From the IMG/VR virus record IMGVR_UViG_3300044630_004692, positions 410 to 64,409 of that record: DNA of 64,000 nt; one strand, 5' to 3'. A program made the position numbers and the translations under genes. The stretch comes from a virus. Its lineage: Duplodnaviria > Caudoviricetes. Below are positions 1-64,000 of this stretch, piece after piece (positions within the stretch are counted from its first letter, which is position 1; every line of letters starts with the position of its first letter). A model generated the notes under the pieces. The model ran no database searches. It saw only the letters and a list, made by a program, of their open reading frames with translations, and was not told the origin of the DNA.

Positions 1-40
1 TTCTCAAGCCTATCAACGATGCTCAAACAGAGAAGTCACT

Positions 41-112
41 GCGGAATTAGTTCAGTGGTAGAACGTCAGCCTTCCAAGCTGAATGTCAGGGGTTCAAGTC
101 CCCTATTCCGCT
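41..112 (+). tRNA. tRNA-Gly(TCC)
   Basis: Acceptor GCGGAAT/ATTCCGC, anticodon arm TCAGC-CT TCC AA-GCTGA, T-loop TTCAAGT; CCA not encoded. Confidence 0.95.
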
Positions 113-133
113 TCCTCAAACATTGAGGTTATT

Positions 134-289
134 ATGTCACTTATTTCACAAAAAGATAGGGACCTTGCTATTGAAGCACTGGACTTCTATCTCTTCAATA
201 AAAAGTTTGACTTTACTGAAGCAAAACGAGCAGAAGTAAATGCTCTTATTAATTGGATTAAATTGGAAAAATCTAAGCATGAAAATTAA
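134..289 (+). CDS. small hypothetical protein (MSLISQKDRDLAIE...)
   Basis: ATG at 134 with GAGG RBS; the upstream part of the track ORF overlaps the tRNA. Confidence 0.7.
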   Translation: MSLISQKDRDLAIEALDFYLFNKKFDFTEAKRAEVNALINWIKLEKSKHEN

Positions 290-443
290 TCTTTGGTATT
301 GTGAAACGATGAATCAATGGAGGTGGACTCTTGTAGACGACCACCGCCCTGTTATCAAAATGGAATCAGGTCAACAACCTGACCTTCGCGTAGCAATGAA
401 TGACATTGCAAACACTGTTGAATATATGTTATCTCATCAGTGA
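279..443 (+). CDS. small hypothetical protein (MKINLWYCETMNQWRW...)
   Basis: ATG at 279 overlapping the end of the previous gene. Confidence 0.7.
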   Translation: MKINLWYCETMNQWRWTLVDDHRPVIKMESGQQPDLRVAMNDIANTVEYMLSHQ

Positions 444-449
444 TTTCAT

Positions 450-521
450 TCCAGAGTAGCTCAGTGGCAGAGCTGGCGGCTGTTAACCGCTCGGTCGCAG
501 GTTCAAATCCTGCCTCTGGAG
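450..521 (+). tRNA. tRNA-Asn(GTT)
   Basis: Acceptor TCCAGAG/CTCTGGA, anticodon arm GGCGG-CT GTT AA-CCGCT, T-loop TTCAAAT. Confidence 0.95.
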
Positions 522-545
522 TTGCTATACAATATAGCAAAAAAT

Positions 546-625
546 GTAGGAACCAAAACCTCTTCCTGGTCATGGCTAGGTAATGTGAAGAGGGAGGCTT
601 AAGGTGATGCTCTCCCCTCCTACCA
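546..625 (+). ncRNA. unassigned structured RNA candidate
   Basis: GC-rich intergenic island; GTAGGA(546-551)/TCCTAC(618-623) closing stem, CCTCTTC/GAAGAGG and GGGAG/CTCCC stems. Confidence 0.45.
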
Positions 626-653
626 CTAAATACATGTATCGGTAGATACAGTC

Positions 654-917
654 ATGAAATACAAAATCTCCTCAAAGTATTGTTATTACAATAATGAAAT
701 TGTAGAGATGTATTTCATTAATAATGTTCCATTTACTTTTAATGAACTTCCTACAATAATGCAGGAAGACCCATATGTTCAAGTTGAAGCATCTTCTAAT
801 CAAGAATATACTCCAGAAGATTTATATAGAACTTCGTTTTATTTAATTGATGAAGAATGTCATCCTTGTTTATTCCCAGTAGATTTAGAAAATCCTGAGG
901 ACATGCCAAATGATTGA
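654..917 (+). CDS. hypothetical protein
   Basis: 87-aa ORF with CTAAATA late-type promoter at 626-632. Confidence 0.75.
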   Translation: MKYKISSKYCYYNNEIVEMYFINNVPFTFNELPTIMQEDPYVQVEASSNQEYTPEDLYRTSFYLIDEECHPCLFPVDLENPEDMPND

Positions 918-1431
918 TAAATTTTTATCATACTTAGAAGGAACGTTTGATAATAAAACTCAAGCATATACCTATCCTGGTGCATTTGGTCATATTCAAA
1001 TTACTCATAAGATTATAACAAATAATCTTGTATATGGAGAACAAGGATATGTTTATTGCAATGGAACTCCATATAGACAATTTGTATTAGAAATTTTTCA
1101 GGATGATAATTTTATTATTGTACAAAATTACAAATTAAATAACCCAGAAAAATTTTTAGGATTCAATAATTTAAATTTGATGACAAGCTCAGATATTTCA
1201 TTAAATGAAAAATGTAATATCTATTTCACCGAAAGAAATAATATATTTTATGGTGAAAGTATTGGGTGTGAATGTTATGTTAATTGGTCTAATACATTAA
1301 CCTATCTACAAACATATTCTCATCTTTCATCTGAATATTATTTTGTTGAGGATATTGGAATTAGTATGGAAACTGGAAAACAAATTTGGGGTTCCAGAAA
1401 TGGAAAATTTCATTTTTATAAAATAAAATAA
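910..1431 (+). CDS. cpeT: CpeT/CpcT-family phycobiliprotein lyase
   Basis: LEGTFDNKTQA...PYRQF...D-G...GKQIWGS motifs of T-type lyases. Confidence 0.8.
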   Translation: MIDKFLSYLEGTFDNKTQAYTYPGAFGHIQITHKIITNNLVYGEQGYVYCNGTPYRQFVLEIFQDDNFIIVQNYKLNNPEKFLGFNNLNLMTSSDISLNEKCNIYFTERNNIFYGESIGCECYVNWSNTLTYLQTYSHLSSEYYFVEDIGISMETGKQIWGSRNGKFHFYKIK

Positions 1432-1434
1432 TAC

Positions 1435-1508
1435 GCCTCTGTAGCTCAGTTGGATAGAGCAGGGCTTTTGTAAAGCTCAGGTCGCATGTTCAAGTCATGT
1501 CAGGGGCT
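1435..1508 (+). tRNA. tRNA-Thr(TGT)
   Basis: Acceptor GCCTCTG/CAGGGGC, anticodon arm GGGCT-TT TGT AA-AGCTC, T-loop TTCAAGT. Confidence 0.92.
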
Positions 1509-1527
1509 TAAAATAAATATTAATTCT

Positions 1528-1740
1528 ATGTACGAAAATCAAACCGAGTTTGAATGGCATTTACTTGACTTTGGAAAAAAAGTAGAGTATATTCTTGCTG
1601 CAGAAATGGCTGGTAGAGTTAATGCCAATGATGCCTATAAACAAATTAAAGATTTATTTGAAGACCTTAAAAAGTTTCGTAAAAAAGAAAAGAAGCAAGA
1701 TAATCCTTTAGATTACGATAACATTCCTGAGAGGTATTGA
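1528..1740 (+). CDS. hypothetical protein (MYENQTEFE...)
   Basis: ATG at 1528 just after the tRNA. Confidence 0.75.
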   Translation: MYENQTEFEWHLLDFGKKVEYILAAEMAGRVNANDAYKQIKDLFEDLKKFRKKEKKQDNPLDYDNIPERY

Positions 1741-1742
1741 TT

Positions 1743-2330
1743 ATGTTTACACAAGGACTGGTTGAAACTGAAAACGAAGACCCTGGATTTGAGATTACTC
1801 ATCTCTCATTCCGCAAAAGAAGGTCAGAGAATATGTATGGTGGTCCTGTGCATTACTATGTTGGCAACATCGTATTTCGTTTGACTAACGAGGATGCGAA
1901 GCGTCGCATGGAATACATCATGCAAGAGAACGAGAGAGTTCGTGTAGCACCAGACGAGGAGTTACACAACAAGTATTACGATGGTCTTCACTTCAAGTTC
2001 AATACTGAAGAACGAGAAGAGGATGCTGTAGAAGATGAGGATGGACAAAAGTTCTATCCATTAGATATTATCAACAAAGAAGGCATCAAAGATGAGGATG
2101 TATTCATCTGGGGATACCGTCGTAACATGGACCCTCTACATGACTTCATTGAATACATTGAGAAGTTTGATTGTTACAGAATGCACGAATACTTTCAAGA
2201 CACACCAGTAGTTCGTGGTATAATACAGTATCTCCAAGACATGAAAGATGGTAAACCTAATCCAAGCCGCACGGTCTATCATGAGCAGTTCCTCTCAACG
2301 CTCACAAACCTCTGCTGGTGGTGGGACTAG
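1743..2330 (+). CDS. hypothetical protein
   Basis: 195-aa ORF, GAGG RBS before ATG at 1743. Confidence 0.8.
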   Translation: MFTQGLVETENEDPGFEITHLSFRKRRSENMYGGPVHYYVGNIVFRLTNEDAKRRMEYIMQENERVRVAPDEELHNKYYDGLHFKFNTEEREEDAVEDEDGQKFYPLDIINKEGIKDEDVFIWGYRRNMDPLHDFIEYIEKFDCYRMHEYFQDTPVVRGIIQYLQDMKDGKPNPSRTVYHEQFLSTLTNLCWWWD

Positions 2331-2454
2331 AACCTGCTCCAAATGCAAAACTGAGAAACCCCTTGACAAGGACCACTACCAAGTGGTAAAATACTTTCGT
2401 TCTGGTTTCTCCTATTATTGCAATGAATGCAATAAACCCAAACCCAAGGATTGA
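2281..2454 (+). CDS. small zinc-finger protein (CSKC...CNEC)
   Basis: Two CxxC pairs; start uncertain and overlapping the upstream gene. Confidence 0.5.
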   Translation: MSSSSQRSQTSAGGGTRTCSKCKTEKPLDKDHYQVVKYFRSGFSYYCNECNKPKPKD

Positions 2455-2484
2455 CAAGATACTCTGTTCGTGGTATCATAAATA
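2451..2484 (+). promoter_or_regulatory. sigma70-type promoter with overlapping late promoter driving the tmRNA
   Basis: TTGACA-17-TATCAT with TG extension; ATAAATA at 2478-2484. Confidence 0.75.
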
Positions 2485-2485
2485 T

Positions 2486-2676
2486 GTCGGTTGGAAACCC
2501 AACCTAACTCATTCTGGACTGGGGTTCGACTCCCCACACCTCCATTCACGGGGGTGAACTGGTATCGACGGGGTGGGGGATGCGAGAACAAATCTCAACA
2601 ACATCGTAAAATTTGAGAGGACTTCTGTTGCTGTATAGTAACGAACTCTGACTCACAATCGGGGGGAATTCCCCCC
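2486..2676 (+). ncRNA. ssrA: circularly permuted two-piece tmRNA
   Basis: 3' tRNA-like half first (T-arm TGGGG-TTCGACT-CCCCA, CACCTCCA 2537-2544), 5-nt linker, then GGGGGTG-AACTGGTATCGAC (2550-2569); G3.U70 pair; tag frame 2594-2638 LNNIVKFERTSVAV with tandem stops; outer ends approximate. Confidence 0.88.
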
Positions 2677-2680
2677 TTCA
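2661..2680 (+). terminator. hairpin ending the tmRNA precursor
   Basis: GGGGGG-AATT-CCCCCC followed by TT. Confidence 0.6.
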
Positions 2681-2704
2681 AAATATAATATAAATTGTTT
2701 AAAC

Positions 2705-3067
2705 ATGGCAATTAAATACAATCTAACAATTGATAAACTTGAAAAAATTACATCACTTAATGAATTTAATAATGTAATTAATGCAGTATCAGTTGTAATT
2801 AATGCATATTCTGAAGAATATCCAGATATTACATACGAATGTAGTGGAGATATCAAACTAGATGTTTCTAAAATTATTGAAGACCAATTTATTTCTTTTG
2901 AAGAAATTACACAGGAAGTAGTTCTTGATTGGATTCTTAAAAAGGAAGGAGTAGAAACTGTAGAAGAATTTTCTTTATTAAAATTTTCAATTGCCAACAT
3001 TCAATCTCGCATCAATAATCTAAACGAAAAAGAATTAATTGATGTAAATTGGACAATAAGTAATTGA
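2705..3067 (+). CDS. hypothetical protein resembling small fibre-associated proteins
   Basis: FISFEEITQEVVLDWI motif. Confidence 0.7.
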   Translation: MAIKYNLTIDKLEKITSLNEFNNVINAVSVVINAYSEEYPDITYECSGDIKLDVSKIIEDQFISFEEITQEVVLDWILKKEGVETVEEFSLLKFSIANIQSRINNLNEKELIDVNWTISN

Positions 3068-3072
3068 TATAT

Positions 3073-3120
3073 AGTCTCGGAGTAGACTTTAAACTCTGCC
3101 CTGGTCGGGAGCAACCCCCT
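3073..3120 (+). ncRNA. single copy of a manA-like RNA module
   Basis: AGTCT-CGGAGT-AGACT-TTAAA...TGCCCTGGTCGGG, near-identical to the module at 3316. Confidence 0.5.
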
Positions 3121-3129
3121 TTAATTCCT

Positions 3130-3327
3130 ATGGAAAATACCCAAATCTGTTCACTCAAGTTATCAAGAGTCTGCTCTGAAATTGAAAGTGTAATTAATAC
3201 ACTTAAACAAATTCAAGTCCATATGGACTTGAAAACTTATGTTAAAGTTGATGAGACAATTAGAAAACTTGATGAACACAAACAATATATCTGGCAAATA
3301 TATAAAGATATTGATGTCTCGGAATGA
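3130..3327 (+). CDS. small helical hypothetical protein between two RNA modules
   Basis: ATG at 3130 (MENTQICSLK...). Confidence 0.6.
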   Translation: MENTQICSLKLSRVCSEIESVINTLKQIQVHMDLKTYVKVDETIRKLDEHKQYIWQIYKDIDVSE

Positions 3328-3476
3328 CTTAAAAACTTGCCCTGGTGGAGTCAAACATGACCCAATTTAGTCCTCGTCGGATTGGACATTAAATATGCCG
3401 ACTGGTGCGGATGAGGAGTTTTTTAACTCCGCCGAGTTTCCAATTTTCTCGTAAACAAAATTGGTGGCGAGCCTGC
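3316..3476 (+). ncRNA. structured RNA, probably manA motif
   Basis: Two GTC-TCGGA-GAC-TTAAA-TGCC-TGGT modules, GTCGG/CCGAC pairing, GGAGTT/AACTCC hairpin, CCAATTTT/AAAATTGG stem; family name from memory of cyanophage manA RNAs. Confidence 0.6.
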
Positions 3477-3484
3477 AAAGGGGG

Positions 3485-3514
3485 TTGACAACCCCTAACA
3501 GCTCCTAGTATAAT
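3485..3514 (+). promoter_or_regulatory. sigma70 promoter for the tRNA-like RNA
   Basis: TTGACA-18-TATAAT, with each box inside an inverted repeat. Confidence 0.7.
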
Positions 3515-3524
3515 AGGAGCATAT

Positions 3525-3594
3525 GGAAGTGAAGCCAACTGGAGCGGCACGGAGACAATCCATACAGTAGTTGGTTCGATTCCAACCACTTCCA
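3525..3594 (+). tRNA. atypical tRNA-like RNA with shortened anticodon arm (identity undetermined)
   Basis: Perfect acceptor GGAAGTG/CACTTCC+A, D-arm GCC/GGC, T-arm GTTGG-TTCGATT-CCAAC; anticodon arm only GGA-GACAA-TCC. Confidence 0.7.
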
Positions 3595-3599
3595 CACAA

Positions 3600-3607
3600 T
3601 ATAAATA
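3600..3607 (+). promoter_or_regulatory. T4-type late promoter
   Basis: TATAAATA upstream of the porin gene. Confidence 0.7.
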
Positions 3608-3631
3608 AATTGTTGTAATTCTTAACATACT

Positions 3632-4492
3632 ATGATGATTCGTTCATTTATTGCTGCTGGTGTTGTTGCTGCCTCTATGGCTGCCCCTGCCATGGCACAA
3701 GTCACCAGTGTTTCACAACTGCGTGATGTTCAACCAACTGAGTGGTCATACCAGGCTATCTCTAACCTAGTATCACGTTATGGTTGTGTTGCTGGTTTCC
3801 CTGATGGTACTTTCCGTCCTGGTGAACCTGCTACTCGTGCTCAACTTGCTGCACTAACCAACGCATGTCTGGACCGTATTAGTGAATTCCAAACTGCTGC
3901 AGATGCACAGCTAGCTGCTGCTCTTCGTGCAGAATTTGCTAAAGAACTAGGTGCTACCAATGCCCGTGTAAGTGCTCTTGAACTTGCTGCTGCTCAAAAA
4001 GCTCAAGGTGTAGGTAACTATCTTGGTCTTGGCGTACTGCTAAACAAGCAGGGTGTTGATGGTGATGGTAAGTCTGTTAACAGCACTATCTCTGGTGGTA
4101 CTCTCCAGGCTCGCTATGCTGTAAAGACTTTTAGCAACCAGAATGCTGTTTCTGTTCGTCCTTACATCAACGCTGTAGCTGGTCCTAATAGCAACATCGG
4201 TGCTGCTGGCGGTGCTATGGTTTCCTATGACTGGAGCATCTCTCGTGCTGCATCTGGCGTTAGCCGTGCTAACATCTACGCAGGTGCTGGTTATCAAGTT
4301 CCTTTCGTAAATGGTGTTGAAGCAAATGCTCAACCTGCTGTTGGGACTGGTACTGCCGTTCTTGCCCTTGGTCTTGAAGGTCGTATCACCAACTCTCTGG
4401 TTGGTTTTGCTGACCTGAAGTTCCCGACTCAAAATGCTGGTGGAGGTTCTTACTCTCCTGTGTTTACCACTGGTCTGGGCTTCAAGTTCTGA
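3632..4492 (+). CDS. SLH-domain outer-membrane porin-like protein
   Basis: Signal peptide, cyanobacterial porin N-terminus QVTSVSQLRDVQPTEWSYQA...YGCVAGFPDGTFR, coiled coil, beta-strands, C-terminal Phe. Confidence 0.85.
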   Translation: MMIRSFIAAGVVAASMAAPAMAQVTSVSQLRDVQPTEWSYQAISNLVSRYGCVAGFPDGTFRPGEPATRAQLAALTNACLDRISEFQTAADAQLAAALRAEFAKELGATNARVSALELAAAQKAQGVGNYLGLGVLLNKQGVDGDGKSVNSTISGGTLQARYAVKTFSNQNAVSVRPYINAVAGPNSNIGAAGGAMVSYDWSISRAASGVSRANIYAGAGYQVPFVNGVEANAQPAVGTGTAVLALGLEGRITNSLVGFADLKFPTQNAGGGSYSPVFTTGLGFKF

Positions 4493-4505
4493 TTTTCTGA
4501 CAATC

Positions 4506-4529
4506 GGGGGTTGACAAACCCCCTTTTTT
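4506..4529 (+). terminator. intrinsic terminator containing the -35 box of the hli promoter
   Basis: GGGGGTT-GACA-AACCCCC-TTTTTT; TTGACA(4511)-17-TATACT(4534). Confidence 0.75.
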
Positions 4530-4565
4530 CATATATACTAATGTAACAATTCTTAATGAACTAAT

Positions 4566-4760
4566 ATGACGGTAACAACTAATGAGCGTGGGCAAATGAA
4601 TATGTTTGCTAATGAGCCCACAATGTATTATGAAAACTACGGGATGTATACCCCTTCAGAAATCAAGGAACGTACAAATGGACGCTGGGCTATGGTCGGT
4701 ATTATTGCTGGCTTTATTTCTTATTCTATCACAGGTAAACTATTCTTCGGAATCTTTTGA
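4566..4760 (+). CDS. hli: high-light inducible protein
   Basis: MTVTTNERGQMNMFANEP N-terminus and ERTNGRWAMVG motif. Confidence 0.9.
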   Translation: MTVTTNERGQMNMFANEPTMYYENYGMYTPSEIKERTNGRWAMVGIIAGFISYSITGKLFFGIF

Positions 4761-4771
4761 GGAGGAAAACA

Positions 4772-4891
4772 ATGGAAAAAATCTTCACAGAAAAGGCTGA
4801 GCGCCTAAATGGTCGTCTCGCTATGCTAGGATTCGTGGCTGCAGTTGGTGCATATCTTGCAACTGGCCAAGTAATCCCTGGTGTATGGTGA
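4772..4891 (+). CDS. hli: second, short high-light inducible protein (39 aa, not in ORF track)
   Basis: MEKIFTEKAERLNGRLAMLGFVAAVGAYLATGQVIPGVW; GGAGG RBS. Confidence 0.92.
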   Translation: MEKIFTEKAERLNGRLAMLGFVAAVGAYLATGQVIPGVW

Positions 4892-4892
4892 A

Positions 4893-4979
4893 ATGGGAGA
4901 AGTAATTTTTACTACTACTAGTATTACATTTCTAGTTCTTTTATTTCACTCTATCAATAAACTATCTGAAACATATTGA
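4893..4979 (+). CDS. 28-aa putative single-TM peptide
   Basis: MGEVIFTTTSITFLVLLFHSINKLSETY, ATG 1 nt after the hli stop. Confidence 0.5.
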   Translation: MGEVIFTTTSITFLVLLFHSINKLSETY

Positions 4980-5011
4980 TAAATACAGGAGGTTCAATAC
5001 CTCCTTTTTTT

Positions 5012-5611
5012 ATGTCTATAAAATTCGTTGATGCATCGAAATATGATAAAGGACTTCCTCATCAACTAGATGCATGGGAGTATCTTCAACAAAATACTCC
5101 ACCACATGTATTAGTTGAATTTGAGAAAAGATTTAGAAATCAAAAAGCTGATAATTTATATTCTGGAATATCACTGATTAAAGAATTTGAAAATATTGAA
5201 TTGGTTGCATACCCAGACCCTAAAACAAAAGGTAAACCTTATACAGTAGGTTGGGGAAGCACTCGTAAGAAAGATGGAACTCCTTTTAAGTTGGGAGAAA
5301 GGATTACCCAAAAAGAAGCAGATGAGCTATTTGATTATCAAATTCAAAATGAATTTCTCCCACAACTTAGAAAGATTCCATACTGGGAGGAAATGAATGT
5401 CAATCAAAGAGGGGCTTTACTTTGCTTTGCTTATAATCTTGGTGCAGATTTCTATGGTTCTCCTGACTTTAATACTATTACACGAGTCTTGAAGAATAAA
5501 GAATGGTCTAAAGTACCAGAAGCACTTAAACTCTATCGTAATCCTGGAACTGATGTAGAGGCAGGATTATTAAGAAGAAGAATTGCTGAAGGAAAACTTT
5601 GGATGAGTTAA
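5012..5611 (+). CDS. GH24 lysozyme/endolysin
   Basis: LIKEFE...AYPDP...TVGWGST, ALLCFAYNLG, GLLRRRIAE; ATAAATA upstream. Confidence 0.9.
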   Translation: MSIKFVDASKYDKGLPHQLDAWEYLQQNTPPHVLVEFEKRFRNQKADNLYSGISLIKEFENIELVAYPDPKTKGKPYTVGWGSTRKKDGTPFKLGERITQKEADELFDYQIQNEFLPQLRKIPYWEEMNVNQRGALLCFAYNLGADFYGSPDFNTITRVLKNKEWSKVPEALKLYRNPGTDVEAGLLRRRIAEGKLWMS

Positions 5612-5946
5612 TCTTCCATCTTTGCTTTTAAACCAAGCAATGCTGTAAGTAAAGTAAATAAAGCATTATATCCCCTGCTCTCGGATTCTTTGCAGTCCAA
5701 GGGTGGGGGATTTACTAATCCACCTAATGCATCTGCTCTTTCCATTGACCCAGGAACCATAAAATTACAATTTACAAATGTAATACCAACATATCCTAGT
5801 GTTCCTATTACAAGAGTTACAATCAATTTATCCAAAAGGCAAAGACCTTTTCTTTCCTTTTTTGGCTGGTCTCCTGATGAATCTGATAACTTCTGTTGGT
5901 TGTCTTTTTGGTTGTGGTCTTCTGTTTTCATTGAAAACTCCATCAT
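5608..5946 (-). CDS. membrane protein with two hydrophobic segments (holin candidate)
   Basis: LIVTLVIGTLGYVGITFV and ALFTLLTALLGL; convergent with the endolysin. Confidence 0.6.
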   Translation of the reverse strand: MMEFSMKTEDHNQKDNQQKLSDSSGDQPKKERKGLCLLDKLIVTLVIGTLGYVGITFVNCNFMVPGSMERADALGGLVNPPPLDCKESESRGYNALFTLLTALLGLKAKMED

Positions 5947-5991
5947 TGGTAATTAATCGTGTAAGTAATAGTCCAACGATAAAAATGGATT

Positions 5992-6183
5992 TCATTTTTG
6001 TTCTTGTTTATGAATCCAGGTTTTCAATTCATGCAAATATTCAATAAGTTGATTTGCTTTTTCTTCATGCCAAAAATCTCCAGTAGATAACCATTCTTTT
6101 CTGTGGTTATCTATAGCTTTTAATATTTGATGTATTGGAGTATTCCAAGGTTCTCTTATAGGAGTATTCCATTCCCTTGGCAT
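5992..6183 (-). CDS. hypothetical protein
   Basis: 63-aa ORF; minus-strand ATAAATA at 6205-6211. Confidence 0.75.
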   Translation of the reverse strand: MPREWNTPIREPWNTPIHQILKAIDNHRKEWLSTGDFWHEEKANQLIEYLHELKTWIHKQEQK

Positions 6184-6231
6184 GGTGTATACTATTATTT
6201 TAAGTATTTATTATAATATCTGCTTTGGCCC

Positions 6232-6265
6232 TTGACAGGGCAGGCGACCTGTGGTACTATAAATA
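6232..6265 (+). promoter_or_regulatory. dual sigma70 and late promoter for psbA
   Basis: TTGACA-17-TACTAT overlapping TATAAATA. Confidence 0.8.
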
Positions 6266-6329
6266 AGTGGTGAGGGACGTAACATTCCTTCACATACTTT
6301 TTAATAAACCTTTACGTTCTTTTAAAACC

Positions 6330-7409
6330 ATGACTGCAACTCTCGCCCAACAGCGAAGTGGCAACACTTGGGAACAATTCTGCGAGTGGGTTACTTCAAC
6401 CAACAATCGTCTTTACGTTGGCTGGTTCGGAACCCTCATGATTCCAACTCTTCTCGCTGCGACTATTTGTTTCATTGTTGCCTTTATCGCTGCACCTCCT
6501 GTCGATATCGACGGCATCCGTGAACCTGTTGCTGGTTCACTTCTCTACGGCAACAACATCATCTCTGGTGCTGTTGTTCCTTCCAGCAACGCTATCGGTC
6601 TTCACTTCTATCCCATCTGGGAAGCACTTTCACTTGACGAATGGCTTTACAATGGCGGACCTTATCAACTTGTGGTTTTCCACTTCCTTATTGGTGTCTT
6701 CTGCTACATGGGTCGTGAATGGGAACTCTCCTATCGTCTGGGTATGCGTCCTTGGATTTGCGTTGCTTATTCTGCTCCCGTGGCTGCTGCAACTGCTGTG
6801 TTTCTTGTTTATCCCTTCGGTCAAGGTTCCTTCTCCGATGGAATGCCTCTTGGAATCTCGGGAACGTTTAATTACATGCTCGTCTTCCAAGCAGAACACA
6901 ATATTCTTATGCATCCGTTCCATATGCTTGGCGTGGCTGGGGTATTTGGTGGCAGTCTGTTTAGTGCTATGCACGGAAGTCTGGTCACGTCATCGCTAGT
7001 GCGTGAAACTACTGAAACCGAATCACAAAACTATGGATACAAGTTCGGACAAGAAGAAGAAACCTACAACATCGTCGCCGCACACGGCTACTTCGGACGC
7101 CTCATCTTCCAATACGCTTCCTTTAACAACTCTCGTAGCCTACACTTCTTTTTGGCTGCTTGGCCTGTTGTTGGTATTTGGTTTGCTGCTCTTGGAGTTA
7201 GCACGATGGCATTCAACCTGAATGGTTTCAACTTCAACCAGTCTCTGCTTGATAACAACAACCGTGTTATTCCTACCTGGGCTGATATTCTCAACCGTGC
7301 TAACCTTGGTTTTGAGGTAATGCATGAGCGCAACGCTCACAACTTCCCTCTTGACCTTGCTGCTGCTGATATGACCCCTGTGGCACTCACCGCACCAGCT
7401 ATCGGCTGA
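6330..7409 (+). CDS. psbA: photosystem II D1 protein
   Basis: Full-length D1 ([21 protein letters not shown]...[13 protein letters not shown]) with C-terminal extension; no intron. Confidence 0.99.
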
Positions 7410-7417
7410 TTATCTAC

Positions 7418-7462
7418 TTGACAAATCTCTCCAAACCGTCTACAATGTGTAGGCGGTTTTTT
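7418..7462 (+). terminator. psbA terminator overlapping a sigma70 promoter
   Basis: AAACCGTCTAC/GTAGGCGGTTT plus T-run; TTGACA(7418)-17-TACAAT(7441). Confidence 0.75.
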
Positions 7463-7469
7463 ATTGATT

Positions 7470-8138
7470 ATGAAAAAGTACACTGTTTGGATAAGCTGTG
7501 GGAATAGTCCATGGGATAGAACATATTTCAATGAGCTAGGTGCAGTACAACTTACACAAGAACAAATCTCTAAATACTTTACTTTTTCAGAATCTGGAGA
7601 AATTGAATTTGATTCTGATGTTCTATCAGAAGAAACTGATAGAGATTGGAATGACCCAGAGAAAAATTTACCAACTTGGGATGATGTAACAGAAGGTTGT
7701 CTATGTTGGGGTCCAGATGCAGATGACCAATATGTTGGTGTATGTCTTGCAGAAGATGATGAAAATCAAATTTGGGTAAAATCAATTGAAGAACTACCGT
7801 ATTATACTTCCAATGATATTCAAGAAGGACTTCATATTCAAGAAGAACATACTGGCGCAATTGCTAGAATTATATCTGAATTGGATGAGCCTGATGGAGT
7901 TTGGATTGTCTATAATTCTTATGAGCGTGGTAGTTATGTTGGAGAATTTGAACTTCCAGATGATGTTCAATTTGACCCATCTAAATTAGTAGTGAATCTA
8001 TCTGAAGTTGCAGAATCTTGGACTGTAGTTACTGGATTTGAATATGATGGAGAAGATATTTACTGTGATGGTGATACTATGGGAAAAGGTATCGACTGGT
8101 ATGTTTATTATAAAGGTCAGCTTCATAGCTTCAAATGA
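7470..8138 (+). CDS. acidic hypothetical protein
   Basis: 222-aa ORF from ATG at 7470. Confidence 0.8.
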   Translation: MKKYTVWISCGNSPWDRTYFNELGAVQLTQEQISKYFTFSESGEIEFDSDVLSEETDRDWNDPEKNLPTWDDVTEGCLCWGPDADDQYVGVCLAEDDENQIWVKSIEELPYYTSNDIQEGLHIQEEHTGAIARIISELDEPDGVWIVYNSYERGSYVGEFELPDDVQFDPSKLVVNLSEVAESWTVVTGFEYDGEDIYCDGDTMGKGIDWYVYYKGQLHSFK

Positions 8139-8142
8139 CCCC

Positions 8143-8171
8143 TTGACAAATATTTGAAAATGTCCTACACT
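8143..8171 (+). promoter_or_regulatory. sigma70 promoter
   Basis: TTGACA-17-TACACT. Confidence 0.65.
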
Positions 8172-8196
8172 AGAATCGTGACTCGATTTACACTGA

Positions 8197-8733
8197 ATGC
8201 AGTATAAAGAAATTTTTGAGCGAGAGCACTGGATTAAAATTCTAAACAATGTAGTTGAAGAATTGCAATTTGTACTATCTCGTAATATTAAATTAAAACT
8301 AAAATCTGAATTAATTTCAGAAATGACTGAAAAACTTGCACAAGAATATTTCTCTAAAATTTATCCAGAGAATGTAAAATGTGCAACTTGTGATAATGAC
8401 CCAGACTTAGTATTTGGAACTACTCCAGTTGAAATTAAAGTAGCAAAGTATTGTAATGGCTTTTGCTGGAGAGGAGCTAAATACTCTAAGCGAGAAAGTG
8501 ATTACGTTTTGATTGCATGGGATTTTAATAAGTACAACCCAGAAGTAATTCATTTTGCAGTTTATAAAGCATTCCTTTCAACACAAGATTGGATTGAACA
8601 AAAACGTGATAACTATTATGCTAAGTTATACACAATGAATTTATTGTCTAAAAATAAAACACACTTTGCAATTATTGGAGATATTTCATACAATAAAAAC
8701 GATAATGCAAAACCTATCTTTGAGGAAATCTAA
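8197..8733 (+). CDS. PD-(D/E)xK restriction-endonuclease-like protein
   Basis: Helix E (MTEKLA), PDL...VEIK catalytic signature. Confidence 0.65.
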   Translation: MQYKEIFEREHWIKILNNVVEELQFVLSRNIKLKLKSELISEMTEKLAQEYFSKIYPENVKCATCDNDPDLVFGTTPVEIKVAKYCNGFCWRGAKYSKRESDYVLIAWDFNKYNPEVIHFAVYKAFLSTQDWIEQKRDNYYAKLYTMNLLSKNKTHFAIIGDISYNKNDNAKPIFEEI

Positions 8734-8966
8734 TGGAAGACCAAGTAATTGATGTTGAAGCTTCTTCTGTTGTTGATGAACAATTTCCATCTAATATTAG
8801 TATGGAAGTCAATCATGAAGATAAAATTAAAACAGCAGCAGAAATCCGAAATGATTTAAATAAACTAAAAGAACTGAATAGAGAACTAAAGAAAATCAAA
8901 AGATATATGAAGAGTCCTATTCATGCTATTCGACAAATGGATGCAAAAGCTGCCATGAATCAATGA
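8733..8966 (+). CDS. hypothetical protein
   Basis: 77-aa coupled ORF. Confidence 0.7.
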   Translation: MEDQVIDVEASSVVDEQFPSNISMEVNHEDKIKTAAEIRNDLNKLKELNRELKKIKRYMKSPIHAIRQMDAKAAMNQ

Positions 8967-8997
8967 TATATAATAAGTAACCATTGGTTACTTTTTT

Positions 8998-9084
8998 GGA
9001 GGGTCAATCCGATTGGCGACGGAACCTGTCTTGAAAACAGTTGAGGTGTTAAAGCCCTTGGGCGTTCGACTCGCCCACCCTCCG
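8998..9084 (+). tRNA. tRNA-Ser(TGA)
   Basis: Acceptor GGAGGGT/ACCCTCC+G, anticodon loop CT TGA AA, long variable arm, T-loop TTCGACT. Confidence 0.93.
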
Positions 9085-9102
9085 TTAATTGATATTATTT
9101 TT

Positions 9103-9258
9103 ATGAATGACAAAATGTACAAAGAATTTTGTGAAAAAATTCAACACAGTATTCAAATTTCAATTAAGCATGGTCACAATGATTATGCACTGGGATTAAA
9201 AAAATCTATCATGATTATGAATGAATTAAGACAAAGATATGCAAATGAAACTAAATAA
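9103..9258 (+). CDS. small hypothetical protein
   Basis: ATG at 9103 downstream of the tRNA. Confidence 0.6.
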   Translation: MNDKMYKEFCEKIQHSIQISIKHGHNDYALGLKKSIMIMNELRQRYANETK

Positions 9259-9284
9259 TATCATTCTTAATCTGAGAGGTTAGT

Positions 9285-9476
9285 ATGGAAAAATGTCCTG
9301 CCTGTGGGATAATTATTGAAGACGGATTAGCTAAATTTTCATACGGGAAACCTGGAAGTTTAGAATATCTTGCTCAACGAGTCTGCCAGTATCGTAAAGT
9401 AGATTCTCCATGTATAAATCCTTGCTATAATGAAGAGACTGATTATCCTCCTGGATACGACGAACTTCCATTTTAA
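9285..9476 (+). CDS. small Cys-rich hypothetical protein
   Basis: CPAC...C...C; GAGG RBS. Confidence 0.75.
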   Translation: MEKCPACGIIIEDGLAKFSYGKPGSLEYLAQRVCQYRKVDSPCINPCYNEETDYPPGYDELPF

Positions 9477-9493
9477 CCTTATTATTAAATATT

Positions 9494-10051
9494 ATGATTG
9501 AATTAAATGATTTTATAAAAGTTTATGATGATGTATTAGATAATGATACATGTAATCAGTTGATTCAATTTTTTGAATCCAATAACGAAAAACAAGAACA
9601 TATTAATAATAATTATTGTCCTAATTTTATTCAGTTAAACTTAACCGAAAATCACAAACAAAATTCAGACATACAAACTATTCACAATCAACTAATAAAA
9701 AAGACAATAGAATATAGAGATAAGTATTATGAATTTGTAGATAAAAACGTATTTCCAGAAACTCATGCATTTGAGCAATTTAGAATTAAAAAATACTTAG
9801 ACAATGCTGAGTATAGATTTGATACTCATGTTGATGTTACTGATTATAGTTCTGCTAGAAGATATCTTTCTTTTATGTGGTATTTAAATGATGTAGAAGT
9901 TGGAGGACATACTGTTTTTAAAGATTTTAGTATAGTTCCAAAAACTGGAAGATTACTTGTATTCCCTCCACTATGGTTGTTTCCTCATTATGCACAACCT
10001 GCTTTGAGTGGAGTTAAATATATTATAAGCACATACTTACACTACAAATGA
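9494..10051 (+). CDS. 2OG-Fe(II) oxygenase
   Basis: HVD...WYLNDVEVGG...LVFPPLWLFPH...KY. Confidence 0.9.
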   Translation: MIELNDFIKVYDDVLDNDTCNQLIQFFESNNEKQEHINNNYCPNFIQLNLTENHKQNSDIQTIHNQLIKKTIEYRDKYYEFVDKNVFPETHAFEQFRIKKYLDNAEYRFDTHVDVTDYSSARRYLSFMWYLNDVEVGGHTVFKDFSIVPKTGRLLVFPPLWLFPHYAQPALSGVKYIISTYLHYK

Positions 10052-10251
10052 CTATGGAAACTAACACTGAGGCTACTGAAAATCTAGAGATTGAATTGGA
10101 TGATGATACTGCCAAGATTGCATCAATCTTAGCAGAAGAAAGAGGTATTACTGTAGAAGAATTACTTCAACAAGTTTTGACTGATGCATTGGAAAGTGGG
10201 TATTTTGATAATCCAGAAAATATAACTGTCAATGATTCTCTAGACGTATGA
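10048..10251 (+). CDS. small protein, ribbon-helix-helix-like
   Basis: LEIELDDDT...LAEERGITVEELLQQVL pattern. Confidence 0.6.
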   Translation: MTMETNTEATENLEIELDDDTAKIASILAEERGITVEELLQQVLTDALESGYFDNPENITVNDSLDV

Positions 10252-10475
10252 CACCACAAGTATTTTTTACATTATTAATATGTATACTTTGGTATGTCTG
10301 TTTCACTGACCCGAATATATTAGATTGGGTTACTATTAAAATACAACATTTTTTTGTGTATTTACATTTGCAATATATTAAACTTAAATGGAAATTTAAG
10401 AAATTTTAGCGTCGGGGTGCCCTGGCGCTTTCCTGCTTTTTGTGCTATACTACGGAGAGAATCCGACAACTGCCT

Positions 10476-10712
10476 ATGGACATTGTAATTTACAGTAAAG
10501 AAAATTGCCAGTATTGTGAAAAAATCAAGCAAGTTTTTGGACTCAAACAAATGAATTATGTTGAGTATAAACTTGATGTAGATTTTACTAGGCAAAATTT
10601 CATAGATGAATTTGGAGAAAATTCCACATTTCCTAGAATCTTAATTGATGGGAAATTAATTGGTGGAGCATCTGAAACAATTTCTTATCTTAAGGAGAAC
10701 AATTTAGTATGA
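10476..10712 (+). CDS. nrdC: glutaredoxin
   Basis: IYSKENCQYC, TFPRI, IGG. Confidence 0.92.
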   Translation: MDIVIYSKENCQYCEKIKQVFGLKQMNYVEYKLDVDFTRQNFIDEFGENSTFPRILIDGKLIGGASETISYLKENNLV

Positions 10713-11419
10713 TTAAAGTGTGTGAAATTTCTTCTTTTATTGATACATTGATGGATAACTTTACTATTCATCGAAAAAAACCTAAAGCTAGTTTTGTTAA
10801 ATTTTTACAGTCGCAGGATATTGACCGTAAAACAATTAATGATTATGTAGAAAACAAAACTGGTTTTATTGAAGAGCAAATAAAGGAACTTGAACTTGCG
10901 ATGTCTGGTGCTGACCCACAAGTAAAAGAAGGGTACGGAAATTTTCGTAAACCAGAACTTCGTGAATTTAAAGAAATGCTAGAACAAATCATTGATGATT
11001 TGCATAGCTATAAAGACAGCAAGAAGATTGTACGAAAGCGTAAAACACATTCACCAGAAAAACTAATAAAGTATATTAGTCTTAATACTAATCCAATTGT
11101 AGTAGGAACAAATTCATATTCTGCTATTCCTACTCTAAGTATTATTGGTGCAAAACATATTTTTCTATACAACGCAGAAAACAGAGAACTTTCATATTAT
11201 ACTGGTAGGTCTCTTAGTGTTCGTAGAACTTTAATCACTGGATTTGATTCTGAAAAATCTTGGGTTAGGACTATTAGAAAACCAGAAGATTTTCTGACTG
11301 AAATTATTTCTTGTAGTAAATTCAATGTTGAAAATATTGGAACTCTTCTAACTACAAAACCTAAAACTCCAACTGGTCGTACCAATTCAAAACAGACATT
11401 ATTGAAGGTTTTGACATGA
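10709..11419 (+). CDS. conserved T4-like hypothetical protein
   Basis: QVKEGY...TIRKPE...PTGRTN motifs; position after glutaredoxin. Confidence 0.8.
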   Translation: MIKVCEISSFIDTLMDNFTIHRKKPKASFVKFLQSQDIDRKTINDYVENKTGFIEEQIKELELAMSGADPQVKEGYGNFRKPELREFKEMLEQIIDDLHSYKDSKKIVRKRKTHSPEKLIKYISLNTNPIVVGTNSYSAIPTLSIIGAKHIFLYNAENRELSYYTGRSLSVRRTLITGFDSEKSWVRTIRKPEDFLTEIISCSKFNVENIGTLLTTKPKTPTGRTNSKQTLLKVLT

Positions 11420-11586
11420 ACTCAATTCCAGAAAAATACCTAAATAAAAATGTAAAAGCAATGTTGAGTGGGAGGAGTAAGACTTTTAATAAAAAGCCTG
11501 ACTTTCACTTTTCTAGGGTATTTTCATTTCTTCAAAAAGCCTATAAAGTGGAGATAAAAATTTTCGTAGATAACGTACAACCATAA
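11416..11586 (+). CDS. small hypothetical protein (56 aa, not in track)
   Basis: ATGA overlap, MNSIPEKYLNKNVKAML...; fills the gap. Confidence 0.6.
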   Translation: MNSIPEKYLNKNVKAMLSGRSKTFNKKPDFHFSRVFSFLQKAYKVEIKIFVDNVQP

Positions 11587-11609
11587 TCTAAGGCTAGAGG
11601 AGAAAACTT

Positions 11610-11849
11610 ATGCCAAGTCTACTAGTTCTCATTTCCGTACTATCAATAGGTATTGTACTAATTGTTCTGAGTTTTATGGTAGGAATTGTATTTGGTTGGT
11701 TTGCAAATGAATACTTTACTCCTATGACTTCTGGAAACAATCATCTACATCCAGAAATGTATGATGAAAACGGAAATTATATAACTGAAGAATTAATTGC
11801 TGTGCGTTTTGAAGAAGAAGATGAGGAAGACGAAAACGAAGAGGATTAA
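11610..11849 (+). CDS. membrane protein, DUF2973-like
   Basis: TM segment, HPEMYDENGN, acidic tail. Confidence 0.75.
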   Translation: MPSLLVLISVLSIGIVLIVLSFMVGIVFGWFANEYFTPMTSGNNHLHPEMYDENGNYITEELIAVRFEEEDEEDENEED

Positions 11850-11852
11850 TTT

Positions 11853-12731
11853 ATGATACTTGTTGATATGAATCAGTGTATGATTAGTAACTTAATGATG
11901 CAGACCAAAATTGATGATGGACTAGATGAAAATATGGTTCGTCATATGGTTCTAAATTCTATTAAATCATACAGGAAAAAATTTCATGAAGAATATGGAG
12001 AACTAGTACTTTGTTATGATAGTAAGCACTATTGGAGAAAGGAAGTTTTCCCATATTATAAACAAAACAGAAAAAAAGATAGAGAAAAATCTTCTCATAA
12101 TTGGTCTAAAATTTTTGAAGTATTGAATAAAATTAGGGATGAGATTAGAGACAACTTTCCATATATTGTAATGGAAATTTATGGAACTGAGGCAGATGAT
12201 GTGATAGCAACATTATCAAAATATATCTCTATTCAAAATATTAAAAAACAGAAGCAAAATCTTCCCACAGAAAAAGTATTAATTCTATCTGGGGATAAAG
12301 ATTTTATTCAACTTAAAAAATATCCATGTGTGTCTCAATACAATCCGTTACAGAAAAAATTTGTAAGCGGAATTGACCCAAAAATTTACATCAAAGAGCA
12401 TGTAATCAAGGGAGATAAATCAGATGGAATTCCAAATTTCTTATCAGCATCTGATACTTTTGTTACTGGAAAAAGACAGAAGCCAATAAGTAAAAAGAAT
12501 ATTGATAAGTGGATAAACTGTGACCCAGAATCATATTGTAATGCAGAACAACTTTCAAATTATCATCGAAATCTTAGGTTAATTGATTTGAGTATGATAC
12601 CTTCTGAAATTGAAAACAAAATTATAGAAGAATTTGAGAAGTTAAATAGTAGTAAGCCAAACAAGCTATCAATAAATTATTTTATTGAAAACAAATTAGT
12701 ATCTTTATTAAATGAAATGGAGGATTTTTAA
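11853..12731 (+). CDS. rnh: T4-like RNase H (5'-3' exonuclease)
   Basis: MILVDMNQ, YWRK..FPYYK, EADDVI, SGDKDFIQL, GDKSDGIPN. Confidence 0.95.
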   Translation: MILVDMNQCMISNLMMQTKIDDGLDENMVRHMVLNSIKSYRKKFHEEYGELVLCYDSKHYWRKEVFPYYKQNRKKDREKSSHNWSKIFEVLNKIRDEIRDNFPYIVMEIYGTEADDVIATLSKYISIQNIKKQKQNLPTEKVLILSGDKDFIQLKKYPCVSQYNPLQKKFVSGIDPKIYIKEHVIKGDKSDGIPNFLSASDTFVTGKRQKPISKKNIDKWINCDPESYCNAEQLSNYHRNLRLIDLSMIPSEIENKIIEEFEKLNSSKPNKLSINYFIENKLVSLLNEMEDF

Positions 12732-12733
12732 CA

Positions 12734-13186
12734 ATGGCTGAATTACCAGTAGAAAAACTTCTGATGTCAGAAGTTCTTCAAAAAATATCAAACGCAAAAA
12801 CGAAGGCAGAAAAAATAGTTCTACTTCAAAAATACAAAACACCAGCACTACAATCTTTGTTAATTTGGAATTTTGATGATAGTGTTGTAACACTTCTTCC
12901 TGAAGGAGATGTTCCATATAAACCAAATGAAGCTCCTATAGATACTGAGCATACTCGTTTGATTCATGAGTATAGAATTCTGTATCATTTCATCAAAGGT
13001 GGAAATGATGGACTATCAACTCTAAAAAGAGAAACGATGTTTATCCAACTACTAGAAGGACTTCATATGGATGAAGCAAAAGTTCTTTGTTTAGTTAAAG
13101 ATAAACAATTAGGCAAAAAGTATAAAATTACAAAAGCTTGTATAGCGGAAGCCTATCCAGAAATTCAATGGGGTAATAGGTCGTGA
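12734..13186 (+). CDS. conserved cyanomyovirus hypothetical protein
   Basis: LPEGDVPY...KRETMFIQLLEGLH motif; position after rnh. Confidence 0.85.
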   Translation: MAELPVEKLLMSEVLQKISNAKTKAEKIVLLQKYKTPALQSLLIWNFDDSVVTLLPEGDVPYKPNEAPIDTEHTRLIHEYRILYHFIKGGNDGLSTLKRETMFIQLLEGLHMDEAKVLCLVKDKQLGKKYKITKACIAEAYPEIQWGNRS

Positions 13187-13187
13187 C

Positions 13188-13445
13188 ATGTGTAAAATTG
13201 TTCATTTAGATTGCAGCAAAGAACTAGCAAAAGATAAAACTCTTCCACTGAATTCATATCTGGTCACTTATGTACTTGACAACCAGACCAGATATGATAT
13301 AGTGGTATGTAACAAGCGGTCTCATATCTTCGACATGTACTGGGATAAGTACAGAGAGGGATTGAAGGATATTCGCTGGACTGATGGAAAAGTCAACCCA
13401 AAACTTTGGGGAGTTGAACCAAAAGAATCTAAAAAGAAAAAGTAA
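13188..13445 (+). CDS. conserved hypothetical protein
   Basis: IFDMYWDKY...GKVNPKLWG. Confidence 0.8.
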   Translation: MCKIVHLDCSKELAKDKTLPLNSYLVTYVLDNQTRYDIVVCNKRSHIFDMYWDKYREGLKDIRWTDGKVNPKLWGVEPKESKKKK

Positions 13446-13447
13446 TT

Positions 13448-14200
13448 ATGAAACCTATCAAATCAAAAGACCTTCTTGAACTCGATACGCATCTTGAAGT
13501 AGTGAAACTTCAAGGATACCCAATTCCAGAACAAGTCATTTGGCAAGCAGGAAAGGGTGACTATTCTGAAGTTCCAATTCATACAGTTAAAGTTCCTAAT
13601 CATCAGGAGTGTGGTGAATGGATTGTAGAACAACTACTTGCAAACGAGAGAGGTCATTGGGGTCCAATTGAACATCCAGGAATTACTTTCTCTTGCTCTG
13701 GATTTGTTCATAACGTAATTGTTCAGGCAAGAACACATCGTATTGGAACAAGTTGGGATGTTCAATCTCAACGTTATACTGGAAAGCGGGTAGTTAAAGT
13801 TGCCAAGAAAGAACTTGATATCGAAGAGGTCTTTTATGTGCGTCCTGCGGGGTTCTACACCAATCGTAAGGGCAAGAAGTATGAATGGACCGAAGAGCAT
13901 CGCCAACGCAAACTAGGGCGTATCCTGAGTGAGTGTGAGGAGTATGCTGATTACTATGAGCAAGGAATGTGTGAAGAACATATTCGTGACTACCTTCCTC
14001 AGGCAATTCGTCAGAACTTTGTAGTTTCATTCAACCTTAGGTCTGTATTACACTTTATGGACCTTCGCTCAAAACTAGATGCCCAACTTGAAATTCAAGC
14101 ATTGTGTGATTCATTTGCTCCAGAACTGAAACTATGGGCACCCAATGTCTGGAATTATTATGAAGAAAAGCGGCTACACAAGGCAAGGCTGAGTCCTTGA
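13448..14200 (+). CDS. thyX: FAD-dependent thymidylate synthase
   Basis: GHWGPIEH, QARTHR..SWDVQSQRY, NLRS..HFMDLR. Confidence 0.95.
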   Translation: MKPIKSKDLLELDTHLEVVKLQGYPIPEQVIWQAGKGDYSEVPIHTVKVPNHQECGEWIVEQLLANERGHWGPIEHPGITFSCSGFVHNVIVQARTHRIGTSWDVQSQRYTGKRVVKVAKKELDIEEVFYVRPAGFYTNRKGKKYEWTEEHRQRKLGRILSECEEYADYYEQGMCEEHIRDYLPQAIRQNFVVSFNLRSVLHFMDLRSKLDAQLEIQALCDSFAPELKLWAPNVWNYYEEKRLHKARLSP

Positions 14201-14233
14201 TGCTATAATTGATGAGTGACTTCCTTTTATATT

Positions 14234-14782
14234 ATGAACATCTTTTATTTGAATTACAATCCAGTTGTGTGTGCTCAAGAGCATTGCGACAAGCATGTTG
14301 TTAAAATGATTGTAGAGTATGCACAACTTCTATCTACTGCTCATCGAGTTCTCGACGGTATTGGTTATTACGAACTTTCTGAAAAGAATCGTAAAGTCAA
14401 ACGATTCAAACTCGATGAGCCACGAGAATCGAATCTCTATAAAGCTTGTCATATCAACCATCCTTCTGCTATTTGGACTAGAAGTTCTGCTTCACATTAT
14501 AAGTGGCTCTACGAACTCTTTGAACAATGCTGTGCTGAATACACCAGGAGATATGGCAAGTTTCATGCTACTGAATCTTTGAAAGCTTATCTTAAATATC
14601 CACCTAATAATCTACCAAGTCTTGGTTGGTCGGACCCCCCTCCAGCAATGCCCGATAAATACAAAGTAGCTGATTCAATTCAGTCCTATCGTAACTATTA
14701 CATCGGAGAAAAAGTTTCCTTTGCAAAATGGAAATCTCCAGCAACTATTCCTGAATGGTTTAACACTCATGCCTACTTATAG
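14234..14782 (+). CDS. pyrimidine-dimer DNA glycosylase (DenV-like) family protein
   Basis: MNIFYL...HCDKHVVKMIVEYAQLLSTAH...HINHPSAIW. Confidence 0.8.
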   Translation: MNIFYLNYNPVVCAQEHCDKHVVKMIVEYAQLLSTAHRVLDGIGYYELSEKNRKVKRFKLDEPRESNLYKACHINHPSAIWTRSSASHYKWLYELFEQCCAEYTRRYGKFHATESLKAYLKYPPNNLPSLGWSDPPPAMPDKYKVADSIQSYRNYYIGEKVSFAKWKSPATIPEWFNTHAYL

Positions 14783-14999
14783 ATTCAAAGACAATAACAC
14801 TGGTGAACAATTTGATAAATGGATGTATATGGCAGAAAGGGAACCTTATCTAGCAAATAATCCTCATCTAACTCAAATTCCAACTGGTCTAAATGTAGTT
14901 GGTGGAGTTGGAGAATTTAAAAATAAAGCTCCAGACACTTTCAAAGACGTTCTTCGTCGCATCAAATCAAGCCATGCACATTCAACAATAGACGTATGA
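14769..14999 (+). CDS. FmdB-like small regulatory protein
   Basis: MPTYRFKDNNTGE N-terminus; usual position before phoH. Confidence 0.75.
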   Translation: MPTYRFKDNNTGEQFDKWMYMAEREPYLANNPHLTQIPTGLNVVGGVGEFKNKAPDTFKDVLRRIKSSHAHSTIDV

Positions 15000-15751
15000 C
15001 AAGTTCACGCAGAAGAAAATCTGACCAATCATTTTCTGATGTTCCATCTAAAAAAATGAGAAGGAAAAAACCAATTGACATTGAGCATATTAGAGACATT
15101 TCTCCATTAACACCAGCTCAAGAAAAAGTATTTGAAGAATATGCCAATCAAAAGAATTTGTTTCTTTATGGTGCTGCAGGCACTGGTAAAACTTTTATTA
15201 GCTTATATCTTGCTCTTAAAGATGTATTGAACGAAAGAACTCCATATGATAAAGTCTATATGGTTCGTTCTCTAGTTTCTACCAGAGAGATTGGTTTCCT
15301 TCCAGGAGACCATGAAGACAAGTCTTCACTTTACCAGATTCCATATAAGAACATGGTAAAGTATATGTTTGAAATGCCAGACGAAGCATCATTTGAAATG
15401 CTTTATGGCAATCTAAAAAATCAAGGAACTATTAGTTTTTGGTCTACCTCTTTTATTCGTGGAACAACTCTTGACAACTGTGTTATAATTGTAGATGAAA
15501 GTCAGAATCTCAATTTCCATGAATTGGATTCTATTATCACTCGTGTTGGGCAGGATACAAAAATTATTTTCTGTGGTGATGTCAATCAAACAGACTTAAT
15601 TAAAACAAATGAAAGAAATGGTATTCTAAACTTTATGAGTATTCTTCAAACCATGGAAGAATTTTCTATGGTAGAATTTGGCATTCCTGATATTGTTCGT
15701 TCTGGTCTCATCAAGAGTTATCTAATTAGCAAAATGAATTTAGGATTATAA
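14996..15751 (+). CDS. phoH: PhoH-family ATPase
   Basis: GAAGTGKT, IGFLPG, RGTTLD, DESQN. Confidence 0.95.
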   Translation: MTSSRRRKSDQSFSDVPSKKMRRKKPIDIEHIRDISPLTPAQEKVFEEYANQKNLFLYGAAGTGKTFISLYLALKDVLNERTPYDKVYMVRSLVSTREIGFLPGDHEDKSSLYQIPYKNMVKYMFEMPDEASFEMLYGNLKNQGTISFWSTSFIRGTTLDNCVIIVDESQNLNFHELDSIITRVGQDTKIIFCGDVNQTDLIKTNERNGILNFMSILQTMEEFSMVEFGIPDIVRSGLIKSYLISKMNLGL

Positions 15752-16419
15752 TGTTTATACATTTAAATAATGCTCCGTTGATTGATTTACAAGCAGAAAC
15801 AACAGATAAAGGAAGGATTTATGTTACTCCATCTGGTAACAGGTATCCTTCCGTTACTACTGTTATTGGTGCTAAATCAAAAAAATCTATTCTTGAATGG
15901 AGAAAGAGAGTAGGAGAAAAAGAAGCTAATCGTATTTCTTCCAGAGCTTCTGCTAGAGGTACTTCATTGCATTCTATGAATGAAGATTACCTAAATAATA
16001 TGTTCGATGAAAACAAGTATAAAGATAAAGTACTTCCTTTATACATGTTCAAATGTCTGCGACCATATCTAGACAAGATTAACAACATACATGTTCTAGA
16101 AGGAGCATTATATAGCGATATATTAAAACTTGCTGGAAGAGTTGATTGTATTGCTGAATATGAAAATGAGCTTGCAATTATAGATTTTAAAACTTCTACT
16201 GAGCCAAAGGAACGGCAATGGATTGATAATTACATTGCACAAGAATGTGCATATGCAATGATGTATTATGAACGTACTGAAATTAAAGTAAAAAAACTTG
16301 TAACATTAATTGCTTGTGAAGATGGAGAAATCCAAGTCTTTCAGGAGTATGACATCATGAAGTACATGAAAGTACTAATGGAATACATCAAAGCCTATGA
16401 AAAACAAAGAACTAACTGA
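15751..16419 (+). CDS. PD-(D/E)xK exonuclease (T4-like ExoA/Cas4-like)
   Basis: YPSVTTV, RGTSLH, AGRVDC, IIDFKTS. Confidence 0.9.
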   Translation: MFIHLNNAPLIDLQAETTDKGRIYVTPSGNRYPSVTTVIGAKSKKSILEWRKRVGEKEANRISSRASARGTSLHSMNEDYLNNMFDENKYKDKVLPLYMFKCLRPYLDKINNIHVLEGALYSDILKLAGRVDCIAEYENELAIIDFKTSTEPKERQWIDNYIAQECAYAMMYYERTEIKVKKLVTLIACEDGEIQVFQEYDIMKYMKVLMEYIKAYEKQRTN

Positions 16420-16660
16420 TTTATTTGATGATAAATTTATGACAGCAACTAAATTTTCTATGGAAGTAGAAGAAATAGTTCACTCAAATCAGGGTGGGCT
16501 AAATTATATTGAAGCAATATTAGTTTATTGCGAACAGAATGAAATTGAGTTAGAGAATGTATCTAAACTTATTTCAAAACCACTTAAGGAAAAACTTAAA
16601 GTTGATGCACAACGCATGAACTTTATGAAGAAAACAAGTAAGGCAAGACTTCCTATTTGA
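16397..16660 (+). CDS. gp33: late transcription coactivator gp33
   Basis: YIEAILVYCE...KLISKPLKEKL. Confidence 0.88.
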   Translation: MKNKELTDLFDDKFMTATKFSMEVEEIVHSNQGGLNYIEAILVYCEQNEIELENVSKLISKPLKEKLKVDAQRMNFMKKTSKARLPI

Positions 16661-16661
16661 T

Positions 16662-17252
16662 ATGGATGGCTTTGAAGTTTATAAATTATATGTTGCCATA
16701 AAATCTCATTTTTTAACAGATAAATATGATTTCTTCACCTTCAATGGAAAGACCAGAACTTCTGCGAATTCATTCCAAAAAAGAGGTGACATATACTTTT
16801 TCAAAAAACTTGCTACGAAATTTAATAGAGAAGAAATGATACAATATTTTGTATCACACTTTGTTAATGATGAACATACTTGGATTGGAGATATTTCAAA
16901 AGTTCCAAATTCAAGTAAAGTATATTTAGAGTGGAAAAGAAAAATCAATAGCATGAGTAATGTATTTACAAATGATATTGATAGTTTGTTGACAGATAAT
17001 AATTTAGAAGATATTTTTAAAGTTGTTCATACGCATCCACCATTAATTACAAAATATCTTTCCAAGTCGATTACACTTGAAACCCTGGTGATAATGAACA
17101 AAATTTTTAACTATGTTCCTGACCTTGATAAAGTTATTTCCGAAACAGTTATCTGGCCAGACTTGAAAAAACGAATCCTAAAATATCAACCTTTTCTTTC
17201 CATAGATAGACCTAAATATAAACAAATACTACTAATGAAGGTAACTGAATAA
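16662..17252 (+). CDS. gp59: helicase loader gp59
   Basis: YKLYVAIKSHF...YDFFTFNGK...KRGDIYFFKKL. Confidence 0.88.
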   Translation: MDGFEVYKLYVAIKSHFLTDKYDFFTFNGKTRTSANSFQKRGDIYFFKKLATKFNREEMIQYFVSHFVNDEHTWIGDISKVPNSSKVYLEWKRKINSMSNVFTNDIDSLLTDNNLEDIFKVVHTHPPLITKYLSKSITLETLVIMNKIFNYVPDLDKVISETVIWPDLKKRILKYQPFLSIDRPKYKQILLMKVTE

Positions 17253-17587
17253 TGTCTTTTTTTGAGCAAGAACTCATTCAAGGTGAATTGCAAGAAATGA
17301 CAAAATTATATGAAGAAATTCGTTTTATGATGTCATATCCTCATGAGCAATCTTTAGAATCTAGAAAGGAGTGTTTGGATAAATTAGAAAGACTTGTAGA
17401 ATTACAAGAATTACTATATTTTAGAGCCAAATATTCTGATGACTCAGAAGCTAAAGATTTTGCAGTTATGATAAAACAATCTGCCATTTTACTTGGTGTA
17501 CCTTCATATGTAGATATTTCTGAAATTTTCGCCCACATGCGTCAGGACATCGAACGAGCAAGAAACAAACTTGACAAGTCCGCCTGA
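17252..17587 (+). CDS. conserved hypothetical protein (DUF1825-like)
   Basis: MSFFEQELIQGEL...; usual position between gp59 and gp32. Confidence 0.75.
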   Translation: MSFFEQELIQGELQEMTKLYEEIRFMMSYPHEQSLESRKECLDKLERLVELQELLYFRAKYSDDSEAKDFAVMIKQSAILLGVPSYVDISEIFAHMRQDIERARNKLDKSA

Positions 17588-17667
17588 CCATGTTATGATA
17601 ATCATGTATTTGGTGAAGCAGGCCAAATCCTAACAATCCATTTAATCCATTTAATACGGAGAATCCA
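17571..17667 (+). promoter_or_regulatory. gp32 promoter and candidate autoregulatory leader
   Basis: TTGACA-17-TATGAT; ATTTGG/CCAAAT hairpin followed by AATCC repeats. Confidence 0.6.
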
Positions 17668-18555
17668 ATGTCTTTTGCAACTCTAAAGCGTAACTCTTCC
17701 TCAGTATTTGAGAAGCTATCTCAAGAGGTAGAAAAAATTTCCAATTCATCTTCTAGCAATGTAGATGACCGCTTCTGGAAACCAGAAGTAGATAAAGCTG
17801 GAAATGGTTATGCAGTCATTCGTTTCCTTCCTTCAAAAGAAGATGGAAATCTACCTTGGGTAAAAATGTATACTCATGCTTTCCAAGGTCCTGGTGGTTG
17901 GTACATCGAAAATTGTCTTTCCACTATCAACAAATCAGACCCAGTAATGGAACTGAATCGCCAGCTATGGAATACTGGTCGAGATTCAGACAAAGAAATT
18001 GCTCGTAAGCAAAAGCGTAAACTATCATATTACAGCAATATTTACGTCGTAAAGGACCCAGCTCATCCTGAGAATGAAGGTAAAGTATTTCTTTACAAGT
18101 ACGGTAAGAAGATTCATGATAAAATTCTAGAAGCAATGCAACCTGCATTTGCAGACGAAGTTGCAGTGAATCCTTTTGACCTTTGGGAAGGTGCTGACTT
18201 CAAACTAAAAATTCGTAAGGTTGACGGTTATTGGAATTACGATAAATCTGAGTTCGCTTCAACTGGAACTCTTGGTGATTTTGATGATAATCAACTTGAG
18301 CAAATCTATAACAAGATTTATGACCTAAGTGAATTTACTGCAGACAGTAATTTCAAATCATATGAAGAACTTCAAAAGCGTCTTAATATGGTTCTAAATT
18401 CTGCTCCAGCTGTAAGGATTGACCGTGAGACTTATGAATCTGAAGAGGAAGAAACAATCGTAGAAGCTCCTCAGACTGTAGTTTCTCGTTCAACCGAAGT
18501 TGATGATGAGGATGATACTCTAAGTTACTTCGCTCGTTTGGCTGAAGAAGACTGA
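17668..18555 (+). CDS. gp32: single-stranded DNA-binding protein gp32
   Basis: DDRFWKPEVDKAGNGYAVIRFLP...YFARLAEED. Confidence 0.97.
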   Translation: MSFATLKRNSSSVFEKLSQEVEKISNSSSSNVDDRFWKPEVDKAGNGYAVIRFLPSKEDGNLPWVKMYTHAFQGPGGWYIENCLSTINKSDPVMELNRQLWNTGRDSDKEIARKQKRKLSYYSNIYVVKDPAHPENEGKVFLYKYGKKIHDKILEAMQPAFADEVAVNPFDLWEGADFKLKIRKVDGYWNYDKSEFASTGTLGDFDDNQLEQIYNKIYDLSEFTADSNFKSYEELQKRLNMVLNSAPAVRIDRETYESEEEETIVEAPQTVVSRSTEVDDEDDTLSYFARLAEED

Positions 18556-18561
18556 TATGTT

Positions 18562-18587
18562 AAAGGGGGCGTAAGCCCCCTTTTTTT
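18562..18587. terminator. bidirectional intrinsic terminator
   Basis: AAAGGGGGC-GTAA-GCCCCCTTTTTTT between convergent genes. Confidence 0.85.
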
Positions 18588-19248
18588 ATACTTCAGAATA
18601 TCTGATTCCGTTAGCATCAATTTTATATTCAGTATCGTATTTAAATAATTCCTTAACTTCTTTTTCTAACATTGGCAAATATCTATTCTTTACTAAATAT
18701 ATTTCTTTTTTCTTTTCATTTTGTAAGTATTCATAATCTCTATTTGTAATTTTTTTCAATGCTTGATTTGCAGGAACAGTTATAATAACATTATTGCCAT
18801 CATTATAATTTAAATTGAAAGATGGAAAATAATTGCTTGCATCTTGAGTACTCAATCCTTGATACATTTCAATTACAATTCCAGCTTCTTGAACTATAAC
18901 ATTACTAGAATTTCTAATTTCAATAGTTTCCCAATACTTTGGTTTATCTGCATCTTCTCCATATTTGTTATATATTTCTGTATCTAATTGAGTAGCAGTC
19001 TTTGGCCAATCATTGTTTACATCAATGATATTATTTAAAATAAGAATAGTCCAATACCATTGTGTTGACCCATATCTTTCCTGAGAAATTAATTCTGGAG
19101 TTTCTCCTTCTTTAATAGTATATCTTACCGAGTTTAAATACACAGCATTTAGATTATCTCTAAATCTAATCCTTCTGAATAAATTTTTTGATATTTTATT
19201 CTCACCTTTATGTGGATAATAAAAATCTGGTTGTGATGTAAAAAACAT
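18586..19248 (-). CDS. gp53: baseplate wedge protein gp53
   Basis: KNLFRR, YTIKEGETPELIS..YG...WTILILN. Confidence 0.88.
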   Translation of the reverse strand: MFFTSQPDFYYPHKGENKISKNLFRRIRFRDNLNAVYLNSVRYTIKEGETPELISQERYGSTQWYWTILILNNIIDVNNDWPKTATQLDTEIYNKYGEDADKPKYWETIEIRNSSNVIVQEAGIVIEMYQGLSTQDASNYFPSFNLNYNDGNNVIITVPANQALKKITNRDYEYLQNEKKKEIYLVKNRYLPMLEKEVKELFKYDTEYKIDANGIRYSEV

Positions 19249-19250
19249 TT

Positions 19251-20279
19251 TTAGAATCCTTCTTTAGTAACTTCTTTAGCAGTAATAATTTCTGTTTCTT
19301 GAAATTCTAAGTTCAATTCATATGCAATAGGTGCAGGACCAGATAAAGCTTGCTCTCCAACTTGGTGAGTAGCCCATACTCCTTCTGGAGTATAGTTTAC
19401 ACTAATATTTTTTAATACTGCTGGTTTAATCTTTGGTAGTGATTGAATCGGAGCATCTTTTCCATACAACCATTTTAAGTTGTAGATATTTGGAACTGTC
19501 AACCATCTATCATTTAAATTATTTTGAATGTTTATTCCTTCTGCATCATCATCAGCACCAGCAGCAAGACCACTGGATGAGGTATAATCTGGAAGTGCAT
19601 AATAACGAAGTGCTTTAATGATGTTATGAATTCTAACTTGCTCCTTTGAATTTCTTGGAACTAGTTTCCATCTAAAACTGAATGTTCTCATTCCAATTCC
19701 TTTAAAGATTTGTTCTTTATAAGGATTCAATACTCTTCCACCAACTCCTTGAGTTATTGATTCTGGGCTTGGTCCACCAGCTTCTTTAATCTTGTTTAGC
19801 ACCATGGGTCCAAGTCCAGCCTTGGCTAGTGATGATAAGGTGTTCCCTAACGCTGCTGTGTCGCCTCCAGCAGCCTGTGCAGCCAGTCCAGGGGCAAATT
19901 TACCCAGAATACCAATGTCTTCTTCTGACCATGCTGGAGCGTCTGCGTACTGAATACCCTCAGGCACTGGAAGTAGAATTGTTGCTAGTGCTTGTCTATC
20001 TCCACCTGTTCTTTGAACATTAGATAGTTGAGTTGCAAATGTAGAAGCAGGAGTCACTGCAGTTGGACTAGTGCTTGTAGATGCTGTTGGTGTTGCCTGG
20101 GCTTGTGGAATTGAACTAGTTGCAAATAATCCAGACTGTGAAATAGGAATAAATCTAACTATATCAATTCTAAGCATGTCATATATTTCTGGTACTCTAT
20201 CTGGCCAATATAAATCTTTAAAACTACCATCCTTGTAGTCTTCATCTGTAGAGTAGGTTTTACTAACAGTGGTAGCCAT
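19251..20279 (-). CDS. gp48: baseplate tail-tube cap gp48
   Basis: NPYKEQIFKGIGMRTFSFRWKLVPRN...ISVNYTP...LNLEFQETE. Confidence 0.88.
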   Translation of the reverse strand: MATTVSKTYSTDEDYKDGSFKDLYWPDRVPEIYDMLRIDIVRFIPISQSGLFATSSIPQAQATPTASTSTSPTAVTPASTFATQLSNVQRTGGDRQALATILLPVPEGIQYADAPAWSEEDIGILGKFAPGLAAQAAGGDTAALGNTLSSLAKAGLGPMVLNKIKEAGGPSPESITQGVGGRVLNPYKEQIFKGIGMRTFSFRWKLVPRNSKEQVRIHNIIKALRYYALPDYTSSSGLAAGADDDAEGINIQNNLNDRWLTVPNIYNLKWLYGKDAPIQSLPKIKPAVLKNISVNYTPEGVWATHQVGEQALSGPAPIAYELNLEFQETEIITAKEVTKEGF

Positions 20280-20316
20280 AAATACTTATAGTGTTCCCTT
20301 TATATAAAGTATTTAT
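20277..20316. promoter_or_regulatory. face-to-face late promoters for gp4 and gp48
   Basis: ATAAATA on + (20278-20284) and on - (20310-20316), each overlapping the opposite gene's ATG. Confidence 0.7.
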
Positions 20317-20752
20317 GAAGACTTTAAAGGGGAAATTTTCTCCAAAAAATATTCACAAATACAAAGGAAATTATCACAATATAGTTTACAGGTCTTCCTG
20401 GGAACTTAAGTTTATGAAATATTGTGATAGTAGAGACCACATATTAGAGTGGGGTAGCGAAGAAATTGTTGTGCCCTATAGGTCTCCTTTGGATAATAAA
20501 ATACACAGGTATTTTGTAGATTTTTATATAAAGGTTAAAGATAGTAATGGTAATATTCAAAAATACTTAATTGAAATAAAACCAAAACGTCAAACTGAAA
20601 TTCCAAAAGTTCCCCAGCGAAAAACAAAACAGTATATGTATGAAGTAACTGAATATGTAAAGAACCAAGCAAAGTGGAGTGCTGCTGAAGAGTTTTGTTT
20701 AGATAATAATTGGAAATTTATGATACTTACCGAAAAGGAATTAAAGGTATGA
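20315..20752 (+). CDS. gp4: head completion nuclease gp4
   Basis: KYKG...YRSSWE...HRYFVDF...IEIKPK...NQAKW. Confidence 0.92.
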   Translation: MKTLKGKFSPKNIHKYKGNYHNIVYRSSWELKFMKYCDSRDHILEWGSEEIVVPYRSPLDNKIHRYFVDFYIKVKDSNGNIQKYLIEIKPKRQTEIPKVPQRKTKQYMYEVTEYVKNQAKWSAAEEFCLDNNWKFMILTEKELKV

Positions 20753-21315
20753 CAGTACTCAGAAGTAAGGACCAGATTAGTAAAGGATTTGGTCAAATTC
20801 AATTAAGTGGAAGTATATTTGAGGATGTTAGAAAACTTGCTAGAACCAAACCAAAATCATATAGTTGGTATAGAGACACTGTTAGAATGGTCTCTTCAAA
20901 AAGTGATATCTATGCTACACTATCAACATGCGAAGAGACATTGTTTCCAGCAGGAGGAAAATTATATTTCTTTGAATATAATGCAACATGGGCTAGAAAA
21001 TTAAAATATTATGATGAATTTCCTTTAGTGTATATGTTATCTGGAGGAAAGAATTTTTTCGGAGCAAATTTACACTATCTCAATTATGCAAGAAGAGTAC
21101 AAGTCATTGAAAGTATCGTGGCAGGAACACCAACAATCCCAAAACAGTGCTTTCATAATTATGTTCATGCTGGTCTTGACACGCCGCTTTTTGAAATAAA
21201 TAGTGAAGATTGGAAAACAGCAATCTTCATTCCCAATGAAAGTTTTGTTACAAGAAGAAGAGGATTGTATCAAAGAGTAAGCAAATCTTTTGTCTGGGGA
21301 GACAGTAATCAATGA
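20749..21315 (+). CDS. gp2: DNA end protector gp2-like
   Basis: GKLYFFEY...YYDEFPLV...GANLHYL. Confidence 0.8.
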   Translation: MTVLRSKDQISKGFGQIQLSGSIFEDVRKLARTKPKSYSWYRDTVRMVSSKSDIYATLSTCEETLFPAGGKLYFFEYNATWARKLKYYDEFPLVYMLSGGKNFFGANLHYLNYARRVQVIESIVAGTPTIPKQCFHNYVHAGLDTPLFEINSEDWKTAIFIPNESFVTRRRGLYQRVSKSFVWGDSNQ

Positions 21316-22166
21316 ATACATTTAGCGCACCACCGATTAATAATTTCAAAACTTTTAAAAGTTACGTTACAAAATATGGGTTTTCCCTGAGTAACTTTTA
21401 TGATATAGATTTTAGATTTTCTAATTCAACTGGATACTTATATTCTCTTTTGAGAAGAAGTCTAGTTTCTCCAAATTTAAATCAAAACACAGCAACAACC
21501 ATTGGTAACGACCAAGATACTGTTGTTGGATTAATGAGAGCATATGCTGAAGAATGTACCATTCCAGGTTTTCAGATTTCTACTGGTGACTATAGAATTA
21601 ATAATAGTCCAATGTTTAAGTATGCATATGGAATTGTAAATAATGAAATAACATTTTCATTCATTTATGATGCAGATTCTGAAATAAGAAAAGTATTTGA
21701 TGCTTGGCAAAATTACATCTATTGCAATGTTGCTACAAATTCAGAATCTGATTTGAATAATATTAACGGAATCAATAATTTAGGAAGGACTAGATATAGA
21801 GATGAATATGTATGTGATATTGTAGTAATCAAATATGAGAGACATGCATCAAGTAAGAGAAATACATTTGTTAAGAATAATCAAAGTTTAAATAGTTTTT
21901 ATCCAACAAAAGATATCATTCCAGATTTTGATGTAAAAAATAGAAATGCCATGGAATTTACTTCTGGGTTTGGAAAAGCTAAGCCAGTGTATTCTACCAA
22001 ATTAATAAATGCGTTTCCAACAAATATTTCTTCTATTGCACTATCAAGTGGCTCTTCTCAATTAATTAAATTACAAACCACATTTGAGTATGAGACTGCA
22101 ATTACAAGCGGGCAAGTATCTGGAAGTGTACTAACTTCTGGAAATGCTAGAACTATCTCTAAATAA
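21312..22166 (+). CDS. tail tube initiator, gp54/gp19-like
   Basis: EECTIPG...FDAWQ...LINAFPTNISSIAL...TTFEYE. Confidence 0.75.
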   Translation: MNTFSAPPINNFKTFKSYVTKYGFSLSNFYDIDFRFSNSTGYLYSLLRRSLVSPNLNQNTATTIGNDQDTVVGLMRAYAEECTIPGFQISTGDYRINNSPMFKYAYGIVNNEITFSFIYDADSEIRKVFDAWQNYIYCNVATNSESDLNNINGINNLGRTRYRDEYVCDIVVIKYERHASSKRNTFVKNNQSLNSFYPTKDIIPDFDVKNRNAMEFTSGFGKAKPVYSTKLINAFPTNISSIALSSGSSQLIKLQTTFEYETAITSGQVSGSVLTSGNARTISK

Positions 22167-22202
22167 CTAACCTAAATAATTTTAATTATATTATAGGATA
22201 TT

Positions 22203-22913
22203 ATGCCTTTACCAAAAATAGTAGCACCAACTTATGAGTTGCGTTTACCTTCAACTGATGAACTCATAAAATTTAGACCTTTCCTTGTAAAAGAAGAAAA
22301 AATTCTTCTTATGGCACTGGAAACTGAAGATGAAAAACAAATGACCAATGCGGTTAAAACAATTCTCAAGAATTGTATTCTGTCTAAAGTAAAAGTTGAA
22401 GAACTATCAATTTTTGATATTGAATATTTGTTCTTAAATATTCGTTCAAAATCTGTTGGAGAAGAAATTGAACTCAATTTAACTTGCACTGATGATAATG
22501 AAACTGTAGTACAAGTTACTATTAACGTTGATGATATTAAAGTTAATAAACCAGAAGACCATAAGAAAATTATTGATATAACTGATGCTATTACAGTTGT
22601 GATGAAATATCCAAGTATGGATATGTTTATTAAAAATAATTTTTCTTCTACTGGAAAATCTGAAGACGTATTTGAAATTGCAGCTTCATGTATTGAACAG
22701 ATTTTAGATGGTGATGATGTATACGAAACTAAGAGTTTTAATAAAAAGGAAATTATGGATTTCCTTGAGAGCATGGATACTGCTCAATTCTTAAAGATTC
22801 AACAATTCTTTGAAACAATGCCTAAACTAACTCACACAGTTAAGGTAGTTAATCCAAATACTGAAGTTGAAAATGAAATTGTCATTGAGGGATTAGCAAA
22901 TTTTTTCGGCTAG
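22203..22913 (+). CDS. gp26: baseplate hub protein gp26
   Basis: MPLPKI...FRPFLVKEEKILL...IRSKSVGE...FFETMPKL...EGLANFF. Confidence 0.93.
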   Translation: MPLPKIVAPTYELRLPSTDELIKFRPFLVKEEKILLMALETEDEKQMTNAVKTILKNCILSKVKVEELSIFDIEYLFLNIRSKSVGEEIELNLTCTDDNETVVQVTINVDDIKVNKPEDHKKIIDITDAITVVMKYPSMDMFIKNNFSSTGKSEDVFEIAASCIEQILDGDDVYETKSFNKKEIMDFLESMDTAQFLKIQQFFETMPKLTHTVKVVNPNTEVENEIVIEGLANFFG

Positions 22914-23098
22914 GATTAGCTCATGAATCATTAGAAAATTATTATAAAATAAATTTCATTTTATTACAGCACCACAAATGGACGCTAACTGAAATTGAAG
23001 ATATGATTCCGTGGGAAAGAGAAGTCTATGTACATTTATTAATTGATTATATTGAGGAAGAAAATAATAGACAAAAATCCAATCAGCAGTCATTGTAA
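22901..23098 (+). CDS. gp51: gp51-like baseplate hub assembly frame without its own start codon; probably reached by -1 frameshift from gp26
   Basis: -1 frame reads ...LAHESLENYYKINFILLQHHKWTLTEIEDMIPWEREVYVHLLIDYIEEEN; first ATG only at 23003. Confidence 0.8.
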   Translation, partial: FFRLGLAHESLENYYKINFILLQHHKWTLTEIEDMIPWEREVYVHLLIDYIEEENNRQKSNQQSL

Positions 23099-26000
23099 AT
23101 GGCACCTAAAGCACCAGAACCAAAATACAGATATTCTAAAGTAGACCCCTCTACTATTAATAGAGGGGGTTCTGGTGGTGTGCGTAAACTAATTGCAGGT
23201 AATAATATTGCAATTTCTCCAAAGAAAGGAACTGGAGTAGTAACAGTTAATTCGATTTCTCCATTTGAAGGAGTAGATGGTAAAAAGATAGTAAGCGAAT
23301 TAACTTTTACCAGAATTTTAATGGAGAAGTTATTTGATATTGAAAAGAAAAATTATGATTTGCTTACAGATAAAATATTAGAAGATGCTAAGAGAACTCA
23401 ACGAGAAGAGTTACAGCGTAGAGAAGCAAGACAAGAAAAAACTAAGACTTCAAAGAAAGTAAAAAATTCATCTCTTGAAAAGTCAAAGACAAAGATAAAG
23501 GGAATTAGTGAGTTCTTTTCTGGACTTGTTAAGTTTTTTGTACAGTATAAAATTGTAGAGTGGTTTGGAAAACCAGAAAATCTTAAAAAGGTTCAAGATT
23601 TTGTAAAACTATTCGGAGCAATATTTAAATTCATTAGTGGTATTGTGACCTTTGGTGTTGATGTTTTGATGAAAACATTCAACGTCATATCTGGTGGATT
23701 GAATTTATTCTTTGATGTATTTGGAGCAATTAGTAATTTTGTAAAATTTATTTGGGATGGTGGAAAAACTATAATTGATGGTGTATCTCAACTAACAAAA
23801 GTATTTGAGATTGTTCCAAAAGCTATATCAAATGTATTAAATTTTTTCACAAATTTAATACCTAATTTTATTGAAGGTGCATTAACAGAAGGATTATTTG
23901 GTGCCAAGAAAGATATCGAAAGTGGTGCATCCGAATCTACAAAAGCAGCAAGCACTCAATTAAATCCATCTGAAAAATCTAATACTCCAGGAAAATCTAA
24001 TCTAGATTTTGGTAAACTTATAGGAAATGCTGGAAAAGGAATTGGTGAACTATTATTAAATGTATTAGTCCCTGGTGCAGGATTAGCAAAGGGTCTTATT
24101 TCTTCAGTATCTGGATTTTTTGGTGGAAATAAAGAACTTCCAAAATTAGCAAAGGGTGGAATTGTAACAAAACCAACTGAAGCAATCGTTGGAGAAGCTG
24201 GACCTGAAGCTATTTTACCTTTAAGTAAATTAGGAAAAATTGCTGGAGTTCAACTAGGAATTAGTAAAGTAATACCGAAGTTTATGAAACTTCTTACTTT
24301 ACCATTTACTATTGTTGGTGCAGGAATTCTTGCATTAATATCTTCTTCATTATCAATGATTCCAGGTGTCGGTCCAATTATATCTCCGTTACTTGGAAAT
24401 ATTGCTTCTATGTTTGGAATCCCACCATCTGTAGTTAAGGGATTGAGTAATTTTACAGGAGCTGCAATAAAATCAGTTGGTGGAGGATTGGGTAATATTA
24501 TTGATGTCTTTGGTAAGAAAGACCCAACTGTTGATATGGGCAAAAGTTCTAAATTTACTCCAAAGAAAGATTATAGTGTTAGAGGACTATTAGCAAACAT
24601 TCTTGGAGCTTTGATAAGCAAAAATTCAAATAGAATTTCTTCAACTCAAACAACTTCATCCTCACCATCAACTCCTACAGGGGCAGCTCCAGCTCCAACT
24701 GGAACCACTCCAACTATGAGTGCCCAGGAGTTTTCTAAATCAGTTTTAGAAAAAGCTTCTGTAACAACAGTTAATGATGGAAGACAAAGTAAAGTAGTTG
24801 TTAATACTTCCACTACAGGATTGCAAAAAGTAACTGGACAAAATCCTGGTAAGTATTATTATGATGCATACGGAAATATCTATTCATTAGATAAGGATGA
24901 AAAAAGATTATTGACAAAAGAGGATTTTAATGCAGGAGTTGGAGGAGGATTATTTGGTGCTGTTCATTTCTTCCGTAATCTGAAAAATGGAACTGTATCA
25001 TTAGAAACTCATGCAAATGCATCTGCTGAAGGTTGGTATGATTATGCAGCAAATGCTGTTAGAGAAGTCATAAAGGGTGATGGAAGTAGAAATAATCCAG
25101 ATAGACTTTCTTGGATACCTGCGAATCAAAGTAAAAAATTCAAAGATGGATTTACAGAATCTACTCCATATGGAAAGAGTACTATAAAAGCTATGAATGG
25201 AACTTATGTTCCTGGTAGTGGAGATGGAGATAAAGTTGCAGCTTTATTAGAACCTGGAGAATATGTACTGAATAAAAATTTGGTAAAACATATTGGAGGT
25301 CCAGAAGTATTAGACAAATATAATTTTGATATGTTCCCAAGATTTAAAAACTCTGCCAGGAGAGCAATAACAGGTGGAGCAATTATGAGATATGCTACTG
25401 GAGGAACTGTAATTGAGTACATAACTGGAGACAGAAAACATCCTGCATATAGAAGTGACCATGGTGGTGGACAATATCATGACCACCTTGCATTCAAGAG
25501 CAAGGAAGAGAGAGATAGAGCAATTGATTATTTACAGAAAAAGGGTTGGTATGTAGGTTCTAAAAATGATGGCAGACATGCTGCAGGTTCATATCATTAT
25601 TCAAACCAAGCTATTGATATTCCATTCTATCCAAATCAATCTAGAAAAGGAGTATCTGATAATGCTGCTGGAGAATCTGCATTAAGTTCTGCTCTCAGAA
25701 AAGATTTAAAAAATGCAGGATTTGTTTTTGGTGGACCTGATGTAAGAGAACAAGATTCTAATGTATCTGGAACTGCAGGAACTCAACAAGCTACAATTAA
25801 CTGGGAAGAAATTGCAAAAGGTCTTGGTGGATTGTATAAATCATTGGCAAGCAGTGGACCACCGAATCAAGAAGTTGGTTCATCTTCATCTCAAGCTGCA
25901 CCAAAAATGTCTCCATCAATACCTTCTTCATCACAATCATTGAGAACTGTACAGTCAGAAAATAACAGATTAGATTTCCAGAGAAGGGCTTCAATGACAG

Positions 26001-26140
26001 CACAGCAGAAAGGTGGAAATGTAATTAATTTAGGAAATCCAAATCAAGTAATTCAATCCAGCACAACTCAAATAGCTCCTGCTGGATTAGGCGGAACATT
26101 AGCACCAAATCCACTAGTAATATATCCAGCGGCTCCATAA
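23099..26140 (+). CDS. tape-measure-like tail protein 1 with putative Zn-peptidase domain
   Basis: Amphipathic helical region, LAKGGIV...GEAGPEAILPL, HDH and HYSNQAID motifs. Confidence 0.75.
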   Translation: MAPKAPEPKYRYSKVDPSTINRGGSGGVRKLIAGNNIAISPKKGTGVVTVNSISPFEGVDGKKIVSELTFTRILMEKLFDIEKKNYDLLTDKILEDAKRTQREELQRREARQEKTKTSKKVKNSSLEKSKTKIKGISEFFSGLVKFFVQYKIVEWFGKPENLKKVQDFVKLFGAIFKFISGIVTFGVDVLMKTFNVISGGLNLFFDVFGAISNFVKFIWDGGKTIIDGVSQLTKVFEIVPKAISNVLNFFTNLIPNFIEGALTEGLFGAKKDIESGASESTKAASTQLNPSEKSNTPGKSNLDFGKLIGNAGKGIGELLLNVLVPGAGLAKGLISSVSGFFGGNKELPKLAKGGIVTKPTEAIVGEAGPEAILPLSKLGKIAGVQLGISKVIPKFMKLLTLPFTIVGAGILALISSSLSMIPGVGPIISPLLGNIASMFGIPPSVVKGLSNFTGAAIKSVGGGLGNIIDVFGKKDPTVDMGKSSKFTPKKDYSVRGLLANILGALISKNSNRISSTQTTSSSPSTPTGAAPAPTGTTPTMSAQEFSKSVLEKASVTTVNDGRQSKVVVNTSTTGLQKVTGQNPGKYYYDAYGNIYSLDKDEKRLLTKEDFNAGVGGGLFGAVHFFRNLKNGTVSLETHANASAEGWYDYAANAVREVIKGDGSRNNPDRLSWIPANQSKKFKDGFTESTPYGKSTIKAMNGTYVPGSGDGDKVAALLEPGEYVLNKNLVKHIGGPEVLDKYNFDMFPRFKNSARRAITGGAIMRYATGGTVIEYITGDRKHPAYRSDHGGGQYHDHLAFKSKEERDRAIDYLQKKGWYVGSKNDGRHAAGSYHYSNQAIDIPFYPNQSRKGVSDNAAGESALSSALRKDLKNAGFVFGGPDVREQDSNVSGTAGTQQATINWEEIAKGLGGLYKSLASSGPPNQEVGSSSSQAAPKMSPSIPSSSQSLRTVQSENNRLDFQRRASMTAQQKGGNVINLGNPNQVIQSSTTQIAPAGLGGTLAPNPLVIYPAAP

Positions 26141-26141
26141 T

Positions 26142-29048
26142 ATGAATACTATTACTCCTATAAACAAAAAAGTTTTTACAGAAATTAATAGTATCAGGCT
26201 TATTACAAGAGATTTGTATAAGCAAAAAAAGCTCACATATGTTCTGGAAAAGAAACATGTTGCAAATCAAAAGAAGTTAAATGAGAAAAGAAAACTCTCA
26301 AGAAGAGAAGAAAGTCAAGAAACTTCAAAATCAAATTTAATACCAAATTTTCTAAAGCAACAAAATTTAGAATCTAAATCATTTCAATTATATGATTTAA
26401 TTAAATTTTTAGTACTTTATAAAGCAATTGATTGGATTGCCAATCCTAAAAATTTAGCAGCAGTGCAAAATATGGTGAAGGCTATAGCTGGTATTGCTAA
26501 AGTCATAAACTTTTTTGCTGGAATTGGAGTAGAAGGTGTATTTGGTGGATTGCACAGTATTTTATTTGGAGGAAGTATACTAGAAAGAATATTTGGAATA
26601 TTCAAATTAATGGGTGGAATTTTTATTCTGAGAAGAATATTAAAACCACAAGTATTACTTAAAGACTTAAATTGGATATTCAAGAATAGAAAAGGTATAC
26701 TTGATATATTTAAAAATCTTCGTATTGGAAATTTCAAAAAATCAATCGAGGGAATATTTAAAGTATTCACTCCAAATTTATTCTCTATATTTAAAAAGGG
26801 ATTAGGACTTTCTATTAAACGTGTAGTATTAAAAGTATTTGGTAAAGGAGGTCTGAGATTCATAACTGCAGTAGCATCTAAATTAGGATTTAAAAGTGCA
26901 GAAGCTGCATTAAAAGGTAGTATTCAAGTAGGAGCAAAATCATTAGGAAAATCAATTCCTATTGTTGGTCCAATTATTGGATTGGGTATAAATTTATTAT
27001 TAGGAGACCCATTAGATAAAGCTGTAGTAAAGCTAGCTGCAACTCTTGCTGGACAAGCAATTGGTGGATTGCTGATGGGATTAATTGGCAGTGTTGTTCC
27101 AGTTGCTGGTACTGCAGCAGGAGCAGCAGTTGGCTCTGCAATTGGAGGATTGATAGGAGATTGGTTAGGAGGAGTATTGTATGATGGATTTAAAAATTTA
27201 ATATCTCCAAAAAATGAACCTGCACTTGCTGTTGGTGGAATTGTAACTAGACCTACTAGAGCATTAATTGGTGAAGCTGGTCCAGAGGCTGTAATTCCAT
27301 TGCCACAATTATTCGGTGGAAGCATATTTAATTCTACATTTGGATTAATGGGTGCATCTATTATAGGTGGAGTTGATGCTGTACTAAGTTCTATGGGTTC
27401 TGTTGGTTCATTAGTGAGACCATTTGCAACTCAGTTATTATCTCCTTATGCTAGAGAATTTGGCGTAAAGCAATATGTTTTCAATTCTGATATTGGAAAG
27501 GCTAGTGGTAAAAAGTTAGCCTCAACTGAAGCTTCTGGTGTAGATAGTAAAGAACTTAAAAAAATCATAGGTACAAATACATCACCAAGATTATTAAATT
27601 CAAAAGACTCAAATCCAAGAGCAAGATATAATACTGGAAATAGTTTAATTGCATTACTTGGAGATATTTTTAACAATATAATAAATCTAGATTCTACAAC
27701 TGGAGGCACTGCACCTGGAGGTGGTGGAGTAACTGGGGATACTGGAGACTTGGGAGGAGAGGTTGATTTATCATCTGCAGATGACCAGACATTACTAAAG
27801 CAACTTGCACTTGCTGAAGCAGCAGGTGAAGGTAAACTTGGAATGGCATTAGTTATTAATTCTGTTCTAAATCGAAAAAGAATTTTAGACTCTGGAAAAT
27901 CTCCAAGTTTCTTTGGTGCTAATGACAATACAATTCGTGGAATAATATATGGAGGAAATGGAGCACAATATCAACCAGTTGCAAATGGTTCTATTAATAA
28001 ACAGTGGGGAGAAGGTTCCTTAAAATTAGCACAAGAAGCATTAGAATTAGCAAGAGATAAAGCAAAACTATCTCGTGCATTAGGTGAAGTTGCAAATAAA
28101 CAATATCTACTGGGAGCAACTGGATTTAGAGCTGGGTCTGCATTTGATGACCCATCTCAAAATGTTAATGTTACTAAGTATGGAAATCATTATTTCAATA
28201 CTGCTGGAAATCTAAAAATGAATAGAGGTGGTGTAGTTAATCCAGTGCCATCTCAGAATATTGCTACAAATAAAGGTGGATATGCAGCAGATACTGGTTT
28301 AGATATATTTACTCCTATTGGCTCTAGAATTGTTTCTCCAGTATCTGGTGTAATTGAATATGCAGAGAAAGGTCATGTTAGACAAATGGGGCAGGATGCA
28401 AATCCAAATATGCCAGGAATGCAGGACCAGCATAGTGTAAGAATTAGACTTGACACTCCATTTAAATATGCAGGGAAACAAGTTAATTTCTTTTATGCAA
28501 CTCATCTATATCAACTGAATTCTTCAATTGCGAATAAATCTGGAGTGAGAATAAATGCTGGTGATTTACTCGGACTTTCTGGAGTAGCAAACAATGTTCC
28601 TCACGTTCATGTTGGATTTGTTGGAGATAGAAATCAAACCAGTTTCCTAAATTATCAACAAGTCAGAAGTCTATTAACTGGGGCTCCAGTTCAAGATGCT
28701 GGACAATCTGCTGGTTCTCCAGATGGACCTTCAGGAAATGATTCTCAGCAAGATATGGAAAAGGCTCCAGATTGGGGAAGCATCGCAAAAGAACTTGGGG
28801 ATTTATATAAGTCATTAACTGGAGTGCAAAAATTAGATGCAAATTCAATTTCAACTAATAGTATGAATATGTTGCAATCTAAAAATATTACTCCTGTGGC
28901 ATTTTCTGATACATATATTGTGGGACAAGGCTCTACTACAATAGCAAATGTAAATGTTGTTAATCCATTGACTGAAGTTGATTGGGGAGCAAAATCATTT
29001 TCTAGATTTGACTCATCTTCAAATTACTTAGCACAAAATAGACTATAA
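26142..29048 (+). CDS. tape-measure-like tail protein 2 with SleB/Hydrolase_2 and M23-like domains
   Basis: LALAEAAGEGKLGMALVINSVLNR...YGNHYF; DTGLDI...SPVSG...PHVHVG. Confidence 0.8.
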   Translation: MNTITPINKKVFTEINSIRLITRDLYKQKKLTYVLEKKHVANQKKLNEKRKLSRREESQETSKSNLIPNFLKQQNLESKSFQLYDLIKFLVLYKAIDWIANPKNLAAVQNMVKAIAGIAKVINFFAGIGVEGVFGGLHSILFGGSILERIFGIFKLMGGIFILRRILKPQVLLKDLNWIFKNRKGILDIFKNLRIGNFKKSIEGIFKVFTPNLFSIFKKGLGLSIKRVVLKVFGKGGLRFITAVASKLGFKSAEAALKGSIQVGAKSLGKSIPIVGPIIGLGINLLLGDPLDKAVVKLAATLAGQAIGGLLMGLIGSVVPVAGTAAGAAVGSAIGGLIGDWLGGVLYDGFKNLISPKNEPALAVGGIVTRPTRALIGEAGPEAVIPLPQLFGGSIFNSTFGLMGASIIGGVDAVLSSMGSVGSLVRPFATQLLSPYAREFGVKQYVFNSDIGKASGKKLASTEASGVDSKELKKIIGTNTSPRLLNSKDSNPRARYNTGNSLIALLGDIFNNIINLDSTTGGTAPGGGGVTGDTGDLGGEVDLSSADDQTLLKQLALAEAAGEGKLGMALVINSVLNRKRILDSGKSPSFFGANDNTIRGIIYGGNGAQYQPVANGSINKQWGEGSLKLAQEALELARDKAKLSRALGEVANKQYLLGATGFRAGSAFDDPSQNVNVTKYGNHYFNTAGNLKMNRGGVVNPVPSQNIATNKGGYAADTGLDIFTPIGSRIVSPVSGVIEYAEKGHVRQMGQDANPNMPGMQDQHSVRIRLDTPFKYAGKQVNFFYATHLYQLNSSIANKSGVRINAGDLLGLSGVANNVPHVHVGFVGDRNQTSFLNYQQVRSLLTGAPVQDAGQSAGSPDGPSGNDSQQDMEKAPDWGSIAKELGDLYKSLTGVQKLDANSISTNSMNMLQSKNITPVAFSDTYIVGQGSTTIANVNVVNPLTEVDWGAKSFSRFDSSSNYLAQNRL

Positions 29049-30379
29049 TGCAAAAACAATACGCTGGAGACTTTTCTTTAAAGGAAGTTAAACTTTATCC
29101 AGTCACTTTGGATAATAAAGGAATTTCTGACAAATTTTTTGATATCAAACAATTAGTAAAAGAAATTTCAATTTACGAAAGTATAATTGCAACCAGCTTA
29201 TACTGTCAGCTTGTTGTGACTGATATTGGAGAAAACCTTATTGGGTCTCTTCCATTAATGGGACAAGAAAGAATTCAAATCAATATTTCTACTTCATCCG
29301 AAGAATATGATTTAAATTTTTATATCTATAAAATTGATGGACGAGTGATGGAGGAAAAAAATCAAGCATATGTAATTCATTGTGTAAGTATAGAAGCTTT
29401 ATATAATGAGCAAAATAGAATTTGTGAGAAAATAGATGGAAAAAAATCTCATGAATATATTAAAGAGAAACTATCACTAGCTTCAAATTTTACTAAAAAG
29501 AATATTGATGTTGATGAATCATTATATCCGTTCAACATGTATGTTCCAAATTGGAGATTATTTGACTTATCAATTTGGATGGCAAGAAGAAGTGTATCTA
29601 CAGCATACAAAGATTCAATTGGATATATGTTCTATGAAACTTTAGATGGATATAAATTTAAATCATTGGATAATTTGTTTAATCAAAATCCATATCCAGC
29701 ATCAAACATAAAATATAGTTTTGTCCAAGGAAATACATCTGCAAAAAGAAGTGAATTGAATAATTATAGGATTATAAATTATTCATCACCAAAAGCATTT
29801 GATATATTTGATGATTTGCGTAATGGTGCATTCTGTCATGACTCTGTATATGTAGATATTACAAATAGAACTTACAGAATTTTTTCTACTACAGCAGATG
29901 AATACTGGTCAAACATGAAGCATCTAGATAATTTAAAGCCATATAGAAGTGAAGGACCATGTAAATTACTTGATTATCCTAGCAGATTAATTTATAGACC
30001 AACTACAATAAATACATTTGGATGGAAACAAGTTAATACAACTGAAAAAAATAATATTGACGAAGTAAATAAAAATTTTGAAAAGTCTATTTACAGATAC
30101 TATTTCCTTGAATATAATAAATTGGAAATATCAGTTCCAGGAGATTTAAAACTCAGAGCTGGAAGTGTAATTCAAGTTTCTATTCCATCTCCGAAGAGAA
30201 GTGCAGATGGAAAAGTATTGGAAGATACTAGAATTAGCGGTAAGTATATTGTACACTCTCTGAGGCATACTATTCTAAATAGAACAGAATTAAGAACTGT
30301 AGTTACTCTTACGAGAGATTCTTTCGGAGGAGATACAATTCCAGATGCATCAAAACAAGGAGGTCAAAGAAATCTATGA
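29048..30379 (+). CDS. baseplate hub subunit (gp27-like)
   Basis: ISIYESI...LPLMGQE...YMFYETLDGYKFKSLD...VPGDLKLRAG...SGKYIV. Confidence 0.75.
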   Translation: MQKQYAGDFSLKEVKLYPVTLDNKGISDKFFDIKQLVKEISIYESIIATSLYCQLVVTDIGENLIGSLPLMGQERIQINISTSSEEYDLNFYIYKIDGRVMEEKNQAYVIHCVSIEALYNEQNRICEKIDGKKSHEYIKEKLSLASNFTKKNIDVDESLYPFNMYVPNWRLFDLSIWMARRSVSTAYKDSIGYMFYETLDGYKFKSLDNLFNQNPYPASNIKYSFVQGNTSAKRSELNNYRIINYSSPKAFDIFDDLRNGAFCHDSVYVDITNRTYRIFSTTADEYWSNMKHLDNLKPYRSEGPCKLLDYPSRLIYRPTTINTFGWKQVNTTEKNNIDEVNKNFEKSIYRYYFLEYNKLEISVPGDLKLRAGSVIQVSIPSPKRSADGKVLEDTRISGKYIVHSLRHTILNRTELRTVVTLTRDSFGGDTIPDASKQGGQRNL

Positions 30380-30591
30380 ACAATAAAACTATTGACGAGC
30401 ACATAGAAGACGACGAAAACCAAATAAGCAACCCAGACATTAGTAGTCAACGTCGTCGTCATTTAAAAAACGAACTAGAACAATTGAAAAGATATAAGGA
30501 ATCACATCCAAATTCAACCAAAGACCCATCTAGTTTAGAATTATTCTGCAACGATAATCCAGAAGCTTTAGAGTGTCGTATTTACGATTAA
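30376..30591 (+). CDS. cp12: CP12-family carbon metabolism regulator
   Basis: C-terminal LELFCNDNPEALECRIYD. Confidence 0.88.
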   Translation: MNNKTIDEHIEDDENQISNPDISSQRRRHLKNELEQLKRYKESHPNSTKDPSSLELFCNDNPEALECRIYD

Positions 30592-30599
30592 TATAATTT

Positions 30600-33056
30600 A
30601 TGTCTATCAATCCTACATTACAGAATTCAGCATTTCTTGGAAATCAAGACTTTACTTGGTGGCTTGGAACAGTTGAGAATGACGATGATAAAGATGCTAA
30701 ACTCGGAAGAGTAAGAGTAAAAATTCTGGGGTTTCATAAATCAGATGAAACTCCAGAAAATCTTCCTTGGGCTATTGTTATGCAGCCCACAACTAATGCT
30801 GCTACAAGTGGAGTCGGTAACGGACCTCAGCTAAAAGCTGGAAGTTTTGTTATGGGATTTTTCCTAGATTACCCAGATTGCCAGCAACCAGTTGTAATGG
30901 GTACATTCTATGGAAAAATACAGGCAGATATTAAACCAAAAACACAATCCAGTAGGGATTATGTAGGAGCTGTAAATATTGCAACCAATAAAAAATCAGA
31001 AGCTGGAGAACCTGCAGCAGCCACTAGTACAATTCCAACTTCTTCAAATTCTGGGGCAGGAATTTCTGTAGATGATAGTGTAGCAGCAAAATCACTACCA
31101 GCTTCATTATCAAATCCATCTGGAATTCTTGGGGCAACTTCTATTGCAAATGGAAAGGATGGTCCAGCAGAGACTTTAGTAGAAGATATAAAAAGGTGTG
31201 TAGAATCTCTTGGAAATATATTTAAAACTGGTAAAGTATACCAACCAAATAAAACAAATCCAACTTTATCTGAAGCAATAACTCCAGAACAAAAGAATAT
31301 TCCAGTAACAAATGTAGAGGCTTTTCCACCAAAAGGAAAAATTCAAATAGGAAATGAAATAATCGGATATAACGGTAAGAATGAATATTCTTTAGTATTG
31401 ACTATTCGTGGAATGAATAGTACAAAACCTCTTGCATATCCAAAAGGAACTAAAGTAAAATACATTCCTAAGACTACTACTCCAATTGAAATTGTAGGTA
31501 AATTTACAGACAAGGTAGTTGACTTAGAAGGTGCAGTAGATATGTGCCTCAAGGTAATTAGGAATTTAATTTGGTATATTGTAAATCAACTTAAATCTTG
31601 GCTGATGGCTGAGGTTACAAAATATCTAAACTTAATTGGATTGTCTTCATCAAATCCAATTCCATATTTTGTAAAAATTACTACAGAAGTAATAGTACAA
31701 ATACTAAAGACAATTGGATGCTCATTGGATGAATCTTTAGTAGAAGCTATAATGGGTGGAATTGAAGGATTTATTGAAACTTTTGTATCTCAATTGGCAA
31801 ACCAATTAGTTTCTGAAGCAGAAGAATATATTAGTTTTGCAGAAGAATGTATTAACAACATTTTTGGTTCTATTTTTGAGTTGGTATCTGTTGCCACTCA
31901 GATAGCTGATGCAATAGAAGATATTATTTCTTTAATTGAAGGATTGACTAGTTTTGGCGGAGCACCATTATTTGATTCTAATGGTTATGTAAATGGAGAC
32001 ATGCTTTCAAGTGTTGGTAATGTAGTATCATTTATTTTGAATCTTCTAGGTATTGGTTGTAATAGAACCACTGATTCTCCTTTACAAATAAATTGGAATG
32101 AATGTTCTCCTACAGACAATAACTGCAGTCCATTTAATCTTGTAGTTACTGGAGGTGTTCCTGGAATTTGGAACCCAGAATATTCTAAAATATTTGTTCA
32201 GTCCACAGAAGCTGGACATACAATTTTGATGGATGATACACCATATAATAATAGGTTTGTTATCGAAGCTGGAGGAAGTAGAACTGGATTTGAAGTTTTT
32301 GATAATGGTGATATAAAAGTAACCAATAGTAATAATAAAACTGAAGTTACTTTTGGAAAACAGCAAGTCAGTATAAAAGGAGATGCCTATATTAATGTGA
32401 AAGGAAACTATCACTTACAAGTTGGTGGAGACTATCACTTAGAAGTTAGAGGAAAGTATAGTGTATCTGCTAGCAGAGAAAGTAAATTAACATATTACGG
32501 AGAACATGAAACCATTTATAAAAATGATTCAAAATTAAGTGCCGCAAATGGACTTGCTCTAGCTGCTTCTAAAATCGGATTGAGTGCTTCTGGTCAATTA
32601 GATTTAATTTCTCCAACATTCTCGACATATACTACAGAACAAAATCATTTATGCACTGGTTCATATAATAGGTTTATCATGTATGATAACAAATTTACAG
32701 GATTGAATACTTTTAAAATAATGGGTGGATTTAGAAATGTATTTAGAGCAGGAGTAAATTTTGATTGGGGAGTTGGTTCATCCACAAAACTTCAAGCTGC
32801 TACTGATATAGTTTGGAAAGGAGGATTATATTCTAAAACAATTCTTGGAGCATATAATTCTAACAAACTTTCTATAGATAATGAAAATATCTTTGGTGCA
32901 AAAAATAGAAATAATTTATCTGTAAACTATAGTAACATAATTGGTTTAGATTTAATGTCAAAAGCAGGAGCAACATTTGGAACAAATCAAGGGTTGTTCG
33001 TTCAAATTTCCCAGGCACTTGGCATAAGCAAAAACCCGTTCACTCTACACAGTTGA
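30600..33056 (+). CDS. gp5: baseplate hub/spike gp5-like protein
   Basis: WWLGTVE...LGRVRVKILGFH...LPWA...GFFLD OB-fold; TEAGH...DDTP; beta-helix repeats. Confidence 0.88.
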   Translation: MSINPTLQNSAFLGNQDFTWWLGTVENDDDKDAKLGRVRVKILGFHKSDETPENLPWAIVMQPTTNAATSGVGNGPQLKAGSFVMGFFLDYPDCQQPVVMGTFYGKIQADIKPKTQSSRDYVGAVNIATNKKSEAGEPAAATSTIPTSSNSGAGISVDDSVAAKSLPASLSNPSGILGATSIANGKDGPAETLVEDIKRCVESLGNIFKTGKVYQPNKTNPTLSEAITPEQKNIPVTNVEAFPPKGKIQIGNEIIGYNGKNEYSLVLTIRGMNSTKPLAYPKGTKVKYIPKTTTPIEIVGKFTDKVVDLEGAVDMCLKVIRNLIWYIVNQLKSWLMAEVTKYLNLIGLSSSNPIPYFVKITTEVIVQILKTIGCSLDESLVEAIMGGIEGFIETFVSQLANQLVSEAEEYISFAEECINNIFGSIFELVSVATQIADAIEDIISLIEGLTSFGGAPLFDSNGYVNGDMLSSVGNVVSFILNLLGIGCNRTTDSPLQINWNECSPTDNNCSPFNLVVTGGVPGIWNPEYSKIFVQSTEAGHTILMDDTPYNNRFVIEAGGSRTGFEVFDNGDIKVTNSNNKTEVTFGKQQVSIKGDAYINVKGNYHLQVGGDYHLEVRGKYSVSASRESKLTYYGEHETIYKNDSKLSAANGLALAASKIGLSASGQLDLISPTFSTYTTEQNHLCTGSYNRFIMYDNKFTGLNTFKIMGGFRNVFRAGVNFDWGVGSSTKLQAATDIVWKGGLYSKTILGAYNSNKLSIDNENIFGAKNRNNLSVNYSNIIGLDLMSKAGATFGTNQGLFVQISQALGISKNPFTLHS

Positions 33057-33081
33057 CTTTTGTTCCAATCCATGCTATGAT
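33053..33081 (+). promoter_or_regulatory. sigma70 promoter
   Basis: TTGACT-17-TATGAT with TG extension. Confidence 0.65.
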
Positions 33082-33102
33082 AGTGGGGTCCCGCAAAAAG
33101 CC

Positions 33103-33288
33103 ATGAAAATAACCGACGATTCAGTTCTTGAGAGAGTTGAAATAGATATGTTATCTAGGACTTTTTATCTCCATGGATATGATGGTGAGTTTTTAGAAGT
33201 CCATGAATCATCTGCACTAGGATTTGCAAACATGTGTACGTTTGTAAACAATACTCTTCCTCCAGAGAGAATAACCTACAAGTATTGA
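33103..33288 (+). CDS. hypothetical protein
   Basis: 61-aa ORF after promoter. Confidence 0.75.
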   Translation: MKITDDSVLERVEIDMLSRTFYLHGYDGEFLEVHESSALGFANMCTFVNNTLPPERITYKY

Positions 33289-33313
33289 CAAATCAATTTG
33301 CATGTGCTATTAT
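33285..33313 (+). promoter_or_regulatory. sigma70 promoter for tRNA-Leu
   Basis: TTGACA-17-TATTAT with TG extension. Confidence 0.65.
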
Positions 33314-33363
33314 AAGTATGTTCAAGTGAGATATATACCTTAGAATTATTTCTAAGGTTTTTT

Positions 33364-33447
33364 GGGAGCGTGACGTAATTGGTAGCCGTATCGGACTTAA
33401 AATCCGCTGGTCGTAAGACCGTGGGGGTTCGACTCCCCCCGCTCCTA
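33364..33447 (+). tRNA. tRNA-Leu(TAA)
   Basis: Acceptor GGGAGCG/CGCTCCT+A, anticodon loop CT TAA AA, variable arm GGTC-GTAA-GACC, T-loop TTCGACT. Confidence 0.94.
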
Positions 33448-33484
33448 CTATAATAAATAATCTAACATTTACAAATTAAAAGAA

Positions 33485-33820
33485 TTGAAAAAGTTAGGTA
33501 AGCATTGTGTTGCAGAAGTATATGGTTGCGACCATACTGTTTTAAACAACGAAAAACAATTAACTGAGCTTTTGAAAGAAGCTATTGATGTTGCTGGTGC
33601 AACATTGCTCAGTATTTCTTCCCATAAATTTGACCCCCAAGGAATAACTATAGTAGCATTACTATCAGAAAGTCATATCAGTATTCATACCTGGCCAGAA
33701 GATGGAAATGCTGCATTGGATGTATTTACATGTGGAGATTCTAAGCCAGATATGGCTCTATTGCATTGTATAAATTTTCTAAATCCGTCCGAATATAATA
33801 TGAATTGTTTCGACAGATAG
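33485..33820 (+). CDS. speD: S-adenosylmethionine decarboxylase proenzyme
   Basis: HKFDPQG...LSESHISIHTWPE...DVFTCG; TTG start. Confidence 0.92.
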   Translation: MKKLGKHCVAEVYGCDHTVLNNEKQLTELLKEAIDVAGATLLSISSHKFDPQGITIVALLSESHISIHTWPEDGNAALDVFTCGDSKPDMALLHCINFLNPSEYNMNCFDR

Positions 33821-33832
33821 GGCGTAAAAGTG

Positions 33833-33840
33833 TATAAATA
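33833..33840 (+). promoter_or_regulatory. late promoter
   Basis: TATAAATA. Confidence 0.75.
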
Positions 33841-33883
33841 AGTCATAGGTATTACCGTCAAGATTTTCGGAGACAGTACGAAT

Positions 33884-36800
33884 ATGGCTCTAACGAGAGT
33901 AACTTCCAACGGAATTGCACCAGGCGTAGAAATAAAATTAAAAGATAATACACATGAATTAGAATCTACTGGATTAGCTCCAAGTAGCTATTCGTTTACC
34001 CCAGCATTAAGTTTTGGTACAGTATCTGGTGGAGTTTATACTCACGATTCTAACACTGGTATTTACAGTCCAGGAGCAGATGAGCTTGCATTTGGTACTG
34101 CAGGTTCTGAAAAATTAAGAATCCAAGGTGACGGTAAGATTATTCTATCAAACGGAGCAAGTCTTCCTGTAACTAATCCTAATTTTGATAGCGTAAATGC
34201 TAAAAATTTCATGCTTTACGTCAATCAATCTGACGTAAATGCATCAGATGCTCTGAATAATGACGGTGGTAACTTAAACAGACCATTCAAAACAATTGAA
34301 AGAGCACTTCTTGAAGCAGCTAAGAGAAGTTATATTTCTGGAGAAAATAATGATAGATTTGAGGCATTTACCATCATGGTTATGCCTGGAGATTATGTAA
34401 TTGATAACAGACCAGGCGTACTTACTGCCGCTGAAATTCCAACAATTACTCAGAGTGGAGATACTTTCAGTGGTTGGTCAAACTTTGAAAATGAAATTTG
34501 GAAATTTAACCCAAGAAGTGGTGGTGTTATTGTACCTAGAGGTACTTCTGTTGTTGGTTATGACCTCAGAAAAACTATCATTCGTCCTAAGTATGTTCCA
34601 AAACCAGGAGAATTTGAGACTGGATTAACAATAAATCCAGCTGGAGATGATTTAGGAGGAAGTATTATTAATGATGGTCTATACATTAATAATATCCTTC
34701 AAGATGCCGCTAACATGGTTGAGAAGGCAAAGGAATATATTCAGGACCAAACCAAACTATTCCTATATGCAGAATATTCTACTCTCTATACTTCATTAAG
34801 TTCTTCTGGTAAAATTGATAAGTGTGTAAGAGATTTAGGATATTTTGTTGATGGTCTCGTAAAAGACCTTAGAGAAGGTGGAAATATTAATTCATTTAAT
34901 GTTGGTGAATTTTATACAACTGGTGGAGACAATGATGGAGTAAATGAATTATCAGATAATCAATATCTACTAACTCAAGATGAAAAGGATGCGACCATTG
35001 CTGCATTTAATTATGCAAAAGAAATGGCTATTAAAGCAGCTCATGCATGGTCTGGTACTGCAGCATCCGCTATTTTCTCTCTCACTGATGATGCTGCTGC
35101 TAGTGTAACTTCAGCATCATTTACTTCAGACACTTCAAATTCATACGCATACACTACAATCACAAGTTCTTCAAATGGAACTAACACATTGACAAGTAGT
35201 GTTGATAAACCATCATATAGTGCAAATGTTGATTATTCAGGTTCATTAAATAGCTCTGCTTGTGCTGCAGTAGATGGTGTAATCACAACTCTTGCTGGAA
35301 TTGTAACAGGAATTATTTCAAATCCAGATACTTATACTACCCTGTACAACAGAACTCCTGGTGTAGAAGAGCAAACTGCAATCTTCAAAGTAACTGGTGG
35401 TTGTTACTTCTGGCAGATGACATTCAAGGATGCTGTCGGACAAGGACAAATTTATAAGTCTACTAGCTATACTGGAAATAACCCAACTCACAATCTTGCA
35501 GATAGCAGTGATTTTGAGAATGGAGCACTTAAGTATTCTCATCACAAAGTAGTTGCATTTGCATATGCAAACCAAAGAACTACAGATGGAGAACTAGAAA
35601 CATATTACAAAAAAATTGATAAGTGGGATATCATTTATGATGGAGATTCTGCTTCAACTCAAAGAAGATTTACAAGACCAGAAGAATATACTATTGTTGG
35701 AAATTCTTCTGTAAAAACTGAAATTGATACTGTAAGTTCTTGCTCACCATACGTATTCAACTGCTCACTTCGTTCTACCCGTGGTATGTGCGGAATGCAC
35801 GCAGATGGAAGTAAGGTACAAGCAAACAGCTTCAAGTCAATGGTTGTTGCTCAGTTTACTGGAATTTCTCTACAAAGAGATGAGAACGCTTTCTATCAGC
35901 CAAAAACTTCTGACGGTATTCCAACAAATACAACAAACCCATCAGACGCACCTATCTATACTGACCCAGACGCAGAATATAAACCAGAATATAGACATTA
36001 TCACATTAAAGCATCTAATGCTGCATTCATTCAGATTGTTTCTGTGTTCGCAGTTGGTTATGCTGACCAGTTTATTACTGAGTCTGGTGGAGACATGTCT
36101 ATCACCAACTCAAACTCCAACTTTGGTCATGTTTCACTAAGAGCTGTAGGACATCAAGAGAAGGTATTTGAACCAGCAAATCAAGGAAAAATTACTGCAG
36201 TTATTCCTCCTAGAGGAATTTCCAGAACTACTTCAGATGTAGAATTTTATGGAATTGATTACAAACTAACTTGGCAACTTAACGGTCAAACAAGTAAAAC
36301 ATATAATGAAAATATTAGACAAACATTTATATCTGGTTCACAGCTATTCAAAGTTTACTTAGATATTCCTGGACTAAACACTGAGGATGATATTCCAGAA
36401 TTTATTTTAGAAGTAGAAGATAAGAATCCTTCTGCAACTCAGACTACTGTAAGAAAGAGATTCTTAACTTACGGAAGTAATAATAATTATCTACTATTCA
36501 GAGATTATTATACTGCATCTGGTGTTTGTGATGATTCTTATGCAACAATTTCTGCTACTGTAGAAGATGAGACTGGAGCTTCTCCAACTGAATTCACTGC
36601 AAATATCAATCTTACCAAAACAGATTCTACTTTAAGTGCATCAAACATTGAAAGACAAGGTTATTATTGGGATGAAACAAATAAAAAAATCTACATTGAA
36701 ATAGATGCTTCTACATCACAATCTGATGCATTCTTAACAGGATTTATTTTCAAATATGAGACTGAAGTTCAATTTAGAACTAGTCAAGTTACAAGGTCAG

Positions 36801-39800
36801 ATAATTCAATTCAAGTTATAACTGAGCAAGTAAATGTAAATATTCTATCATATTATGATGGATTCCCAGTATCTCTATCAACTAAAAAGATTATTGATGA
36901 TAGAACATCCGTTCCTTCTGATTTAATTTGGCGAGTAGAGTATACAATTCCTAAGAATTGCCAAAAGACACCAAAGCCACCAGAAAAGAGATTTATTATC
37001 AGAGGAACTCAAGCTGGAAGTACTCTTGCTCCAGATAGTTTAACTTATTCCGAATGCAGATTCCTAGTTTATGATGTTGAAGAAGTTCAATCATGGTCAA
37101 AAAATAGTAGAGATGGTATTTACTACTTGACTGTTATTCGTGCAGATATTGACCAGTTTGCATATAATAATGAAAGGTCCACTGATGTAAATGAAACTTA
37201 TACTATCACCAGAGGGTCAAGAGTAGTATCAACTCTAAAAGGTCTATATAAAAATTCTAACTATAGAGTTGCAAGTAATATCAATTACTTATATCCATCA
37301 ACTAATGAAGATGGTCCAGCATATATTAATGGATTTGATTCCAGAGGAAATCCAATTTATGCTGGTTCTGCAATTGCAACTATCTGGAACCCACCACAGG
37401 CAGAATCTAGAGTACTAATTGAAAAGATTGATAGTGGATATAGATGTAAAGATTTATCAGTTCCAAATGTTGCATCATATACTACTGAAAGTGGAAAAAC
37501 TACTTTAGCTGGTGCTGCAGTTCCTTTTGCTGATACTCCTTCAATGTATTCTATTACTGCAGAAGCAGTACAAAGACTTGTAGATTCATTGGGATTATAT
37601 TATGCAGGGACAAGCAGTGCAGATTCATCCACAGTTAAAGTAGCTCCAGTAGTTTCTTGGTCTCAAGCTAACTTTGATGAAGTTACTAGCAATACTTATG
37701 CATATAGCTCAACTCCATTCGCAGTATTTAAAGCGAATACTCGTACTGGTACATCTTTTGACACTACAATGCCAGAAGGTGATGTTTTAGCAAATAACAC
37801 TTATGGTATTAATAAATCTCCTTCAGAAAGAAAGATTAATGTAGTAGCTAAATCATCTACTTTTAGCACACAAGATGCTCTAAGAGATGCTGGTGTAGAT
37901 TGTCCTCTATACAGACCATCAATCATGAGAGCATCTTCCCATACTTGGGAATATGTAGGTCTTGGTTCTGGTAACTATTCAACTGGATTCCCAAATCAGC
38001 AAACCAGAGTACTCAAGAGCTATGAACAGTTTATTGTTCAAGGTTATGAAAATGGTGGTGGATTTGTTGCATCTTCTGGTACAAACTCAAATGGTGACTT
38101 CTATGTTGGAAACCAAGTACAGCAAGCTGGTGGTACTACAACATTCACACTAAACGTACCTAAAGTTCGTAAATCATCAGAAACTAATTATGTAGATATT
38201 TCAGATATTGAAAACAGAATTTCTAATGCTGTTGTAAACGTTGGTGGTTCTAATAAGAATGCAAGCAGCCAGAATTTCCTCAAGAGTTTGTCAAACTTCT
38301 TTACTACTGCAAAACTTAATGTTTCTGACCGTGCAACTATTCAGACTGCATTAATTCAAGATAGATTATATCTTGCAAATACAAGAATTTCAAATGGTGA
38401 GAAATTCCCAGAAGGAAATACTGAAGGATACGGATTTACCAAGGCTGCAAGGTCTGAAAAAGTAGGATTTATTTCTACTGATACAAATGATAGATTATAT
38501 GTTTCTCCTAAGTATCTAGATGCATGGAGAATTAAGAGACAACTATTATCTGCAACTGCAGTATCTCTTGACAACAACAGAATTTATCTACAAACTCCAG
38601 GTAATACACTATTAGATGGTACTTCTACAACTACTTCAGATGCAGTAACAACATCATCAACTACACTATTTGTAAAAGAATCTGCTGGTCTTCCTGCCAC
38701 TGGTCAGGTAGATATTGTAATGAATCTTCGTTATGTAGACTCATCACATTATGTTTTAGATTCAACAAATAAAGTATTTTTAAATCCTTACATTTCATTG
38801 AATCTTAAGTATGATACTATTGATTACACTAATAATACAATTTCCTTATCTAGCACACAAAATACATTTAGCAGACAAACTTATCTTGAAGATATTTTAG
38901 GAAAGACTGGAACTAACGTAGTTTCTACTAATTATTCATTCAATAAAGTCATTAAAAATTGGTCTTGTATTATTGATGATGGTCCTACTGCAAGTGAAAC
39001 AAACCAAATTTACCTTGGTACAAAATTAGATTCAAACTTTACAGTTGGAAATGACGTAATTTCTCCAACATCTACAAGAACTATTACAATTAAAACTGAT
39101 ACAACAGATTCACTTGCTAAGTGGAATCTATTCCCAAATAGAGGTGCAATAACTCTTCGTGAGCAAACTGGTACTACAAACGCTACATTAAAATATGCTA
39201 CATTTGTATATGTTAAGAGCAGCACTCAAGGTCAATTAATTTTAATTGATAGAGTTATCGGAGGAACCAATTCCAACGTAAATAACACAACTATTTTCAG
39301 CAGTGCATATTCTGGAAATAATGTATTCTTCTCTGGATGTGATTGTTCTGTAATTTATGCTGATAAGTGGGCATCTGAAAAACCATTCATTCCAAATACA
39401 GAAACTATTTCTGAAGATGTTGACCTAGATAGTGCTACTTTACACCAGATACCAGAAAAACCATCAACTTATACTGGAGCAATTGATAAGTCATACACTG
39501 ATAAGAATGTTCCAAACCCATATAGTTCTAAAGCATTGGGTCCTAGCCTACAAAACAGACTTGCAGTTAAGGAGTTTAGACCTTTAGCTACATTAGCACA
39601 AGCTGCACGTTGGTGTTCTGCTGGAGGATTTACAACAACTGATACAGTTGAATTGCTAATGAAGCCAGGATATTATCAAATAGATACTGCTTCATTCCCA
39701 TGCCGAGTTAAGATTAATGGTACTGGAGTTTCTAGAACTGGAGGTGCAGTAGGAAAAGAAACAGCATCTGTAAGTGCTGGTAGAATTGGAGGATATTCAA

Positions 39801-42800
39801 ATACAGGGTCATATAGTACATCTGGTTTGAAGAGAGCAGATAGTGTTTATTTCTATAGACCAATTAGAATACAACCTAACTACGGAGCAAGAAGCAACCA
39901 GTTCTATGTTACTGCAGATAACAATATTTCATCTGCTGGTGGATTTGACTTAAGCAATGTTCACTTTATTTCATTGGGAGAAGCAGCAGTATGTAATGAA
40001 ATTCTCGATTCTGATTATGCTGGAAGTGATGGAATTTTATCTGCAGCAAGACAAAGAGTAAGAAAGGCATGGTTTGTTAAGAAATCAAGTGGATTCCCAT
40101 CTACTTCAAGTGGAATTACTGGAGGATTAAGTTTCTTAATGACTGCTAGTGGTGCTGCTGGAAAAGGAAAGATGGAATTCTATTGTAGCACAACTACAAC
40201 AAATTCCAGTGGAGATTTTACATTACCATCAAGTACTACATATACCACTGGTAAGTATGTTAAGTTTACTTTAAGTGCTTCTAATTTCACTGGAACTTCT
40301 GGAACTCCATCAGATTCTCAGAAGTATAAGTGGGCAAAGAATTATATTATTCCTGGTTCTACATTATACTTTATCCCTGGAAATACTACATTAGGAAATG
40401 TAACTTCATCTTCCAAGGCAGTAAAAATTGTAGAAGTAAATATCAAAGCAAAAGATGTCAATGCTCCATCTGCAACTAGTTTGGAAGAAATTGAATTCAT
40501 TTGCTCAACAACAAATGGCACAAATACAAATAATATTGAAGATTTAATTTTAGATAGCAGCACTCAAAATTGTCAGATTGTTGTTGTAAACCAAGATGGT
40601 GATGAAATTCCAACTTTAATCTTCAATTGGGCGTATGCTCAAAGAAAGGCATTCATTCCTCATGACTTTGCATTTGGTGGAAGTGCTACAAGTGCTACAT
40701 CACCAAATACAGTTTCTGATACTGGTTATGTAAGTACAAATATTACTGCTGGTGGATTAGCAGTGAAGAGATTTGATAAGCCAGAAATTTTTGGTATTAT
40801 TGCAGGATTCTCTCCTGGAAGTATAAACCTTGTTATTGATACCAATCCAACTGCAGATAGTCTTAAAGACCCAATTGATGGAAGTACATTAACATCTCCT
40901 CTTGCTCCATATCCATTTGCATCAAGTTATATTTCATTTAGAACTATACTTCTAGAATATAAAGATAATCAAGGTGAAGATGCAGCTATTGCAATTCCAT
41001 ACTTCCCAAATGGTTCATTAAGAATTGCAGGAAGAGTATATTCTAGATTCTATCTATTACAAGTAAATCCAAATGATATTGCAAGTAATGTAGAAAATAC
41101 TGGAATAGATTCAACTATTTTAAGTCAATTTACTAACTTTAATTATAGTACACTGCAAGCAAATAATAGCATTGCTATTATTGGTGGAGTTGGAACTTTA
41201 AGTGGAGCAACAACAAGTTTTGCAAACCTATCAGAATTTGTTTCTGTAGCTAAGGGAAATCTTGCATACACTGGAATAACAAATCCATATAAGAAGGCGA
41301 CAAATAGAACACAAAGTCTATTCAATGGCGCTATTCAGTCTGGTTCATATGCAGTTGGTAAATTTAATTATATTCATTATGCATATGTACATAGATGGTC
41401 AAGAAAACGTTTTATTTCAATTAATGGGTCATTCGTTGGAAATATTGGAGGAAACTTACTCAGAACTGATGCGGCTCTAGGTGGAACTTCAAATATTTGC
41501 ACACTAACTAATGTTACAATTGGTGCTCAATCTCCTTCAGATAGCATTTATAATAGAACTGGTGGAGGATGGAGAGGAGGATTAATTAGTGCCAAAGGTT
41601 CTAGAATATCTTTAAGCGGAGTAAGATTCCGTGGAAATGTAACTTTAGATTTCACTGGATTAGTTGTAAATCCTGGTGGAGATAGAGTGGGAACAAATTA
41701 TACATATGGACACTCAGTAGAAGTATTCCAAGTTGAAGATGAAGCTGTATTAAGTAAGTTAGGTGGCAGTAACCCTGCATCATTCTTATCCGTTTCCAAA
41801 AATGATGAACAGTTTAAATATCTTTATGAAAATAAAATTTTAAGTAATTTATACTTAGAGCCATTTAGAACTCCTTATGGCGAGGTAATTGATTATGATA
41901 GAAGAACATTCCCAATTTCTTGCTATCAAGCACTAAAGAGATTTACTCCTGGAACAACTGATTTAAATACTTCAGTTACTATTAATGAAAGGTATCAAAC
42001 TCCATATAGAATTATTGCAGGAACTACTCACAATAGTGCTACAGATTCTGGAACACATCTAAGAATCAATAGAAGTGCTAGTGTTACTTTGGTTGACAAA
42101 ACTATCATTGGTGCATCAACCCCAATTATTATTCCACCAAGAAGTATCGCATTTAAATACTACAATGATGATGTAATTAATAATATTTTCTATGGAGAAT
42201 TTGCAACTAAAGTTATCAGAGCAAGTAATCAATTTACTACTTATGGAAACGTAACTAAAATTAATGATTCAGCAGCTGGAAGTGGAACTGCTTCAAATAG
42301 TAATCCAAAGGTTGCTGTAATAACATTATCATCTGCAATTCCTACTGAAATTCTTGGTTATTATAGCGGAACTGCTACTCCGAATACAGGTTCACAAGAT
42401 TTTGGTGGAGTTATAGTATCAAATTATATTGAAGTTACAAATTCAGCAGATTATACTTCTGGAACATCTTGGGATGATACAAATTCAATTAAATTCTTAA
42501 CTTTATATCTAAATTCAACTCGTTACAATTATATTACAACTGCAACTTCTAGATATGAAAAAACAGTTGATAGTGCAAGAAGCTACTTAAGATTAAATTC
42601 AACTGGAACTCCAGTATATGCAATACATTCTGATATTAAAATTACTTCATCTAATGTACCTAATTTAACTAAAGGTTCTACTCCAATTGAGTTTACAAAT
42701 ACAAAATCTGGAACTACTCCACTAAAAGCTTTTGTAACTACCAACTCTGCTGGTGCAATTACATCATTCGATATTGTTTCTTATGGTAGTGGACACTTAA

Positions 42801-45800
42801 AAGATAACATTCTTACATATACTTCTGGTTCAAACAAGATTGAACTCAAGTGCTTACGTTCATTAGAAGGAAATATTGAATTATTTGATACTGGAGAATT
42901 CATGGTAGTTCCTCCAAGACATTGTTTTGTTCTTAATAATATTAATGCTAATTCTCTAGTTGGCGTTAAGCAAGAATTGCAAAAAGCCAAATCAATTATT
43001 AAACCATTCTCCTACATAAGACTAGGAACTGTTTACTATAAGATTGCAAATGATGCTACAAATGAACCATATATTTGCGTATATTCATATGTAAATGAAG
43101 TAAATCTAGCAGACGTTAGATATTCAATAGTAGTAAGATTAGAAGATAATACATATGCACCAACATATCCAGCTACACAAAGAATGGATGTGTTTGAACT
43201 TGAAACTATCTTAGATTATTGGCCAACTTCTGGTAGAGTACAATTAGGTGATGTGGAAATTGCAGATTTCACAAAAGGAACATACGCAGATGCTACTGGA
43301 TATCCATTAACAATAACAAGAAGCAATACTAAGTATTGGCCTTCTTATATTCGTGATTTTGAAGGTCTTGACCCAGAAACTGAAGACGTTGATGTATCTG
43401 TGGAGCAGTTTGTACCAACTACAATTGCATTAGCAGACCCAGTTGACTTAACTTGTGCTGGATTAAGAAAGATTGCTTCTCCTTCTACTGATAACGGAAC
43501 TGTAACAATAACAGTTCCAGAGTATATTACTCCAGATGGTAAGAAGACTACTGATAGATTAGTAATCAAAGTTCCTACTACTGCAAGTACACAGGTAGCA
43601 GATGCTAAGAAGTATAATATTGGAGATATAATCCATATTCCATACAGAAGAACTGATGCAGATTCAGTTGGTACATTGAATGTATATAAAATTTCTGGTT
43701 ATGTTAGTGGAACATCATTAACAGTTTCTTCCGTAACTGGATTAAAAGCTGGAATGACATTAACAAAAACTGCTGGAACTGGAGTTTTTGCAGCATCAAC
43801 CACAATTTCTTCAATTAATGCTACAACAAATACAATTACATTAAATACTGCAGCAACTACAGCGGGAGCAATTACATTTAATGCTACTTCTGGAACTGGA
43901 ACTTGGGAAGATATTGTATGCACTGTAGTTGCAGATACAGAAACTGATTCTAGTGTGGTTGCAAATAAAGCTGGAAGTACCAGAATTAAAGTAAAGGTGA
44001 ACATGTCTTCAAGTGGACAATCAATTTCTTGGACAAATCCAACTGCAGTTGGTGCATTTACTTGGTTCCATATTGTGCCTTCTACTTCTACTAATTCCAC
44101 AATTTATGGAAAGGTAAATCCTATTGGAGTAGTTAGATTCCAAAATACAACTTCTAGTATTTCTTATGCTGCTAGCCCAGCAACAGTTAATCTAATTTGT
44201 TCTAGTGCATTACTTGCAAATCTATCTGCTGATGAAACATTCTCATTAGTTCCAATGTTTAAGACATTGGAAACAACAAGTCCAGTTAGAGTATTTAAAT
44301 CTAGAATTGTTGATATTGAAATTCCTTCTTCAGATACAAGCACTATTAGAATTCATACTGCAGACCCAGCACCAGAACTTTGGACTGATGGATTAGGAAC
44401 ATCTGCTAACTTTAGACATTATGGTTTCTTCTTTGTAAATCATAATGGTTGGACATATCCTAGAAATGGTGGAAGTTCAGTTAGAGTAAATAATGTAGTT
44501 CCAGGTACTGGATATACTCAAGCTGCAACTGGTACTTCTGGAAGCAGTACAATTACATTGACTGCATCAAATTCTAACATCTTAGTTGGAATGAGTGTTA
44601 CTGGTACTGGAATTGGAAACCTTGCAAAAGTAACAGCAATCTCTGGAACTACCGTTACATTGAGTGTTGCTAACTCTGGTGCTGTAAGTGGAACTATAAC
44701 ATTTGGAAGTCAAAATCTTGTTAAATTACCTAACTTTAATGATAGAATTAAGATTGGTGATATTTTAAGATATTCATTTGAAGAAGTTGCACCTAGCGGA
44801 ACAATAACTGCTACTATTGCAAACTCAACTGCAAATAATGTAGGTAACATTTTAACTCTAGTAACACCACCAACTACTGGAAGTCTCAAGCCTGGAATGT
44901 TTATTTACGGTGAGGGACTTGATGAAGGAACTATTATTGAAGCACAATTAAGTAGCACAACATTTAGATTGAATAACTCATACTTTATTACAACTGCAAT
45001 TACAATTTATCCTTACAGTAGTCCATCTGCACAATATCAGTATACTGGAACTGTAGTTTCTGTTGGAACTAAAGATTCAACTACTGGATATTCAGAAATT
45101 CTACTCTCTGATAATTCAGGAACAAGACATATTTTAGACACAGCGTATTCAAATAAATCTGAATGGTCTACTATTGATGATATATTCATTAGCCATAGAA
45201 GTGACAACTTCACTGAAGATGGTCCAATTGCATCAAGATTTATGTATAGTGGCAACGGTGTTAAATTATCTACTGGTAGTTTTAGTCTATGGTATGAAAA
45301 TTATGCAAACTATTTAAGTGGATACAATGGAATTGTCAGCAGACAAGGATGGGTTGGAAACTGGGGATTATCCAGAACTGGCGAATCAATTCTTGGATTT
45401 GATACTGTTGGTTCATCAAACCTTGTTTACACCAATCAATATAATGATACTATTTGGATATCTGCACAACCAACTATTCCATTATATTGGGGAAATTCCA
45501 CCTTAATTGCTTGTGGTTCTGATATTAATACCTCAGTATCTCTTGATACTCTGTTTACTACTTCTGATAACGGTCTACCACAATATAATTATGGTATTGG
45601 AACTCATAGACAACAAGTAATTCAGCATACCAGCTTACTTACTGATGACATTTATACATCATTCAATACTTCTGCTGCAGATTCTGGAGGACATGATGCT
45701 CTTGATATTTCAAGATACCAGTTATCATCAAAACCAACTCTAGAATATGTTTTAAGAGATGCAGTAATTAGTCAAAATAATGCAACTTCTGCTGGTGGTG

Positions 45801-46783
45801 CAATCACTCCTGGAACTGGAAAAAATAGAAGACTATTTGAACAACTAATCTGTGATTATACTACCTATTATAAGCCAGTAAATACATTTGATAGCGTAAA
45901 TACATACACCACAACTTCATACAGTCAACTAAAGATTGCATGTAATTCAGGAGAATATTCCTGGAAGGCAGCTCCAATTCAGATAGCAACTACTGGAGTT
46001 ACTACATCTGGTGGATACGCTACATTCACATTTGCAACACAAACTTCAGCACCATATTCAGTGGGTCAAACAATTACTATATCTGGTGTAACACCAACTG
46101 GATATAATGGTGTTTATACAGTAGTTGATTGTACAACAACCACAGTAGTTGTTCAATCATCAACAACTGGTGCAATTACAGTACAGGGAGCAATTACTTC
46201 AAGTATTGCTGCTACTGCAACTAATCTAGTTGGTCTGTCTGTTGGTGATGCAATTTATACTGAAGCTGCTGGAACTTATGTAGGAACAATTGCTTCAATT
46301 AATTCAGATGGATTAGGAGGAACATTTGTTCAACCAGCACTAGCTGCAGTTGGTTCAGTTGGTTATGCAAGTCCATTTACAATTACACTAGGAAACATTA
46401 GAGTACTCTCACCTAGAGCTACTAGAATTGCTCCTTCTCTTGCATACACTTCAACTCTAAACCCAACTTCAAATACTTCTGTTGGAAAATCTGGTACTAC
46501 AGGAACAAATATAATTGCTCCTTCACAACCACACTTCAACCAGTATAATTTCAGATATTCACTAGAAAGAAGAAATTATAATGCAACACCACTTGTTAAT
46601 ACTGAAGGAATTGTGAGAGCTGTAAATACATACAATTTTGCTAGCGATTCTGTTAACGTTGCTATCGGTGATATTTGTAGATACAAGTCTTCACTATTGA
46701 ATGTACAAATTACTAGACTAAATAGCAAGGTACACATTGAACGTTCAATTACCGTAGCTGGTAGACCTGTATTTAATATTTAA
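33884..46783 (+). CDS. giant (4299 aa) virion structural/fibre protein
   Basis: MALTRV start, LYVN...D...RPFKTIERALLEAA and KCVRDLGYFVD modules; Ser/Thr-rich beta repeats. Confidence 0.9.
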   Translation: MALTRVTSNGIAPGVEIKLKDNTHELESTGLAPSSYSFTPALSFGTVSGGVYTHDSNTGIYSPGADELAFGTAGSEKLRIQGDGKIILSNGASLPVTNPNFDSVNAKNFMLYVNQSDVNASDALNNDGGNLNRPFKTIERALLEAAKRSYISGENNDRFEAFTIMVMPGDYVIDNRPGVLTAAEIPTITQSGDTFSGWSNFENEIWKFNPRSGGVIVPRGTSVVGYDLRKTIIRPKYVPKPGEFETGLTINPAGDDLGGSIINDGLYINNILQDAANMVEKAKEYIQDQTKLFLYAEYSTLYTSLSSSGKIDKCVRDLGYFVDGLVKDLREGGNINSFNVGEFYTTGGDNDGVNELSDNQYLLTQDEKDATIAAFNYAKEMAIKAAHAWSGTAASAIFSLTDDAAASVTSASFTSDTSNSYAYTTITSSSNGTNTLTSSVDKPSYSANVDYSGSLNSSACAAVDGVITTLAGIVTGIISNPDTYTTLYNRTPGVEEQTAIFKVTGGCYFWQMTFKDAVGQGQIYKSTSYTGNNPTHNLADSSDFENGALKYSHHKVVAFAYANQRTTDGELETYYKKIDKWDIIYDGDSASTQRRFTRPEEYTIVGNSSVKTEIDTVSSCSPYVFNCSLRSTRGMCGMHADGSKVQANSFKSMVVAQFTGISLQRDENAFYQPKTSDGIPTNTTNPSDAPIYTDPDAEYKPEYRHYHIKASNAAFIQIVSVFAVGYADQFITESGGDMSITNSNSNFGHVSLRAVGHQEKVFEPANQGKITAVIPPRGISRTTSDVEFYGIDYKLTWQLNGQTSKTYNENIRQTFISGSQLFKVYLDIPGLNTEDDIPEFILEVEDKNPSATQTTVRKRFLTYGSNNNYLLFRDYYTASGVCDDSYATISATVEDETGASPTEFTANINLTKTDSTLSASNIERQGYYWDETNKKIYIEIDASTSQSDAFLTGFIFKYETEVQFRTSQVTRSDNSIQVITEQVNVNILSYYDGFPVSLSTKKIIDDRTSVPSDLIWRVEYTIPKNCQKTPKPPEKRFIIRGTQAGSTLAPDSLTYSECRFLVYDVEEVQSWSKNSRDGIYYLTVIRADIDQFAYNNERSTDVNETYTITRGSRVVSTLKGLYKNSNYRVASNINYLYPSTNEDGPAYINGFDSRGNPIYAGSAIATIWNPPQAESRVLIEKIDSGYRCKDLSVPNVASYTTESGKTTLAGAAVPFADTPSMYSITAEAVQRLVDSLGLYYAGTSSADSSTVKVAPVVSWSQANFDEVTSNTYAYSSTPFAVFKANTRTGTSFDTTMPEGDVLANNTYGINKSPSERKINVVAKSSTFSTQDALRDAGVDCPLYRPSIMRASSHTWEYVGLGSGNYSTGFPNQQTRVLKSYEQFIVQGYENGGGFVASSGTNSNGDFYVGNQVQQAGGTTTFTLNVPKVRKSSETNYVDISDIENRISNAVVNVGGSNKNASSQNFLKSLSNFFTTAKLNVSDRATIQTALIQDRLYLANTRISNGEKFPEGNTEGYGFTKAARSEKVGFISTDTNDRLYVSPKYLDAWRIKRQLLSATAVSLDNNRIYLQTPGNTLLDGTSTTTSDAVTTSSTTLFVKESAGLPATGQVDIVMNLRYVDSSHYVLDSTNKVFLNPYISLNLKYDTIDYTNNTISLSSTQNTFSRQTYLEDILGKTGTNVVSTNYSFNKVIKNWSCIIDDGPTASETNQIYLGTKLDSNFTVGNDVISPTSTRTITIKTDTTDSLAKWNLFPNRGAITLREQTGTTNATLKYATFVYVKSSTQGQLILIDRVIGGTNSNVNNTTIFSSAYSGNNVFFSGCDCSVIYADKWASEKPFIPNTETISEDVDLDSATLHQIPEKPSTYTGAIDKSYTDKNVPNPYSSKALGPSLQNRLAVKEFRPLATLAQAARWCSAGGFTTTDTVELLMKPGYYQIDTASFPCRVKINGTGVSRTGGAVGKETASVSAGRIGGYSNTGSYSTSGLKRADSVYFYRPIRIQPNYGARSNQFYVTADNNISSAGGFDLSNVHFISLGEAAVCNEILDSDYAGSDGILSAARQRVRKAWFVKKSSGFPSTSSGITGGLSFLMTASGAAGKGKMEFYCSTTTTNSSGDFTLPSSTTYTTGKYVKFTLSASNFTGTSGTPSDSQKYKWAKNYIIPGSTLYFIPGNTTLGNVTSSSKAVKIVEVNIKAKDVNAPSATSLEEIEFICSTTNGTNTNNIEDLILDSSTQNCQIVVVNQDGDEIPTLIFNWAYAQRKAFIPHDFAFGGSATSATSPNTVSDTGYVSTNITAGGLAVKRFDKPEIFGIIAGFSPGSINLVIDTNPTADSLKDPIDGSTLTSPLAPYPFASSYISFRTILLEYKDNQGEDAAIAIPYFPNGSLRIAGRVYSRFYLLQVNPNDIASNVENTGIDSTILSQFTNFNYSTLQANNSIAIIGGVGTLSGATTSFANLSEFVSVAKGNLAYTGITNPYKKATNRTQSLFNGAIQSGSYAVGKFNYIHYAYVHRWSRKRFISINGSFVGNIGGNLLRTDAALGGTSNICTLTNVTIGAQSPSDSIYNRTGGGWRGGLISAKGSRISLSGVRFRGNVTLDFTGLVVNPGGDRVGTNYTYGHSVEVFQVEDEAVLSKLGGSNPASFLSVSKNDEQFKYLYENKILSNLYLEPFRTPYGEVIDYDRRTFPISCYQALKRFTPGTTDLNTSVTINERYQTPYRIIAGTTHNSATDSGTHLRINRSASVTLVDKTIIGASTPIIIPPRSIAFKYYNDDVINNIFYGEFATKVIRASNQFTTYGNVTKINDSAAGSGTASNSNPKVAVITLSSAIPTEILGYYSGTATPNTGSQDFGGVIVSNYIEVTNSADYTSGTSWDDTNSIKFLTLYLNSTRYNYITTATSRYEKTVDSARSYLRLNSTGTPVYAIHSDIKITSSNVPNLTKGSTPIEFTNTKSGTTPLKAFVTTNSAGAITSFDIVSYGSGHLKDNILTYTSGSNKIELKCLRSLEGNIELFDTGEFMVVPPRHCFVLNNINANSLVGVKQELQKAKSIIKPFSYIRLGTVYYKIANDATNEPYICVYSYVNEVNLADVRYSIVVRLEDNTYAPTYPATQRMDVFELETILDYWPTSGRVQLGDVEIADFTKGTYADATGYPLTITRSNTKYWPSYIRDFEGLDPETEDVDVSVEQFVPTTIALADPVDLTCAGLRKIASPSTDNGTVTITVPEYITPDGKKTTDRLVIKVPTTASTQVADAKKYNIGDIIHIPYRRTDADSVGTLNVYKISGYVSGTSLTVSSVTGLKAGMTLTKTAGTGVFAASTTISSINATTNTITLNTAATTAGAITFNATSGTGTWEDIVCTVVADTETDSSVVANKAGSTRIKVKVNMSSSGQSISWTNPTAVGAFTWFHIVPSTSTNSTIYGKVNPIGVVRFQNTTSSISYAASPATVNLICSSALLANLSADETFSLVPMFKTLETTSPVRVFKSRIVDIEIPSSDTSTIRIHTADPAPELWTDGLGTSANFRHYGFFFVNHNGWTYPRNGGSSVRVNNVVPGTGYTQAATGTSGSSTITLTASNSNILVGMSVTGTGIGNLAKVTAISGTTVTLSVANSGAVSGTITFGSQNLVKLPNFNDRIKIGDILRYSFEEVAPSGTITATIANSTANNVGNILTLVTPPTTGSLKPGMFIYGEGLDEGTIIEAQLSSTTFRLNNSYFITTAITIYPYSSPSAQYQYTGTVVSVGTKDSTTGYSEILLSDNSGTRHILDTAYSNKSEWSTIDDIFISHRSDNFTEDGPIASRFMYSGNGVKLSTGSFSLWYENYANYLSGYNGIVSRQGWVGNWGLSRTGESILGFDTVGSSNLVYTNQYNDTIWISAQPTIPLYWGNSTLIACGSDINTSVSLDTLFTTSDNGLPQYNYGIGTHRQQVIQHTSLLTDDIYTSFNTSAADSGGHDALDISRYQLSSKPTLEYVLRDAVISQNNATSAGGAITPGTGKNRRLFEQLICDYTTYYKPVNTFDSVNTYTTTSYSQLKIACNSGEYSWKAAPIQIATTGVTTSGGYATFTFATQTSAPYSVGQTITISGVTPTGYNGVYTVVDCTTTTVVVQSSTTGAITVQGAITSSIAATATNLVGLSVGDAIYTEAAGTYVGTIASINSDGLGGTFVQPALAAVGSVGYASPFTITLGNIRVLSPRATRIAPSLAYTSTLNPTSNTSVGKSGTTGTNIIAPSQPHFNQYNFRYSLERRNYNATPLVNTEGIVRAVNTYNFASDSVNVAIGDICRYKSSLLNVQITRLNSKVHIERSITVAGRPVFNI

Positions 46784-46798
46784 GGAGTTTGACTTTAT

Positions 46799-47179
46799 AT
46801 GGGATTCTTTTTAACTGACGAACAAGAACATGCAATTGACATTTTTCTAGATACACAAAATAGAATAATTGCAAACAAACAGCTGGAATCTGATGAGGTT
46901 CCAGCTGAATACAAAGATATGATTGAAAAAACTTTAGCTTCTGGAAGTCCTATTCCATTTTTCAATCCAGAGTATGGTTATTATTCTATTTCATTTACTC
47001 CTTGTGATAAAGGAAATAGAATTTATGTTCATCATCATTTGACAAATATTTCTGAATGTATTTTTGACCCAGCACAAACTTTTATTGAAGAAGTTGATAC
47101 TGATGTAGAAGTCTCTGAAGTAGTTACAGATATGCTTGGAGAACTTGACAATTTAGAAAGTGCTTCTATTGATAATTAA
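46799..47179 (+). CDS. hypothetical protein
   Basis: 126-aa ORF, AGGAG RBS. Confidence 0.75.
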   Translation: MGFFLTDEQEHAIDIFLDTQNRIIANKQLESDEVPAEYKDMIEKTLASGSPIPFFNPEYGYYSISFTPCDKGNRIYVHHHLTNISECIFDPAQTFIEEVDTDVEVSEVVTDMLGELDNLESASIDN

Positions 47180-47184
47180 TAAAT

Positions 47185-47212
47185 AAAAGAGGGATATATA
47201 TCCCTCTTTTTT
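47185..47212 (+). terminator. intrinsic terminator overlapping a late promoter
   Basis: AAAAGAGGGAT/ATCCCTCTTTT plus T-run; ATAAATA at 47179. Confidence 0.7.
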
Positions 47213-47242
47213 ATAGGTATATACCGATGGAGATTTTGCCAC

Positions 47243-49297
47243 ATGGCAACAAATATTAAATTAAAATCCAGTGCATTATCTGGAAAAACTCCTACACTTT
47301 CAGATTTATCTCTAAGAGAATTAGCAGTAAACACTGCTGATGGTAAACTTTTTCTCAGAAAAGGTGACGGAAGTGCCACGGATAAAATTATAGATATTAC
47401 TGCTCCTCTCCAGGCTAGTGAGCCTATGGGGCATGAAGATAAAACACAAAGTACTATATCTTTTAATAGTGGAACTAGGGTCTTTTCTATTCAACCTAGT
47501 TCCACTTCTTTTAATGTTTGGGTAAAGGGAGTAAAGTATAATTTTACTACTGCTCAAACAGTAACTATTCCAAATACAACTGGATTATATTATATTTTCT
47601 TCAATTCTGATGGCGTTCTTTCTACAAGAACTTCAGTTTTTGATTGGGAGAATGAAGCACCTACAGCATATGTCTATTGGAATTCTGTAACTTCTTCTGC
47701 TCCATTTATTGCAGATGAAAGACATGGAATTGTATTAGATTGGCAAACACATGAATATCTGCACAGAACTCGTGGAGCAGTAATTGCTAACGGATTTTCT
47801 CTCAGTAATTATACTACAACAGGAACTGGCGCATTAGACAGCGATGCACAATTTGATATTTCTGGAGGAACTTTCTTTGATGAAGATTTAGAAGTACAAA
47901 TTGTACATAGCAATACACCAGCAACAGATACTTGGCAGCAAGATTTACAAGGTCCAGCTCAAATACCAATATTTTATAAAAATGGTAGTGGCTGGGTAAG
48001 AGATGTTGCAACAAATTATGCATTAAAACAAGGAACTTCTAGGATTAAATATAATTCATTGAGTGGAGTAACATGGTCCACTGTTGATGTTTCTACTGAT
48101 ACTTATTATACATCATCTTGGATTATTGCGACTAATAATATTAATTACCCCATATTAGCCATAATGGGGCAAAGTGAATCCAATAAAATTAGTGACCAAG
48201 AATCTTTAACATTTGGAGATTTATCATTAACTGATTTTCCTGTGGTTGAATTTAGACCACTTTGGAAAATTATTTGGCAAACTGATTCAACATATGCAAA
48301 TACTCCAAATGCAAAAATTGTTGGAGTATATGATATTCGTCAACTTAGTGCAGGAGGAGGATTTACTGGTGCAACTCCAGTTTCAGACCATGGATTACTA
48401 ACTGGGTTAGGTGATGATGACCATTTGCAATATATTCATGTAACAGAAACAAGAACTGGTGTAACTGCAGAATTTAATACTACTGGAAAGATTACTACTA
48501 CTGATTATATGGGGATTGGGACATCAAATCCCACAGAAAAACTTCATATTACTGGCGGTGGATATCCACAAATATTAGTAGAAGGCACTCAAAATCCAAA
48601 AATTTCATTAAATCAACCTCAGAGTGATGCTACTGGATTTGATATAGAACTATCAAATTCTTATGGAAATACTTTCTTAAGGCATAATGATAGAAGTAAT
48701 TCAATAGTTAACTATATTTTATATTATAATCCATATAACAAATATAGTTACTTACAATCAGGTGGATATGAAGTTTTAAGAGTTTGGGGAGATAGTCTTA
48801 ATAATAGAGCAGTAGTTATTGGTGATGGTCAAAGTGCAAGTCTCACCAGAACAGGTACTACAAATCAACCTCTTCAAGTAAAAGGTGGTGCGTATGTAAG
48901 TGGAAATCTTGGAATTAATGTAACAAATCCTACAGAAAAATTACATATTTCAGGAAATATAAAATTAGATGAAACTTTATTTAATTCTTCATCAACTGTA
49001 ATAACTTCATCAACTTCTCAATTTGTTGCAGACTCATTTTCATCCACAACGTATAGAACAACTAAATATTTAATACAGGTAATGCAAACAGGGAGTTCAG
49101 ATTTTTATAGTTCAGAAATTTTATTAATTCATGATGGAGCTAATGTTTATTTAACTGAATATGGCACTTTACAGAGTAATAGCTCACCTGTCTCTTCTAT
49201 TGATGCTGACATAAATTCTGGAAATGTTAGATTATTGATTACCCCTTCAGTTTCAAATACTACTACAAAAATTTCTAGAATTTCACTAACCGCATAA
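47243..49297 (+). CDS. tail fibre protein with Mtd-like N-terminus
   Basis: IKLKSS...GKTP...ELAVNTADGKLF; GIGTSNPTEKLHI repeats; C-terminal HDG...TEYG module. Confidence 0.8.
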   Translation: MATNIKLKSSALSGKTPTLSDLSLRELAVNTADGKLFLRKGDGSATDKIIDITAPLQASEPMGHEDKTQSTISFNSGTRVFSIQPSSTSFNVWVKGVKYNFTTAQTVTIPNTTGLYYIFFNSDGVLSTRTSVFDWENEAPTAYVYWNSVTSSAPFIADERHGIVLDWQTHEYLHRTRGAVIANGFSLSNYTTTGTGALDSDAQFDISGGTFFDEDLEVQIVHSNTPATDTWQQDLQGPAQIPIFYKNGSGWVRDVATNYALKQGTSRIKYNSLSGVTWSTVDVSTDTYYTSSWIIATNNINYPILAIMGQSESNKISDQESLTFGDLSLTDFPVVEFRPLWKIIWQTDSTYANTPNAKIVGVYDIRQLSAGGGFTGATPVSDHGLLTGLGDDDHLQYIHVTETRTGVTAEFNTTGKITTTDYMGIGTSNPTEKLHITGGGYPQILVEGTQNPKISLNQPQSDATGFDIELSNSYGNTFLRHNDRSNSIVNYILYYNPYNKYSYLQSGGYEVLRVWGDSLNNRAVVIGDGQSASLTRTGTTNQPLQVKGGAYVSGNLGINVTNPTEKLHISGNIKLDETLFNSSSTVITSSTSQFVADSFSSTTYRTTKYLIQVMQTGSSDFYSSEILLIHDGANVYLTEYGTLQSNSSPVSSIDADINSGNVRLLITPSVSNTTTKISRISLTA

Positions 49298-49310
49298 GGA
49301 GATTTAAAAA

Positions 49311-51080
49311 ATGGCGACATTAAAACCATTAGACCATCAATATGGATTAAGTATTGGTGGTACACTAGTAATTGACCGTGAGAGAAATCTTGCTGTAGAA
49401 AATGCCAGCATCAAAAATTTACAAGTAACTGGTACTCTAACTGCTGTTAATAGTACAGATACTTATATTAAAGATAGCAATATTAGCTTAAACACTGGAA
49501 TTGAACCAGGAGCAATTACTACTCCAGGAACTATTACTGGCGGTTCTAACTATACTCCTGGAGACTATAAAAACGTTCCTTTAACTGTAGTTTCTGGTAC
49601 TGCTGGAGTTGGAGCGACTGCAGATATTACTGTTAACGCATCTGGTGCAGTATCTGCAGTTACGATTGTCAATGGTGGTTATGGTTATGCCACAAATACT
49701 GTATTAACTGCAGCGGCTGCAGATTTAGATTCAGATGCAACACCAAATGGTACTGGATTCCAAGTAACCGTAACTGCTGTAAGTGCTGGTTCAGCATCTA
49801 CTGATGCATTTATTACAGTAGCAAGAGGTACTACTGGAACTGACGTAGCTATCAAATGGGATGAAACTACAACTGACCGTTGGCAGTTAACTAATAACGG
49901 AACTAACTATTATAGCATTTATGTAACAGATGATGCAGCTACTGCTGCAACAGCTAATAAACTAGTTCTTCGTGATGGCTCTGGAAATATTACTGTTAAT
50001 GATATTGGTGCCGCTGCTGGTACATTCAGTGGTGATATTGCCGTAAATGGTGGAGACGTTACTACAACTGCAACTGGAGCAACTACACTTTTTAATGCTA
50101 ATACTACTGATTTAAGCATTGGTGGTGCGGCAACTGCATTAAAATTATCAAATACTACAACATCAGCAGTAACTGTTAGCATTGCTACTGCTGCTACTGG
50201 AGGTGCATCAACATTAACATTTGGTGGTGCTGTAACTGGAAACACTCTAAAAGTTGCCAGCACTGCAGCAGGCACAGTTAACGTAACTACTGATGTTACA
50301 ACTGGCATTGCCAATATTTTCACTTCACTCACAACAGGTACATTAAACCTTGCTACTGGTGGAGCTTCAACCATTAACTTGGCTGGTACTGCAGGTTCAG
50401 TTAATATTGGTACTACAACTGGTAACTCTACATTAACAATTAGAGGTAATGGTACTACTGGTACTGCTACTTTAGCAACCAACGTAACAACTGGTACTGT
50501 TGATATATTCACTGGAGTTACTACTGGTTCAGTTAACCTTGCTACTGGTGGAGCTTCAACACTGAACCTTACTGGCACTGCAGGTAATGTCAATATTGGT
50601 ACTATTACTGGTAACTCTACTCTTACTATAAGAGGTAACGGTGCTACGGGTGCAGCAACTTTATCAACTAACGTAACAACTGGTACTGCAAATATCTTCA
50701 CTTCAGTAACTGGTACTGTAAATATTGGTGGAGTTGCTTCTATAATCTACTTAGGAACACAAGCTGCAGTAGAAGCTTCTACAACTACGGTTGCAACAAC
50801 TTCTCAAACTGCTACTGACACTTTTGCTGCTGCTACTTTTAGAAGTGCTGAATATCTAGTTCAAATTTCTCAAGGTTCTTCATATCAAATCAGTAAAATT
50901 CTTCTCACCCATGATGGAACAACTGCTTATATTACTGAATATGGAACTATCACATCTGGAGCTTCAACATTAGGAACTTTAGATGCTGATATTTCTGGAG
51001 GTAATGTAAGATTACTAGTAACAATGGGTTCCGCAACATCAGCTATCGTTAAGGTATCTAGAACTTCAATTATTGTCTAA
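49311..51080 (+). CDS. tail fibre protein
   Basis: Thr/Gly-rich repeats; same C-terminal HDG...TEYG...DADI module. Confidence 0.8.
   Translation: MATLKPLDHQYGLSIGGTLVIDRERNLAVENASIKNLQVTGTLTAVNSTDTYIKDSNISLNTGIEPGAITTPGTITGGSNYTPGDYKNVPLTVVSGTAGVGATADITVNASGAVSAVTIVNGGYGYATNTVLTAAAADLDSDATPNGTGFQVTVTAVSAGSASTDAFITVARGTTGTDVAIKWDETTTDRWQLTNNGTNYYSIYVTDDAATAATANKLVLRDGSGNITVNDIGAAAGTFSGDIAVNGGDVTTTATGATTLFNANTTDLSIGGAATALKLSNTTTSAVTVSIATAATGGASTLTFGGAVTGNTLKVASTAAGTVNVTTDVTTGIANIFTSLTTGTLNLATGGASTINLAGTAGSVNIGTTTGNSTLTIRGNGTTGTATLATNVTTGTVDIFTGVTTGSVNLATGGASTLNLTGTAGNVNIGTITGNSTLTIRGNGATGAATLSTNVTTGTANIFTSVTGTVNIGGVASIIYLGTQAAVEASTTTVATTSQTATDTFAAATFRSAEYLVQISQGSSYQISKILLTHDGTTAYITEYGTITSGASTLGTLDADISGGNVRLLVTMGSATSAIVKVSRTSIIV
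50290..50730 (+). repeat. 189-nt (63-aa) tandem intragenic repeat, about 2.3 copies
   Basis: AACCTTGCTACTGGTGGAGCTTCAAC at 50346 and 50535. Confidence 0.8.
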
Positions 51081-51094
51081 TGGAGTATTTTTAA

Positions 51095-54000
51095 ATGGCA
51101 ACTAAAAGAGATTTTGTAATAACTAATGGTCTTCAGACAGACAAAACTGGTGCTGGAACAAACACTCTAGTAGTAGATTCTGTAAACGATAGAGTCGGAA
51201 TAGCTGTTAGTACTCCATTAACACGATTAAATCTTGATGCAAATAGCACAATTGGATTTAATCGTGCCACAACTAGTATATCAAGTATTGCATTTGCAGT
51301 AGATAATGCTACAACAACTTCTATTGAAACTAGATATGTTGATTTAAACGGAGTTGCTAAGCAAAAAATTTCATTTGAAGAAGAAGGAGGTTCTTGGGCT
51401 CGTAAAGCAATTGTTTTCTATACAACGAATGCAACAGATAGCACCACAGCTGGAACTGAACGTTTAAGAATTTCTGCAAATGGTCTTGTAACTGTTGGAA
51501 GTCAAGTAGCAACAGGTAATGCTCTTAGTTTAAGTGCTCCAGCAAAGTTATATATTGGGACTGGAACTTATACAGATACCACTACAGCAGCTTCAGGAAC
51601 AGTAACTCACGGTGCTATTGTTACATTTGATAATCCAGCTATTGCAGCAGCCAATAGTACTGTTACATATACTAATGCGTCAACTGTTTATATTGATGGT
51701 GCTCCTACTAATGGAACAAATGTAACAATTACTAATCCATATTCACTATATGTAAATACAGGTAAAACATATATTGGAGGAAATTTAGAAGTTAATGGTT
51801 CTTTATCTGAATATACCAATGGAAGTTATTGGAATATAGTATCTCAGTATGACATTGGATATGGTGCTGCCCAAATTCCATTAAATCAATATTTGGGTCA
51901 ATTAGCATTCTTAGACCAATATTCTCCATATAGTTTAAGAAGAGATGGAGGAGCTTCTAATGATGTTTTCATTGATACTAGTGGAAATACTAATATTAAT
52001 GGTAACATAATTCTAGCAACTGCTAAAAATATTACTGCAGATTTTACTAATGCTACACTAATTTCTCGTACATATTTACAAACTTCTACTGCAAACTCAT
52101 CTACAACAGTAGGTGCTATTCCATCTGGAACTGGAACTTCTAGTGCATTTTATGCATTTAATAACTCGACTACAACTAATGCACCTTATGTAGGAGTAAC
52201 CATTGATGCATCAAATGCATATCTTCGTTCATTTGCACCTGGAAGTGGTGCCGCACTGCCACTCACAATAGAAACACAAAACAGAACCAGTGCAAACTCT
52301 GCTGCAATTACAATAAACACAGGAACCACAACAACTTCTGGAACTACTGGTGCGGTAACTATTAAATCTGGAAACTCAGCAGCAGTTTCTGGTAACTTAG
52401 ATATCTCTACAGGAACAGGAACAACTTCTGGTAATATAACAATTGATGTTGGTAATGGTTCTACAACAGATGGCACTATTACTATTGGTGGAACAAACGC
52501 AGCTTCAGTTACATTACCTTCTGCAAGAACTAAAATTGGTAATACTACCTTAACTCAAGGTGGTTCTGTAACTATTACGTTGCCAACTCTTGCTGGTACT
52601 TTATATGCTACTGGTAATACTGACGTTGCACTAGCAGATGGTGGAACTAACGCATCTCTAACTGCTGTAAATGGTGGTGTTGTATATTCATCAGCAACAG
52701 CAATGGCAATTACTGCTGCTGGTACTGCTGGACAAGCATTAGTATCAGCAGGTGCTGCAGCACCTTCATTCCAAACATTAACACTAGAAAACTTACCTGA
52801 TGCATGGGTGAAGAGAGCAGTTAAAGCTGCAACTACTGCAGATTTGGCAATTGTTACTGCAACTGCAACTACACTAACTGGTACTGCAGTTGTGTTCCCC
52901 GCTCAAGATGGAATTACTCTTGCATTAAATGATAGATTACTTGTAAAGAATCAAACCGCTCCCGCACAAAATGGTATCTATACATTAACAACTGTTGGTG
53001 TTGCTGGTACTACTGCATGGGTATTAACACGAGCAGCAGATGCTGACTCTGCGACAGAATTAGCTGGAGCTGCTGTTGCAGTTGACCAAGGAACTACTCA
53101 GGGTGGTTTTACATATGATTGTGATTTTAAATCTACAGATACAATTGGAACAACGGCAGTTAACTTCTCTAGAATTCTTGATGAATCAACCCTGTTAACA
53201 TCTACAAGTACATCAATTGGTTCTGTAAAATATAATAGAACTACTGCGGCTGCTGGTCAGTTTGATGGAGGAACTACAACACCAACTGCAACAAACCGTT
53301 TAAATTATGGCGGATATTTTTATCCAACATTCTTGAATCTTGCTGGTTCTGCAGATACTGCAACTACAGCAACTCATTATTTTGTGGAAACAGGTAGTGA
53401 TGGTTTTGTTAGACCAAAAACACTTGCAAACGTAAGAACTGAAATTGTAACTACTGCAGCAGTAAATGCTGCTGCTGCAACAACATTAGGAACAGTTGTT
53501 GGATTAAACCTTGCAGCAGGAACTACAACTGTAGAACCACTGCAATTTACTTCTGGTGTCAATTTAACTACTGCTGCGGCGGGTGCTGTTGAATATGATG
53601 GTAGTTTCTTCTATATGACAAGAGAAACTACTTCTGGAAGAGGAGCAGTTCAAGTTAATCATACATTTAGATTAGCTGCAGCTGGTTCTGCTATTGGTCC
53701 AACTATTGCAGATTTCTTTGGTGCAAATAGTTCAATTAACCTTGCTGCTTCTTCAGTATATGAAATTGATGTATTTGCATATTTCACGAAAACTACTGCA
53801 GGAACTGCAACTTGGACATTAACTGCTTCATCTGCTCCTACAGTAATGTTTGGAGTTTATGAATCAACTCCTATAACTGGTATTGGAGCTGGAGCACCAC
53901 CTTCATCTTCAACAAGTTCTCAGGCAGCAACTACAGCAGCATTTGGTGCATCTGGTTCATTGAGTACTGGAGTAAACCACATATTTACATTTAAAATTAC

Positions 54001-54130
54001 TGTTGTAACAAACTTAGCTACCAACTTTAGATTACAACTAACTCAATCTGCAGGTACTGCAACTCCATTGGCTGGAAGTTATTATACTGTAAATAGAATT
54101 AGTGCAAGCCAAGGTTCATTCGCAGCATAA
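51095..54130 (+). CDS. tail fibre protein
   Basis: DIGYGAAQIPLNQYLGQLAF and AVKAATTA...DRLLVKNQT...QNGIY modules. Confidence 0.8.
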   Translation: MATKRDFVITNGLQTDKTGAGTNTLVVDSVNDRVGIAVSTPLTRLNLDANSTIGFNRATTSISSIAFAVDNATTTSIETRYVDLNGVAKQKISFEEEGGSWARKAIVFYTTNATDSTTAGTERLRISANGLVTVGSQVATGNALSLSAPAKLYIGTGTYTDTTTAASGTVTHGAIVTFDNPAIAAANSTVTYTNASTVYIDGAPTNGTNVTITNPYSLYVNTGKTYIGGNLEVNGSLSEYTNGSYWNIVSQYDIGYGAAQIPLNQYLGQLAFLDQYSPYSLRRDGGASNDVFIDTSGNTNINGNIILATAKNITADFTNATLISRTYLQTSTANSSTTVGAIPSGTGTSSAFYAFNNSTTTNAPYVGVTIDASNAYLRSFAPGSGAALPLTIETQNRTSANSAAITINTGTTTTSGTTGAVTIKSGNSAAVSGNLDISTGTGTTSGNITIDVGNGSTTDGTITIGGTNAASVTLPSARTKIGNTTLTQGGSVTITLPTLAGTLYATGNTDVALADGGTNASLTAVNGGVVYSSATAMAITAAGTAGQALVSAGAAAPSFQTLTLENLPDAWVKRAVKAATTADLAIVTATATTLTGTAVVFPAQDGITLALNDRLLVKNQTAPAQNGIYTLTTVGVAGTTAWVLTRAADADSATELAGAAVAVDQGTTQGGFTYDCDFKSTDTIGTTAVNFSRILDESTLLTSTSTSIGSVKYNRTTAAAGQFDGGTTTPTATNRLNYGGYFYPTFLNLAGSADTATTATHYFVETGSDGFVRPKTLANVRTEIVTTAAVNAAAATTLGTVVGLNLAAGTTTVEPLQFTSGVNLTTAAAGAVEYDGSFFYMTRETTSGRGAVQVNHTFRLAAAGSAIGPTIADFFGANSSINLAASSVYEIDVFAYFTKTTAGTATWTLTASSAPTVMFGVYESTPITGIGAGAPPSSSTSSQAATTAAFGASGSLSTGVNHIFTFKITVVTNLATNFRLQLTQSAGTATPLAGSYYTVNRISASQGSFAA

Positions 54131-54141
54131 TTCTTAACACT

Positions 54142-55887
54142 ATGTCAATATCACAAAATTTTCCGAATGAAGGTCCAAATTTAAATTTAAATTTTGCTGG
54201 GTCTAAGCATTTAGACTCAAGAATTACTTTTACAAGAAGTACTACTGGAACTTATTTAAATGCAAATGGATTAATTGCTACTGCGGATGCAGATACTCCA
54301 AGATTTCATCACACATATAATGGAAATAATTTACAAAGTTCAGGATTATTGGTAGAACCCAGTAAAACTAATATAGTAACTTATAGCCAATCAGTAGATG
54401 ATGCATCTTGGATTAAAACTAATACAACAGTAACTGCAAATAGTACAACAACAACTGCTCCAGATGGTACTAATACTGCAGATTTAGTTGTAGAAAGTGC
54501 AGTAACAGGATTGCATAGTGTTAGACCATCTACAACAACATTAGTATTGACAGCAAATCTTACTTATACATTTTCTGCATTTGTTAAAAGAAATGGAAGA
54601 GATATTACTCTACAAGTAAATAATAATGCCACTACACCAATTGCAGTAGTACTATTTACTTGGAATTTATCAACTAAAACATATGTTGGTGCTGGAATTG
54701 CTCCATCATATCCAGGAATTACAAATACATCAGGAACAATAGAAGAATACCCAAACGGTTGGTATCGCATTACTGCAACATTTACTGCAGCAAATACTGG
54801 AGAATCTTATTTTTATATAGGTGCAGATAACAATCCATCTACAATAAAAACAGGTACTGTATCATATTTGGGAGATGGAACTTCTGGATTTTATATTTGG
54901 GGAGTTCAAGTTGAACAAAGTTCTTTTGCAACTTCATATATTCCAACAGAAGCATCTACTGTAACAAGAGGTGCAGACACAGCTTCAATTACTGGAACTA
55001 ATTACAGTTCAATTGTTAATGCAAATAATGCAGGAACTTTAGTTGAAACTACAAGTACATCTACAACTAAACCAATAAGTGGAATAAACACAAGTTCAAT
55101 CTACATAGGTGGTTTAACAACAGTAACTTATCCATTCAATAATATTATCAAAACTTTTTCATATTATCCAACTCCATTATCATATGCACAATCTAATGCA
55201 ATAACTGCTTTAGAAGGTTCATATGATGGAAAAATAATTACAAATGGATTAGTTTTACATCTTGATGCTGGAAATTTTGCTTCATACAATGGTTCTGGAA
55301 CCACTTGGACTGATTTGAGTGGTAATGGAAATAATGGAACTCTCACTAATGGACCTACTTATAGTAGTGCAAATCGTGGAAGTATAGTTTTTGATGGGTC
55401 TAATGATTATATTGGATTAGGAACATCTGCAAATATAGTTCCTCCTTATATTACTGTATCTTTATTTGTAAATGTGAATAATTATACAACAAGACCACAT
55501 TTATTTGGAAGAGGTGAAGGTACTATAGGACATTGTTATTTCGTTATAGAAACTTCTGGTGCTTTTAGATTTTATACAGATATAGGAAGTGGGTGGAGTT
55601 TTATTCAACCGTCTAGTTTTACTTTTCCAACTGGAGTTTGGTATAATATTGTATGTAGTTTTGATGGTTCTAATGTAAATGTATATGGTAATGGTGTTTT
55701 ATTGGGTACTAGTTCTAGAGTAGGTCAATTGAGACAATATACCGCACAGGAAACGGTGGTAGGTAGAATACTTACTCAAAATTATTTTCCTGGTAATATA
55801 GCACAAGTATCCATATACAACAGAGCCCTCACAGCAACAGAAGTGGCAAAAAACTTTAATTCGACAAGAGGGAGGTTTGGAATCTAA
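54142..55887 (+). CDS. spike/fibre protein with C-terminal LamG-like domain
   Basis: LNLNFA...ITFTRS...GLLVE; GLVLHLDAG...WTDLSGNGNNG...IYNRAL. Confidence 0.8.
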   Translation: MSISQNFPNEGPNLNLNFAGSKHLDSRITFTRSTTGTYLNANGLIATADADTPRFHHTYNGNNLQSSGLLVEPSKTNIVTYSQSVDDASWIKTNTTVTANSTTTTAPDGTNTADLVVESAVTGLHSVRPSTTTLVLTANLTYTFSAFVKRNGRDITLQVNNNATTPIAVVLFTWNLSTKTYVGAGIAPSYPGITNTSGTIEEYPNGWYRITATFTAANTGESYFYIGADNNPSTIKTGTVSYLGDGTSGFYIWGVQVEQSSFATSYIPTEASTVTRGADTASITGTNYSSIVNANNAGTLVETTSTSTTKPISGINTSSIYIGGLTTVTYPFNNIIKTFSYYPTPLSYAQSNAITALEGSYDGKIITNGLVLHLDAGNFASYNGSGTTWTDLSGNGNNGTLTNGPTYSSANRGSIVFDGSNDYIGLGTSANIVPPYITVSLFVNVNNYTTRPHLFGRGEGTIGHCYFVIETSGAFRFYTDIGSGWSFIQPSSFTFPTGVWYNIVCSFDGSNVNVYGNGVLLGTSSRVGQLRQYTAQETVVGRILTQNYFPGNIAQVSIYNRALTATEVAKNFNSTRGRFGI

Positions 55888-57143
55888 TGTCAGTATCACA
55901 AAATTTTCCATCAATTTCTCCATCTTTAAGCATTAATTTTGCCAGGTCAAAAACATTGGACCCACGTATTGCATTTACTCGTAGTTCTTCTGCAACAAGA
56001 GTAAATTCACAAGGGCTAGTAGAGACTGTTCCTGCAGATACTCCAAGATTTGACCATGCATATAATTCTTCTACAGATACTGTAGAAAGTTTAGGATTAT
56101 TGATTGAAGAAAGCAGAACTAATTTATTCACATATAGTGAAGATTTAAATAATGCAATTTGGAATAAAAGTAATTTAAATGTTAGTACCAATGTGGCTAT
56201 TTCTCCAGATGGTACTAATACTGCAAATTTAGTAGTTCCAAATACAGCAACTTCATTACATAGGTTTATTCCATCAATTTCAGTTCCACTCACACCAATA
56301 ACAATTTCGCTTTTTGCAAAATCTGATGGAATACATTCTTTTATTATGATGAGAGGAGATAATCAAACTAATTACGTATATTTTAATGTATTATTAGGAG
56401 TATTAGGTCCAGTATCAACAGATAATTCCACTAGTGCTTCAATTACAGCATATCCTAATGGTTGGTATAAATGTAGTATGACATATACTCCAGCTGCAAC
56501 TACAAATGACCCAGAAATATATTTAGTAGATACTGATACCAGAGGGGCTTCAAATTGGACTGGAGGTGGAGTTAATGGTGTATATATGTGGGGGTTGCAA
56601 TTAGAAGTAGGTTCTTTTCCAACATCATATATACCTACAGTAGCATCTACTGTTACAAGAAGTGATGATGATGTTTCTATGTCTGGTACTAATTTTAGTA
56701 GTTGGTATAATCAAGGTCAAGGAACATTAATTGGTAAATTGAAAAAAATCTCCAGTGGAGTTGGATTTGGTTATGAAATTGCTACATTTCAAACAAGTTC
56801 TCCAAATAGATTAATTATAAATCAAAATTTAACAGAAGACATTTCATGTTCAATCTCAGATTCTACTGGAACAGGAGCAACTACAGTAACTTTACTTTCT
56901 GCTGCTCCTTTAAATACTAATTATACTATTGGACTTGCTTATTCACCCAATAATTCTGCTGTATGTTATAATGGAAATACTCCTATTGCAGAAACAATAG
57001 AAGGAGCAACTGGTACATTATTGAGACTCAAATTTGGAAGAACTTCTACCGTATATACATCAGTTGGAAGTGGATGGTTAAGTTGGTTTACATATTATCC
57101 AATACGTCTTACAAACTCTCAACTTCAAAATTTAACGAAGTAA
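55887..57143 (+). CDS. spike/fibre protein (paralogue 2)
   Basis: LDPRIAFTRSS...GLLIEESRTN...PTSYIPT. Confidence 0.8.
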   Translation: MSVSQNFPSISPSLSINFARSKTLDPRIAFTRSSSATRVNSQGLVETVPADTPRFDHAYNSSTDTVESLGLLIEESRTNLFTYSEDLNNAIWNKSNLNVSTNVAISPDGTNTANLVVPNTATSLHRFIPSISVPLTPITISLFAKSDGIHSFIMMRGDNQTNYVYFNVLLGVLGPVSTDNSTSASITAYPNGWYKCSMTYTPAATTNDPEIYLVDTDTRGASNWTGGGVNGVYMWGLQLEVGSFPTSYIPTVASTVTRSDDDVSMSGTNFSSWYNQGQGTLIGKLKKISSGVGFGYEIATFQTSSPNRLIINQNLTEDISCSISDSTGTGATTVTLLSAAPLNTNYTIGLAYSPNNSAVCYNGNTPIAETIEGATGTLLRLKFGRTSTVYTSVGSGWLSWFTYYPIRLTNSQLQNLTK

Positions 57144-57144
57144 C

Positions 57145-58392
57145 ATGTCAGTATCACAAAATTTTGCAAATACCAGACCATCATTATTTTTAAATTTTGC
57201 CAGGTCAAAAACATTGGACCCACGTATTACTTTCACTAGAAGTAGTACAGGTACATATTTTGATGATACTGGATTAATTGTTACTGCTTCTGCAGATACT
57301 CCAAGATTTGAACATAATCCAAAAACTGGAGAATGTTTAGGTTTATTAATTGAAGGAGCAAAAACTAATTATATATTAAATTCAAATTCTGTTGCTTCTT
57401 GGGCTAACGGAACTTTCTCACAAGAAACTACAAATCCAATAAAAGGATTATTCACTACTAGAGTAACTAATTTAAGTACAGATGGAGATAGTCCGTTTCT
57501 TTCTGGTGCTATATTACCTGCAGGAACTTATACTCTCTCTCATTATATTGATACAATTAATTCAACCTGCACTTCTGTAACGATATATTTATTTGGAACA
57601 ATAGGCGGGTCAAACACCTTTGCAACAACAAACTTTAATTTTTCTACAAAATCAGTTGCAACTGTAACTTATTCTGGAACTGGATGGTCAGCTGGAATTG
57701 CAAATGCTGTTGATTGTGGAAATGGTATCTATAGAATTTCTCTTACTGCAACTTCATCTGGAGCAACAACTGTTACAAGAGCATATGTAATTCCAGACAT
57801 AGCAAATACTTCATATGTAATTATTGCTGGTACTCAGATTGAAAACGGAGATTTTGCAACTTCATATATTCCAACAACAGGTTCATCTGCAACTAGGAGT
57901 GCTGATACAGTTTCTATGACTGGAACAAATTTCTCAAGTTGGTTTAATCCAAATGAAGGAACTATTGTTGCACATGTATCAAACAGATTATCATTAAAGT
58001 TTAGTACAATTTATACATTTGATGATGGAACTGGAAGTGCAGCAGAACAATTAGTAGATACAAGTGGTAGCGAAGGAACCACTGAACAAATATTTGCTAG
58101 AGTATCATCAAGTACAACTGGATTAATTTTTGCTAATAGTATATTTTTAGGTACAACTATAGTTACAAATCCAAAACATGCGTATGCATACAAAAATGCA
58201 GATTTTGGAGTTGCTGCAAATGGAACTAGTTATGTTCTAACTGGAACTTCTCGTGTTCCTACTGGATTAACTAATTTAAAAATAGGTAGATATACTGCAG
58301 GAACACAATATAGTTTACATGGAACACTTTCTCAATTATCTTATTATCCATCAAGACTTACAAATGACCAATTAGCATTTCTCACTAAATAA
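57145..58392 (+). CDS. spike/fibre protein (paralogue 3)
   Basis: LDPRITFTRSS...GLLIEG...ATSYIPT. Confidence 0.8.
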   Translation: MSVSQNFANTRPSLFLNFARSKTLDPRITFTRSSTGTYFDDTGLIVTASADTPRFEHNPKTGECLGLLIEGAKTNYILNSNSVASWANGTFSQETTNPIKGLFTTRVTNLSTDGDSPFLSGAILPAGTYTLSHYIDTINSTCTSVTIYLFGTIGGSNTFATTNFNFSTKSVATVTYSGTGWSAGIANAVDCGNGIYRISLTATSSGATTVTRAYVIPDIANTSYVIIAGTQIENGDFATSYIPTTGSSATRSADTVSMTGTNFSSWFNPNEGTIVAHVSNRLSLKFSTIYTFDDGTGSAAEQLVDTSGSEGTTEQIFARVSSSTTGLIFANSIFLGTTIVTNPKHAYAYKNADFGVAANGTSYVLTGTSRVPTGLTNLKIGRYTAGTQYSLHGTLSQLSYYPSRLTNDQLAFLTK

Positions 58393-58403
58393 AAATAAAA
58401 AAT

Positions 58404-58718
58404 ATGAATTACACAACGTATTTTCTCAAATTTACTTCTGAAACTGAATTTGAAATTAAATTTGATGAAGTAGGATATAAATTTATAGATGAAGAAACTG
58501 AGACTACTTATTATAGAATTCCTGATGCACCAGGAGATATTGATATCATAGGAATAATTTATAACAATGATTCAGTTTATGATGAGAATGGAGAATTAAT
58601 CACACCTTCAACTCAAAAAGAAGGATTTCATGTAAATATTATTCTTAAAGGAGAGCTACCAGAATCTCTTCAAGAATACTCTATAAATCCTCAAAACCCT
58701 TATAGAATATTTGCTTAG
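58404..58718 (+). CDS. small fibre-associated protein, possible chaperone
   Basis: YFLKF...IDIIG...GFHVNI...PQNPYRIFA; follows the spike genes. Confidence 0.75.
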   Translation: MNYTTYFLKFTSETEFEIKFDEVGYKFIDEETETTYYRIPDAPGDIDIIGIIYNNDSVYDENGELITPSTQKEGFHVNIILKGELPESLQEYSINPQNPYRIFA

Positions 58719-58774
58719 ATATAATTTGTCAACCCCAACAGAGTCATTGTAGCAAGTTTTTGAACCCTTGTCAA
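58704..58774 (-). promoter_or_regulatory. one strong and one weaker antisense sigma70 promoter
   Basis: Minus strand TTGACA(58774-58769)-17-TACAAT with TG extension; TTGACA(58732-58727)-17-TATTCT. Confidence 0.6.
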
Positions 58775-58778
58775 CCCC

Positions 58779-58807
58779 TTGACAAATGCCTATAAATAAG
58801 TTATGAT
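58779..58807 (+). promoter_or_regulatory. sigma70 promoter with nested late promoter
   Basis: TTGACA-17-TATGAT; TATAAATA at 58791. Confidence 0.7.
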
Positions 58808-58836
58808 TTACCATATCAACATTTTGGAGTAAATTA

Positions 58837-59034
58837 ATGAAACCTGAACAGATTAAAGAAAACTTTGAAGAACAACTTAAGAGTGCAAATGAGCAAATTG
58901 AAAAACTTCAAGCTGAAATTGCAAAACTAAGTGAATATCGTATCAAACTAATTGGAGGACTTGAAACACTTCAACTTATGGAAGAGAAAGAAGAAGAAGT
59001 AACCGAAGCAACTACAGAAGTAGTTAGTGAGTGA
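58837..59034 (+). CDS. coiled-coil hypothetical protein
   Basis: 65-aa ORF, GGAG RBS. Confidence 0.8.
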   Translation: MKPEQIKENFEEQLKSANEQIEKLQAEIAKLSEYRIKLIGGLETLQLMEEKEEEVTEATTEVVSE

Positions 59035-59306
59035 TGAAAGATTACTCAAATGAAATCAAAACTGAACTTTTAGATAAACTTAAAAATCTGTCAGAGACTG
59101 TTTCTGGTTCTCTAACAGATTTATCTAAAGGAAAACCAGTTTTTAGTGATGATTCTATTTCTTCTTCAAGAATGGCTATTTGCAAAAACTGTGATGATTT
59201 CAATCAACAAACTACACAGTGCCGCCGTTGTGGTTGTTTTATGAGTGTAAAAACAAAATTAAAGCATGGTTCTTGTCCTATTGGTAAATGGGGAAAAGAT
59301 GTATGA
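59031..59306 (+). CDS. Cys-rich protein (DUF6171-like)
   Basis: RMAICKNC...QCRRCGCFM..KT....SCPIGKW. Confidence 0.8.
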   Translation: MMKDYSNEIKTELLDKLKNLSETVSGSLTDLSKGKPVFSDDSISSSRMAICKNCDDFNQQTTQCRRCGCFMSVKTKLKHGSCPIGKWGKDV

Positions 59307-59452
59307 AAACAAAAATTTTAGATATGATTTTAAAAGAAAGATGTGACCGTTTTCAACAACTTATTGAAGAAGGTAGGTACGAAGATGCAATTTCTATTGG
59401 TGAGGAATTTGATGAATGGATAGCGATTTGTCAAACTTGGCAGACAGAATAA
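59303..59452 (+). CDS. small hypothetical protein (49 aa, not in track)
   Basis: ATGA overlap; MKTKILDMILKERCDRF... Confidence 0.6.
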   Translation: MKTKILDMILKERCDRFQQLIEEGRYEDAISIGEEFDEWIAICQTWQTE

Positions 59453-59642
59453 CTAATATTGAACAAAAACTCACAGATTTACAAATTGTGATTAATAAGT
59501 TAATTTTAATGATACATATTGCAGACACTGATTTGAAAAATCAAACTCATTTATTGGATTCATAAGATTTCCTAATGACCGAACCTCTTGACATTTGAAC
59601 AAATCTCCTATATATTATTACATGTTCGACAGGGATTCAATC

Positions 59643-59807
59643 ATGGCTTACCTAAGTTACCGAGGGTCCATTCTGGATGAAATTCGGGATGAAATCAAAC
59701 TCGATAGTTACTATCGTAAAAGGGGACTTGACAACTATGATGAAGAGTCCTATGATGATTTCGCAAACGACTACGATTACGACTACACTTTCGATTACGC
59801 AGACTGA
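59643..59807 (+). CDS. small acidic hypothetical protein
   Basis: ATG at 59643 downstream of a TTGACA at 59588. Confidence 0.6.
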   Translation: MAYLSYRGSILDEIRDEIKLDSYYRKRGLDNYDEESYDDFANDYDYDYTFDYAD

Positions 59808-59816
59808 TTACTAACT

Positions 59817-59999
59817 ATGGGACGCACTTTTCGTAAAGGCAACAAATCTCAAACTGGCAGCCTTTCTGAGCTTCGCCAAAATGCATCACTTCAAGACCTT
59901 GAATATGATGAAGGATTCCAAGAATATAAAATTTCTGGAATGAAGCGTTGGAATCGTAATGATTCGACGTTCCGAGATTATGATGATTACGATTGTTAA
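59817..59999 (+). CDS. hypothetical protein (MGRTFRK...)
   Basis: 60-aa ORF; upstream TTGACA-18-TATGAT. Confidence 0.7.
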   Translation: MGRTFRKGNKSQTGSLSELRQNASLQDLEYDEGFQEYKISGMKRWNRNDSTFRDYDDYDC

Positions 60000-60036
60000 A
60001 CTTTCCATGGGGACTCTTTGAGTTCCCTTTTCTATT

Positions 60037-60222
60037 ATGACACATTACGATAAACTCATTGATACTATCAAAAACCATCTTTATCAATACTACGTCAGTG
60101 GCATTGATGGTGATATTTGGAGTGAATCCGAAACAGCTAAGTCTGCTGAATTAATTCTCAAAGCAGTAGAAGAGTTTCAAAACAATCGTGCTAAACTTAA
60201 TCAATGGAGAGCAAGTGACTGA
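60037..60222 (+). CDS. hypothetical protein
   Basis: 61-aa ORF. Confidence 0.7.
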   Translation: MTHYDKLIDTIKNHLYQYYVSGIDGDIWSESETAKSAELILKAVEEFQNNRAKLNQWRASD

Positions 60223-60364
60223 ATTTACACTTGAAGAAAAGAAACTAATTTATAATGCAGTTCGTACTTTTCAAATGAATCGAGTTGCATTGAATGGTAA
60301 AGAATATCAAATTTGTGATGAAATTTTAAACAAACTATTCACAGAAACTAGACTAGAACAATGA
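60215..60364 (+). CDS. small hypothetical protein (49 aa, GTG start, not in track)
   Basis: MTEFTLEEKKLIYNAVR...; overlaps both neighbours. Confidence 0.6.
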   Translation: MTEFTLEEKKLIYNAVRTFQMNRVALNGKEYQICDEILNKLFTETRLEQ

Positions 60365-60588
60365 AACCAGGAGACATAGTAAAGTATCTCGGTTGTACGC
60401 AAGAGCAAGTTAATTGGGGAAGTAATGATGACCCTAGAGGCGTACTAATGGAAAATACTCCTTACTATGTTGAGCATGTGTATGTACATTCTCAACATAC
60501 TAAAATAGAACTCAGAGGAGTTAAAGGTAAATTTAATTCAGTGTGTTTTGATGTACTACCAAAACGAGAAATTAAACGAAATTTTTAG
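60361..60588 (+). CDS. hypothetical protein
   Basis: MKPGDIVKYLGC...KFNSVCF. Confidence 0.75.
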   Translation: MKPGDIVKYLGCTQEQVNWGSNDDPRGVLMENTPYYVEHVYVHSQHTKIELRGVKGKFNSVCFDVLPKREIKRNF

Positions 60589-61252
60589 AGACACTTGGCC
60601 TAATCTAGGTTGGGCAGCGAGGAAAAACACTATGACACATGAAGAAATGCTTGAAGAAGCAGCAAAACGTGAAGCAGAAAATGATGATGACGATTTTGGA
60701 CAACTTGGTTATCTAAACCGTATGGAAAAAGAAAAAGTTGCCCGTGAAGAGGTAATGAAGATTGCTGTGGATGCTATTGACAAATACTCAGATGCTCTCA
60801 AAGAGCTTGCTGCCACTGAGAAAGAAGAACTGAAGCAACAACTGGAAGCACTGAAGAAAGAAAACTACCAGAAGGTTGCTAAATGTTGCATGGATGAATA
60901 TCGTGATAAGAATGGTGAGCGTCCAGATGATGAGCACTGGTTCTATATGTATTCTGAATACTTTGGCACTGGTGAAGGTCAAACAGTATCACTGATGGTA
61001 ACACAAGCACTTCCCCGTGGTGATGACTTTGACCCAGATGATAAGTATAAAACTATCACCACACAATCTTATCGTGCTGTTCGTGAGTTTCATGAAGAGT
61101 TTGGCACCTGGGAACTTCATGGTCTTCGCTTTTTTACCCGAGAGCAGTTTTATATGCAGTGTGCCTATTTCATTCCACCTGTGATGATGAAACTTGCTAA
61201 CGCTAATTGCTACAAGCATTTTCACACTCAAGTCCACTACAATTTTTCATGA
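60551..61252 (+). CDS. hypothetical protein (alternative start at 60632)
   Basis: Long ORF with an internal MTHEEML start. Confidence 0.7.
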   Translation: MYYQNEKLNEIFRDTWPNLGWAARKNTMTHEEMLEEAAKREAENDDDDFGQLGYLNRMEKEKVAREEVMKIAVDAIDKYSDALKELAATEKEELKQQLEALKKENYQKVAKCCMDEYRDKNGERPDDEHWFYMYSEYFGTGEGQTVSLMVTQALPRGDDFDPDDKYKTITTQSYRAVREFHEEFGTWELHGLRFFTREQFYMQCAYFIPPVMMKLANANCYKHFHTQVHYNFS

Positions 61253-61455
61253 GATTAGACCCACTCAAAACTGGATTCTATTATGTAGAATATGAATACA
61301 TGAATAAAATCAATAGAGCAGTATATTTTAATCTAGAATCTGCTCAAGAAGCATTAATTAAAATGGTCAAACGTAATGTTAAATGTAACGGATTACATGA
61401 ATGGAAAGAAAAACCACAAATTGTGAGTATTCAGAAAAAAATTAATCATGACTAA
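61249..61455 (+). CDS. hypothetical protein
   Basis: ATGA overlap. Confidence 0.65.
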   Translation: MRLDPLKTGFYYVEYEYMNKINRAVYFNLESAQEALIKMVKRNVKCNGLHEWKEKPQIVSIQKKINHD

Positions 61456-61669
61456 AAAATTTTGTAAGGATTGTAAGTGGTATCGTAAAGATTGGATTGA
61501 GACTATCATTTTTAGAACCAATAAGTATGATATGTGTGCTTGTCCAAATACTACTAATGACCTTGTAACTGGACATAAACAACGATTTTGTGATATGTTG
61601 AGAGCAAATTGTTGGAAAGAACTTGATTACTCTTGTGGACCAGAAGGTAAGTATTGGGAGGCAAAATGA
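61448..61669 (+). CDS. Cys-rich hypothetical protein
   Basis: FCKDCKWY...C...CGPEGKYWE. Confidence 0.75.
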   Translation: MTKKFCKDCKWYRKDWIETIIFRTNKYDMCACPNTTNDLVTGHKQRFCDMLRANCWKELDYSCGPEGKYWEAK

Positions 61670-61863
61670 CTGACAAAGAACTTTACAACCCAGACGAGTT
61701 TCTGCTTGACAATATCAAAGCCTACCACTACGAGGTGATGGATGAAGGTGAACATGTGTGGATGGCATTCTATTTTGAGAATGGTCGCACAGGGCACTTG
61801 AATATTTTCACCAACTGTGGTAAAATCAATACTCGATATGAGGAATGGATTAATGACACTTGA
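61666..61863 (+). CDS. hypothetical protein
   Basis: ATGA overlap, GGAG RBS. Confidence 0.7.
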   Translation: MTDKELYNPDEFLLDNIKAYHYEVMDEGEHVWMAFYFENGRTGHLNIFTNCGKINTRYEEWINDT

Positions 61864-62065
61864 CGAACTCTACGACTGTATCACTAAGATAGTTGCGTCT
61901 CCACATACTGCCATCACAGAACACGACAAACGCCGTGCTATTCAAATCTTTCTTGGGTTTGATGATTATTTGATTGACCATCTGCCAGGATATTGTAGTG
62001 ATGATTGTGTTATTGATTTTGGTGCTTATGCTTCAGAACAACTTGATATTCTAGAGGGAAAATGA
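61853..62065 (+). CDS. hypothetical protein
   Basis: ATG at 61853. Confidence 0.7.
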   Translation: MTLDELYDCITKIVASPHTAITEHDKRRAIQIFLGFDDYLIDHLPGYCSDDCVIDFGAYASEQLDILEGK

Positions 62066-62292
62066 CCTGGAAAGAATATTGGCAAATGACCAAGTGGGAA
62101 TGGTTTATTGAAGGTTTTCGCAACATCACATACATCATAGATTGTTATAATTTTCCAGAACCTTATGGGTATGATGACTTTTGGGAGGCATTATCTTGGG
62201 GTTGGTGTTGCGAATACATTTATCCTTATGACGACCCATATACCCCATATATTTCTCATGAAAGAAAACTAAGATTAGGAAGGTGGACATGA
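62062..62292 (+). CDS. Trp-rich hypothetical protein
   Basis: ATGA overlap; DFWEALSWGW. Confidence 0.7.
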   Translation: MTWKEYWQMTKWEWFIEGFRNITYIIDCYNFPEPYGYDDFWEALSWGWCCEYIYPYDDPYTPYISHERKLRLGRWT

Positions 62293-62636
62293 ATATACAC
62301 AGTATTATAATTTCAAACAAGTTCCTTCGATATACTCCATTTTGGTATTGGTATAGATTTATGTGTCATAATGACATGCGACTTGATGATAGACATTTAT
62401 CTGCTGACTTTTGGTATCAACTAAATTATGGCTGGTGGACTATGGAATATGATGCATTCATTCATAGTCCAGAGGCAGATGAAGCGGCTATGGGCATAAG
62501 TTCTCCTGAGGATATGCCAGATACCATATACTTGTCAGAAGAAGCTTTTGATTCTTTAATGGATAAAATTCAAAATCCAGCCCCACCAACTCCATTTTTG
62601 AGACAATTACTTTCTAGACCTGCACCATGGGATTAA
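62289..62636 (+). CDS. hypothetical protein
   Basis: DFWYQLNYGWW; C-terminal IYLSEEAFDSLM..IQNPAPP. Confidence 0.7.
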   Translation: MNIHSIIISNKFLRYTPFWYWYRFMCHNDMRLDDRHLSADFWYQLNYGWWTMEYDAFIHSPEADEAAMGISSPEDMPDTIYLSEEAFDSLMDKIQNPAPPTPFLRQLLSRPAPWD

Positions 62637-62640
62637 CATT

Positions 62641-62832
62641 ATGACTATCAGAGCAGAAGAAATCTGGAACACTTTTTGTGGAGAACTCACACAAGAAGGA
62701 ACAGAGGATATGAGACAGGCACTTGCTACTTCTATTCGTGTAGTTGCCGAACGACTTTACACAGACCTCGGGGAACTTCAACATCCATCTACCGTCCTTG
62801 AAGAAATTGCTGATGAGTTGGACAATCTCTAA
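62641..62832 (+). CDS. small protein, family A copy 1
   Basis: AEEIWNTF...TEDMRQALA..IRV...IADEL. Confidence 0.75.
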   Translation: MTIRAEEIWNTFCGELTQEGTEDMRQALATSIRVVAERLYTDLGELQHPSTVLEEIADELDNL

Positions 62833-62876
62833 ACCGTCACAAGACCTCACCACAGACCCTGTGAATGCCTTATAAT
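62820..62876 (+). promoter_or_regulatory. cyanomyovirus early-type promoter element
   Basis: GGACA-N11-GTCAC box upstream of TATAAT, with no TTGACA -35. Confidence 0.55.
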
Positions 62877-62899
62877 ACTCTCATACACACAGAAACCTG

Positions 62900-63109
62900 A
62901 TGACTAATCCAATCATTCCCAAAGTCGCATACATTCCTCTGGAATACCATATGTCTGTTGAAGATTTCTTGGAAGTTTGGAAAGATATGGAAATGGAAGA
63001 TGAACCAACCCAAGAAGATTATGATACTGCTGTTCTTGATAGGGCACAATCGTATTTTTATGATATGAGAGGATTATTTGAAAAGTACATTCGTTTGGAG
63101 GATGCCTGA
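62900..63109 (+). CDS. acidic hypothetical protein
   Basis: 69-aa ORF after the promoter. Confidence 0.75.
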   Translation: MTNPIIPKVAYIPLEYHMSVEDFLEVWKDMEMEDEPTQEDYDTAVLDRAQSYFYDMRGLFEKYIRLEDA

Positions 63110-63324
63110 TGACTACAGAACAAATTTTTGAACTTGCTAAAACCTGTGGATTTGATAGTTTCACAGGAGAAAAAGATGATGGGACACAAACTGATTATTG
63201 GGAGTGTTGGGAAGAACAACTGATTGCCTTTGCCCAAAAAATCTATAAAATGGGTTATGATGATGGTTGCTACGAAACATCTTATTTCACTGGATACACT
63301 GGACTTGTAGGAGACCCACAATGA
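63109..63324 (+). CDS. small protein, family B copy 1
   Basis: EQIFELAK...LIAFAQKIYKMGYDDG. Confidence 0.75.
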   Translation: MTTEQIFELAKTCGFDSFTGEKDDGTQTDYWECWEEQLIAFAQKIYKMGYDDGCYETSYFTGYTGLVGDPQ

Positions 63325-63527
63325 CTAATACAGCATACCAAATCTGGGAGACATTCAAGGCAGGTCTCAAAGATGAACCCACAGAGGATATGAAGCAAGC
63401 ACTTGGTAATGCTATTCGTGTGATTTCTTCTCTCATTCATAGAGATGGAGTGCTTGCAAATGAACCTTGGCTTACTCATACTGCTCAAGAACTGAATGAA
63501 TATGCTGATGAATTGGAGGCACTCTAA
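63321..63527 (+). CDS. small protein, family A copy 2
   Basis: AYQIWETF...TEDMKQALGNAIRV...YADELEAL. Confidence 0.75.
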   Translation: MTNTAYQIWETFKAGLKDEPTEDMKQALGNAIRVISSLIHRDGVLANEPWLTHTAQELNEYADELEAL

Positions 63528-63736
63528 TGATTTTAGATGAAGAAATCCTCAAACTTGTAAAAGAACACTTTGAAGAAGATTGGGATGAAAATGATGGTTG
63601 GGAGTATTCTGGAAACTTTGATGCCTTTGTGAAGTTTGCCCGAGCAATCTATGATGAGGGTTATACTAAAGGTTTCAAAGTAGGGCACGATGCTGGTTGG
63701 GAATTAAATGAAGAAGTATCACGCAGAGGATTATGA
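63527..63736 (+). CDS. small protein, family B copy 2
   Basis: EEILKLVK...FVKFARAIYDEGYTKG. Confidence 0.75.
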   Translation: MILDEEILKLVKEHFEEDWDENDGWEYSGNFDAFVKFARAIYDEGYTKGFKVGHDAGWELNEEVSRRGL

Positions 63737-63933
63737 CTGAACGAGCACAAAGGATTATGGAAGCATTTTATCTCACTTTCGCAGATAAAAGACAAGATTT
63801 TATTATTGAAAAACTTAATGATGATGCGATTGCTAATGTTCTCCGTGAAGTCATCAACCAACTCCAACAAAGTCCTGGTGTGATTATGTGTGCTGATGTG
63901 TTGGAATTGTGTGAGGAACTGGAGGCACTATGA
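63733..63933 (+). CDS. small protein, family A copy 3 (divergent)
   Basis: AQRIMEAF...AIANVLREV...LCEELEAL. Confidence 0.7.
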   Translation: MTERAQRIMEAFYLTFADKRQDFIIEKLNDDAIANVLREVINQLQQSPGVIMCADVLELCEELEAL

Positions 63934-64000
63934 AACTCTACCGATACAAGAAAGACGGACACCTTTATACTCTCTATGAGCAGTTAAGACCATTCTATAA
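63930..64000 (+). CDS. hypothetical protein, truncated by the window edge
   Basis: ATGA overlap, GGAGG RBS, MKLYRYKKDGHLY... Confidence 0.55.
   Translation, partial: MKLYRYKKDGHLYTLYEQLRPFY

Follow-up and report, generated by a model that had tools for sequence, protein, structure and literature searches.

Two-piece tmRNA was reportedly described by Gaudin et al. (2002) from the lineage of Prochlorococcus, marine Synechococcus and Cyanobium. The Rfam family RF01851 (cyano_tmRNA) combines a permuted order with a tRNA-like domain, helix 2a, an NNIV-type tag, a helix-5-like stem with the stop codon and a terminal hairpin, and in the host copies that we compared (L178 and L179) the linker is 13–14 nt long, helix 2 extends over about 17 bp, a hairpin occupies the PK1 region, the resume codon is GCG and the tag ANNIVRFSRQ..PVAA precedes a post-tag hairpin/pseudoknot. 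Phages carry such RNAs as well. In the excerpts of Buchholz et al. 2022 (PMC9004378), Table S1 gives the tmRNAs of S-CAM3, S-CRM01 and Marine virus AG-345-P14 as ‘Permuted’, and two-piece tmRNA of the OM43 phage Melnitz and of pelagimyophages is proposed to be active during infection. The headline of the original prediction for the locus described here, a phage-encoded two-piece tmRNA, is less novel because such RNAs of phages, cyanophages S-CAM3 and S-CRM01 included, had already been published.

Reduced and engineered forms provide the other points of comparison. According to excerpts of Hudson et al. 2014 (PMC4131195), the tmRNA of mycobacteriophage DS6A consists of the tRNA-like domain only, and a molecule of this kind strongly inhibits tmRNA (excerpts of PMC4131195 and PMC11915505). 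A survey of 274 tmRNAs detected the pseudoknot PK1 in almost every one (PMC1168896). Excerpts of PMC3968760 treat PK1 as the sole pseudoknot needed for tagging and report it as required for tagging in E. coli, where it could nevertheless be replaced by a small hairpin with tagging retained (Tanner et al. 2006, in PMC3968760); two-piece tmRNAs, according to the same excerpts, function with fewer pseudoknots. What is new here is a stripped-down architecture: a previously undescribed family that lacks PK1, a part regarded as near-universal.

The window that we analysed, a 64,000-nt stretch of IMG/VR virus record IMGVR_UViG_3300044630_004692, is a fragment of a freshwater T4-like cyanomyovirus that is also seen in lake metagenomes. 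Positions 2451–2680 are confirmed as a real circularly permuted tmRNA gene. Rfam RF04321 (tmRNA_permuted) matches 2510–2580 with 60.9 bits (E 2.5e-9; gathering score 47), the match spanning model positions 26–117 of 213 and thus the tRNA-like domain only, and ARAGORN calls a permuted tmRNA at 2455–2784. The tag that ARAGORN proposes, GGNSPLQNII, is wrong because it is positioned over the terminal hairpin. In a search with RF01851, which scores the whole model against a threshold of 70 bits, the window is absent at the gathering threshold and in the E-value search this model is outranked within its clan; the closest relative of the window, L149, scores 70.8. Thus, the covariance-model and ARAGORN check suggested with the original prediction gave support, with the full cyano_tmRNA model falling below threshold. 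Each element named in that prediction (promoter, T arm, acceptor stem, linker, helix 2a, tag frame and hairpin) is present, and the locus is laid out as follows.

2451–2680, plus strand: miniature permuted tmRNA gene (Rfam, ARAGORN and fold)
2451–2479, plus strand: sigma-70-type promoter, TTGACA (2451–2456), 17-nt spacer, TATCAT (2474–2479), TG-extended −10
2478–2484, plus strand: ATAAATA motif overlapping the −10, seen in the sequence
2489–2504, plus strand: 5′ hairpin of the acceptor piece, 6 bp, loop AAAC (minimum-energy fold)
2508–2516, plus strand: helix 2a, 3′ strand, on the acceptor piece; 9/9 pairs with 2569–2577
2520–2536, plus strand: T arm, 5-bp stem, loop TTCGACT (Rfam alignment)
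2537–2544, plus strand: acceptor stem 3′ strand (2537–2543) and discriminator A2544; CCA is not encoded
2545–2549, plus strand: linker TTCAC, variable among relatives
2550–2556, plus strand: acceptor stem 5′ strand, G1–G7, with G3 at 2552 (Rfam alignment, pairing and covariation)
2557–2568, plus strand: D-loop analogue, single-stranded between helix 1 and helix 2a (Rfam alignment)
2569–2577, plus strand: helix 2a, 5′ strand, on the coding piece (pairing and covariation)
2578–2596, plus strand: short connector in place of distal helix 2 and PK1, with a weak GAGA/UCUC hairpin
2597–2641, plus strand: tag reading frame NNIVKFERTSVAV (2597–2635) and tandem stops TAG TAA (2636–2641); conserved frame
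2614–2655, plus strand: helix-5-like stem-loop in the minimum-energy fold, the stop codons lying partly in its apical 6-bp stem (2627–2632 with 2637–2642)
2661–2676, plus strand: terminal hairpin, 6 G-C pairs, loop AATT (sequence and fold)

The permuted gene order is evident from both the sequence layout and the Rfam alignment: the acceptor 3′ half lies upstream of the 5′ half, a dispensable linker separates them and helix 2a joins the two pieces. The acceptor stem pairs at 7/7 positions in the sequence, the Rfam alignment and a pairing check, with G2552.T2541 as G3.U70 and the discriminator A that had been claimed for it; together with a T arm that has a TTCGANTC-type loop, these features make up a tRNA-like domain. 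Helix 2a forms as predicted, five of its nine pairs in the window being G.U, and the single-stranded region that precedes its 5′ strand fits the 10–13-nt range of surveyed tmRNAs (PMC1168896). An unconstrained minimum-energy fold of 2486–2680 (−69.4 kcal/mol, z −2.8; 1 of 200 shuffles folded as well) contains the helices expected of a tmRNA, and a two-piece dimer fold (−70.9 kcal/mol) recovers the canonical helices. The hairpins at 2489–2504 and 2661–2676 correspond to the 5′ and terminal hairpins of the Rfam cyano_tmRNA consensus, and the stem at 2614–2655 parallels helix 5, where the stop codon of known tmRNA is located (excerpts of PMC3968760). The terminal hairpin was correctly foreseen; no T run follows it, which is why a terminator scan did not call it. 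Two further pairings were discarded. One, between the G run and the T arm, was an artefact of a fold ending at 2672, which cut the terminal hairpin, and is absent when the end is set to 2680; the other, seen by eye between the 3′ end of the coding piece and the 5′ end of the acceptor piece, is ruled out by the Rfam consensus structure.

The promoter scores 11/12 in a promoter scan and has a TG before the −10. The prediction that the gene has its own promoters stands as a consensus match only, with a promoter in the same place in L149; read by eye, S-CAM3-type copies and L149 have it equally distant from the RNA. At the position matching the ATAAATA motif, which we take to resemble a T4-type late promoter, L149 has TAGAATAAATA.

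The assignment of the gene to a phage is borne out by the accompanying psbA, cpeT, phoH, gp32, gp59, T4 RNase H, thyX and baseplate genes and by the origin of the window in a virus record. As stated in the original prediction, there is no smpB, here throughout the 64.4-kb record, itself a partial genome with a completeness of only about 34%. tmRNA genes often serve as integration sites, and prophages can contain pieces of ssrA (excerpts of PMC9004378 and PMC4131195), so that the locus might derive from a host ssrA, as a fragment left where a prophage ends or as part of a chimeric contig. We regard the chance of this as negligible: both gene halves are complete, the gene is surrounded by T4-like cyanophage genes, 2.4 kb into a 64-kb run with phage-like G+C, the same mini gene sits inside phage tRNA arrays of other contigs, and a separately assembled 876-nt contig covers it with 0 differences. 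No integrase and no duplicate of the ssrA 3′ end was seen beside the element.

A sequence pattern for the mini architecture identified 23 further IMG/VR viral loci, amounting to 14 distinct sequences of at least three types, so that the family comprises at least 24 viral contigs with the window included. This pattern was relaxed after a variant, type A, had been seen in lake contigs; the first version demanded G5 in the acceptor stem, which was too strict, and returned 0 matches in viral contigs, 0 in genome contigs and only 3 near-identical G+C-rich contigs in metagenomes. A second scan of genome contigs gave 14 matches, of which only L167 is a tmRNA; the other 13 are chance matches with no T loop or CTCCA upstream. 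Photo_RC genes were present on 5/5 mini contigs tested. The window type co-occurs with type A in lake metagenomes, and one strain retains 2471–2655 with 5 differences between flanks that have both been replaced. Two copies have neighbours worth recording. The G+C-rich copy (L134–L136) lies beside a peroxiredoxin-like gene whose product is 47% identical to an S-CREM1 phage protein, which is compatible with either a host or a phage origin, and the copy in a cyanobacterial MAG (L167/L177), in which no standard tmRNA was found above the cut-off, adjoins TnpB-like and KilA-N ORFs.

Covariation across related phages, the second check suggested earlier, was assessed in 17 distinct sequences (the window, L149, 12 of type A, L146, L134 and L167). 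Paired bases occupy 96.4% of cells and 10/21 pairs change on both sides, a value reached by 0/500 shuffles; slid controls were 42–60% paired. Both-sided changes affect 7/9 pairs of helix 2a and two pairs of the T arm, in which 100% of cells are paired. In the acceptor stem, G5-C69 becomes A5-U69 in 14/17 rows and G3.U70 is kept in all 17. Type A relatives also have a 7-bp hairpin with compensatory variants at the place of the 5′ hairpin (read by eye). By contrast with the invariant flanking stems, the linker is free to vary in sequence and is 4–9 nt long among relatives (53 nt in L134). The tag frame, which the original prediction also named and which ends in tandem stops in the window, is open and conserved in 17/17 rows: the NNIV-x-F-x-R pattern is preserved through synonymous third-position changes, with the arginine at tag position 8 written in four codons from two codon families (AGG, AGA, CGC or CGG), and the spacing from CGAC to NN is 27–30 nt throughout. 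Together, these patterns indicate that both the structure and the tag peptide of the mini tmRNA are under selection.

The window tmRNA, at about 190 nt, is roughly 80 nt shorter than its relatives. Set against host and other cyanophage copies, it has neither distal helix 2 nor a PK1 region (helices 3 and 4) nor the pseudoknot after the tag; within the 19 nt of 2578–2596 there is no counterpart of the PK1-region hairpin of RF01851. The description of the RNA as miniaturised is justified by a CGAC-to-NNIV distance of 27 nt and by a gap from the acceptor 5′ strand to the tag of 40 nt, versus 57–86 nt in 27 longer phage forms and 80–88 nt in S-CAM3-like copies. The tmRNAs of S-CAM3, S-CRM01 and AG-345-P14 resemble it in being phage-encoded, in a 5-nt or similar linker, nearby phage tRNA genes, a near-identical T arm and NNIV/NNVV tags, and the S-CAM3 type also in having its own promoter. 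Unlike the window copy, however, they span 222–277 nt by Rfam envelope, score 127.2, 120.4 and 74.3 bits, respectively, with RF01851, and still have a hairpin or PK1 region, located after helix 2 and before a resume codon for alanine. Melnitz and the pelagimyophages share a permuted tmRNA encoded by marine/aquatic T4-like phages, but theirs belongs to the alphaproteobacterial type, where a glutamine riboswitch is linked to it, and the excerpted source does not report it as lacking PK1. A blastn search of 50,697 deposited phage records returned no genome with the mini architecture, and literature searches by title and excerpt on cyanophage tmRNAs, the S-CRM01 tmRNA and tmRNAs without PK1 gave no description of the family; the supplement of PMC11915505 has no ‘Phage’ entries.

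Read by eye, full-length (L226 and L219) and intermediate (L210 and L221) phage copies encode the tag (A)NNIVSF(R/S)RTAVAV, which is that of mini type A, in different codons. The tag common to longer and mini forms indicates that the shrinkage occurred within phage lineages. The original idea that this very phage captured a host ssrA and shrank it does not hold: the window belongs to a family, and its shrinking is traceable within phage lineages.

A shortened copy could also be a deletion-damaged, non-functional remnant of a cyanophage tmRNA. Besides the missing 80 nt, the gene is dispensable, because S-CREM1 and similar related phages have no tmRNA at the corresponding locus and a lake contig in which 2454 is followed directly by 3064 lacks it as well. 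Yet decay is very improbable: another 23 viral loci share the architecture and show compensatory changes in helix 2a and in the stems of acceptor and T arm, both strands of distal helix 2 were lost together, and promoter, stop codons and terminal hairpin have all been preserved; substitutions are the opposite of equally frequent across stems, linker and frame. Our preferred reading, with a probability of about 0.7, is that the window copy is functional and provides a freshwater T4-like cyanophage with a reduced two-piece tmRNA.

How translation would resume on this RNA is a difficulty. The conserved frame begins only 18–19 nt after helix 2a, a distance that may be unsuited to placing a resume codon. 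The connector offers GCG (2582–2584) and CUC (2594–2596) as candidates, and its predicted 4-bp hairpin is weak and not conserved in L149, L134 and L167 (read by eye). An in-frame GCG upstream of the tag is present in the window only, and L149 and L146 have in-frame stops there; this family comparison makes a tag that starts at GCG 2582 as ARTNLNNIV... less likely. CUC precedes NN in 15/15 viral-contig rows (window, L149, 12 type A and L146), with GCG and GCU in that place in L134 and L167, respectively. The ‘A at −4’ rule, which E. coli work gives for resume codons, was not applied because L167 departs from it. The family comparison revealed no conserved alanine resume codon in the phage mini forms, and the codon at which translation resumes probably does not specify alanine; B. 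anthracis provides an example of a glycine resume codon (PMC1168896). Engineered E. coli tmRNAs parallel the window in tagging without the PK1 pseudoknot, which for the window is predicted only, but they have a full helix 2 and a stable hairpin, as opposed to 9 bp and the weak predicted hairpin. The need for PK1 in E. coli, the lack of a conserved alanine resume codon, the five G.U pairs of helix 2a, the RF01851 score below threshold and the missing T run after the terminal hairpin likewise count against a working gene.

The loss of PK1, which could disable tagging (excerpts of PMC3968760), is compatible with an SmpB or AlaRS decoy, an RNA acting mainly through its tRNA-like domain, its best-conserved part, that titrates host SmpB and damps host trans-translation, leaving the tag frame as a relic. 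DS6A, another strongly reduced phage tmRNA, sets a precedent for such a decoy with its inhibitory tRNA-like-domain-only molecule. We nevertheless consider it unlikely. The DS6A copy, thought in the excerpted source to be a tmRNA inhibitor, has no tag frame, whereas in the mini forms the frame is open in every row with its amino acids conserved via synonymous changes, the same peptide runs from full-length to mini forms, and a decoy has no need for conserved spacing, stop codons or a helix-5-like stem.

The C terminus of the tag bears on what a working tmRNA would achieve. It is VAV in the window and the 12 distinct type A rows (13/17 alignment rows), AA in three mini types, ALV, ATA or AAL in other phage copies and VAA in the host copies seen. 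ClpX recognizes the C-terminal LAA of the E. coli tag (excerpts of PMC3968760), and a non-alanine resume codon with VAV instead of VAA might alter or remove protease targeting, such that ribosomes are released but the tagged products persist or are rerouted. Rescue without normal proteolysis is a doubtful proposal, though less so than a decoy, given the three mini types that end in AA; it refines the working-tmRNA explanation and leaves the identity of the RNA the same.

As a working tmRNA, the mini form may carry out trans-translation with host SmpB. A single transcript would start near 2486, and host tRNA-processing enzymes would remove the 5-nt linker, RNase P cutting before G2550 and 3′ trimming ending after A2544, followed by CCA addition. 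Two RNAs are expected, the acceptor piece with about 62 nt and the coding piece with about 127–131 nt; the acceptor stem (7 bp) and helix 2a (9 bp) would hold them together. Charged with alanine by host AlaRS via G3.U70, the RNA would enter stalled ribosomes with host SmpB and EF-Tu, and translation would switch to the frame ending in NNIVKFERTSVAV and stop at TAG TAA. The likely benefit to the phage is extra ribosome-rescue capacity during host mRNA degradation and the shut-off of host transcription, in agreement with the position of the gene among phage tRNA genes. More tentatively, and with the odds somewhat against it, a freshwater cyanophage lineage may have evolved a minimal trans-translation RNA of about 190 nt that still tags with a 9-bp helix 2, no pseudoknot and no alanine resume codon, its VAV signal possibly separating rescue from the host degradation route. 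If true, PK1 and a long helix 2 would be dispensable in nature, and phages would tune the outcome of trans-translation to their own benefit. A covarying, tag-bearing family with helix 2a only and no PK1 is in any case a natural minimal scaffold for testing what the ribosome, SmpB and the resume codon require.

In IMG/VR, two parallel patterns for short-linker NNIV-type cyanophage tmRNAs matched 23 mini and 27 longer forms, so that about half of those matched are mini, placed in tRNA arrays or behind their own promoter. Given this share and placement, ribosome rescue may be a regular part of the freshwater cyanophage translation toolkit. The expectation that annotation pipelines would miss the tmRNA fails for the window copy, which both ARAGORN and Rfam flag, and holds for its commoner type A relatives, which are mostly missed: ARAGORN found 2/8 mini loci tested, both with a wrong tag, and Rfam at curated thresholds found 0/4 of type A, the commonest mini type. 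In the deposited genomes, a ‘hypothetical protein’ CDS is annotated over the tmRNA of S-CAM3, and S-CRM01 has no annotation at its tmRNA. Surveys of phage translation genes therefore undercount tmRNAs.

The window locus is a true permuted tmRNA gene. All elements named in the original prediction, which had proposed a miniaturised, phage-encoded two-piece tmRNA, were found in the window sequence where it had placed them. The promoter (TTGACA, 17 nt, TATCAT) scored 11/12 in a promoter scan and has a TG upstream of the −10 element; a second strong promoter-like site at 2363–2392 (TTGACA, 18 nt, TAAAAT; likewise 11/12 and TG-extended) lies within the upstream 68-aa ORF. The acceptor stem is paired at 7/7 positions, including G3.U70, and helix 2a at 9/9, five of these being G.U. 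The unconstrained minimum-energy structure of 2486–2680 showed the canonical arrangement, both as a single precursor and as two pieces, with predicted helices forming the 5′ hairpin, helix 2a, the T arm, the acceptor stem, a stem-loop across the stop codons and a terminal hairpin. The fold energy was −69.4 kcal/mol compared with a shuffle mean of −58.1 (z −2.8), a value equalled by 1 of 200 shuffles. Covariance-model and ARAGORN searches, the check suggested with the original prediction, bore it out. RF04321 (Rfam tmRNA_permuted) matched at 2510–2580 with 60.9 bits (gathering score 47), the match being limited to model positions 26–117 of 213, which correspond to the tRNA-like domain, and ARAGORN called a permuted tmRNA at 2455–2784. 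However, the window fell below the threshold of RF01851 (Rfam cyano_tmRNA, the full-length cyanobacterial form), and the tag proposed by ARAGORN is wrong, falling on the terminal hairpin. Judged from its sequence, the gene is very probably functional.

Phage-encoded tmRNAs are on record (PMC4131195), and a 2025 tmRNA database holds 79 unique bacteriophage sequences (PMC11915505). In Buchholz et al. 2022 (PMC9004378), two-piece forms accounted for 53 of 133 unique phage tmRNAs, 50 of them from marine or aquatic phages; the paper names Prochlorococcus phage AG-345-P14 as a carrier, and the 'Permuted' entries of its Table S1 include Synechococcus phages S-CAM3, S-CRM01, S-SSM7 and S-CBWM1. Our own searches confirmed that S-CAM3 (127.2 bits on RF01851) and AG-345-P14 (120.4 bits) have full-length permuted tmRNAs and that S-CRM01 (74.3 bits) has a shorter one. 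In the deposited S-CAM3 record (KU686198), the 'hypothetical protein' CDS T040910_205 overlies the tmRNA (L002 1459–1599); in that of S-CRM01 (NC_015569), the tmRNA (L207 656–877) is unannotated. Given these published and confirmed cyanophage examples, the headline of the original prediction describes something real but already known as a kind. The window gene is a phage-encoded two-piece tmRNA of that known kind, but a new, strongly reduced structural variant, which is common to a family of freshwater cyanophages.

The extent of the reduction can be read against the RF01851 consensus structure, as it appears when aligned to S-CAM3 and to two phage copies from IMG/VR. It comprises a 5′ hairpin, helix 2 (about 17 bp), a PK1-region hairpin, the tag and a tag-end stem, then a post-tag hairpin with a loop able to pair downstream and a terminal hairpin. 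Of these elements, the window retains the 5′ and terminal hairpins, 9 bp of helix 2, and the tag with a tag-end stem; distal helix 2 is missing on both strands, as are the PK1 region and the post-tag element. The acceptor 5′ strand is separated from the NNIV codons by 40 nt, compared with 80–88 nt in S-CAM3-like copies. Throughout the mini family, helix 2a alone is followed by 18–19 nt of unpaired or weakly paired sequence and then the tag frame. A 4-bp GAGA/UCUC hairpin was predicted in the window connector in the minimum-energy fold; by eye, a hairpin of this type can be drawn in type A (the most numerous mini type) and in L146 (of a third mini type), but not in L149 (the nearest mini relative of the window), L134 (a G+C-rich metagenome contig) or L167 (a cyanobacterial MAG copy). 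PK1 is needed for tagging in E. coli, yet can be replaced by a small stable hairpin, and two-piece tmRNAs function with far fewer pseudoknots (PMC3968760). Nearly all of 274 sequences surveyed have PK1, and the two exceptions retain helix 3 (PMC1168896); the mini family, with helix 2a only, is reduced further than these.

We searched for relatives with a pattern requiring the tRNA-like domain, a linker of 1–12 nt and NNIV codons 25–55 nt past the acceptor 5′ strand, omitting the window's own record. This matched 23 IMG/VR loci (14 distinct sequences), which fall into three types: type A, with 20 loci, sits in dense tRNA arrays (11 tRNA genes in 1.3 kb at L138); L149 has a promoter at the position matching that of the window; and L146 and L157 form the third. 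Photo_RC genes were present on 5/5 mini-form contigs tested, so these carriers are cyanophages. A parallel pattern with a gap of 56–86 nt matched 27 IMG/VR loci; under these patterns, mini forms are therefore about as common as longer ones. The short architecture was also present in three near-identical G+C-rich metagenome contigs and on one contig of a cyanobacterial MAG. The MAG copy (L177, G001:C345) encodes its CCA and has an unusual T loop; a TnpB-like ORF (OrfB_IS605 and Cas12f-like TNB domains) flanks it on one side and a KilA-N ORF on the other, and no standard tmRNA over cut-off was found in that 4.2-Mb MAG. Among 151 sampled cyanobacterial genomes, a permuted tmRNA exceeded the RF04321 cut-off in three, both strong hits being full-length, and blastn did not find the mini architecture in deposited phage genomes. 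More broadly, a tRNA-like domain in permuted order, with a 1–31-nt linker, is present in at least 119 viral-contig stretches in IMG/VR (L015–L133); the majority fall outside the cyanobacterial NNIV type, and host ssrA at the ends of prophages may account for some of them.

The original prediction had held that pipelines expecting one-piece tmRNA would miss this gene. The window copy is flagged by both ARAGORN and RF04321, but most mini relatives are missed. ARAGORN detected two of eight mini loci tested (the window and L146), with wrong tags in both, and gave no tmRNA for L134, L136, L137, L138, L149 or L167. At Rfam gathering thresholds, none of four type A loci (L137, L138, L140 and L150) was recovered; L149 scored 70.8 on RF01851 (cut-off 70) and L146 48.6 on RF04321 (cut-off 47).

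Covariation across relatives, also proposed as a check, upheld the structure. In an alignment of 17 distinct mini sequences, scored for the three helices of the tRNA-like domain and helix 2a, 96.4% of helix cells were paired and 10/21 pairs had changed on both sides, including 7/9 pairs of helix 2a alone. None of 500 column shuffles attained these values, a control that overstates significance because the 17 rows are related. Kinship among the rows does not affect the number of independent pair types or the slid controls, in which moving the partner by 1–3 columns lowered pairing to 42–60%. In the acceptor stem, G5-C69 changes to A5-U69, and G3.U70 is invariant. The linker differs in nearly every type (4–9 nt; the G+C-rich copy has 53 nt), which would fit a segment that is cut out and discarded. 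The distance from the CGAC within the D-loop analogue to the NN codons is 27–30 nt in 17/17 sequences, and the tag frame is open in all 17, reading NNIV-x-F-x-R. Third codon positions vary (AAC/AAT, ATC/ATT, GTA/GTT/GTG, TTT/TTC), and Arg is encoded by AGG, AGA, CGC or CGG.

Homology to S-CAM3-type copies would start the tag at GCG 2582 (ARTNLNNIV...). The family comparison speaks against this start: GCG is in frame only in the window, L149 differs in length by 1 nt and has an in-frame TAA four codons upstream of NN, and in L146 a TAA lies in frame six codons upstream. CUC immediately precedes NN in 15/15 viral-contig rows (window, L149, 12 type A and L146); in the G+C-rich copy this codon is GCG, and in the MAG copy an extra GCU comes after CUC. 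The most likely resume codon is CUC 2594 or AAC 2597, which would yield (A)LNNIVKFERTSVAV or (A)NNIVKFERTSVAV. A glycine resume codon in B. anthracis is a precedent for a non-alanine codon (PMC1168896). The tag ends in VAV in the window and type A and in AA in the remaining mini types; ALV, ATA and AAL endings occur in other phage copies. A C-terminal LAA is read by ClpX (PMC3968760). All steps of the proposed mechanism would be those of the established tmRNA pathway, from which we infer them.

Of the longer phage forms, L226 and L219 resemble host copies in their long helix 2 and PK1 region and carry the tag ANNIVSFRRTAVAV (by eye), L210 and L221 have an intermediate connector and the tag ANNIVSFSRTAVAV (by eye), and mini type A has NNIVSFRRTAVAV, its synonymous codons differing from those of the longer forms. 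S-CRM01, also with an intermediate connector, shares its acceptor stem and T arm with type A (89% identity in the tRNA-like domain). A single tag lineage is thus represented by full, intermediate and mini versions, every one on phage contigs, which places the reduction within phage evolution. Of the proposal that a host ssrA was captured and then reduced, the reduction therefore stands, located in phages. The tag lineage also argues for function having been retained throughout. A further cyanophage type of intermediate length (gap 58 nt; L208, L211, L217, L222, L223, L225, L228, L231 and L233) has tags ending in ALV, not VAA (by eye).

The 64-kb window represents part of a T4-like cyanomyovirus genome and comes from an IMG/VR virus record of 64,409 bases with an estimated completeness of 34%. 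One strand encodes psbA (Photo_RC), CpeT, PhoH, gp32, gp59, T4 RNase H, ThyX, and baseplate and tail proteins (Pfam), and ARAGORN found five tRNA genes in the region. In agreement with the original prediction, no SmpB gene was found in this partial record. The closest deposited relatives at the tmRNA locus are the estuarine or freshwater Synechococcus phages S-CREM1, DSL-LC02, DSL-LC03 and S-SRM01. Other features of the window are:

1–36, 41–112, 449–522: truncated abiF RNA match (37.6 bits, cut-off 37) adjoining tRNA-Gly and tRNA-Asn; the S-CREM1 annotation has a cluster of like elements (manA RNA, tRNA-Asn, abiF, tRNA-Gly)
3368–3478: wcaG RNA motif (Rfam, 52 bits, gathering score 42), about 700 nt 3′ of the tmRNA
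3632–4489: phage ORF with an SLH (S-layer homology) domain (E 8.7e-11), followed by phage lysozyme at 5012–5608
8997–9085: tRNA-Ser (tga) by ARAGORN, tRNA-Sec as Rfam clan best (47.1 bits, cut-off 47); probably a Ser tRNA with a long variable arm
20315–20749: ORF with a TnsA-like endonuclease N-terminal domain (E 1.1e-23), amid tail and baseplate genes
33884–46780: one 4,299-aa ORF in the tail/baseplate region, with no Pfam family at E 1e-5; its large neighbour ORFs likewise lack Pfam matches

Lake-water metagenome runs contain DNA near-identical to the window, with zero-difference pieces from runs X1, X3 and X4. Besides the window type, the lake runs contain a type A copy (one contig each in X1, X4 and X6), with helix 2a changes visible on both strands. 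Many lake contigs diverge at 2454, and the region 2454–3071, beyond the upstream ORF's stop codon, forms a variable island. One 1,879-nt contig retains 2471–2655 with 5 differences, has 696 different letters between 2454 and 2471, and skips 2656–3070; another joins 2454 to 3064 and lacks the tmRNA. S-CREM1 has the upstream ORF, and no tmRNA was found there. The tmRNA gene is thus an optional cassette within this variable island, conserved wherever it occurs.
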